IMG/VR virus record: IMGVR_UViG_3300011336_000149
Coordinates: 1-39,256 of that record
Source: a virus
Lineage: Duplodnaviria; Caudoviricetes
Reading direction: 5' to 3' (one strand)
DNA: 39,256 nucleotides
Position 1 is the stretch's first letter; each line of letters begins with the position of its first letter. The position numbers were made by a program, and so were the translations under genes. The notes beneath the pieces were generated by a model that saw only the letters and a program-made list of their open reading frames with translations, had not been told where the DNA came from and made no database searches. Shown here one piece after another: positions 1 to 39,256 of this stretch.

Positions 1-8
1 GGTGGGGG

Positions 9-64
9 AAGCAGCTATGCAACCACGCAACTATGTAGCCATGCAACTATGTAGCCATGCAACC
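9..64. repeat. Degenerate 8-bp tandem repeat (consensus ATGYARCY, about 7 units)
   Basis: aagcagct/atgcaacc/acgcaact/atgtagcc/atgcaact/atgtagcc/atgcaacc read directly at an 8-bp period. Confidence 0.85.
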
Positions 65-318
65 ATGTTCCAAATGTTCTGGGAATTTAGCACGGACTTG
101 GAACGTTCTAATTTTTTATCGGAACACCCGTCTAATCACGTCTTGTCATTTCTTAGCAATGTTCCAAAGCAAAAAGTCCCTTTAATAATAATAAAATAAT
201 ATATTTATATATATGTTCTCAGTGTTGTTCTGGTTTTTACAAAGTCACTCTGGGAAATTTTCTTTTTTAGTTTTTGGGGGAAGTTGTGGCAGGGCGCTTG
301 GGATCAAGCATATCGTTT

Positions 319-334
319 TTCCTACTTGGTAGGA
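319..334 (-). repeat. Dispersed palindrome copy 1, TTCCTAC-TTG-GTAGGA (opposite orientation to the other copies)
   Basis: Reverse complement reads aaaaatcctac-caa-gtaggaaaaacg, matching the copies at 2536 and 4022. Confidence 0.85.
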
Positions 335-362
335 TTTTTATTTCTTGGCTTTTATGGATTTT

Positions 363-508
363 CGTCTCTAGTACTCACTGAATTTCTGCCTACATTTTAA
401 GCACCACCCCTTGCCAAACTGCACGTTCCGATATACCACGCTATTACATTCCTTGCGTTCTGCGTTCTGTTCCAGTATAATTCCCGTCTCAGGTACACAC
501 TGAATTTC
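363..508 (+). repeat. 24-bp imperfect direct repeat pair (363-386 and 485-508)
   Basis: cgtctctagtactcactgaatttc vs cgtctcaggtacacactgaatttc, 21/24 identical. Confidence 0.8.
453..481 (+). promoter_or_regulatory. Putative sigma70 promoter for the 529 gene
   Basis: TTGCGT-N17-TATAAT. Confidence 0.6.
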
Positions 509-528
509 ACGGAACTTTGGAACACGAA

Positions 529-930
529 ATGAAACCCAACCTACTAGACCTTGACCTCGACCCTGAACTCATGCAATCCTTCGTTGAGCAAGTCAAGCAA
601 ACCAGCATGGCCAAAACCCCCGCCCAAATGCACGAACTGCAAGCCAAGCGCAAGGCAAATGTAAAAACATCTTTAAGGCAAACCCGAGATCAGCGTGCGT
701 TTGATGTTCGGGTTAAATCTTTGAAGCCAAACGAAGATGCCCTACGCAAGCTGCGTTCACTTGCAGTGGGTAATTATTTTGTCGTGCCTGCAACTGAGGC
801 TGTGGCCATACGCAACATGACCGCCCGTGAACTGCGAGATCGTGGCATCAAATACACCACCACCAAGTTTGTTTTTGGGCACTATGAGTACATCAAAGTG
901 CAGAGGTACAACCCCATACACGACAAGTAA
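529..930 (+). CDS. Hypothetical basic protein; C-terminal domain shared with the 6465 and 22027 proteins
   Basis: ORF 517-930, ATG at 529 preferred; downstream of a promoter; pattern LAVGNYFVVP...DRGIKY...IKVQR. Confidence 0.75.
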   Translation: MKPNLLDLDLDPELMQSFVEQVKQTSMAKTPAQMHELQAKRKANVKTSLRQTRDQRAFDVRVKSLKPNEDALRKLRSLAVGNYFVVPATEAVAIRNMTARELRDRGIKYTTTKFVFGHYEYIKVQRYNPIHDK

Positions 931-989
931 GCGTGTTCCAGAACACGAGGGTAAGTGATACGTTTGATGTTGTTTCATCATGTCTTGAC

Positions 990-1018
990 TTGACAAGCCC
1001 CTTTATGTATGGTACAAT
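990..1018 (+). promoter_or_regulatory. Strong sigma70 early promoter with extended -10
   Basis: TTGACA(990-995)-N17-TACAAT(1013-1018), with TG at 1010-1011. Confidence 0.85.
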
Positions 1019-1059
1019 GGCTTTAGCCATTTGGGAAATCGTGCCCATTCATTTTGGTT

Positions 1060-1077
1060 TTTCCTACCCGTAGGAAA
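1060..1077 (+). repeat. Dispersed palindrome copy 2, TTTCCTAC-CC-GTAGGAAA
   Basis: Perfect 8-bp inverted repeat with 2-nt spacer, about 35 nt downstream of the predicted TSS. Confidence 0.9.
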
Positions 1078-1622
1078 GTTCTTTAAAAACATATTAAGCG
1101 TATGTGCCCCAACACATACAGTAAACCGCCGCTCGGAACTAATGTTATACGAGAGACCCACAGGGGGAAAGCATTGCATCGTGTCACAACACCTGCTATG
1201 CCATGAACCCTTCCCTGCGTCTAAGAAGGCGTGCTGTACCCAGTCAGCATACTAGCGTGACTCAGCTAGTAGAAAAGCAAAACGATACTGCCTAAATGTG
1301 TGACTTGCTCTGTACCACAGTACAACAAGCCTAATGCAAGAGGTGCGTGCGAGAGTGGGAGTCTATTTATATTTGATGGGCGATTCAGCCTGATGATTTC
1401 CACCGAACGCAATGCCAATACTTGCAAGGGTTCGTGAACCAACTCAGTTGGGATATGCACGACCGACAAACACTATCGCAGTTAAAAAAACAGATGCCAA
1501 ACAAAGAGTAAGCACTACGCACTATGCCTGTGAAAACCCAGCCATTGTGTAAACAATACAACAAACAAGTTGTATGCAACTGGGAGGGGATACAAGTCCC
1601 CTCTTGGGTGTGTACCACACAC

Positions 1623-1641
1623 TTTCCTACCACGTAGGAAA
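1623..1641 (+). repeat. Dispersed palindrome copy 3, TTTCCTAC-CAC-GTAGGAAA
   Basis: Perfect inverted repeat about 25 nt upstream of the ATG at 1667. Confidence 0.9.
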
Positions 1642-1666
1642 AACTCAACTCGAAACGGAGAATGAA

Positions 1667-2137
1667 ATGAAAGTAGCTGAACTAATCCAAGCCCTGAGTG
1701 AGATGCCACAGGATATGCCTGTGCATTTTTGGGCGAAAGGCAAGCGCCAGAACATCATCGATGTATGCAATGTGGGTGACTGCATTGATATGTACGAAGA
1801 CGAAACCCAATGCTCAAACGTCACGGTTTACTTTGAAGCTGGGGCAGGGGCACACGAAGTAGCGCAGTTTGACAGCGAAGAAACATACATAGCTTGCTTC
1901 CCTGCACTGGAACAGTTGGCCATGCTCAAGGGTTACACCATCACTGAAAGCGTAGGGGAGGCAATGGCCGACCAAGAAAAGATTGAACTGTTAAGCGAGG
2001 CGTTAAACAACCTCACGCAATCTGCCGAGGCATACCTTGAAGATAGATCAACTTTTGCAACTGAAACACTGTCCGTGGACATTGACCACGCATGGGCTGT
2101 TCTCAATAAATTGCCCCCTAAATCTTGGAACCTATAA
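1667..2137 (+). CDS. Hypothetical early protein
   Basis: GGAG RBS before ATG 1667 (MKVAELIQALSEMPQDMPV, a common phage N-terminal pattern); acidic. Confidence 0.8.
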   Translation: MKVAELIQALSEMPQDMPVHFWAKGKRQNIIDVCNVGDCIDMYEDETQCSNVTVYFEAGAGAHEVAQFDSEETYIACFPALEQLAMLKGYTITESVGEAMADQEKIELLSEALNNLTQSAEAYLEDRSTFATETLSVDIDHAWAVLNKLPPKSWNL

Positions 2138-2146
2138 GGAAGCATC

Positions 2147-2317
2147 ATGAACTTAACATCAATCTTGTACGCCATTGGGTTCACCCTTGGCTTTTGCCTG
2201 TGCCTGTTCGCAGGCTGGGATGCTGATGGCAATGCCTTTCGTCAGGCGTTCCTTGTGTTCGCTGGGTTCTGCTTCGGTGGTATGGCAGTCATAGTTATTG
2301 AAGCCCTTGACGCATGA
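2147..2317 (+). CDS. Small membrane protein, two hydrophobic segments (56 aa, not in the ORF track)
   Basis: Hand translation MNLTSILYAIGFTLGFCLCLFAGWDADGNAFRQAFLVFAGFCFGGMAVIVIEALDA*; GAAG-rich upstream sequence; ATGA overlap with the next gene. Confidence 0.75.
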   Translation: MNLTSILYAIGFTLGFCLCLFAGWDADGNAFRQAFLVFAGFCFGGMAVIVIEALDA

Positions 2318-2532
2318 CCCACTACCACTTACCCATCTGCACCTGCTGTTATGCAGAACGGATACCACCTGCCCGATCTAAGTTGGGATACCGCACCTGT
2401 ATGACCTGCGGGGAAGCACAGGCCAAGGCACGCAAGCACACCATTGTGCCCATGCCCAAGAGTAACTACATCGTAGTAACAGATCGTTCACTGTTACTGA
2501 ACCTTAACTCATCACATAAGGGAGGCCGATAA
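2314..2532 (+). CDS. DksA/TraR-like C4 zinc-finger protein
   Basis: CTCC-x-AERIPPAR-x7-CMTC resembles the DksA/TraR C4 finger pattern CxxC..IPxxR..CxxC. Confidence 0.7.
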   Translation: MTHYHLPICTCCYAERIPPARSKLGYRTCMTCGEAQAKARKHTIVPMPKSNYIVVTDRSLLLNLNSSHKGGR

Positions 2533-2535
2533 AAA

Positions 2536-2552
2536 TTCCTACTGGGTAGGAA
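2536..2552 (+). repeat. Dispersed palindrome copy 4, TTCCTAC-TGG-GTAGGAA, followed by an 8-bp hairpin (2562-2583)
   Basis: 3 nt after the stop codon of the 2314 gene; second stem GTGGTGTG-ccgtct-CACACCAC. Confidence 0.9.
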
Positions 2553-2608
2553 AAACGGTTCGTGGTGTGCCGTCTCACACCACATCTTTGAAACTAAACG
2601 GAACCTAT

Positions 2609-4021
2609 ATGGAAACTACATATAACCCCAAGCAAATGCTCGACATCTTTTGGGAGGCAGCTCTCATCTTGAAACGTGGTGCGCCCAAATACCGCTGGTA
2701 CAACGCCGATGCTAAAGACTACTGGCACTCTTGCAACGACCCTTATGAATTGGTGCCTCGTATCACCACACTGGATCGTGACTACAGCCGTGCATGGCAT
2801 ATGCACCAGCAACAGCAACACGCCATCCATCCCGTGGTCATCAAGGCTATGGGCATGGCACGGCCTGACGATTGGCAACAACTGCTACTCGAATGGCCAC
2901 ACAAGGCACAGTCCGACCCATCACGCTTGGCATACACGGCCAACGAACGCAAGGGTGTTGACGACAAGCAAGCCATCACCACGATAGGCAAGTACCTGAC
3001 CAAGCACTTCAGCACACTGCCTGACCATGCGATACGTGACCTAGCTGCTTTGTGTGGCAAGGGTGAGTGCTTCATTGTGAACACCTCAGTGCAGATGATC
3101 CACCACCTAGAGCGTGGGCCGAAGTCTTGTATGCAGTGGGGTCAGAGCAATGTTGATGACCACCCGTACCAAACGTATGCACCCGAGCATGGATGGGGCT
3201 TGGCTGTGCGTACCATAGGCGGTGACACAGTAGGCCGTGCACTTGTGATAAAGAATGAAGGTGAGAAGTATTTTGTGCGTAGCTACTTCCGCAACGATGA
3301 CGGGTACTCAGGCCGTGACGATGTGCTCGAAGCGTGGCTCAGAGAAGAAGGCTATGAGCATCGTGGTGGTTGGAACTATGGGCAGAGGCTCAAGCACATT
3401 GACGACTGCAATGACTGTGGGTTTATTGCACCGTACCTTGATGGTTGCAATCAGCGTGTATCCATAGTGGGCAATACGCTTGTCATTGATGACGATGGTG
3501 AGTACGAGTGTTCCAACACCAATGGCGATGCTGATTCGGTGAACAGCGATGACTGCTCGGATTGTGGCGACCGTATCCGTTCGGGTGACGGCTATTGGGT
3601 GGGCTATCACGAAGACAACCTTGTGTGCTCAAGCTGTGAGGATGGCTATCGCCTAGGCTATGGCCGTAATGGGCGTGAGTATCGCTTCAGCGAAGAGGTT
3701 GCTGTGTATGTGGAGTCACGGGATAGCTACTTCCACACCGACTACCTTGACGACAACAACATCGTTTGGCTTGATAACGGTGAGTACGAACACGTCGATG
3801 AAGCGATTGAGATTGATGGCAACTACTACACCCAAGACGATGAGCGCATCTGCTTGTTCCAAGATACCCAAGAGTGGGGCTTGCAGTGTGACGGCTGGCA
3901 ATGCGTGGCTTCATGCGATTGGTACACCGACAGTGTCGAGTGTGTAGAGGTAGATGGTGAGAAGTATCACCCAAGCAATGCACCCGCCCCCGAAACTGAC
4001 ACTGAAACAAGTGGCGAATAA
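2609..4021 (+). CDS. Conserved phage hypothetical protein with SCM / GRAL / PYLD motifs and acidic Cys-rich (zinc-ribbon-like) C-terminal repeats
   Basis: Long ORF; ATG 2609 follows aaacggaac; CxxC pairs and D/E/Y-rich tail. Confidence 0.8.
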   Translation: METTYNPKQMLDIFWEAALILKRGAPKYRWYNADAKDYWHSCNDPYELVPRITTLDRDYSRAWHMHQQQQHAIHPVVIKAMGMARPDDWQQLLLEWPHKAQSDPSRLAYTANERKGVDDKQAITTIGKYLTKHFSTLPDHAIRDLAALCGKGECFIVNTSVQMIHHLERGPKSCMQWGQSNVDDHPYQTYAPEHGWGLAVRTIGGDTVGRALVIKNEGEKYFVRSYFRNDDGYSGRDDVLEAWLREEGYEHRGGWNYGQRLKHIDDCNDCGFIAPYLDGCNQRVSIVGNTLVIDDDGEYECSNTNGDADSVNSDDCSDCGDRIRSGDGYWVGYHEDNLVCSSCEDGYRLGYGRNGREYRFSEEVAVYVESRDSYFHTDYLDDNNIVWLDNGEYEHVDEAIEIDGNYYTQDDERICLFQDTQEWGLQCDGWQCVASCDWYTDSVECVEVDGEKYHPSNAPAPETDTETSGE

Positions 4022-4038
4022 TTCCTACCAAGTAGGAA
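4022..4038 (+). repeat. Dispersed palindrome copy 5, TTCCTAC-CAA-GTAGGAA
   Basis: Begins immediately after TAA (4019-4021); 21 nt before ATG 4060. Confidence 0.9.
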
Positions 4039-4059
4039 ACTTTTAACTTAAGAAACATT

Positions 4060-5154
4060 ATGAAAACTAAATCTATACTTTACAAAACTCTGACCCGTGC
4101 TCTTTCGATTGCACGGCCACACAACACAACTGCAACTGCGTACTTCACCCAGTGGCTTGAAGATCATGTGCCCAAACACCTGACCGATAAGGCATGGCGT
4201 GACGTGGCAGGCAACCTGCACGTAGATGCTCGCAGTCTTGGCACACACAAAACGCTGTTCGTTGCCCATGTGGATACGGTGCACAAGGAAGTGGCGCCCA
4301 ACAAGTTCACTAAGACTGCAACACACTGGCGTGCGGATGGTGCCCCTCTCGGTGCAGATGACGGTGCGGGCTGTGCCATGCTGATGCACATGATGTGTGC
4401 TGGTGTGCCTGCCTACTACGTGTTCACACAAGGCGAAGAGAAGGGCGGTATCGGTGCGACGCATCTGTTCGAGGAATACCCACAACTGCTCAGTGAATTC
4501 GACAGGGCGATTGCGTTCGACAGACGAGCGAACGACAGCATCATCACAGATCAGGCATACGGCAGATGCTGCTCTGATTCTTTTGCACAACATCTCAGCG
4601 ATGAACTCAACCTTGCTGACGATACGTTTTTCTACAGCCCTGATCCATCAGGTGTGTACACCGACACGGCAGAGTTCGTCACCGTGATACCCGAGTGCAC
4701 CAACATCAGCGTGGGCTACGACCGTGAGCACAGCAACGAGGAATCCCTTGATGTACTGCATTTCTATGCGCTGTCCAAAGCTGTACTGAAAGTCAAGTGG
4801 GATCAGCTACCCACCGAGCGTGAGCCGGGTGTGTATGAGCAAGAGAGCAAGTACTACTCAGGGTTCGGCAATGTATATGGCACAGGTATGTGGCAGTACG
4901 ACACGGCAGATGAGGAAGAGTACCGTGAGATGTTGTACGAAGCACTGTATGACGCAGAGTTCGGCAAGCCCCATGAGTTGCTGTACATGATCGGTGAAGC
5001 GGTGTACCCCGAAGACCCAGAGATGGCGGTCAAGCACATGGACAAACGATTGATTGACCACAAGCTGATCGACAGGGCTATGTACATGGCCAAGTCAGTA
5101 GATGTAGACACAGTACTGTGCACGCTGTTTGAAATGTTGCACACAACACACTGA
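4060..5154 (+). CDS. M28/M20-family zinc peptidase-like protein
   Basis: Metal-binding motifs AHVDTVH, LGADDGAG, GEEKG, AFDRR, YTD and NISVGY..EH. Confidence 0.88.
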   Translation: MKTKSILYKTLTRALSIARPHNTTATAYFTQWLEDHVPKHLTDKAWRDVAGNLHVDARSLGTHKTLFVAHVDTVHKEVAPNKFTKTATHWRADGAPLGADDGAGCAMLMHMMCAGVPAYYVFTQGEEKGGIGATHLFEEYPQLLSEFDRAIAFDRRANDSIITDQAYGRCCSDSFAQHLSDELNLADDTFFYSPDPSGVYTDTAEFVTVIPECTNISVGYDREHSNEESLDVLHFYALSKAVLKVKWDQLPTEREPGVYEQESKYYSGFGNVYGTGMWQYDTADEEEYREMLYEALYDAEFGKPHELLYMIGEAVYPEDPEMAVKHMDKRLIDHKLIDRAMYMAKSVDVDTVLCTLFEMLHTTH

Positions 5155-5164
5155 GGGAGGGACT

Positions 5165-5410
5165 ATGACCAAGACAGGGTGGCCTACGCCACCTTTGATG
5201 CAAGACGATAACCCACAACTGAGCCGATGGTTTGCAACTAGACCTGACGCTCGATATGTTTTTATAAGGAACAACCAAATGAAATACGTAGTAAGAAACC
5301 ACAACGGCACATTGCTCGGTGTATTTGATACCAAGCAGGAAGCTGAGAAAGATGCGCAAGAGTATATGTATGGGACAGGCAATGCTGCCTACATCGAGGA
5401 GGTGATATGA
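5165..5410 (+). CDS. Hypothetical protein
   Basis: GGGAGG RBS before ATG 5165; in-frame internal AAGGA-ATG at 5279. Confidence 0.7.
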   Translation: MTKTGWPTPPLMQDDNPQLSRWFATRPDARYVFIRNNQMKYVVRNHNGTLLGVFDTKQEAEKDAQEYMYGTGNAAYIEEVI

Positions 5411-5577
5411 AATACAAAATCGGAGTGGTCTTTTCATTCTTTCAAATGATTGAGGTGGAAGCCAACGACCTTGGAGAAGCCGAGCACACAGCGTTCTATC
5501 TGTTTGACAAAGATAAATCCACGATGGGTGACGGTGAAATATTCCACAGTGAACGCATTGAAGAGGTGACCAAATGA
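5407..5577 (+). CDS. Small hypothetical protein (56 aa, not in the track; DpnD/PcfM-like IEVEAxxxxEA pattern)
   Basis: MKYKIGVVFSFFQMIEVEANDLGEAEHTAF...; GGAGG RBS; ATGA overlaps on both sides. Confidence 0.75.
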   Translation: MKYKIGVVFSFFQMIEVEANDLGEAEHTAFYLFDKDKSTMGDGEIFHSERIEEVTK

Positions 5578-5867
5578 ATGGACTAGACGCACACTACGCC
5601 AACCTGTTGGCCGACCACCAACGGATGCTTGACGAGCAGGCACAGAAGGAAGAAGAACAGGATCAGGAAGAAGACCTGACATCTGAAGACATGGCATTCA
5701 TGAAGTCGTATCTACGTTGTGTAGCCGTGGGTACACGAGAAGATGTGATTCATTTTATGCGACCAACCAATAAGTACGTCATGCCTGACTACATCTTTGG
5801 GTCTATCAAAAATGCGTGGCTGGTATGGCAAGACGCATTGTCATTTGCAAGAAAGGATAAACCATGA
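5574..5867 (+). CDS. Hypothetical protein
   Basis: GAGG RBS, ATGA coupling. Confidence 0.75.
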   Translation: MNGLDAHYANLLADHQRMLDEQAQKEEEQDQEEDLTSEDMAFMKSYLRCVAVGTREDVIHFMRPTNKYVMPDYIFGSIKNAWLVWQDALSFARKDKP

Positions 5868-6145
5868 CCACACTTAAAGAGCAGATCATCACCCTGCTGG
5901 AAGAAAACCACCCTGCTGAACTCGAACGCCTGACAGGGGTAGACGACACAACGTGCAAGAAGGTTGTGCATCAACTGTACATGGAACGCTTTAATGACGC
6001 TGACTGTTGGGAACCTCAGAGATCAGGCGACATCTGGGTTATCTATGGCAAGACCACCGATGAGTGGATAGATGAAGACGGCAACTACCTAGGCTTCGAT
6101 ACCAAACGTGAAGCTATGGAATACATCAAGGAGACATTCAAATGA
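5864..6145 (+). CDS. Hypothetical protein
   Basis: AAGGA RBS, ATGA coupling. Confidence 0.8.
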   Translation: MTTLKEQIITLLEENHPAELERLTGVDDTTCKKVVHQLYMERFNDADCWEPQRSGDIWVIYGKTTDEWIDEDGNYLGFDTKREAMEYIKETFK

Positions 6146-6273
6146 CACCACAGGAACTATACGAACTGCTCGACAAGGCAGGGTTTGAATACGACATCGT
6201 CGAGATTTTTGAAGGCGTGCGTGTCTTGCGCATAGAAGTTGAAGACGGCCCCGAGGAGGACATCGAATGTTGA
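6142..6273 (+). CDS. Small acidic hypothetical protein (43 aa, not in the track)
   Basis: AAGGAG RBS; MTPQELYELLDKAGFEYDIVEIFEGVRVLRIEVEDGPEEDIEC*. Confidence 0.7.
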   Translation: MTPQELYELLDKAGFEYDIVEIFEGVRVLRIEVEDGPEEDIEC

Positions 6274-6356
6274 CACCTTGGGAAAAATTTGAACGTGTAC
6301 TTTTGCTCATTGCATTTATGGTACTCATGCTTGACCTATTTTATTGGAGGCCATGA
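6267..6356 (+). CDS. 29-aa single-TM membrane peptide (not in the track)
   Basis: GAGGAGG RBS; MLTPWEKFERVLLLIAFMVLMLDLFYWRP*. Confidence 0.7.
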   Translation: MLTPWEKFERVLLLIAFMVLMLDLFYWRP

Positions 6357-6377
6357 TGTAGATACTACAAACACAAT

Positions 6378-6420
6378 TTGACACAACGACCTTTATCATG
6401 TATACTTAACCTTGTTAAGT
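6378..6420 (+). promoter_or_regulatory. sigma70 promoter with overlapping palindrome (candidate operator)
   Basis: TTGACA(6378-6383)-N17-TATACT(6401-6406); ACTTAAC-ctt-GTTAAGT at 6404-6420. Confidence 0.8.
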
Positions 6421-6464
6421 CGAAAACTTAACTATCTTTTAACACAACGGAAACATAAACTATC

Positions 6465-6842
6465 ATGGATATAATCCTTAAGACCGCTAAAGATGCGACA
6501 CGTTTACTCAATGCTATTCGTGCCCAATACATCATCGTGTTACCTACGGGTGAACAGATCATCGAGGGTGATCTCAAACTTCATGTACCCGATGCCACCC
6601 CACCCAAGAAGAAGCGTGCGCAATCACGTAACCCGCTTGGATATTTGCGTGGTCACCTCATGCCCTACCTCAAGCCAATGAAGGTGGGTGATGTGTGTGT
6701 AATACCTATCCCTAACAACTCTGATGTGAAAGAGATTCAAGGCTCAGCCGCATCTATGTCTAATGTGCTGTGGGGTAAGGGTAACTACAAAACGATGCGT
6801 AACAACGAGACGGGGAACGTCGAAGTTCTCCGCATGGGCTGA
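6465..6842 (+). CDS. Hypothetical basic protein, possibly DNA-binding; domain shared with the 529 and 22027 proteins
   Basis: PKKKRA basic patch then MKVGDVCVIP...YKT...VEVLR. Confidence 0.8.
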   Translation: MDIILKTAKDATRLLNAIRAQYIIVLPTGEQIIEGDLKLHVPDATPPKKKRAQSRNPLGYLRGHLMPYLKPMKVGDVCVIPIPNNSDVKEIQGSAASMSNVLWGKGNYKTMRNNETGNVEVLRMG

Positions 6843-6859
6843 GAACTGGTGGCCTTCTT

Positions 6860-7027
6860 ATGAACACGACCAAACTTAAATTGGCTCGCAAACTTTGGTG
6901 CGTGGGGGAAGTTCCCCCGCACATCCAACGCCACAACATCCGTGCGTGGGTTCGTTCGGTTCGCTACCTCGGTAGCAACTGGATTTCCGTACGCAAGGTG
7001 GAGCGTCTCACCAATCCTTCAACTTAA
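6860..7027 (+). CDS. Small Arg/Trp-rich phage protein (55 aa, not in the track)
   Basis: MNTTKLKLARKLWCVGEVPPHIQRHNIRAWVRSVRYLGSNWISVRKVERLTNPST*; fills the intergenic gap. Confidence 0.7.
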   Translation: MNTTKLKLARKLWCVGEVPPHIQRHNIRAWVRSVRYLGSNWISVRKVERLTNPST

Positions 7028-7030
7028 TTT

Positions 7031-7047
7031 TTCCTACTAAGTAGGAA
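7031..7047 (+). repeat. Dispersed palindrome copy 6, TTCCTAC-TAA-GTAGGAA
   Basis: 3 nt after TAA (7025-7027); 20 nt before ATG 7068. Confidence 0.9.
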
Positions 7048-7067
7048 ACATCTTTAACGAAACTGTT

Positions 7068-7937
7068 ATGAAACATAAATCACTATCATCATCTGCAATG
7101 TTGCTTGACATGAACATCTCTGTATACACAGGGCGCAAGCAAGACAAGGTCACGGCTGAAGAGGTCAACCTTGCCAAAAACACCCGATCCAGTAAAGCTG
7201 CTTCGGTTTACAAGTCACTGTTTGTAGGTGACGCTGATCTGGAGGCAATCAATTCACACGCTGGCAAGGTGCGTACGTGGTTGTATTCAGTTACCCTGCC
7301 GTGGTCAGATTCAGGGACAAGGCTTGTGCCGACCAAAGCCTTCTTTGACATCTCACACGAACTCTCGGAACACGAGAAAGAATTCGACCGATTGGTTCAG
7401 CAGTTTGTAACCAACTACGGGGTCAAGATTTCTTCTCAGGCGTTCAAGCTTGGCAAGTTGTTTGACCCTGTCGAGTACCCAACCGTGGAAGCAATCGAGC
7501 ATAAGTTTGGCCTGCGGTATCACTTCACCCCTGTGCCTGAAGCGGGTGACTTCCGTGTGGACATCCCTGCGGAAGCGGCTGAGCAACTCAAGGCCAAGTT
7601 TGAGATGGCTACAACCACCCGTGTACGTGAAGCCATGCAAGAACCTTGGAATCGTTTGTACGAAGAAGTGCAACACATCCGAGATAAGATGATTGCCAAG
7701 GAAGACGGCAAGCCACAGAAGCTGTACCAATCCATGCTCGACAACGCATTGGGTTTGTGTAGTACTTTGAAGTCATTGAACATCTTGGATGACCCTGACT
7801 TGGAAGCGGCACGCCGTGCCCTTGAACTATCTCTGACTAACGTGGACATCAAATCCCTGCGTGAGTCACCTGAGATGCGCAACTCCATCATTACCAAGAT
7901 GGATGAACTGAAAGATAAATTTTCATTGGACATTTAA
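7068..7937 (+). CDS. DUF3150-like alpha-helical protein associated with the AAA/vWA module
   Basis: TLPWSDSGTRLVP, YP..E....KF and DFRV patterns; position upstream of the AAA+ and vWA genes. Confidence 0.65.
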   Translation: MKHKSLSSSAMLLDMNISVYTGRKQDKVTAEEVNLAKNTRSSKAASVYKSLFVGDADLEAINSHAGKVRTWLYSVTLPWSDSGTRLVPTKAFFDISHELSEHEKEFDRLVQQFVTNYGVKISSQAFKLGKLFDPVEYPTVEAIEHKFGLRYHFTPVPEAGDFRVDIPAEAAEQLKAKFEMATTTRVREAMQEPWNRLYEEVQHIRDKMIAKEDGKPQKLYQSMLDNALGLCSTLKSLNILDDPDLEAARRALELSLTNVDIKSLRESPEMRNSIITKMDELKDKFSLDI

Positions 7938-7938
7938 T

Positions 7939-8199
7939 ATGAAATACCAACAACCACCTGACGACCCCAAAATGCGTGTAGAGATCGATGATCTGTACGA
8001 AGCCCTGTTCCAAACCATTTCACAAAGCGGTGCCATGCGTGTTGACGTTGTGATTAACGTACTGCTACGTATGACGTGCGCTATCGCTGTCGAACATGGG
8101 GCGGACAGGCAAACTGTAATGGATGCAACGGGCGCTTGCTTCGACGCCACACTTGCGGCCAAAGACTTATTTGATAAACACGAATCAACCCTGCAATAA
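7939..8199 (+). CDS. Hypothetical protein
   Basis: 86-aa ORF tightly packed in the operon. Confidence 0.7.
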   Translation: MKYQQPPDDPKMRVEIDDLYEALFQTISQSGAMRVDVVINVLLRMTCAIAVEHGADRQTVMDATGACFDATLAAKDLFDKHESTLQ

Positions 8200-8216
8200 A
8201 CTTAAACGGAAACATC

Positions 8217-9272
8217 ATGCAAACTAATATGACATACAACGAAACTGTTGACTTCATCTGTGCCGTAGGCTCAGAGGTAACCCCGATTGTGGAAGGCCAC
8301 ATCGGTTCTGGTAAATCATCTTTGATCCATGCCATCGGCAAGCGATTCCCCAACCACCGCAAGGTGTACATGGACATGACTGTGATGCACGAGGGTGACT
8401 TTCGTGTACCTGCGGTCAACCATACAACCAAGACCACCGAGTTCTACTACAACGAATCGTTCGGGCTAGATAGCGACACGCCTGTGATCCTGATGCTGGA
8501 TGAGTTCGGTAAGGGTTCACGTTCTGCGCAAGATGCGGCACTGCCCCTGCCTGTTGAGAGACGTGCAGGCAACAAGTATCTGCACAAAGAATCCCTTGTG
8601 TTCATGACCACCAACCTAGGTGGCGAGGGTGTGGGCGATATGCTCAAGCCCCATCACCGCAATCGTGTGACTTCCATTCGCATGGGCAAGCAGACGGGTG
8701 ACGAGTGGGTTGAGAACTATGCCAAGGCTAACGGTATTGCACCCGAGGTCATCATGTGGGTAGGCGAGCGCCCCGATGCCCTGCATTCGTATGAGATGTA
8801 CGACAACCCTGACGACAACCCGTTGATCTATCACCCCAAGGCACAGCGGTCAGCGTTCGTGACACACAGATCATTGGAGCAAGCATCCAAGATCATCAAC
8901 AAGCGCCACTTGTTTACACCCAATGCGTTGGAGACAGCGTTGATCGGTACGATTGGTGCACCTGCTGCCCTTGACATTCAGTCATGGATTGCAATGGGTG
9001 ATTCATTACCCAAGCGTGCTGAGATCATCAGTAGCCCCGACACTGCCCGTTTGCCTGACCAAATACCAAGCCGGTTGATGCTTGCGTACCAAGCCTTGAA
9101 CTGGGTGACCGAGGATACGCTCGACTCATGGATGACGTACATGGCCCGTATGCAACGTGAGGTGCAGGCATTGTTCTGTACCAGCATCATCAAGAAAGAA
9201 AGCAAGCAGTTTGTATTAGAGAACGATCAGTTCACTAAGTTTGCTATCGCTAAGCAATACTTGTTTGAGTGA
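8217..9272 (+). CDS. MoxR-like AAA+ ATPase
   Basis: Walker A GHIGSGKS, Walker B ILMLDE, sensor-1 MTTN, arginine finger RNR. Confidence 0.88.
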   Translation: MQTNMTYNETVDFICAVGSEVTPIVEGHIGSGKSSLIHAIGKRFPNHRKVYMDMTVMHEGDFRVPAVNHTTKTTEFYYNESFGLDSDTPVILMLDEFGKGSRSAQDAALPLPVERRAGNKYLHKESLVFMTTNLGGEGVGDMLKPHHRNRVTSIRMGKQTGDEWVENYAKANGIAPEVIMWVGERPDALHSYEMYDNPDDNPLIYHPKAQRSAFVTHRSLEQASKIINKRHLFTPNALETALIGTIGAPAALDIQSWIAMGDSLPKRAEIISSPDTARLPDQIPSRLMLAYQALNWVTEDTLDSWMTYMARMQREVQALFCTSIIKKESKQFVLENDQFTKFAIAKQYLFE

Positions 9273-9279
9273 GATCACC

Positions 9280-10425
9280 ATGCAACTAACACCATCCCAA
9301 CGCCTTGAGCGTGCCCACGTATCCCTGCTACGTGACAGCGAATATATGTGGTTGGCAGGCATCATCCCTATGGGCAGGAACGAAGTAGTGGATGACCCTA
9401 ACATGACGGCACGTACCGATGGGCTTGATTCTGAATACGGTATGCAGTTCATTGCCAAGCTAACCGATGCCGAACTCAAGGGGCTTGTGCTCCATGAGAA
9501 GATGCACTGTGCTTTCAAGCATCTGCGTACGTGGTCGTACCTGCATGACGATGACCCTGAACTTGCGAACATGGCGTGTGACTACGTCATCAACTTACCC
9601 ATCCAAGATAGATACTACAGAGATCAATTTGTAAAACTACCTGATGGTGGGTGCGTTGATGTGAAGTACCGTGACATGGATGCAGGCGAGGTGTTCCAGC
9701 TACTCAAGCAAGACAACAAGCACAACAAGCCCAAGGGCTTTGACCAACACGATTGGGACGGAGCCGCCAAGCTGACTGACGAGCAAGCTGACGAGTTGAG
9801 CAAGGCAGTTGACCAAGCGTTACGTCAAGGCAACATCTTTGCAAGCAAGGCAGGTGCAAACGTTGACCGCAACATACTTGAGATGCTCAAGCCCAAGGTG
9901 GATTGGCGTGAGGTACTTCGTGACTTCATTACCAACTGCAAGCCCGGCGATGACTACACATCGTACAGACGCATCGACCGCAGGTTCATGAGCCAAGATG
10001 TCATGGCGCCCACGTCGTACAGCGACAGTGTGTTTCGTATAGCCCTTGGTGCAGATACATCAGGTTCAATCAATGACAAGGTGTTGGCTACGTTTCTTGC
10101 AGAGGTGCAAGGTGTATGTGATTCGGTTAAACCCGAACTTGTGGACTTGATGTATTGGGGGCACAATGTAGCTGCACACGAAATCTACGAAGCTGATTCG
10201 ATTAGTACACTGCATCAAAGCACACGACCCAAGGGTGGGGGTGGTACAGAACCGAGTTGCGTTACACGCTATATGCGTGAGCAGCGCATTGTGCCGGACT
10301 GTATTGTGATGCTGACCGATGGTGATGTGTTTGGTGACTGGGGTGGTGACTGGCCAGCCCCTGTACTTTGGTGCATCAACAATAAACAAATAGTCGCACC
10401 GCATGGAGTCACGGTGCACATCTAA
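9280..10425 (+). CDS. DUF2201-like metallopeptidase plus vWA domain protein
   Basis: TARTDG, LHEKMH (HExxH), N.ACDYVIN; vWA MIDAS residues DTSGS, GGGT, LTDG. Confidence 0.88.
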   Translation: MQLTPSQRLERAHVSLLRDSEYMWLAGIIPMGRNEVVDDPNMTARTDGLDSEYGMQFIAKLTDAELKGLVLHEKMHCAFKHLRTWSYLHDDDPELANMACDYVINLPIQDRYYRDQFVKLPDGGCVDVKYRDMDAGEVFQLLKQDNKHNKPKGFDQHDWDGAAKLTDEQADELSKAVDQALRQGNIFASKAGANVDRNILEMLKPKVDWREVLRDFITNCKPGDDYTSYRRIDRRFMSQDVMAPTSYSDSVFRIALGADTSGSINDKVLATFLAEVQGVCDSVKPELVDLMYWGHNVAAHEIYEADSISTLHQSTRPKGGGGTEPSCVTRYMREQRIVPDCIVMLTDGDVFGDWGGDWPAPVLWCINNKQIVAPHGVTVHI

Positions 10426-10432
10426 GGAAGTA

Positions 10433-10693
10433 ATGGAACGGAACCCAAAATGTATGTATCGGATTGTGAAGATGCCCAAGTCAGGGCGTTGGAAGGTCAC
10501 GGTATTTCTAGGCGCAGAAGCTAAGCTGAATGCGTCTTATACCCACGAAGCATTGCCTGAGTGGATACGTAAAGACATCGCATTGCTAAGCATGGTGCAC
10601 CAGATGGATGACATACCTTCTATCGGGCACCGTGTGGGCGATGTGTATTGGTTAACACCAAAGGATAAAGATGAAAGCTGTACTGGAGTTTAA
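10433..10693 (+). CDS. Hypothetical protein
   Basis: AAGGAAG upstream of ATG 10433. Confidence 0.7.
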   Translation: MERNPKCMYRIVKMPKSGRWKVTVFLGAEAKLNASYTHEALPEWIRKDIALLSMVHQMDDIPSIGHRVGDVYWLTPKDKDESCTGV

Positions 10694-10871
10694 CTACCCA
10701 GAAGATGAACGCAAACTACTGTATGCGATCAAGGGTAAGGATATGTACGTAGCCCTTGTCAATCTCAGGGTACTTGTAGCAAAGCAGTTAACACACAAAG
10801 CGGATATGTCCGACACACTGGAGGGTGTGCGCGATGTCATCGAAGATATTTTTTATGAATTAGGGGAATAG
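10671..10871 (+). CDS. Hypothetical protein (MKAVLEFNYPED-type small phage protein)
   Basis: AAGGA RBS; common small-phage N-terminal pattern. Confidence 0.8.
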   Translation: MKAVLEFNYPEDERKLLYAIKGKDMYVALVNLRVLVAKQLTHKADMSDTLEGVRDVIEDIFYELGE

Positions 10872-10872
10872 C

Positions 10873-11055
10873 ATGGATGAAGAAACACGGGAGATGGATT
10901 TTAGAATCGCTGACCTTGAAGCAGAGGTCAAGCGTTTGAAGAGAGTTGAGAGCGCGGCTCGCCTTGTGATGAAAGCGTTCAGCAATCAGTTGGACTACGA
11001 CTCATGGGACAAAGCCCTTGACACGCTAGAGGCGGTGCTGAAGGAGAAGCCATGA
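10873..11055 (+). CDS. Small coiled-coil hypothetical protein
   Basis: AGGGG RBS, heptad pattern. Confidence 0.7.
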   Translation: MDEETREMDFRIADLEAEVKRLKRVESAARLVMKAFSNQLDYDSWDKALDTLEAVLKEKP

Positions 11056-11519
11056 ACAGAGAAGACATTATTCGCATGGCACGAGAGGCGGGGATTGCAA
11101 ACTCATGGGACTTGAATTGGCAAGACAAAATCATTGAACGCTTTGCCGCCCTTATAGCTTCTGCCGAGCGTGAGGCGTGTGCAGATTTATGTAAAGAAAT
11201 GTATTTGTCAGGTGACATGGATACTGGTTTGGCAGAGGAAGCCATCCGAGCAAGGGGTGACGGCATAACATTAACCACCATACGGCATCCAAGAGGTAAG
11301 CCCGCGCTTGGTGATTTAAACCCCGAGTCATTGGAGACTGTGGAGATTGATCTGCCTGAGCGTGAGTGGGTTAGTCCAACAGACAAAGAAATAGAAGCTA
11401 TATGGGAGGTCGCCATGTTTGCTAATTATGGAGTTGGTGCTGAGTTAAGCAATCAACCTTTTGTTCATTACGCCCGAGCCATTGAAGCCAAACTCAAGGA
11501 GAAAAATCATGACAAATGA
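11052..11519 (+). CDS. Modular hypothetical protein (MNREDIIRMAREAG / EREACA / EWVxxTDxE / AIEAKLKEKN modules)
   Basis: AAGGAG RBS, ATGA overlap. Confidence 0.8.
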   Translation: MNREDIIRMAREAGIANSWDLNWQDKIIERFAALIASAEREACADLCKEMYLSGDMDTGLAEEAIRARGDGITLTTIRHPRGKPALGDLNPESLETVEIDLPEREWVSPTDKEIEAIWEVAMFANYGVGAELSNQPFVHYARAIEAKLKEKNHDK

Positions 11520-11736
11520 ACCAGTATTGTGGCACTACCCAGATGGCAAGCCAGACCAATGTACAACAGACAAAGCCTACGCTGAGAAAGACCCCGCTTG
11601 GACACCGATGTATTACAAGCATGAGTGGGTTGGGCTGACAGATGAGGAGTGGCTATCGCTTGGGTGCAAGTCCGTTGAAGAAGTACGCATTGGCCTTGCT
11701 ATTCAAACCAAACTCAAGGAGAAGAATTATGGATGA
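11509..11736 (+). CDS. Modular hypothetical protein sharing its C-terminal module with the 11052 protein
   Basis: AAGGAG RBS; EWVGLTDEE...AIQTKLKEKN. Confidence 0.78.
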   Translation: MTNEPVLWHYPDGKPDQCTTDKAYAEKDPAWTPMYYKHEWVGLTDEEWLSLGCKSVEEVRIGLAIQTKLKEKNYG

Positions 11737-11929
11737 CGATGACATTCAAGAATACGAAGCATCAGGCTGGCGTAAGCGTCAGGTTGCTATGGATAAAGAA
11801 TACAACTACGAACGTGAAATGCGCAACCGAACGATAGAAGAAGTAGCCAAGGCGGTGCATGGCTTTAAAGCTTTTGAGAAGGTCACTATGGATAGCTTTG
11901 CGGCATACATCAGGGGGTTAAAACGATAA
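11729..11929 (+). CDS. Hypothetical protein
   Basis: AAGGAG RBS before ATG 11729 (MDDDDIQEY). Confidence 0.75.
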   Translation: MDDDDIQEYEASGWRKRQVAMDKEYNYEREMRNRTIEEVAKAVHGFKAFEKVTMDSFAAYIRGLKR

Positions 11930-12108
11930 TGCCAAGACCGAAACCACCTGAGAAACTGTTAGGCAGGCAAGTCAGGATGTCCGACAGACAGTGGATCATC
12001 CTTAACCAACTTGGTGGTGCTGAATGGTTGAGAAATATTCTTGATAAGAAAGCGCCTATGCCCAAACAGTACTACGACAAACTCTTACAGGAACAAAAAA
12101 ATGATTGA
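11929..12108 (+). CDS. Small putative ribbon-helix-helix-like DNA-binding protein (59 aa, not in the track)
   Basis: TAATG overlap; MPRPKPPEKLLGRQVRMSDRQWIILNQLGGAEWLRNILDKK... Confidence 0.65.
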   Translation: MPRPKPPEKLLGRQVRMSDRQWIILNQLGGAEWLRNILDKKAPMPKQYYDKLLQEQKND

Positions 12109-12355
12109 ATCCGTAAAGCAACTGGAACTATTCCCCACTGCCAATGATATGCAGGTGGGCGGTGACCACTACATGGACAAGACCATACAACCTTGGGACT
12201 ACATTGTCAGCAACAACCTTGGCTATCTTGAAGGCAACATCATCAAGTACATCTCGCGTTGGAAAGAAAAGAACGGCGTAGCCGATCTGCGCAAGGCGCA
12301 ACATTACCTAGCCAAACTGATTGAGGTGGCAGATGGCACAGACCCCAGAAGTTAA
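12101..12355 (+). CDS. DUF3310 (SaV-like / T7 gp1.7-related) protein
   Basis: QVGGDHY...GNIIKYISRW..KNG..DL.KA.HYL signature. Confidence 0.88.
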   Translation: MIESVKQLELFPTANDMQVGGDHYMDKTIQPWDYIVSNNLGYLEGNIIKYISRWKEKNGVADLRKAQHYLAKLIEVADGTDPRS

Positions 12356-12746
12356 AGTCAAAGCCCGTGTGCGTGCCATCCTTGATGCATTGGGTATCTA
12401 TTACTTCATGCCCCCTGCCAACGGGTACGGCAGGCAAGGCATCCCCGACATCATCTGCTGTATGGCTGGCAGGTTCGTAGCCATCGAGTGCAAGGCAGGC
12501 AAGGGTCAACTGACTGAACTGCAAAAGCGTGAGCTAGATAAGATCATGAACGCCGATGGCCTGACCTATGTTGCACGAGAAGATAATTTAGTGGAACTCA
12601 AAGCCATGCTTCAAGAAGAGATAGCACCCACACGCAAGCACTTGGTTATCAAACGAATACCTGCGCCCCCCGGCACAGTATACAAATCAGAAGACGAGAT
12701 CATTGCCGAAGAAGGTCTTGATGTATTAGCAAGAAGGAACTCATGA
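12333..12746 (+). CDS. VRR-NUC domain nuclease
   Basis: TPE.KVK, GIPDII, FVAIECKA, LTELQ (PD-(D/E)xK). Confidence 0.88.
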   Translation: MAQTPEVKVKARVRAILDALGIYYFMPPANGYGRQGIPDIICCMAGRFVAIECKAGKGQLTELQKRELDKIMNADGLTYVAREDNLVELKAMLQEEIAPTRKHLVIKRIPAPPGTVYKSEDEIIAEEGLDVLARRNS

Positions 12747-14626
12747 ACCTAATCACAATCGACTTTGAAACTTACTACGATCAGAGGTACAGCCTGACCA
12801 AGATCAGCACCGAAGAGTACGTACGTGACAACAGGTTTGAAACCATTGGCTTTGCATACAAGATAAACGATGAACGATGTGTGTGGGTGACGGGCACCAA
12901 TGAGTACATCCAAAAGGTACTGGACACCCTGCCGTGGGATACCTCACTTGTGCTGGCACACAACACCATGTTTGATGGTGCGATCCTGTCGTGGCGATAC
13001 GGCATCAAGCCCAAGGGCTGGCTAGATACCATGAGCATGGGGCGTGCCCTGCATGGCGTAGATCAAAGCGTATCTCTTGCATCAATGGCTGTACGCTATG
13101 GTGTGGGGGAGAAGGGCACAGAGGTACATGTTGCTATGGGTATAGGGCGTGAGTTCTTTAGCCCTGACAAGCTTGCCGATTATGGTGCGTACTGTAAAAA
13201 CGATGTGCAGTTAACGTACAACATCTTTCAAATGATGATAAGCGCAGGTTTCCCCAAGGGTGAACTTAAGCTGATTGATCTGACGCTGAGTATGTTTATT
13301 CACCCTGTGCTCAAACTTAATACCGAAGCCTTGAAAGCGCACCTGATTGACACGGTGGCGCAGAAGAAAGCCCATCTGGTTAACGCACTGCAAGCTGTGG
13401 GCAAGCAAGACCTTGCGGTCAAGCACATCCTTGGTGACGAGGAAACGCAGGCCGAGGTACGCAAAACCCTGATGAGTAACGTACAGTTTGCCACCATGCT
13501 CAAGGGCTTAGATGTGGAAGCCCCCACCAAGATCAGCCCCGCCACAGGCAAGCCCACACTGGCGTTGGCCAAGAGTGACGAAGCGTTCAAGGCTTTACTT
13601 GAGCACGAAGATGTGCGGGTGCAAGCCCTGTGCGCGGCACGCATCGGAACCAAGTCAACCCTAGAAGAAACCCGTACTCAACGGTTCATGGACATCAGCA
13701 AGCGGGGGGCGTTCCCCATACCCCTGAAGTACTATGCTGCCCATACCGGAAGGTGGGGTGGTACAGATTCAGTTAACTTGCAGAACCTACCTAGCCGTGG
13801 GCCGAACGCAGGCAAGCTGAAGAAAGCGATCCTTGCACCAGAGGGTTATGTGTTTATTGATGCTGACTCAGCCCAGATCGAAGCCCGTACGTTGGCTTGG
13901 GAGTCGGGTCAGGATGACTTAGTGAAGGCGTTTGCAGATGGCGAAGATGTATACAAAATCATGGCGACGGCTATATATGGCAAGAGTGAAGCTGAGATCA
14001 CGAAGGACGAACGGTTTGTCGGTAAGACTACTATTCTGGGTGCCGGATACGGAATGGGTGGTGCAAAGTTTCAAGCCCAACTCAAAACTTTTGGTGCTGA
14101 GATGTCGACCGACGAGTGTGCGCGTATTATTTCGGTCTATCGTGACCGCTATGCAAAAGTCCCATTACTTTGGCGTGAATCGCAAGAAGCCTTACGTTGC
14201 ATGATGCGTGGCATGACCATGAAGCTGGGTAAAGATGGCCTGCTCACAGTGAATGAGAAAGGCATCCTCCTCCCGAACGGGCTACACATCTACTATAACG
14301 GCTTGGCAGAAGTTATTGAGAATGACAAGCGGCAGTTTACATATCAAACACGCAACGGCCCTAATAAAATATATGGTGGAAAAGTTGTTGAGAACTTCAC
14401 ACAGGCCATTGCAAGGTGTATCATTGGCGATCAAATGCTAAAAATTGCTAAGCGATACAAGGTCGTGCTTACTGTGCACGATGCTATTGGTATTGTCGCT
14501 AGGCAAGAAGAAGCCGATGAAGCACGTGCTTATGTGGAATCCTGCATGCGTTGGGTTCCGTCATGGGCTGAAGGTTTACCAGTCAACTGCGAAAGCGGTA
14601 TGGGATTGAGTTACGGAGATTGTTGA
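12743..14626 (+). CDS. polA: Family A DNA polymerase with 3'-5' exonuclease domain
   Basis: ExoI DFET, ExoII HNTMFD, ExoIII YCKND; TGRW, NLQNLP, motif A DSAQIEAR, motif B RFVGKTTILGAGYG, motif C VHD. Confidence 0.96.
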   Translation: MNLITIDFETYYDQRYSLTKISTEEYVRDNRFETIGFAYKINDERCVWVTGTNEYIQKVLDTLPWDTSLVLAHNTMFDGAILSWRYGIKPKGWLDTMSMGRALHGVDQSVSLASMAVRYGVGEKGTEVHVAMGIGREFFSPDKLADYGAYCKNDVQLTYNIFQMMISAGFPKGELKLIDLTLSMFIHPVLKLNTEALKAHLIDTVAQKKAHLVNALQAVGKQDLAVKHILGDEETQAEVRKTLMSNVQFATMLKGLDVEAPTKISPATGKPTLALAKSDEAFKALLEHEDVRVQALCAARIGTKSTLEETRTQRFMDISKRGAFPIPLKYYAAHTGRWGGTDSVNLQNLPSRGPNAGKLKKAILAPEGYVFIDADSAQIEARTLAWESGQDDLVKAFADGEDVYKIMATAIYGKSEAEITKDERFVGKTTILGAGYGMGGAKFQAQLKTFGAEMSTDECARIISVYRDRYAKVPLLWRESQEALRCMMRGMTMKLGKDGLLTVNEKGILLPNGLHIYYNGLAEVIENDKRQFTYQTRNGPNKIYGGKVVENFTQAIARCIIGDQMLKIAKRYKVVLTVHDAIGIVARQEEADEARAYVESCMRWVPSWAEGLPVNCESGMGLSYGDC

Positions 14627-15297
14627 TGGCAAAGATTCCTGCATGGTCATTCAGTAGCCTGAAGACATTTACCACATGCCCCAAGAAGTTCTACCATACC
14701 AAGGTACTCAAGGACATCAAGGAACCCGAGGATGAGCAAGCCCTCTATGGCAAGTTGGTACACGAGGTTGCTGAGTTGTACATACGGGATGGCAAGGAAA
14801 TCCCTGAGAAGTTTGCTTTCATCAAGCCTGCGCTCGATAGCCTGCTCAAGATACAGGGCGAGAAGTTCTGTGAATTAAAGATGGCGCTGACTGAAAAGCT
14901 GGAACCCTGCGACTTCTTTTCCCCTGACTGTTGGTTTCGTGGTGTAGCCGACCTGCTGATCGTTGACCGTGAGAAGGGTGAAGCCCGTGTGGTTGACTAC
15001 AAGCTAGGCAAGTCACGCTACGCTGACCTAGGGCAGTTGGAACTCATGGCACTTGCAGTGTTCAAAATGTTTCCAGAAGTCAAGAAGGTCAAGGGTGGCT
15101 TGTTGTTCTTAGCCGAGGATAAGTTTGTACCAACTATGTTTGAAGTAGAACAACAGCACAGGTACTGGGGCAACTGGATGCCCAAAGTCATGATGTTGGA
15201 AGGTGCATACAGCGCAGATATTTGGAATGCAAAACCCAACGGATTGTGTAAAAATTACTGCTGGGTGTCATCCTGCGCCCACTGTGGAAGGAAATGA
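14626..15297 (+). CDS. Cas4/RecB-like PD-(D/E)xK exonuclease
   Basis: WSFSSL...CP, ADLL...VDYK, QLELMA and C-terminal Cys cluster; TGATG overlap with pol. Confidence 0.88.
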   Translation: MAKIPAWSFSSLKTFTTCPKKFYHTKVLKDIKEPEDEQALYGKLVHEVAELYIRDGKEIPEKFAFIKPALDSLLKIQGEKFCELKMALTEKLEPCDFFSPDCWFRGVADLLIVDREKGEARVVDYKLGKSRYADLGQLELMALAVFKMFPEVKKVKGGLLFLAEDKFVPTMFEVEQQHRYWGNWMPKVMMLEGAYSADIWNAKPNGLCKNYCWVSSCAHCGRK

Positions 15298-15298
15298 T

Positions 15299-15577
15299 AT
15301 GCCCTACGTAAACAAACCTAGACCCTATAAGAAAGAATACCAACAGCAGTTGGACAGAAATGAATTACCTACAAGAAGAAAACGTGAGCAAGCCCGTGAC
15401 CTTTACGACAAAGAAGGCATTGACCGTACGGGAAAAGATATTGACCACAAGCGCCCACTATCTAAAGGTGGAAGCACGGCCAAGAGCAACCTGCAACTCA
15501 AAGCACCAAGCGCCAACCGTTCGTTCAGCCGTAACAGCGACCACACCGTAAAGGTAAACAAGCCGAAGAAGAAATAA
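15299..15577 (+). CDS. HNH endonuclease-like small protein
   Basis: DIDHKRPLSKGGS...SNL......ANRS; AAGGA RBS. Confidence 0.82.
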   Translation: MPYVNKPRPYKKEYQQQLDRNELPTRRKREQARDLYDKEGIDRTGKDIDHKRPLSKGGSTAKSNLQLKAPSANRSFSRNSDHTVKVNKPKKK

Positions 15578-15583
15578 AGAATA

Positions 15584-15745
15584 CGTGCCACGTCAGGTGT
15601 GAGTGGTGGCACGGGGGAGTTTACTAAAAAGTTGAACCCTTTAAACCGCATCAGTCAGAGTTTTTAACATTCCGTTTAGATGATCTGACCGATTGACACC
15701 CGTAAGGTGTCACCTAGCGATCAAAAGTGGATGTCACTTTTGGTC
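15584..15745 (+). ncRNA. Structured intergenic element or 5' leader of the helicase gene
   Basis: Four consecutive stems of 7-11 bp (see findings). Confidence 0.5.
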
Positions 15746-15765
15746 TGTTTTGCATTGGAGAATGT

Positions 15766-17322
15766 ATGGAAATCATTGACGGAAAAGCATTAAAACTTAA
15801 ATTAAAGAACCCGTACAGGGTCTTGAACGTGATACCCAAGAGCGCATTGCTTGAGGAAGGCCCCATCAGTACAGTGATGGTGCACTGGGGTTTGGAAGAA
15901 GCGCAGGTCTTAAAGAACCTGAAGGTCAAGAACGTACCATCCCCCATCGTTGCCAAGTACAGTTGGCCGGGCATCTATCAGCCGTTCACGCATCAGAAAC
16001 AAACAGCCGCGTTTCTTACCCTGCACAGGCGTGCCTTCTGCTTCTCAGAGCCGGGCACGGGCAAGACACTCTCGATCACATGGGCGTGTGATTACTTGAT
16101 GAACACCAAGCACATCAAGCGGGTGCTGATTATCTGCCCCCTATCAATCATGCAGTCAGCGTGGCAAAACGACATCTTCAAAGGTGCGATGCACAGGAAG
16201 GTTGGCATCGCCTATGGCTCAAAAGAAAAGCGGCAGCAAGTAATCAATTCAGATGCAGAGTTTGTCATCATCAACTACGACGGCGTGCCCATTGTGGAAG
16301 ACGACATTGCTAAGGCTAACTTTGACATGGTGGTGATCGATGAGGCCAACGCCTACAAGACCGCAACCACCACACGGTGGCGCACCCTGAACCGGATCGT
16401 CAAACCCAGTATGTGGCTATGGATGTTGACAGGAACCCCTGCCTCACAGTCGCCCCTTGATGCGTATGGTTTGGCTAAGCTAGTTAACCCATCGGCTACA
16501 CCCCGTAGCTTCTCCATGTACCGTGACCAAGTGATGAACAAGATCACTCAGTTTAAGTGGGCACCCAAACGGGAAGCAGAGCAGGTGGTCAGCACACTGC
16601 TTCAGCCTGCCATCAGGTTCACCAAAGAGCAATGCCTTGACCTGCCAGACTTGCTGTACGCAGAGCGTGAAGTTCCCATGACCCCACAGCAGATACGCTA
16701 CTACGAGAAGCTACGCAAGGTGATGGCCATGCAAGCGGCAGGGGAGGAAGTCACGGCGATCAACGCCGCCGCCAAGTTGAACAAGCTATTGCAAATCTCC
16801 TGTGGCGCAGTCGATTCCGACAGTGGTGAGATCGTGACCTTTGATGCCAGTAGCCGCACGGCAGTGCTCAAAGAAGTCATTGACGAATCCAGCCATAAGG
16901 TATTGGTGTTTGCCCCATACCGCCATGCCATTGAGATTCTGTTTGAAGAACTACGCAGGGATGGCTACACAGTGGATGTGATACACGGGGGTGTACCTGC
17001 TGGCAGGCGCACTGAAATCTTTCGCAAGTTCCAAGACGAGCCAGACCCACGGGTGCTTGTCATACAGCCCCAAGCTGCATCACACGGTGTCACCTTACAC
17101 GCGGCAAACACCATTGTTTGGTGGGCGCCCATCACATCCTACGAGACATACGCGCAGGCAAACGCACGTATCCACAGGGCAGGGCAAGTCAACAAATGTT
17201 TGGTTGTCAAGCTCCAAGGAAGTCCAGTAGAAGCCAAGCTGTACAAAGCTTTAGAAACAAAAGAGTTAGCGCAGTTCAATTTGATGGAACTTTATAAAGA
17301 TGAATTCGACCTTAACAAATAA
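15766..17322 (+). CDS. SNF2-family (SF2) helicase
   Basis: Q motif HQ, EPGTGKT, IICP, IDEA, LTGTP, QANARIHRAGQ; GGAG RBS before ATG 15766. Confidence 0.93.
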   Translation: MEIIDGKALKLKLKNPYRVLNVIPKSALLEEGPISTVMVHWGLEEAQVLKNLKVKNVPSPIVAKYSWPGIYQPFTHQKQTAAFLTLHRRAFCFSEPGTGKTLSITWACDYLMNTKHIKRVLIICPLSIMQSAWQNDIFKGAMHRKVGIAYGSKEKRQQVINSDAEFVIINYDGVPIVEDDIAKANFDMVVIDEANAYKTATTTRWRTLNRIVKPSMWLWMLTGTPASQSPLDAYGLAKLVNPSATPRSFSMYRDQVMNKITQFKWAPKREAEQVVSTLLQPAIRFTKEQCLDLPDLLYAEREVPMTPQQIRYYEKLRKVMAMQAAGEEVTAINAAAKLNKLLQISCGAVDSDSGEIVTFDASSRTAVLKEVIDESSHKVLVFAPYRHAIEILFEELRRDGYTVDVIHGGVPAGRRTEIFRKFQDEPDPRVLVIQPQAASHGVTLHAANTIVWWAPITSYETYAQANARIHRAGQVNKCLVVKLQGSPVEAKLYKALETKELAQFNLMELYKDEFDLNK

Positions 17323-17336
17323 ATTTATGGAGGTAC

Positions 17337-17364
17337 TTGACAAAGTAAAGATAAGATGTATGAT
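17337..17364 (+). promoter_or_regulatory. Putative sigma70 promoter for the 17392-18872 genes
   Basis: TTGACA-N16-TATGAT in the intergenic gap. Confidence 0.6.
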
Positions 17365-17391
17365 TAACCAAAAAACGAAACGGAAAGCAAC

Positions 17392-17781
17392 ATGGATATA
17401 ACAGCAGATAAATTAGTACGCGTATACATTAAGATGCGCGATGCCCGTGCCGCCCTCAAAGCGAAGTACGAAGCAGAAGACCTTGCAATCAAAGAGCAAA
17501 TGGGTTTGGTTGAATCAAACTTGCTTGAGACTTGCAAAGCAACGGGAGCCGAGAGTATCAAGACGGCCCACGGCACAGCAATACGTACAGTGCAAACACG
17601 CTACTGGACAGGCGACTGGGCTGCAATGCACAAATTCATCCGTGACCATGACGCACTCGACTTAGTTGAGAGGCGCATATCGCAGTTGAATATGAAAGAG
17701 TTCCTACGGGAAAATCCTGATGTACTTCCAACGGGATTGAACGTGGATCACAAATATACTGTAACTGTCAGGAGAAGCTAA
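17392..17781 (+). CDS. Conserved phage replication-module hypothetical protein (N-terminal coiled coil)
   Basis: Clean ORF after the promoter; SIKT.HGT...DW.....FI......L...RI pattern. Confidence 0.82.
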   Translation: MDITADKLVRVYIKMRDARAALKAKYEAEDLAIKEQMGLVESNLLETCKATGAESIKTAHGTAIRTVQTRYWTGDWAAMHKFIRDHDALDLVERRISQLNMKEFLRENPDVLPTGLNVDHKYTVTVRRS

Positions 17782-17782
17782 A

Positions 17783-18001
17783 TTGGAAACTGCACTTACG
17801 TTGGCGCAGGTGGCGAAGCTATTGCAAGTCGCACCGTCAACTGTTCACGCGCTTATTAAGGAAGAGAATCCTGAGAAGCGTATACCTTTCATTCGCGTTG
17901 GTAAGAACTATCGATTCTTCGCTAGTGACCTTGCCAAATTTTTTAACATTGACTTAGAAATCATTAACACTTTCATCAAAAAGGAAACACCAAATGTCTG
18001 A
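17783..18001 (+). CDS. Excisionase-like (HTH_17) DNA-binding protein
   Basis: LTLAQVAKLLQVAPSTV....IPFIRVGKNYRF; AGGAG RBS, TTG start. Confidence 0.82.
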   Translation: METALTLAQVAKLLQVAPSTVHALIKEENPEKRIPFIRVGKNYRFFASDLAKFFNIDLEIINTFIKKETPNV

Positions 18002-18872
18002 TCTCGCTCTCTTCTCCCAAGGTGGTAACACCCTCCCAGCCCACTTGCGTAACCTTGAACTGGACGCAACAACCAAAGCCCTAATGGGTGGCGGTGGCAC
18101 AGGCAAACGTATCTCTATCCGTGGCGGTGTATTCCGCATGATTGTTGGCGGTAAAGAAGTTGCACAGAATGACGAACGCGCCATGAACGTGGTAGTCGTG
18201 CGCTCTGCTGAAAAAACATCACGCCAATACTATGCAGGCACTTACGTAGAAGGCCAGAACTCTGCGCCCTCTTGCTCATCCAACGATGGTGTAGCGCCCG
18301 ACAAAGGTGTGAAAGACCCACAAAGCACAAGTTGCCAGAACTGCCAACAGAACATTAAGGGTTCTGGTCAGGGCGATAGCCGTGCTTGCCGTTTCAACCA
18401 GCGCATTGCCGTGGCCTTGGAAAACAATCTGTCAGGTGATGTGTATCAGTTGTCATTGCCCGGTCAGTCAATCTTCGGCACAGGCGATAACGGCAAGATG
18501 CCACTGCAACAGTACGCCAAGTTCTTGGGCGGTCATGGTATCCCCGTCACAGCCGTTGTGACTGAGATGCGTTTTGATACATCCAGTGCAACACCCAAGC
18601 TGACCTTCCGCGCTGTGCGCCCCTTGTCTGTGGAAGAATTGGCCGAGAGCAAGGCTCAAGGTGACTCAGCCGATGCGTTAGCCGCTGTAACGCAAACCGT
18701 AGCGCAGGTTGATGGTGATGCACCGAAGCCTTCTCCTTTCATTGAACCTGCCGCTAAGCCTGCCGCTAAAACAGAAGCTGTTGACGAGCCTGTCAAACGT
18801 GCCGTGAAGAAAACGGAATCCAAAGACGTAGCTTCTGTGCTTGACGCATGGGCAGACGACAGCGACGAGTAA
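17994..18872 (+). CDS. Putative ssDNA-binding/annealing protein with Zn-binding Cys and acidic tail
   Basis: C..CxxC..C cluster, flexible A/P/K linker, C-terminal AWADDSDE; located in the replication module. Confidence 0.65.
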   Translation: MSDLALFSQGGNTLPAHLRNLELDATTKALMGGGGTGKRISIRGGVFRMIVGGKEVAQNDERAMNVVVVRSAEKTSRQYYAGTYVEGQNSAPSCSSNDGVAPDKGVKDPQSTSCQNCQQNIKGSGQGDSRACRFNQRIAVALENNLSGDVYQLSLPGQSIFGTGDNGKMPLQQYAKFLGGHGIPVTAVVTEMRFDTSSATPKLTFRAVRPLSVEELAESKAQGDSADALAAVTQTVAQVDGDAPKPSPFIEPAAKPAAKTEAVDEPVKRAVKKTESKDVASVLDAWADDSDE

Positions 18873-18879
18873 ACCAATC

Positions 18880-18936
18880 GGGGGGAAACCCGTGCAAAGG
18901 TTCTTCGGAGCTTGCAGACGAGCGGGCGGTACCCCC
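18880..18936 (+). ncRNA. Compact structured RNA hairpin with cUUCGg loop
   Basis: Nested stems GGGGG/CCCCC, CCCG/CGGG, UGCAA/UUGCA and GUUC-UUCG-GAGC. Confidence 0.6.
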
Positions 18937-18954
18937 ACCCAACGAAAGACAGCG

Positions 18955-19179
18955 ATGATTGGTTACACATTAGCCACCGTGCTAAGAAACAAACAAGCTG
19001 ATGGAAAGTTAACCGGTGTAAAAATCGGCAGGGCTTGCATCAAGAAAAACATATCGGTGAAGAAGGTTGCCGAGATTGCAGGGGTTACGAAGATAACCGT
19101 TTATGCGTGGTTTGCGGGTGAGTATTCACCACGCCCTGAAACCGCCAAGAAAATCCAAAACTATATTGACCGCCATTAA
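18955..19179 (+). CDS. XRE/Cro-like helix-turn-helix protein
   Basis: ISVKKVAEIAGVTKITVYAWFAGEYSP. Confidence 0.85.
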   Translation: MIGYTLATVLRNKQADGKLTGVKIGRACIKKNISVKKVAEIAGVTKITVYAWFAGEYSPRPETAKKIQNYIDRH

Positions 19180-19193
19180 ACCGAATCACCCCT

Positions 19194-22052
19194 ATGACAT
19201 TGACCGAATTTTTAAATGCGGTGTTGCCGGATACTGGCAAATACTGCGCGGTCGGCATCAAGCAGGAGAAGTTACGTACACGGTTCGCATCTGACATTCC
19301 CTCTCTCATCACAGAAATACAGGACATCTATGGCGCTGACGCTGACACGTACTATGCGATGTTTTCGTTTGACCCTGAAGTTGTTCCACCCCGTAGGCTA
19401 GCTGCCAACGCATACAGAGCCAAAGCATTTTGGCTTGATCTAGACTGTGGCCCCAACAAAGATTACGCATCACGTGATCTGGCAATGGCGGCACTGGGAC
19501 AGTTCTGCGCTGACTTGAATTTGCCACAACCCATCTGCATCAACTCTGGTAACGGGGTGCATGTGTATTGGGTATTGCCTGAGAGTATTGATAAGAACAC
19601 ATGGCTACCTGTAGCCAAGCGTTTGAAAGATGTATGCGTTGAACGTGGGCTTCATGCTGACCCTTCTTGCACAACTGACATGGCGCGTATCCTTCGCGTG
19701 CCAGAAACCCACAACTTTAAAAAACCTGACAACCCACTTCCAGTGGAGTACATGGTTGGTGATGGCAAGGTTGACCTGTTTGATTTTGCCGCCGCCCTAG
19801 GTGCGCCCGAGCCAAGCCAGTCTACTGACGCGTTGCCCTTTGAAGTACCTGACTACATAAAAAATGCTGGGCCTGACGCGACCAGCAAAGCCCTGATGGG
19901 GCAGAACAATTCGTATCGCTTTGAAAAGATTATTGCCCTGAAGGTTGAGGGATGTGCCCAACTCAATCACATCATGGAGCACCAGAAGCAGGTGCCAGAA
20001 CCTTTGTGGCGTGGTGGCCTATCCATTGCCAATCTTTGCGTAGACCGTGACACCGCCATCCACGAGATGTCGAATCAGCATGACAGCTACAGCCCCCATG
20101 AGACTGACCGCAAAGCAAGCGAAACCAAAGGCCCCTATACCTGCTCAACGTTTGATGACCTCAGACCCGGTGGCTGCAAAGACTGTAAGCACAAGGGCAA
20201 GTTTGGCTCACCCATCGTGTTGGGTAAAGAGATCATTGAAGCAACTGAAGAAGACAACACCATCACAACGGTGGATTCCAATTCAAAAGATATGCGGGTG
20301 TACAACATACCTGCGTACCCCTTTCCCTTTTTTCGTGGCAAGTACGGTGGCATCTACCGCCGAGGCGACCCCAACAAAACGGAAGAAGAGGGTAACGATA
20401 AGCTAGTCTATGAGAACGACTTCTATGTGGTCAAGCGTATGCACGACCCTGTGGCAGGTGAAGTTCTCTGGATGCGCTTGCATTTGCCAAAAGATGGCGT
20501 GCGTGAGTTCTCTGTGCCGTTGGTTAGCGTGCTGTCGAAAGACCGCTTTCGTGATGCCATCGCAACGCAGGGTATGGCGGTGCTAGGTAAGACCGTCGAT
20601 GAGTTAATGTTTTATGTTTCACGTTGGGTAAAGGAATTACAAATTATGGGACAAGCCGAAAAAGTACGTAGCCAGTTTGGTTGGACAGAAGAGAAGACGT
20701 TCATCCTTGGTGACCGCGAGATCACAAAGACTGGGGTTAAATACAGCCCCCCTGCAAGTTCAATCTTGCATGCCTGTTCGTTGCTGACAAAGAAGGGTGA
20801 ACTGGATGAGTGGAAGTCAGTTGTTAACTTCTACAACAACAACGGTATGGAAGCCCAAGCCTTTGCGTTTATGCTAGGGTTTGGCAGTGTGCTGATGCCA
20901 TTCACTCAGGTGCGTGGTGGTATCGTTAACTTGATGAGTCCGGGTTCTGGCACAGGCAAATCAACTGTGCAGATGGCTATCAACAGTATCTGGGGGCAAC
21001 CGTTCGACCTGCTACTGCAAAACGATGATACGTACAACGCCAAGATTCACCGCTTCGGTGTGTTGAACAACCTGCCTGCAACCATTGACGAGATCACCAA
21101 CATGCGTGATGAGATGGTGTCGCAGTTGGCATACGCTATCACCCAAGGTCGTGGCAAGAACCGCATGGAATCTCAGACCAACGCTGAGCGCATGAACAAT
21201 ACCTTCTGGCGCTTGCTTGCGATCACTTCCTCAAATAGTAGTTTGTACGATAAGTTGTTTTCCCTGAAGGAATTTCCTGAAGGCGAGATGATGCGTATCA
21301 TTGAGTTGAAGATCAGCCGTGATGAGAAGCACTCAAAAGAGTTTACCGATGCACTGTTTGGCAAGCTGTTCACAAACTATGGCCATGCCGGTGAAGCTTT
21401 CCTGAAGTATGTGGTCAGCAACCTGCCTGAAGTTTTGGAAACCCTGCGTGATGTGCAACTGCGTTTGGATACAGCGGCAGGCTTGGGTCAGCGTGAACGC
21501 TTCTGGTCATCGATTGGTGCGCTGGGTATCACGGGTGGCTTGATTGCCAACCAACTGGGGCTGATTGACTTTGACGTCAAGCGCATCTTTAACTGGCTTG
21601 TGACCCTGCTCAAGAACAACAAGGGCGACATCAAGGCGGCTCCGACAGATGGCGCTACAGCCGTGGGTTCCTTTGTCATGGCCAACATCAACAACATCCT
21701 GTTGGTTAGGGATAACCCTGCTGAGAATGGTCTGCCCACTGCACCCGTCAGAGAGCCAAGGGGTGAGTTGCTGATCCGGTACGAGCTTGATACCAAGCGC
21801 CTGTTCATTGTGCAAAAGAAGTTTAAAGAATGGTGCGCCAAGAATCAGGTCAGCTATCACGATACGATCAATGCCCTGCGCAACACGGGTGTGGCTGTAG
21901 ATTCTGTAAAGAAGCGTATGGCAAAGGGTACGCTGATGGCAGCACCTCCCGTCAATGCGTTGTTGATTGATGACACCATGAGCCATGTATTTGATGCGGA
22001 AGCAATACTGGCCATGCCAATTGAAGATGACGAAGATAGAAAAGCCGCTTGA
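19194..22052 (+). CDS. Primase-helicase (AEP/RepB-like primase, DUF927-like region, P-loop helicase)
   Basis: WLDLD, SGNGVHVYW, RILRVP.T.N.K, Cys cluster, Walker A GSGTGKST, Walker B ATIDE. Confidence 0.9.
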   Translation: MTLTEFLNAVLPDTGKYCAVGIKQEKLRTRFASDIPSLITEIQDIYGADADTYYAMFSFDPEVVPPRRLAANAYRAKAFWLDLDCGPNKDYASRDLAMAALGQFCADLNLPQPICINSGNGVHVYWVLPESIDKNTWLPVAKRLKDVCVERGLHADPSCTTDMARILRVPETHNFKKPDNPLPVEYMVGDGKVDLFDFAAALGAPEPSQSTDALPFEVPDYIKNAGPDATSKALMGQNNSYRFEKIIALKVEGCAQLNHIMEHQKQVPEPLWRGGLSIANLCVDRDTAIHEMSNQHDSYSPHETDRKASETKGPYTCSTFDDLRPGGCKDCKHKGKFGSPIVLGKEIIEATEEDNTITTVDSNSKDMRVYNIPAYPFPFFRGKYGGIYRRGDPNKTEEEGNDKLVYENDFYVVKRMHDPVAGEVLWMRLHLPKDGVREFSVPLVSVLSKDRFRDAIATQGMAVLGKTVDELMFYVSRWVKELQIMGQAEKVRSQFGWTEEKTFILGDREITKTGVKYSPPASSILHACSLLTKKGELDEWKSVVNFYNNNGMEAQAFAFMLGFGSVLMPFTQVRGGIVNLMSPGSGTGKSTVQMAINSIWGQPFDLLLQNDDTYNAKIHRFGVLNNLPATIDEITNMRDEMVSQLAYAITQGRGKNRMESQTNAERMNNTFWRLLAITSSNSSLYDKLFSLKEFPEGEMMRIIELKISRDEKHSKEFTDALFGKLFTNYGHAGEAFLKYVVSNLPEVLETLRDVQLRLDTAAGLGQRERFWSSIGALGITGGLIANQLGLIDFDVKRIFNWLVTLLKNNKGDIKAAPTDGATAVGSFVMANINNILLVRDNPAENGLPTAPVREPRGELLIRYELDTKRLFIVQKKFKEWCAKNQVSYHDTINALRNTGVAVDSVKKRMAKGTLMAAPPVNALLIDDTMSHVFDAEAILAMPIEDDEDRKAA

Positions 22053-22245
22053 AATTGAAGGGGTACAGGTTCAAGTTGAGTGGCTTAAGTTCCGTATTGG
22101 CACTTCATTCTTCCTGCCCTGTATCGCTCATGAACGAATGATACGAAGTATCACCCAACGTGCCGAAGACCGAGGCTTTAGGGTCAAGACCCTTGCCCGT
22201 ATAGAAAATGGTATGTGGGGTATTCGGGTTTGGCGAATTGCATGA
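22027..22245 (+). CDS. Small conserved phage protein (W..F.IG.SFF.P...GIRVWR)
   Basis: Overlaps the end of the primase gene; recognisable pattern. Confidence 0.8.
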   Translation: MTKIEKPLEIEGVQVQVEWLKFRIGTSFFLPCIAHERMIRSITQRAEDRGFRVKTLARIENGMWGIRVWRIA

Positions 22246-22290
22246 TAGGATAAACCGCACCCTAAAAAGTGCAGTTGCTTTTCTCCTCTT

Positions 22291-22318
22291 ACCCCCGGCT
22301 AAACCCCGGGGGTTTTTT
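22291..22318 (+). terminator. Rho-independent terminator at the convergence of the replication and late arms
   Basis: ACCCCCGG-ctaaacc-CCGGGGGT followed by TTTTT. Confidence 0.88.
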
Positions 22319-25300
22319 ACTTGTTCGCCTTACTTAGATCACGTAAGTCTTTATCAAGTGCGCGGATTTTTGACACGGCTTCTATGTCAAGTTTATCCAA
22401 TATATCAATAGTAGCGCGGCGTTCTTTACCGTCCATATTGAGTGCTTCTGGAGATGCAGTTTCGTAGAAAACACGTTGCTTACGAATTGCAGTAAGTTGT
22501 TTTAAAGTTGCGTTTAACGTTGGCATTGCCAAAATATATGGTTCATTTTTTGCATAGTATTCAACGGCTTTTTTTGGATTAGTATCTTTCATACTTAAAT
22601 AAGTGTTGTTTGCGCGACTTACTTTTTCTTGCAAATCAAAGAACTCGTTTTTAGCGCGGCCACCCGTAGTGTCGTATACAAACAAACTTGCAAACGGCAT
22701 TTGATGCAGGGGGCGGTCAGCGCGTGTTGGGTTAATCAATGCATCAGTCATCAGCAATGTGGATGAGCCTGCAATACCAAACAACCCACGCAGTAAGTTA
22801 TCCACCTTGATGGGGGAAACTTCTACAATCTTTGTACCCGCTACGTTACCAAGCTGCTGCGAAAGTGCGCCAATAGATTTGGCCAACTCAGATGTGCTTG
22901 GTGTAAACCGCTGTGATGGGTCAAGTCTTTGCATAGAAGCTGACTCCAACTCACGTTGCAAGAAGAACGAATAATTGGTCATATTCTCAAGTATGGGCTT
23001 GAGTTGCGCAGGTGTAGCGTTGGGCGTGCCGTACGCAGACACACCACCCTTGACAATCGTGCCAAGCAGGTTGAGGATGCTTTGCTCTTCGTCTGTGCCG
23101 TAACGACGGTAATAGTTGACCAAGCGTTCTGGAATTGACTTAAACAAGAAACCAATTTCCTTTGGCAACGGAATCTTCTTGTCTGAGTGCGGGATCAGGA
23201 AGTTGTTGTCACGCACTTCATCAGTTGCGTTCTTATAACCTTCATCATCACCAAACGCCAAGGCATACATAAAGCCAAGTGCAGTCAGCTTCATAGCCAT
23301 CTTGTAAAACTGCTTACGTGCATCTGCACGCTCTGAACCTGTTGCAGAATCCAAACCACTTGCTGTGCGGTAGGTAACATCCATACCCTGTGCGTATGCG
23401 TTCATGAACGGCACCACACGGCTTAGCGTACGGATAGTGGGGTCGGAACCACGGCGGCTGAAGTTAATCAACTCACGGGCGCGAAGCTGTGCAAGGTCTT
23501 TGTCACCACCTGTGATGTTGCCATCACCATCCCGTTTGCCACCTGTCTCAAGCAAAGTCTCTTCAAACACAGCCAATCGTGCGGCAAGGTCAGATGCTTT
23601 GGTTATCTTTTCAAGTACGTGGTACACCTTGGCCGACCAACCACGTTTCTCTGCGCCAGCCGCAATCTTAATGTCTTGCGCGGGGTTGATGATGTTGACA
23701 TCGTAGTCACCAATAATACCAAGCTGCTCCATCATACGCACGAGAGGCATTTTCTTGCTAACACCTAAAGCTTGCAGGGCATCAGATGTCAGCAAACGTG
23801 GGAAGTTGTACAACGTCTTCATGCCAGTAACTAAGGGGCGTTCAACACCTGAGTTAAACATGGAACGCTGCGCATCTTCAATGACCTGTTTGATTGAGAA
23901 GGCGGGGAAAGCCGTCACACCAATACGCACCCAACGCGCCGCAGGTATAAGTGAACCCACCAGCCAACCTGTTAATTCAGGCGCGGCTTGGAATGCTTCG
24001 TAGTCAGCTACGCTTTCTACTTCAAACTCTACGGGTTTACCCTCACGATAAACTTTGACAGTCAAAGCTTTGTTGCCCGGTACTTCTTTGGGTTTAAGTT
24101 CTTTTGCAAACCCGCCCAACGCCATCGTATCTAGCACGTTGTAAGAAGCATTGTTGTTTGCAGCTTCCGTAATCATCCAACCCAAGCGGCTGGTGTAGGA
24201 GTCAAATACATTTTTAATGGGGCGTTCAAATGAACCTTCCATGCCGGGGATATTGCGCAGAGTTGCAATTCCGTAGGAGCCACGACCTTTAATAGGTGTT
24301 TCAGATTCCACAAACACACGATCAAACGGCACGTACGCGGCGTTGTCTTTCCAGAACTGACCCTGTTCTTTGGTAATCCGACCAGCCGCAACCATCAAGT
24401 CGATTGCTTGCGTGCGCGTTGCATTGAGCGTGTCAAGGATAGCCTTAATTTCAGGTGACTTCTGGAAGGCCGCTTCTAACGTATCAATGTCAGCGTTGTC
24501 CATGTGGCGTGCTAACTTCTTCTTGCGTTCAGCATCGGCTTCTTTATTCTTACCCTGTTGTTCAAGGATCAAGGCAGATGCTTCCAAAGGCTTGTCGTGC
24601 TCTTCGCGCATGTTGTGCAGGCGATGGCCTTCCAACAAAGAAGATACATAAGACTCAGCGTCCTTGTAAGTCATGTCATTTTTAGCGGCCAGATCAACCA
24701 ATTGTTCAACTGCGCCCTGCAAAGATTCTTTGGTATCTACAGTTTCAATCAAACCACTCTTACCAAACTTGATACCACCGGCCTTGTAGAAATCAAGCAC
24801 CAGCTTACGGGCTTCTTCCGCTTGGCGTGCCAACACCATAGGGTTCAGATCACCAAAGGCGTTCTTGTAGCCCTTAGAGAACAACTGGTTAACCTTGGCA
24901 CTGACTGTTGCAAACTTGTCAGCGGTCTTTTGGCGTGCAAGTAGCTTGGCTTTGTCGCGTGTCTCGACTTCACCTACGCTCTTGAGTTGCTGAACCAGCG
25001 TCTTCTTCTCTGGCTCTTTATACTTTGCAGGCGTCTTATCCTGAATAGCCTGTACCGCACGGCGGGTGTTCTCATCGATACCACCGGGTATAGAGTAACG
25101 GATATTGGGGTTGGTGGGGTCATATGTGCCAATGTTGCCAATAGCAGATTTAATTTGGGTAGGTTCAAACGCAATATAAATTGTGTCCGAAGGTACGTCT
25201 TCCTTACGCCATTTCGCAATCAACCGTTGAATCCAACCCGGCTGCTGTTTACCATCGTATGTGTTCTTAATGATGACACCGTCATGGCCGTCTTGCTTGG

Positions 25301-28300
25301 CTTTTATGATTGTGTCTCTGTAAGACATGATCCGGTACGGAGCGCCCCGCTGATCTAAGATCAATGGGTTTTGCATGCTTAGGTACACGGGCATAATGTT
25401 TTCGCCCGCACGTCTACCTATTTCTTCAGCGCTTTTACGAACTTCAGCTTTTAACGCAGTAAGTTTTTTTTCAGCCCTTGCAAGGCTTTCTGTGTATTCC
25501 CTTATGTACGATTCCGCAATGTACACGTAGCTAGATTCTGGAAGTTGTTTTGAGAAACGATCCACATCCAGTTTAGCCATCCTATCGTTAGGATCTTTTT
25601 TGAGCTTTGCTTGTGCTTCAGCAAGCTGCTTTAACCGATATTTTTCTTGGCGTTCGCGTAGGGTTTTACCTTCAATAGAATTAGGGTCTTTCTGTGCCGT
25701 GTCTTCTGCTAAACCTTTTTGGTAACGTTTAATATCTTTATTTAAAAAACGAATTTCAGATTCCGCAGGGCTTTCTGTTTCATTTTTCTTAGCGTTTATT
25801 GCGTATCCTGTAGATGTATCAGGATCACCTGCAAAGAAGAAACCCAGCTTTGCCGAAGGAGCGCCCGTTGCCGCACCCAACATATCTTTTAAGAACGTGT
25901 CAAAGCTACGGCTAGTGCCGTGGTAAACCACTAAGGGCTTACCATTGTTATCTACAACTTGGCTATCTTTAAACCATCTCTTAAACGCATCTGATGCAGT
26001 AGCCGCCGCTTGCGCAAAGCGACGTGTCAAGCGTACGTTTACAGGGCCAGCGCCCACTGCGGCAGTCATGGCTTCTTGTACAAACTTCTCAACTTCTGTG
26101 TAGGTAGCAGAACGGATGCTCTGTGCTACTTGACGCATACCAATCTTCTCGGCAACGTCAGCCAACCATTTTGCAATGGAGCGTACGAACGCGCGCTGCC
26201 CCGTGCCAATCTTTTCGCCTGTCTTTAATTCTTCAGCGATGCGTGCGAGTGCTTCGTCTGTACCGTGGGCAGTCAGTGCATTTAAACGGTCATTAGGGTT
26301 GGCGTACTCTTTAGCGTACGCAGCTTTGGCATCTTGACCTTCTTGTGAAGCAATCCACTTGTCTGCCATCTCACGCACTCGGGCGTTCATGCGGTACAAG
26401 TTAATCATCACCCTGTGGTATTCCTTGGGGTTAGTCAAGAGCTTCTGCAAGCCAAGGTGGAACAGTTCGTGGAAGACAGTCTTAGCGCCTTCAATGCCAG
26501 ACTTGATGCCATCCCTGAACAGATACACATTGCCATCTTTTACCAAACCTGCTGCACCTGCTGGCGCTTTGGGGTCAAGGTCTTTGGCACTGTCAAGGAT
26601 AGTTACTTCAACTTCACCACCCAAAGATTTCTTCACATCATCAACGATGCCTTCAAGTTCAGCATTGGAGATAGGGTTATCAACAGGGTTTTGATCGTCT
26701 GTAATACGTGAACGTGTTGGCTCTTTTGGTGGAAGCCCTTGCTCACGACCTAGCGTACCTGTCTTGGCTTCTTGTGCAAATGCAGAGTCACGGGTTTGTG
26801 TGGTTGTCTTAGTGACAGGTTTTACAGCTTCACGCACAAGTACGTCAGCGTTGGCTTTTTCGCCAGTTAAAAACGCTTTGGTATCTGCTTGGTTATCAGG
26901 CACCACAAACATCTTTGCGCCATCCATCTGCGCTTGGAAGTTGTCAAGTAGGTATTTGTATGTAGCCTTGTCAATATTGATACAACCAAAGGAGTAACGT
27001 GAATCAGCGGCGGATTCACTTTTCAATGCGGCTTGACGTTGGGCGGCATCTTTTTCTTTTAGCCATACCGAGTGCATGATGGTGACCACAGCATCTGGGT
27101 CTTCCAATGCGAACACTTTGCCAAAGTCATAATCACCTGCGGTTTTCTTGGCATTACCACCCTTGGCGGCATCAATTATTTTGATACCAAACAAACCTGC
27201 TGGCGTAATACGGTTCTGTGGCAGGTCGTTGTTACCCTTGTACAGATCGCCCTTGGCTAAACCAATCAACACCTTCTTGTCCAACACAGGCTTGCCGTCG
27301 GCGTCAAAGATAAAGATACGGCCTGTTGGTTTATCAACAAACACCATTAGCTTGTCGCCGTTCTTACCCTTCATCGCAGGGATAAGAATCTCGTACGCTT
27401 CTTTAGCGCCATCAGACATCTTGGATGCAACTGATGCGGGTATCCCTGCTTTGACTTCTTGCGTTGTAGTTACAGAGACGGGGTTGTGTAAAACAAATGC
27501 TTCTGGTGCAGAAATATTGCCGGGGTTAAAGATAACGCCAACAGCCAACACACCTGCCTGCACCTGTCTGATGATTTCACGGATGGCTTGCTTAACAGCC
27601 TTGGCGCCCTTCTCGGCAAACAAAGTGACGTCTTCTTGCAGGCGCTTCCAGAACTCTGGATTGTCTTTTTTGACGCCGTAGAAATCTTCAAGTTCTTCAA
27701 CTTGGTCATCTTGCAAGCGGCTAACGGGGCCTTCCAACAGCTTCTGCTGGTTATCAGGGATTACCCGTGTCTCACCTTCAATGATGTTGCTTTCATCTGT
27801 AACCTTTTTGAGTTCAGGTTTAGCTTCCGGTGCTTTCTTTTGATTACTTTCATAAGCCTCAAGTGCAAACCTGATTTCATCCAGCAGGTCTTCGTAGCCC
27901 ATATCCTTGTCTTTGGATATGCTTTCAACCGCATTCAAACTGATGTCGTCAATCAAGCCTGCTTTGTGCAAACGCTTGGCAAATGATTTAACTTTGGTCT
28001 TGGTTGTTTCAGGATCAAGATCAAGATCATCGACAGTCTCACGCGCCTTCTCAAGAGCTTTATCAACCTTTGGCTCTTCTTTCTTAGGTTCAACCTTTGG
28101 TGCTTCAAGCTTCTTAGGTTCTGATTTCTTTACGACTTTTTTAGGCTCAACCTTCTTAAGTTCTGTTTTCTTTACAACTTTAACAGGCGCAGGAGTAGCC
28201 GGTGCTTCCACCTTTTTGGTAACGGTAGGCGTAGAAGTAGGCTCAGCAGTTGATTTTGCAGTTTCATCTTTAGCCTTCCTTGCGGATGGTTGGGCAGCTT

Positions 28301-30881
28301 TGTTGGCCGCTTTCTTTTCAGCAGATTGGCCTGTGGTTTTAGCTTTGACAGGTTTGGTAGCGCGATCAGCAGCAGGGCGTAGCGCGTCTTCAAGTGCTTT
28401 CTTACCGGCGTCACGTTCTTCTTGGGTACTAGCAAGCTCTATATCAGCTTCCGCTAGCCTTGCCGTTTTCTTTTCTTCAGGCGTTAACTGTAGTTCAACT
28501 TGAAAGTCTGGTGATGTAGAACCAACGCCTTTAGCGTAGTATGTTTTCTTACCACCTTCGTCACGGCTATCAATAAAAATCCGACCGTTTGCATCAAGCG
28601 CATCTCTTAGTTTTTGTTGGCCCTTATTGAGAGTCACAGGTGTTACCACTGGAGTTTCCGCAACGGTAGGCGCAGGTGCGGCTTCAACCTTTGGTGCAGG
28701 TGCTGGCAAACCTTGGAACTCAGGGCGTCCTAAGAATGTATCAATCTTCTGGACAATCGCAGGGCTACGACCTTCCTTATAGATTGTCAACATGTTCTTT
28801 ACATCTGCCGCATCTTCTGGTTTGGTAATGTCCAGACCTTGGATAGCATGGCCGGGCTTGCGCATCACAGCCGTGGGGCCAATACCCAATACACCAAGCG
28901 TATCAGCGGTAATGACGGGGGCTACTGTCTCGGGGGTGGGTTTTACCCGCACCGTAGGTTTGGTAACTGGTGGCTTCTTTACAATAATTTTTGGTTCAGC
29001 AACTGCGGCTTCGTCAGTTGGCGTGCCCACTCGCGTGAACAAACCAAGTTGGCCTGCATCTTTGGCGGCGTTGCGGTCAGCCTGCCCTGCGCGTGCGTCG
29101 CGCCTGTTCTGTAAGTCCAAGGCGGCTTGCGCTTCCGCTGCTGTCTGCACAGTTTTAAACTTGTCAGGTGCGGCTGGTGCGGGTGCTTCTTGTTGAATGG
29201 GGTTACCCAGCAAGTCTGTTTGTTGTACGGGGGTTTGCTCAACCGTAGCCGCACGGATTTCCATCTGCTGTGGTTCAGGGATGGTGAACGCAGTAGCCGC
29301 ATACTTGGCTTGCAGGTCAGGGGGCAGGTTCTTGGTTACCTTGGCGTTCTCAGCCTGCATCCGCTTGAACTCATTGGGTACACGATTGTCTTCCTCAATG
29401 ATGCCTTGTATCAAACCGTCAATGGTTTTGATACGTGCTTTAACTTCTTTGGTTTGCGTCTGACCCGTTAACGCCTGTTTCTCTTGAAACAACGTTGCGT
29501 ACGCATCCGTCTTTTGCATTACATCGCTGTAATCTTTGGGGAACGTCTGCTCCAGTTCAGCTTGACGTTGGGCACGCAGTGTTTGCAGTTCTGTGGCGGC
29601 GGCTTTCTCAGCTTCCACACGGGCAAGTTTTTGTTGGTCAGCTTCAGCCTGTGCTTCTGCATCAAGCATCTTCTCACCCTCACGGGCGGCACGACCTTGC
29701 TTAACACCCATCTGCTCTTGCTCACGTGCCAATCTGCGCTGTTGAACTTGGGCTTCAAGCTCGCTAGGAGTAGGCTGACCTGACTGGTCTACAACGGGTG
29801 CAGGGGGTTTTGCGGTAGCTTCACCTGTGAACGGGCTGACTGCTGAGCCGCCCAACATACCCATCATGCCCTCTTTGGTTGCCGCACCCAACACGCCTTC
29901 CATTGCAGGAGTTTCAAACCCTTCACGGGTCTGTGCCACATTAGCGGCAAACTGCTCTTGACCGCCTTGGATAGCTTCGGGTACAGCTTCCTTTAAACCA
30001 GCGCCAGCGGCACGCTTTGTACCTGCAATGATGCCCTTCTTTGCAACTTCTTGTCCAACTTTTTCACCAGCTTCTTTGGCGGCTGCGGCGGCAACAGGTT
30101 TGGACAGTTTCTTTAAAAGGTCTTTTTCTAAACCCGTACCACCGGCTACGAAGCCGATGCCGGTACCCGCCATGATGTTGTCCCAGCTTTTACCTGTAAA
30201 TTCCTGCGCTTTAAGTGCGATCTTAGAAATTTCTTCTTTGGAAAGGTCAGGGTATTGTTTGCCAACTTCTTCTTTAACCGCATCGTAGATGGAGCCTTTG
30301 ACGGAACCTGCGCCTTGTAAAGCACCAAGGGTGTATTTGGTGGCAATACCAACAGCACCTGCAAACGCAAGGGCAGCGGCACCCCCTAGACCGAGCACTG
30401 CCGCTGCGGGTACTGCCAAGGCAGCCGCGCCCATAGCTAACGCAATTGTAGGGACTGATGAACCAACTGCGGAAGCAGTAGCTTGGATGGGGGCTTCAGT
30501 AACGCCAGCGGCGCCAGCTTTAATTTCTTCTAATGTGCTACCAGACCTAGCGGCGGCTTTCTCAAGCGCATCACGACGGGCTTGTTCAGCTTGGCGTTCA
30601 GGCGTGTACAGTTGCCCCAAACCCTTTTGTAGGTTGCTAAGAGTTTCCACTCCGGGGGCTTCAGCGCCAAAACCTTGCAGTGTGGATTTGGTTGCACCAA
30701 CGGCGCTTTGAAGCGCGGCTACACCGGTATCGGCAAGAGAGAACCCAGCTTCCTTGAACGGCTTACCTGCGTCTGGATTTTTGGCCAGAACAGCCTGCGC
30801 CACTTCTTCTTTAGTCGCACCTTCTGGCCCCTCAATTTGGTAAGTTAATCCGTTAGGGGCTTGGATGCGGTAGAGTGGCAT
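22317..30881 (-). CDS. Giant polyvalent virion/ejection protein (L,D-transpeptidase-like, HExxH metallopeptidase, ART-like and LPD38-like domains)
   Basis: 2854 aa; VDK..G / ITPAG / MHS / SFGCIN; FHELFHLG; FKRWF...PLVVYHGT...GFFFA...PVYL...GHDGVII...QIKSA.GN.G; NFSRRG...VPFMNA..QG. Confidence 0.88.
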   Translation of the reverse strand: MPLYRIQAPNGLTYQIEGPEGATKEEVAQAVLAKNPDAGKPFKEAGFSLADTGVAALQSAVGATKSTLQGFGAEAPGVETLSNLQKGLGQLYTPERQAEQARRDALEKAAARSGSTLEEIKAGAAGVTEAPIQATASAVGSSVPTIALAMGAAALAVPAAAVLGLGGAAALAFAGAVGIATKYTLGALQGAGSVKGSIYDAVKEEVGKQYPDLSKEEISKIALKAQEFTGKSWDNIMAGTGIGFVAGGTGLEKDLLKKLSKPVAAAAAKEAGEKVGQEVAKKGIIAGTKRAAGAGLKEAVPEAIQGGQEQFAANVAQTREGFETPAMEGVLGAATKEGMMGMLGGSAVSPFTGEATAKPPAPVVDQSGQPTPSELEAQVQQRRLAREQEQMGVKQGRAAREGEKMLDAEAQAEADQQKLARVEAEKAAATELQTLRAQRQAELEQTFPKDYSDVMQKTDAYATLFQEKQALTGQTQTKEVKARIKTIDGLIQGIIEEDNRVPNEFKRMQAENAKVTKNLPPDLQAKYAATAFTIPEPQQMEIRAATVEQTPVQQTDLLGNPIQQEAPAPAAPDKFKTVQTAAEAQAALDLQNRRDARAGQADRNAAKDAGQLGLFTRVGTPTDEAAVAEPKIIVKKPPVTKPTVRVKPTPETVAPVITADTLGVLGIGPTAVMRKPGHAIQGLDITKPEDAADVKNMLTIYKEGRSPAIVQKIDTFLGRPEFQGLPAPAPKVEAAPAPTVAETPVVTPVTLNKGQQKLRDALDANGRIFIDSRDEGGKKTYYAKGVGSTSPDFQVELQLTPEEKKTARLAEADIELASTQEERDAGKKALEDALRPAADRATKPVKAKTTGQSAEKKAANKAAQPSARKAKDETAKSTAEPTSTPTVTKKVEAPATPAPVKVVKKTELKKVEPKKVVKKSEPKKLEAPKVEPKKEEPKVDKALEKARETVDDLDLDPETTKTKVKSFAKRLHKAGLIDDISLNAVESISKDKDMGYEDLLDEIRFALEAYESNQKKAPEAKPELKKVTDESNIIEGETRVIPDNQQKLLEGPVSRLQDDQVEELEDFYGVKKDNPEFWKRLQEDVTLFAEKGAKAVKQAIREIIRQVQAGVLAVGVIFNPGNISAPEAFVLHNPVSVTTTQEVKAGIPASVASKMSDGAKEAYEILIPAMKGKNGDKLMVFVDKPTGRIFIFDADGKPVLDKKVLIGLAKGDLYKGNNDLPQNRITPAGLFGIKIIDAAKGGNAKKTAGDYDFGKVFALEDPDAVVTIMHSVWLKEKDAAQRQAALKSESAADSRYSFGCINIDKATYKYLLDNFQAQMDGAKMFVVPDNQADTKAFLTGEKANADVLVREAVKPVTKTTTQTRDSAFAQEAKTGTLGREQGLPPKEPTRSRITDDQNPVDNPISNAELEGIVDDVKKSLGGEVEVTILDSAKDLDPKAPAGAAGLVKDGNVYLFRDGIKSGIEGAKTVFHELFHLGLQKLLTNPKEYHRVMINLYRMNARVREMADKWIASQEGQDAKAAYAKEYANPNDRLNALTAHGTDEALARIAEELKTGEKIGTGQRAFVRSIAKWLADVAEKIGMRQVAQSIRSATYTEVEKFVQEAMTAAVGAGPVNVRLTRRFAQAAATASDAFKRWFKDSQVVDNNGKPLVVYHGTSRSFDTFLKDMLGAATGAPSAKLGFFFAGDPDTSTGYAINAKKNETESPAESEIRFLNKDIKRYQKGLAEDTAQKDPNSIEGKTLRERQEKYRLKQLAEAQAKLKKDPNDRMAKLDVDRFSKQLPESSYVYIAESYIREYTESLARAEKKLTALKAEVRKSAEEIGRRAGENIMPVYLSMQNPLILDQRGAPYRIMSYRDTIIKAKQDGHDGVIIKNTYDGKQQPGWIQRLIAKWRKEDVPSDTIYIAFEPTQIKSAIGNIGTYDPTNPNIRYSIPGGIDENTRRAVQAIQDKTPAKYKEPEKKTLVQQLKSVGEVETRDKAKLLARQKTADKFATVSAKVNQLFSKGYKNAFGDLNPMVLARQAEEARKLVLDFYKAGGIKFGKSGLIETVDTKESLQGAVEQLVDLAAKNDMTYKDAESYVSSLLEGHRLHNMREEHDKPLEASALILEQQGKNKEADAERKKKLARHMDNADIDTLEAAFQKSPEIKAILDTLNATRTQAIDLMVAAGRITKEQGQFWKDNAAYVPFDRVFVESETPIKGRGSYGIATLRNIPGMEGSFERPIKNVFDSYTSRLGWMITEAANNNASYNVLDTMALGGFAKELKPKEVPGNKALTVKVYREGKPVEFEVESVADYEAFQAAPELTGWLVGSLIPAARWVRIGVTAFPAFSIKQVIEDAQRSMFNSGVERPLVTGMKTLYNFPRLLTSDALQALGVSKKMPLVRMMEQLGIIGDYDVNIINPAQDIKIAAGAEKRGWSAKVYHVLEKITKASDLAARLAVFEETLLETGGKRDGDGNITGGDKDLAQLRARELINFSRRGSDPTIRTLSRVVPFMNAYAQGMDVTYRTASGLDSATGSERADARKQFYKMAMKLTALGFMYALAFGDDEGYKNATDEVRDNNFLIPHSDKKIPLPKEIGFLFKSIPERLVNYYRRYGTDEEQSILNLLGTIVKGGVSAYGTPNATPAQLKPILENMTNYSFFLQRELESASMQRLDPSQRFTPSTSELAKSIGALSQQLGNVAGTKIVEVSPIKVDNLLRGLFGIAGSSTLLMTDALINPTRADRPLHQMPFASLFVYDTTGGRAKNEFFDLQEKVSRANNTYLSMKDTNPKKAVEYYAKNEPYILAMPTLNATLKQLTAIRKQRVFYETASPEALNMDGKERRATIDILDKLDIEAVSKIRALDKDLRDLSKANK

Positions 30882-30883
30882 GG

Positions 30884-32455
30884 CTATTTAGGTGTTACAA
30901 CTTGTAAATTTTTCCACAAGTCGGGGTTAATATTAGAACCACCGCCACCAAGTTTACCGCCGGTGGGGGTTTCATCCATTGTACCAACTCCCCTGCCCGT
31001 TTGTAAACCCTGTATCAGACGATTAAATTCTTCAGTAATCAAACCTTGTTTCCAAGTTTCTTCGTTAAACACTTTTCCAGATTTCCCTGCGGCTATCTGT
31101 GCGGCAAGTTTCTTGTCCCCATAATCTTTATTAACGTTATCAATTGCTTTATCACGAAGTCCGGCAACATCTTTGGGTGTCAACGCACCTTTAGTTGCAC
31201 CAGCCGCATTCAAAGCGTTAGCGCGGGATTGAGCCGCTTTCGCAGAGATCATTGCCGCATCAGCGTTACGATTTTGGACAAGCAGTGCGCCTTCTTGATA
31301 CTCTTTTGTATTTGCAATCTCTTGCGCTTTTTGCCCAAACTGGGTAGCCGCTTGTTGGGCTTGTTCGGCTTGAGTAACAAATTTTGAAGCTTCCCCACGA
31401 GCGCCCATACGCTCGGCACGTTGGGCTTGGGTCATCAACATCTCAGATTGGGTCAAAGCTCTGCGTGATGCTTCGTTGGCTTTTTGACCTTCTTGGTAAG
31501 CGTTCAAACCTTGGAGGCCACCTTCACCAATATTTTGCAAAGCAAACTGAGACTTGCCAGCCATCGTAGCTAGACCCGCACGGATCAATGCGTCAGAGAC
31601 AGCGTTCTTTTCACGGCCTTCAATACGTGAACGATCTTGTGCAAACTGTTCAGCAAATGGCTTGTAGCTTTCTTTAATTTCAGCTATTTCAGGTGCGGCC
31701 ATTGTTTCAGCTTCTGCACGAGCTTGTGCCGCTGTTTTAGGTGTGTACGTAGGAAGTGGGGGTAACGCAGGCTTTTTAGCTGTATCTTCCTTCTTAGCTT
31801 CTTCCTCTAATTTCTTAGCGGCTTTGCTACCCTTCTTGGGTTTGGGTATATAGGCGCTGTAGTCGTCAAACGCGCCCAGCAACTTCTGGCGTTCCATGTT
31901 GGCAGCAATCTGGTCGTCAACACCCTTGAACTCATCCACCATACTGCCATCGCCACCATCTTCAATAGCCACACCTTGGTAGCGTGGGATATGACCACCA
32001 CCAGACATGCGAAGCACAGGCTCACTGCGCTGGGCAAAGTCATACATGCCGCCTTGTGCCATACCGTTCTGTCTAGGAACATCGTCACCATCGCCATACC
32101 CTGCAATACCGCCGTCAGCCATACCTTCTTCATCATCTCCATACCCTGCAATACCGCCGTCAGCCATACCTTCGATGTTGCGAGCAGGCAGGCTGCTGAT
32201 GCCCTGCCCTTGGGGGGCTTGTGGGGGTGCGGCTTGGGGTGCCATCGCCATCAGTGCGGCATCCGCCACTTTGGGCATTTCTTGCCCAGCCATCCTAGCC
32301 TGACCGCTCATGCGTACCCTCTGGCGGTTCTGGCTTTCTTGGAAAGCCAACGGAAAAACGTATGGATCGTTTTTGTGCATCGCAGCATATTGCTGCAAAG
32401 CACGGTCATCCATCATGCGCAACTGGGATGTGATGTCTCTTTGGTCGATTGCCAT
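30884..32455 (-). CDS. Putative internal virion / DNA ejection protein
   Basis: A/Q/G-rich helical protein upstream of the giant gene; AxGG motifs; GL..MAG.S..AL.NIG.GG..G segment. Confidence 0.72.
   Translation of the reverse strand: MAIDQRDITSQLRMMDDRALQQYAAMHKNDPYVFPLAFQESQNRQRVRMSGQARMAGQEMPKVADAALMAMAPQAAPPQAPQGQGISSLPARNIEGMADGGIAGYGDDEEGMADGGIAGYGDGDDVPRQNGMAQGGMYDFAQRSEPVLRMSGGGHIPRYQGVAIEDGGDGSMVDEFKGVDDQIAANMERQKLLGAFDDYSAYIPKPKKGSKAAKKLEEEAKKEDTAKKPALPPLPTYTPKTAAQARAEAETMAAPEIAEIKESYKPFAEQFAQDRSRIEGREKNAVSDALIRAGLATMAGKSQFALQNIGEGGLQGLNAYQEGQKANEASRRALTQSEMLMTQAQRAERMGARGEASKFVTQAEQAQQAATQFGQKAQEIANTKEYQEGALLVQNRNADAAMISAKAAQSRANALNAAGATKGALTPKDVAGLRDKAIDNVNKDYGDKKLAAQIAAGKSGKVFNEETWKQGLITEEFNRLIQGLQTGRGVGTMDETPTGGKLGGGGSNINPDLWKNLQVVTPK
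32094..32173. repeat. Perfect 35-bp intragenic direct repeat (32094-32128 and 32139-32173; 45-bp period)
   Basis: ccataccctgcaataccgccgtcagccataccttc twice, encoding EGMADGGIAGYG. Confidence 0.92.
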
Positions 32456-32464
32456 GTTACTTCC

Positions 32465-33520
32465 TTAACCCATTCTTGATAGAGCCAGATCAGCCAGACC
32501 TGCGGGCTTGTCTCTGTACGCAATGTCTTCAGCTTCTCCAACGGAGCCGCCCTTGGCACGCAGGGCAAGACCAGCCGCAGTTGCACCCGCACCGAGAAGT
32601 TGTGAACCTGTTGAAGGAGGTGCTTGATACACAGACGATGCAGTCTGGGTCAAAGGCAAGCCACGCAAGATGTCGGACATGAAGCCCATCTGCTTGTATG
32701 GATAGTTCTGATAGTTCAGGAAATCCTGATACTGATTGTTGAGAATGTTCTGGGATTGCTGTTGTTGTTGCAAACCATACTGGTTCTGAGCATTCATGAT
32801 GCCCATGTTCTGACCATACTGCGTCTGGCCAATATCAGCCAAACTCTTAGCACCCGTCATAGCTGTTTGTAAACCTTGCAAGCCCAAGCCTGCACCAAAC
32901 TGTTGTTGCTGTGCGTTCTGTTGGTTCTGCGTGTTGAACTGCCCCATCGCCTGTTGGTAAGCGTCTTGCAACCCCTTGGCTTGGATGTCACCTTGCTGAC
33001 GAGCCAAGTTACCCATCGCCTGCATGCGCATGAGTTGATTACCGCTACCGCCAAACGCGCCTGAACGGGCGGCTTGTGCATTTTGAGCTTGCATAGCAAT
33101 GTCGGACTGACGCCGCGCATCTGCCTGCTGGCGGGCAACGATATTGTCCATGTAAGGACTCATCATGGTGTTGCCGGTTATATTGCCTTGCGCATCTCTG
33201 GTATTAGCGGCACTGAATGCAGCACCAAAGTCAGAAGGGCGGAAGGTATATTGTGTATTCAGAGCACCCAAGCCTGCCATACCCGCCATAGCGGAAGCAT
33301 CTTGCAACTGAGGGGCAGTCTGCATCAAACCTGCATTGGTGTACGCCTGTTGTTGCAAGGGGGTGAACTGCGCTTGGCGGTCACCCTGATACTGCATGTA
33401 AGGGTTTTGTTCAGTATCCGTGAAGTACTGCGCCTTACCCAGCAGATCTTCGACATACGGCTTAGCGTAGTCAGGGATGGAGGTTTGCGAAATTGTCGAA
33501 GATGATTCTTGTAAAGCCAT
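32465..33520 (-). CDS. Putative DNA ejection/pilot protein (Gln-rich)
   Basis: Q/A/G-rich, MSPYM..., GAFGGS, C-terminal glycine-rich hydrophobic segment; AAGGA RBS. Confidence 0.75.
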   Translation of the reverse strand: MALQESSSTISQTSIPDYAKPYVEDLLGKAQYFTDTEQNPYMQYQGDRQAQFTPLQQQAYTNAGLMQTAPQLQDASAMAGMAGLGALNTQYTFRPSDFGAAFSAANTRDAQGNITGNTMMSPYMDNIVARQQADARRQSDIAMQAQNAQAARSGAFGGSGNQLMRMQAMGNLARQQGDIQAKGLQDAYQQAMGQFNTQNQQNAQQQQFGAGLGLQGLQTAMTGAKSLADIGQTQYGQNMGIMNAQNQYGLQQQQQSQNILNNQYQDFLNYQNYPYKQMGFMSDILRGLPLTQTASSVYQAPPSTGSQLLGAGATAAGLALRAKGGSVGEAEDIAYRDKPAGLADLALSRMG

Positions 33521-33529
33521 TTTTATTCC

Positions 33530-36187
33530 TTACGCGGGAAGATATTTATCAGCGCGAGAGTTTGCCGCTACTTTGTTTTTGCCTGTGGTCTTGCCCCGTG
33601 CTTTTTGAACACGATCCATCATGGCGTAAAGTTTCTTAGCCCCTGCATCTGTAGAGCCGTTACCCAACTCAGACACGATGCGTGCAGGTACCACGAACTC
33701 ACCATCGGCAAGACGTGCGGGTTGTTGTTTAGCGCCAATGGTTGCAGGGATGCTGTCAGACACACCATCGCCGGGGCCTTTGAGCAAACGACCGCCATCT
33801 GAGTAACCACCTAGCGTACCCAACCCACCAAGGGCGTAACCCATCATGCCCCCGCCAGCAGCCAACTCTTTGCCAGTAGCGTCGTATCTCTTACCATTGC
33901 CAGCCGCGTAAGTTCCATCGTCTTGCAACACTGCTGTGTAGGTTTGTGTGGATTCGCCGGAAGAATCTACGATGTCAATAGTTGGGGCTTTACCTGCTTT
34001 TGCCGCTGTAGCTGCGGCAGTGCTTGCTTCTGAATTTTTCTGTTTAAGCGTCTTTGGCTCCACGTATTGTGGGTTTTTCACCATCTTGCCACCCACGTTG
34101 ATAAACTTCTTCTTTGTAGGATCTGCTGCGTAACCAAGCACGGCCTCTTCGTATGGCTTCATGATTTCAGTCGCACGAGATTTGGATGGGTATTTTGCCC
34201 CAGCCTTACCAATCAGGTAGTTGTAAGCATCCAATGAATCGTCGGTTTGCTTGTTGTACGTTTTGTCATGTTCAAGCGCTGACAGAACCACAGGAGAAAC
34301 GTAACCCGTGCTACCACCGCCAGCAGTGTAAGCGTTTGTCAGTTCAGTGATACCTGAGTATCCACCATAGGGGCGACCGGGCAAATTGGGATGAACTGTG
34401 ACTGTGCCGTCATTATTAAACGTCAGATCACCGGGGTTGTTGACGTTACCGTATGGGTTGGTCGTGCCGGGGGGCGCATTGGTTTGTGGATTAGTTGGCA
34501 GTATTGTGGTTGTTGGGGGGCCACCTACCAGCGTGCTTATACCTGTACCGCCTGTACCTGTTGTAACTTTCTTTTCCGCGTCTTTGACTCTTTGTATGCG
34601 ATCACGAATTTCATTTTTGGATATACCAAAAGCCTGAGCCATGTCATCTACGGTATACCCATTGGTATCCATAAATTTAACCCATTGCTTGTCGTAGCCA
34701 AGTTTAGGGTCTGCGGCTATTTTGTCTCTTGCTATTTGGTCAGTTAAAGCGTACGCGCCTTTGTCTAAGTTATAGCCCTTTTGGAGCATTTCCTTAGTCC
34801 AACCAGCATACTTGGGGTTGTTTGCTAAAGCGGCTGCATAGTACTCGTCAGGGCTAATCCCCAACGCATTCCATTGGTTGTAAATACCGAGCGTGCCGGA
34901 GCCGCCTTTATCCCACGTGGAATCCGTAAATCCGCCGGTCAAACCTGCAAGATAGCGATTGACAGCATTGGGGTCTATCTTAGAATCTATGATTGCTTGC
35001 TTTACTTGAGCATCTGTAGCATTTTTATTCTGTGCAAACCAATCACCAATTTGCTGGTCACTGTACTGAGTGTAAGCAGGGGCACCACCACCACCACCAC
35101 CACCCCCACCGCCTAGGTTGCCTGTACCATCACCACCAGCAGCTATGTCAGCCTTCATGCCTGCTACGCTACCACCAAAACTAGGGGGCGTGTATAGCTC
35201 CAAACCTTTAATACCAGAGGTGTCAAAACCTTTGTATGTGTCTGCCACATCAGCGGCAGTAATCATATTGGCGCGTGCAATTTCATTGATTTTACCAACG
35301 TCGTTTGCCGCGTACGCTGCTTCAAGCGCGGCCTTAGCTTCGCCACCAATAGCGTAACCGGGTACAGCACCGCCATCAGCCAAAGCCACAATACCGCCTT
35401 CAGCACCACGGTAAGCATCTTGGAAGTTACGGCTACCCCAATCAGTAGCCAACACTGGAGCCAAAGCGCGGGGGGCTTGTGGGCGATCACCTGCCACATA
35501 CTGACGAATGTACGCAGGGTTAGTGTTAGTTGGCATCTTGGTGGTTGTAGGAACCATCATGTCAGCCATAATTGGGGCTGCCGCCATGCCCAAAGCCATT
35601 TTGTTATCTTTAGCAAAATTCAATGCGTCCATCGGGGATGCTGAAGCGGAAGAGAACCCTGCCGATAACTTATCTGCCATAGGCAATTGACTTGCGCCTT
35701 GCAGTCCAGCGGTACGAAGATCGTTTACTTGTTTGGCGTAATCTGCTATTTGCGTTTGTGAAGCGCCCTCGGCTAACGTAGGCATGTTTGCAGAAATTTG
35801 CCCTTGCGCCAACTCCCCAGCGCCCAACCCCGCCAAACTTTCACCAATACCAAAGCCACCATACGCGCCCAAACCAGCCATCAAGCCTTTAGACAGGCTA
35901 CCCGTAGCAATACCGGTGATACCACCCACAAGAGCGCCAGCGCCCATAGCAGAGCTAACAAGGCCAAAACCTGCGGGGCCAAGTGCAAAACCTGCCAACA
36001 TTGGCAACAAAGATTTTAGGAAGTTAGCTTCGGGTAAACCCGTATCTGGATTGACAGTCAATGACCCACCATGTTTCATGGCCAAAGCCTGTAGCCCATG
36101 CACTTCGCTGGGCGTCATGTGAACAAGCATTGAATCGCCGTTGCGACCCTTGGAGGCCATGTCAGTGGCTAGTGCGTGAAGGCTCAT
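33530..36187 (-). CDS. Putative internal virion / ejection protein
   Basis: N-terminal GRNGDSMLVHM...NPDTGLPE, glycine-zipper hydrophobic stretch, C-terminal GPGDGVSDSIPA...LADGEFVVPA; GAGG RBS. Confidence 0.78.
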   Translation of the reverse strand: MSLHALATDMASKGRNGDSMLVHMTPSEVHGLQALAMKHGGSLTVNPDTGLPEANFLKSLLPMLAGFALGPAGFGLVSSAMGAGALVGGITGIATGSLSKGLMAGLGAYGGFGIGESLAGLGAGELAQGQISANMPTLAEGASQTQIADYAKQVNDLRTAGLQGASQLPMADKLSAGFSSASASPMDALNFAKDNKMALGMAAAPIMADMMVPTTTKMPTNTNPAYIRQYVAGDRPQAPRALAPVLATDWGSRNFQDAYRGAEGGIVALADGGAVPGYAIGGEAKAALEAAYAANDVGKINEIARANMITAADVADTYKGFDTSGIKGLELYTPPSFGGSVAGMKADIAAGGDGTGNLGGGGGGGGGGAPAYTQYSDQQIGDWFAQNKNATDAQVKQAIIDSKIDPNAVNRYLAGLTGGFTDSTWDKGGSGTLGIYNQWNALGISPDEYYAAALANNPKYAGWTKEMLQKGYNLDKGAYALTDQIARDKIAADPKLGYDKQWVKFMDTNGYTVDDMAQAFGISKNEIRDRIQRVKDAEKKVTTGTGGTGISTLVGGPPTTTILPTNPQTNAPPGTTNPYGNVNNPGDLTFNNDGTVTVHPNLPGRPYGGYSGITELTNAYTAGGGSTGYVSPVVLSALEHDKTYNKQTDDSLDAYNYLIGKAGAKYPSKSRATEIMKPYEEAVLGYAADPTKKKFINVGGKMVKNPQYVEPKTLKQKNSEASTAAATAAKAGKAPTIDIVDSSGESTQTYTAVLQDDGTYAAGNGKRYDATGKELAAGGGMMGYALGGLGTLGGYSDGGRLLKGPGDGVSDSIPATIGAKQQPARLADGEFVVPARIVSELGNGSTDAGAKKLYAMMDRVQKARGKTTGKNKVAANSRADKYLPA

Positions 36188-36221
36188 TTTTGCCTCTCAA
36201 AATGGGGGTTGTTTGATAATA

Positions 36222-36869
36222 TCATGTTGGTAGCGCGGAGACAAATGAAAGTGTAGCTACGACGGAAGCGGTTGAGGGTTTAGTCGGCGTGCCTGAAGCC
36301 GCATACGTTTCTATGGTTACGTCCACATTTGTAGTTGACCAGTAGATTTGGACGTAGTCGCCTGCGTTCATGTTTAGAAAGTAGTTCCAGCCTTTAATGT
36401 CGTGGAACGGATCGCCGGGGTTTTTACGAGCAGGCAAACCGACTTTACCCGTGGAGCCTGTGATGTCCGTGCCGTTTTGTTTGAGCCAGATAAAAATATC
36501 GTGTGGTGCGTTGCCAGCGTTTTGCACCTGCACACTAAACTGCAAGTTGTAAATACCTGCGTACTCCACCGTAATCTTTGACCCTGTTTGTAGCGACACA
36601 GAGTTAGAAAAATCTGTGGTGCTCAGCGCCATTACAGTCGCTGTATTAACTGTCGCGGTCTGGCTGGCAAAGTCTGAAAACGCTCCGTACGGAAACGCCA
36701 AATACCTACCGCCAGCATTGCCTGTAATCTCTGTAAGCGCATTTTGCAGTTGATTAAAGTACAGACGCAAAATGTTTGTAAACTGATCCTGATACCGGCG
36801 CTCGTACTGATCCGTACCCAGTGGCAAGTTGGGCGGTGCGGGGTTAATGATCCTGTTTTGTGTTGTCAT
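36222..36869 (-). CDS. Beta-rich virion structural protein (tail-associated)
   Basis: Coupled to the upstream tail gene; AGIYNLQFSVQ...GDYVQIYW beta-sandwich-like pattern. Confidence 0.72.
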   Translation of the reverse strand: MTTQNRIINPAPPNLPLGTDQYERRYQDQFTNILRLYFNQLQNALTEITGNAGGRYLAFPYGAFSDFASQTATVNTATVMALSTTDFSNSVSLQTGSKITVEYAGIYNLQFSVQVQNAGNAPHDIFIWLKQNGTDITGSTGKVGLPARKNPGDPFHDIKGWNYFLNMNAGDYVQIYWSTTNVDVTIETYAASGTPTKPSTASVVATLSFVSALPT

Positions 36870-38929
36870 TAACGTCTGCCATCTGGTCGAATATCAATAC
36901 GTGGAGCGCCCAACTGCCAGACCGTGTTGATCTGGTTAGAGCTAATCTTAAAGATCATCTGGCGACCACGCAGGCGCGTGAATATCATGCCGGTGAATTC
37001 TTCGGTAATGTTGTACGCAGCCGATTTACGCACTGGCTGTGAGGCATCGCTTGTAACCCCCGAGCCTGAGTTGGCTAAACCGTAAAGCTCCATGGTCACA
37101 GTAGGCTGTACACCTGTTGGGGAGATAGTGGCGTTCTCAAAGGTCAGATCAGGAAGGACGCGCCACACAAAACCAAAATTATGTCCGTCGCCAATGTCAA
37201 ACTCTGAGGATGAAATGTAGGCATCAATAGCAGCGGTTGTTCCGGTTTCATTGTTGTTTAGCCCATTCTCGTGATACACCAAATTACTGCTGTACGTAGC
37301 TGCCAAGGGGTAGTCACTCAAACCAGAATCCAGCCACGCTGTTCGTGCCATCGTGCCGTAGTACCAGATTTTTTCTAGGTAGTTATAAATGACGTAACGG
37401 TCAATGGTAAATGAGTTGGCAGAGCAGTAGAACCACCAGACTTCATTGAAGCCTTCGTTAGTACCCGCAAACACCTGCGCGGCTTGGGATTGGTTAAAGT
37501 CTTGGAACACGTAACGACGCAAGTCGCAGTTAAGCGTTTGCACACGGCCATCGTAAGAGTAGAACTTGTCCACGCCCATCCAGTAAACAATACCAGAGGC
37601 AATTACAGCAGCGTTGGGGCCTTGAATTGAAATGTTATCGCCAAGCAACTGCGGTGCCCAGACATAAGGGGGGCCTAGGTATTGCAGTGAATACACAGAT
37701 GAGTCGGTAAACACCAGCACCTCTTGACGGGTCTGGACTGTAGCCACAATCTCTGAGCCGTGAGACACCCGCACAAAACCAGCTTGGTTAGTGGGGTCAG
37801 GCGTCCAGTTATAAATATCGTCTTGCGCTGACCAACGAATCAGCATGGGGTCAAGCACTGCACTGCCGTAGTCGTTACAGCCAAACACAATGACAAACCT
37901 AGATGTATCAGACACCACTATGCTGTTCTGGACAGTCGGCACGTCAACAATAGTAGACACTGCGCCCGTGCCTGAAGAAGTTGTGTTAACTGCCGCCCCT
38001 GCGCTATCTAATAATTTAAACGTCAAACCGTTGACTTCAAACACATAGTACGTAGTACCTGCTGTAATACCCGTTGGCAAAGAACCACCAGAGAACTTAA
38101 GCGCTGCACCTTCTGTGTAGAGGACTGTTGATGTTACGACAGTAGGAGAAGCATTTGTAAACGACACCGTACCGCCAAGAGAGTTAAGCAATACGCCACG
38201 GGTTGTCAAACCGCCTGTTGCATCCCAGTAGTAAATACCGCCACCACGGGGGCCAAAAACCAAATCTTCGCCGTAGTTAATTTGGCTCCAAAGCTGTAGG
38301 CTAGTACTAGTTGTAGAACCTGTACCCCAAGCACCAGCGCCCCAAGCACCAGCGCCCCAGCCAGTCAAAGGTACAGCATACGCAGGGCCAGCGTTAAGTT
38401 GGTACGCCGCAACAACAGCCGAGCCACCGTAAGAACCTGCTGCTAGGGCTGTAGGGGTGGTGATTGTGTAGGAGTTAGTATTAACTACTGTGATCTGGTA
38501 CTCAGCGTTTAGCGTAGAAGCGTATGTACCCGTAACACCGCTAAAAGTAACAAACGTACCTGTCGTAGCGCCGTGAGATGTAGCCGTCACTGTGACTGTA
38601 GTTGTACCGTTGGCTGTGAAAGGGTCTGTACCTAGCGTAGTTGTTGTGCGGATGGGCGTGATGTCATAGTACGCACCACCATTTTGAATGTAGAACTTTG
38701 TATTAGTGCCGACGCCTACTAGGTTAAAGTTGCCAAGCGTTGTCCAGTTCCAAAGCGAGCGGCACACACCGTTGTAAGTGTTTGAAGAAATGCGTTGCCA
38801 GCCACCAACAATCTCAGGGTTGCCTTGACGGAAACGGATTTTGTCGCACTCGTACCAACCGCCTTCGGTCGTATACCTAGTGTTCTCCCGGTTGACGCCC
38901 GGCTTAAACAGAACTTTTTGTAATGGCAT
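36869..38929 (-). CDS. Tail tubular / head-closure (P22 gp10-like stabilisation) protein
   Basis: 686-aa beta-propeller-like composition (IRWSAQDD...W, YWMG...FY.YDG, EVWWFY) with Thr-rich inserted domains; genomic position. Confidence 0.72.
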   Translation of the reverse strand: MPLQKVLFKPGVNRENTRYTTEGGWYECDKIRFRQGNPEIVGGWQRISSNTYNGVCRSLWNWTTLGNFNLVGVGTNTKFYIQNGGAYYDITPIRTTTTLGTDPFTANGTTTVTVTATSHGATTGTFVTFSGVTGTYASTLNAEYQITVVNTNSYTITTPTALAAGSYGGSAVVAAYQLNAGPAYAVPLTGWGAGAWGAGAWGTGSTTSTSLQLWSQINYGEDLVFGPRGGGIYYWDATGGLTTRGVLLNSLGGTVSFTNASPTVVTSTVLYTEGAALKFSGGSLPTGITAGTTYYVFEVNGLTFKLLDSAGAAVNTTSSGTGAVSTIVDVPTVQNSIVVSDTSRFVIVFGCNDYGSAVLDPMLIRWSAQDDIYNWTPDPTNQAGFVRVSHGSEIVATVQTRQEVLVFTDSSVYSLQYLGPPYVWAPQLLGDNISIQGPNAAVIASGIVYWMGVDKFYSYDGRVQTLNCDLRRYVFQDFNQSQAAQVFAGTNEGFNEVWWFYCSANSFTIDRYVIYNYLEKIWYYGTMARTAWLDSGLSDYPLAATYSSNLVYHENGLNNNETGTTAAIDAYISSSEFDIGDGHNFGFVWRVLPDLTFENATISPTGVQPTVTMELYGLANSGSGVTSDASQPVRKSAAYNITEEFTGMIFTRLRGRQMIFKISSNQINTVWQLGAPRIDIRPDGRR

Positions 38930-38932
38930 CGG

Positions 38933-39256
38933 TCAATCCAGTAGGGCGCACTCAGCAGTGCGGCGTTTTAACAAGCCCGGCAGTACCTTGCCGCCACCTT
39001 TAGTCCAGAGCATCAGTTGTTCTTTTGCCCCTTCCCAATCATTGGCGTTGATTTTCCTCTTTAATGTGGAAGTCTGCAAGCGTCCAGTGCCTAAGTTATA
39101 GCAGAAATCTACGATGGCATTGCACTTACGAACGTCAGTAATCAGGCCGGGGCAGTTACGCAAGACACCGGGCAGATATGTATGCTCAAGCTCGATCATT
39201 AGAAGCGCCCTTGCCGTGGGTTCATCCATCGGAGCGTCTTCTAGAGTTACCTTGCG
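38933..39256 (-). CDS. Phage lysozyme (GH24-like endolysin), 5'-truncated by the window edge
   Basis: AIVDFCYNLG.G....STL.RKIN...W.KGGGKVLPGL.KRR.AE; the frame stays open to 39256. Confidence 0.9.
   Translation of the reverse strand, partial: RKVTLEDAPMDEPTARALLMIELEHTYLPGVLRNCPGLITDVRKCNAIVDFCYNLGTGRLQTSTLKRKINANDWEGAKEQLMLWTKGGGKVLPGLLKRRTAECALLD

Follow-up and report, generated by a model that had tools for sequence, protein, structure and literature searches.

The window analysed here, a stretch of 39,256 bases that makes up the whole of one virus record (62% complete) from an uncultured phage, carries a structured-RNA stretch at the head of its early arm, and comparison with relatives supports the view that this RNA belongs to a previously uncatalogued family of large structured noncoding phage RNAs. 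The original prediction had put forward a large structured RNA of a kind not yet described; covariation, loss of the small open reading frame (ORF) in homologues and the lack of any Rfam match support such an RNA, heading the early operon. Judged from the sequences compared, the family is both real and new. As to its role, we tentatively propose a boxA-led multi-domain RNA, transcribed in the style of rRNA, which would act free as an immediate-early decoy or scaffold for host proteins; the immediate-early timing is suggested by its position behind the promoter.

The window encodes, among others, DNA polymerase, helicase, primase and virion genes. The terminase, read from an overlapping and locally identical contig, showed 42-47% identity to its counterparts in HTVC023P-type and other roughly 60-kb phages; for the polymerase the identity was 34% to those of Pseudomonas phage KPP25 and the Rhizobium RHph_TM phages. 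The predicted promoter with its extended -10 was confirmed (Table 1), and a promoter-like sigma70 site was also found upstream of the RNA in the homologues. Two other sites of the early arm reach 11/12 without the TG (6378-6406 and 17337-17364), and boxA follows neither of them. The 137-aa gene upstream occurs in a relative that has no RNA and is therefore not its obligate partner. Just 3' of this gene (932-947) lies a palindrome of a second kind, similar to those in many relatives. Elsewhere in the window, short tandem repeats and a very AT-rich tract at 13-65 and 180-215 look origin-like, and the minus strand of 22317-30881 encodes a 2854-aa polyvalent protein with LPD38 and ART-PolyVal domains. 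Rhizobium phage RHph_TM3_14A (locus L249) has an AT-rich gap in its early region (19356-20124); the start of its early arm (17700-18200) is noncoding and holds two copies of a word resembling the junction strand of the RNA, with no core-model match.

Table 1. Positions of the RNA, its parts and its flanking features in the window.
Feature	Position	Strand	Remarks
Upstream 137-aa gene	517..930	+	no known family
Sigma70-type early promoter, extended -10	990..1018	+	TTGACA-17-TACAAT with TG; 11/12 consensus positions
Small 5' leader hairpin	1033..1046	+	from minimum free energy (MFE) fold; kept in close homologues
Palindrome copy 2	1060..1077		lineage-specific, outside the conserved RNA; just 5' of boxA, the boxB position of rrn leaders
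boxA (GTTCTTTAAAA)	1078..1088	+	predicted NusB/NusE loading site; most conserved 5' word of the RNA
Hairpin H1	1100..1119	+	compensatory variants
Universal core, three-way junction	1127..1231	+	P1 1127-1130/1228-1231; P2 1132-1153; long variable P3 from 1157
Hairpin D1	1233..1248	+	conserved loop U-A-S-Y-C-A-G-U
Helix D2	1250..1271	+	extra multibranch domain carried there in many relatives
Optional domain E	1288..1481	+	two covarying stems with a conserved internal loop between, then a multiloop
3' domain	1503..1620	+	last three hairpins 1569-1580, 1584-1603, 1608-1620
Palindrome copy 3	1623..1641		absent there in 4/19 close homologues
First early gene	1656..2137	+	ribosome-binding site (RBS) 1656-1660; likely start 1667

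Folding of 1025-1645 gave a z-score of -5.57 that none of 20 shuffles equalled, palindromes included. When the palindromes were removed, the values were -3.7/-3.9 on the plus strand versus -0.2/-0.5 on the minus strand (25 shuffles), and the fold of 1078-1621 (z -2.85) was better than 100 of 100 shuffles. The stretch thus folds better than its shuffles with or without the palindromes, and without them on the plus strand only. Among 150-nt windows the 3' end alone was strong (z -6.3 at 1501-1650), with -2.1 at 1126-1275 and about 0 at 1276-1575. In distant members z was -2 or lower in 12 of 23, and the plus strand folded better than the minus strand in 18 of 23 (8 shuffles each).

All 22 of the 22 motifs quoted in the original prediction are in place, and the local stems are real, as their pairing is kept in homologues despite changed letters. 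The four long-range pairs fared differently. The pair tgcaag/cttgca is a stem of domain E and was kept, as a relaxed pattern, in 12 of 19 full-length close homologues, while the other three lacked support. Both arms of gcattgc/gcaatgc were present in 4/19 of these homologues and both arms of cacagg/cctgtg in 2/19, so that neither is conserved. For catgaaccctt/aagggttcgtg, 9-11 of 11 pairs were kept in 10 of 16 parsed close homologues (three were unparsed), and in the remaining parsed ones 8/10 pairs in two and 6/11 in four. Since both of its arms have local partners, this is a putative alternative fold and no established pseudoknot of the kind proposed from its crossing with gcattgc/gcaatgc.

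The absence of a credible ORF behind the promoter was also confirmed. The frame at 1031-1255, which might have been the functional unit, stays open for at least 74 codons in 2 of 19 close homologues, including the one identical copy of the window, and is broken in the other 17, supporting an RNA element and not a small protein. The existence of this 74-codon ORF and of flanking palindromes in the window could be read as a small protein gene, a palindrome cassette at DNA level or chance, but the broken ORF, the G-U pairs on the plus strand, the strand-asymmetric folding and the persistence of the family where palindromes differ or are absent all stand against it. Such a non-RNA reading is extremely improbable and is largely refuted by core covariation together with ORF loss.

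Relatives fetched through neighbouring proteins carry the RNA element at the same place, and a scan with the D1 hairpin returned 30 viral and at least 120 metagenome loci. From 73 records with promoter and 5' context, the window included, we obtained 39 distinct full-length copies of 425-720 nt (promoter to RBS), 48-94% identical to the window except for one that is identical to it. Distant members were added by scans with the P2 loop (20 loci), domain E (53 loci), promoter plus boxA (120 of about 190 loci) and terminase (40 of 80 loci searched). By hand count, more than 80 IMG/VR contigs carry a core-model match or the D1 pattern in context. Among the matches listed, 129 of 149 loci could be parsed, giving 55 distinct 120-nt cores, and the loci searched hold one copy of the RNA per phage. 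Among cultured phages, 50,697 records searched by blastn with three members yielded no usable match, and the core model gave no credible match in five cultured relatives. In bacterial genomes 59 of 59 pattern matches were due to chance, and two of 151 Burkholderiales genomes had fragments of 20-22 bits, without promoter or boxA context. Three RNA libraries contained small shares, their contigs running over the RNA and other phage parts; strand and level are not readable from such contigs.

The search for homologues and covariation that bears on the prediction found both, as the core pairs covary (relatedness uncorrected). When 45 distinct cores were compared with anchors that impose no pairing, all 45 paired at P1.3 (CG 32, TA 13), P2.3 (four pair types), P2.4 and D1.3. 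In the D1 stem, 4/4 positions pair in 45/45 distinct cores, the variable position being CG in 28 and TA in 17, and the stem is fully exchanged in distant members. A model-free MAFFT alignment of 30 cores showed two-sided changes in 16 of 26 pairs, relatedness uncorrected, and 92.9% of its cells pair versus 77% in shuffles and 24-51% in slid controls (0/500 shuffles reached this level); the pair count is lowered by six sequences whose P3 is out of register. When 45 more diverse cores were fitted to the model, 21/26 pairs were two-sided and 93.6% paired, a result that leans to the model and is uncorrected for relatedness. A further pair table, which is conditioned on pairing (one false positive), was left out of the covariation evidence. 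Outside the core, domain E could be parsed in 30 of 39 full-length copies, 7/8 stem positions pairing in 30/30 and six of them with two-sided changes, and its stems covary across lineages. The terminal three hairpins were parsed in 36/39 copies with stems exchanged between lineages, and a linker rich in A and C ties the 3' domain to domain E.

Whole domains come and go around this core. Of the 39 copies, 8 have no domain E, and in L051 it could not be parsed; in other members whole domains expand P3 (to as much as about 230 nt) or D2. The shortest member, L320 (match 4882-5002, minus strand), keeps the three-way junction core and the 3' hairpins only, without D1 and D2. In a four-gamete test on 19 close copies, 21 of 28 module pairs showed all four allele combinations, indicating recombination among the domains; for the single-base D1 marker, recurrent mutation could account for this outcome, and mosaicism, which is common in phage DNA, need not signify an arms race. 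Natural deletion and domain-swap variants exist in this large and diverse RNA family, so that comparison can reveal its core, and one of its short natural members is available for structural study. Two further details were seen: the P2 loop (1132-1153) is near-identical in lineages otherwise about 50% alike, and P3 (1166-1207) holds an internal loop with tandem G-A pairs that looks kink-turn-like by eye. Three tertiary candidates were rejected. A pseudoknot of the D1 loop with a CUG of the 3' trio lacked consistent covariation at two flanking positions, and L320 keeps the CUG without D1; a pseudoknot of the H1 loop and interdigitated T-loops for tRNA binding were both inconsistent, judged by eye.

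The palindromes on either side had been taken as the boundaries of a cassette, and this part of the prediction failed: they are not RNA ends, because they vary among lineages, some phages with the RNA have none, and in others they lie inserted in hairpin loops. They belong to a family with a variable centre of 2-3 nt that lies between early genes (320-334, 1061-1076 in copy 2, 1624-1640 in copy 3, 2536-2552, 4022-4038 and 7031-7047) and precedes several of them, its type differing by lineage. Cross-pairing of copies 2 and 3 is possible in the window and could offer a processing stem, but four of the 19 close copies are without the 3' one. Beyond the palindromes no end-to-end stem of the RNA is conserved.

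The boxA at 1078-1088 is a feature that the original prediction had missed. It matches the consensus GYTCTTTAANA (PMC5725501) in sense and near the promoter, and a relaxed pattern gave two matches in the window versus 0.31 expected. An exact boxA was found in 53 of 54 distinct 5' ends, where it lies 49-80 nt from the start, in 19 of 20 loci, in 36 of 40 domain-E loci and in 17 of 19 terminase-found homologues; these counts allow one degenerate position, and the four sets, found without use of boxA, overlap. L051, L320 (degenerate), L335 and 4/40 domain-E loci are without an exact boxA. Conversely, a promoter-plus-boxA scan of IMG/VR was an efficient finder of such RNAs, returning the core at E<=0.002 in 37 of 120 loci, among the matches listed (of about 190). 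Beside these, the loci L399/L437, L409, L419/L422 and L456 have other long, hairpin-rich and apparently gene-free leaders 3' of a boxA match; they have no core-model match and are possibly further RNA families in the same slot. L399/L437 carry a window-type palindrome and a similar 3' hairpin, and L419/L422 a word resembling the start of domain E.

The phage boxA variants GTTCTTTAAAA and GTTCATTAAAA, the commonest wordings near the window, are the rrn boxA sequences of G001, the Comamonadaceae genome of locus L230, titled Acidovorax radicis. In G001 and G002 the same words stand before the 16S gene and in the spacer between 16S and 23S, and the wording agreed with the rrn boxA of the plausible hosts G001, G002 and G003. 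The boxA wording alone suggests a betaproteobacterial host. According to published work, boxA loads NusB/S10 (NusB/NusE) and is enough for assembly of the rrn complex, by which Rho is blocked and RNA folding chaperoned (PMC13753749, PMC8632103, PMC4807359). The targets described for the Nus factors are rRNA, suhB and CRISPR operons (PMC5725501, PMC13753749, PMC8632103, PMC4807359; the CRISPR link is from PMC13753749); the present family would add phage noncoding RNAs to these few rrn-type targets of the Nus complex.

Over 13-18 nt from boxA the RNA leader is similar to the rrn leader and spacer sequences in G001 and G002, and beyond boxA the RNA has no similarity to rRNA. The resemblance would fit a sponge for Nus factors or the rRNA-synthesis machinery, a massive early rrn-like leader that starves host ribosome synthesis. 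However, the boxA region would suffice for that purpose and members whose boxA is degenerate still have the conserved junction core, so we consider the sponge improbable. Antisense pairing to rRNA or to the phage's own genome was tried and rejected, the best matches being boxA itself, a 15-nt match of one lineage and 11-mers at E=4.

Loss of the RNA is informative as to what boxA serves. In the sister phage L007/L318 (terminase 86% identical) the RNA and boxA are both missing and the promoter leads directly to a gene, indicating that boxA serves the RNA and not the operon. Six relatives with enough sequence (L341, L347, L350 and L353-L355; terminase 66-67% identity) are likewise without RNA and boxA and have a small protein gene behind the promoter, in the first-gene slot that the RNA holds. 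The first gene 3' of the RNA differs between relatives: of the 39 downstream products, 29 were of sufficient length for comparison, and these fell into 16 clusters.

The proposed decoy or scaffold builds on the fold, the family, the boxA with its loss along with the RNA, and the optional recombining domains; from these we infer early transcription by host polymerase, Nus loading, excision and host-protein binding. Host sigma70 polymerase would make the RNA first after DNA entry. The boxA would load the rRNA-type Nus complex of the host, whereby the host rRNA-transcription machinery would likely fold the RNA and let it escape Rho. Host RNases may then excise it from the early transcript, no terminator following. 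Once free, the RNA would likely serve in early infection as a protein-binding decoy or scaffold. Each folded domain, set on unpaired A/C-rich linkers, may present a surface to a host RNA-binding protein, a defence or a takeover target, and domains may be swapped as hosts change. More speculatively, the RNA might be an RNA-only takeover toolkit in host rRNA mode, whose swappable domains each neutralise a different host protein and are shuffled like anti-defence genes; we hold this to be rather unlikely.

The main rival to this action in trans is a giant leader acting in cis, in which boxA and the domains stay tethered to RNA polymerase and make it processive through the early operon, replacing lambda N by RNA alone as HK022 put does. 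The RNA lies right behind the promoter, has a boxA and shows no terminator-like site in its last 200 nt (0/39 copies), and put and nut are precedents (PMC8632103). With no terminator and no conserved end-to-end stem, release as a free RNA is conjectural and a cis role conceivable. However, the sister phage L007/L318 and the six other relatives run this operon with neither RNA nor boxA, intrinsic terminators are not in excess (20 versus 19.9 in shuffles at 4000-23000), and further promoters stand at 6378 and 17337. In addition, put is about 65 nt long and boxA alone suffices for complex assembly, which leaves the optional domains unexplained. A cis antitermination leader is therefore possible but doubtful in our view. 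The trans decoy or scaffold is favoured because the downstream gene varies, relatives run the operon without the RNA or its boxA, intrinsic terminators are unenriched and the RNA occupies a first-gene slot. It counts against this reading that the sequence analysis found no binding partner, target or phenotype of the RNA.

To our knowledge, bacteria and phages rarely have large RNAs, and the handful solved so far are catalysts or cages. Rfam gave no match at gathering score in the window, none on the RNA at E<=10 (one chance match beyond the RNA at E=7.5) and none to the RNA in 10 + 18 homologue loci at E<=1, and ARAGORN found no tRNA or tmRNA gene in the window, whose record is 62% complete. 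The 28 homologue loci had no tRNA match either. Known self-cleaving ribozymes, group I and II introns, tmRNA and riboswitches gave no Rfam or ARAGORN match, in agreement with the earlier statement that signatures of tRNA, tmRNA, RNase P and introns were not recognised. The covariance models of GOLLD, ROOL and OLE matched neither the window, the RNA nor the 28 homologue loci.

A catalytic RNA, be it a novel ribozyme for self-cleavage or processing or a remnant of RNase P or of an intron, would agree with the invariant junction letters and the multiway junctions. A few short words of the RNA seem to us to stand in an order similar to type A RNase P RNA (RF00010). This likeness was rejected: local alignment of nine members with three RNase P RNAs gave z<=1.9, the pairing pattern differs, the core model found nothing in five RNase P loci, and there is no RF00010 match. 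Large bacterial RNAs are described as often being catalysts (PMC5737381), but with these results and no Rfam ribozyme, intron or RNase P match, catalysis is quite improbable here.

The size and multiway junctions would also suit an RNA-only multimer or cage like GOLLD and ROOL that holds or shields other molecules. There is a modest excess of GNRA-closed hairpins (28 on the plus and 10 on the minus strand, 17.6 expected; 23 members), and the internal loop of domain E, which we counted for the cage, looks receptor-like by eye. On the other hand, a symmetric shell is hard to square with whole domains that come and go and with about two-fold length differences; conserved kissing loops were not found and the window has no tRNA gene. 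We regard a cage as a low-probability reading.

In the open-access literature surveyed the family is undescribed, and none of it joins boxA, phage and large noncoding RNA; the available text of PMC12286853 and PMC5737381 makes no mention of boxA. Fremin et al. 2023 (PMC10690425) report 10,006 candidate structured RNAs, of 29-151 nt for IMG/VR, and could include short fragments of the family; six family motifs and six contig identifiers were absent from those of its supplements that were searched, namely files other than the alignment and model files. Phage decoy RNAs in counter-defence have precedents in Racr RNAs (PMC10651486) and phage tRNAs (PMC11555353), which are short mimics of a known host RNA, whereas no mimicked RNA was identified here. 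The suggested likeness to ROOL and GOLLD held for size and ornateness and for nothing further among the features predicted. As these are described (PMC12286853, PMC5737381), the RNA shares with them being a large, multi-junction, phage-borne orphan, dispensable in some relatives, with a conserved core and a variable periphery. GOLLD and ROOL form homo-oligomeric cages, as this RNA may conceivably do. They often lie beside tRNA genes, whereas the present RNA is not near tRNA genes, heads the early operon of roughly 60-75-kb phages, is boxA-led, and has no terminator and no Rfam match. Like lambda nut/N and HK022 put (PMC8632103), it lies just 3' of an early phage promoter and would engage the host elongation machinery; unlike them, it is several times longer than put and has its hairpin ahead of boxA, in the manner of rrn; an N-like protein was not identified, and the RNA is lost in sister phages. 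The rrn leader, whose order is boxB-boxA-boxC (PMC8632103), differs in its cargo, which here is a phage RNA without rRNA similarity beyond boxA and without a conserved end-to-end processing stem. The RNA nevertheless follows the rrn plan of a promoter, a hairpin, an exact boxA consensus and then a long untranslated structured RNA.
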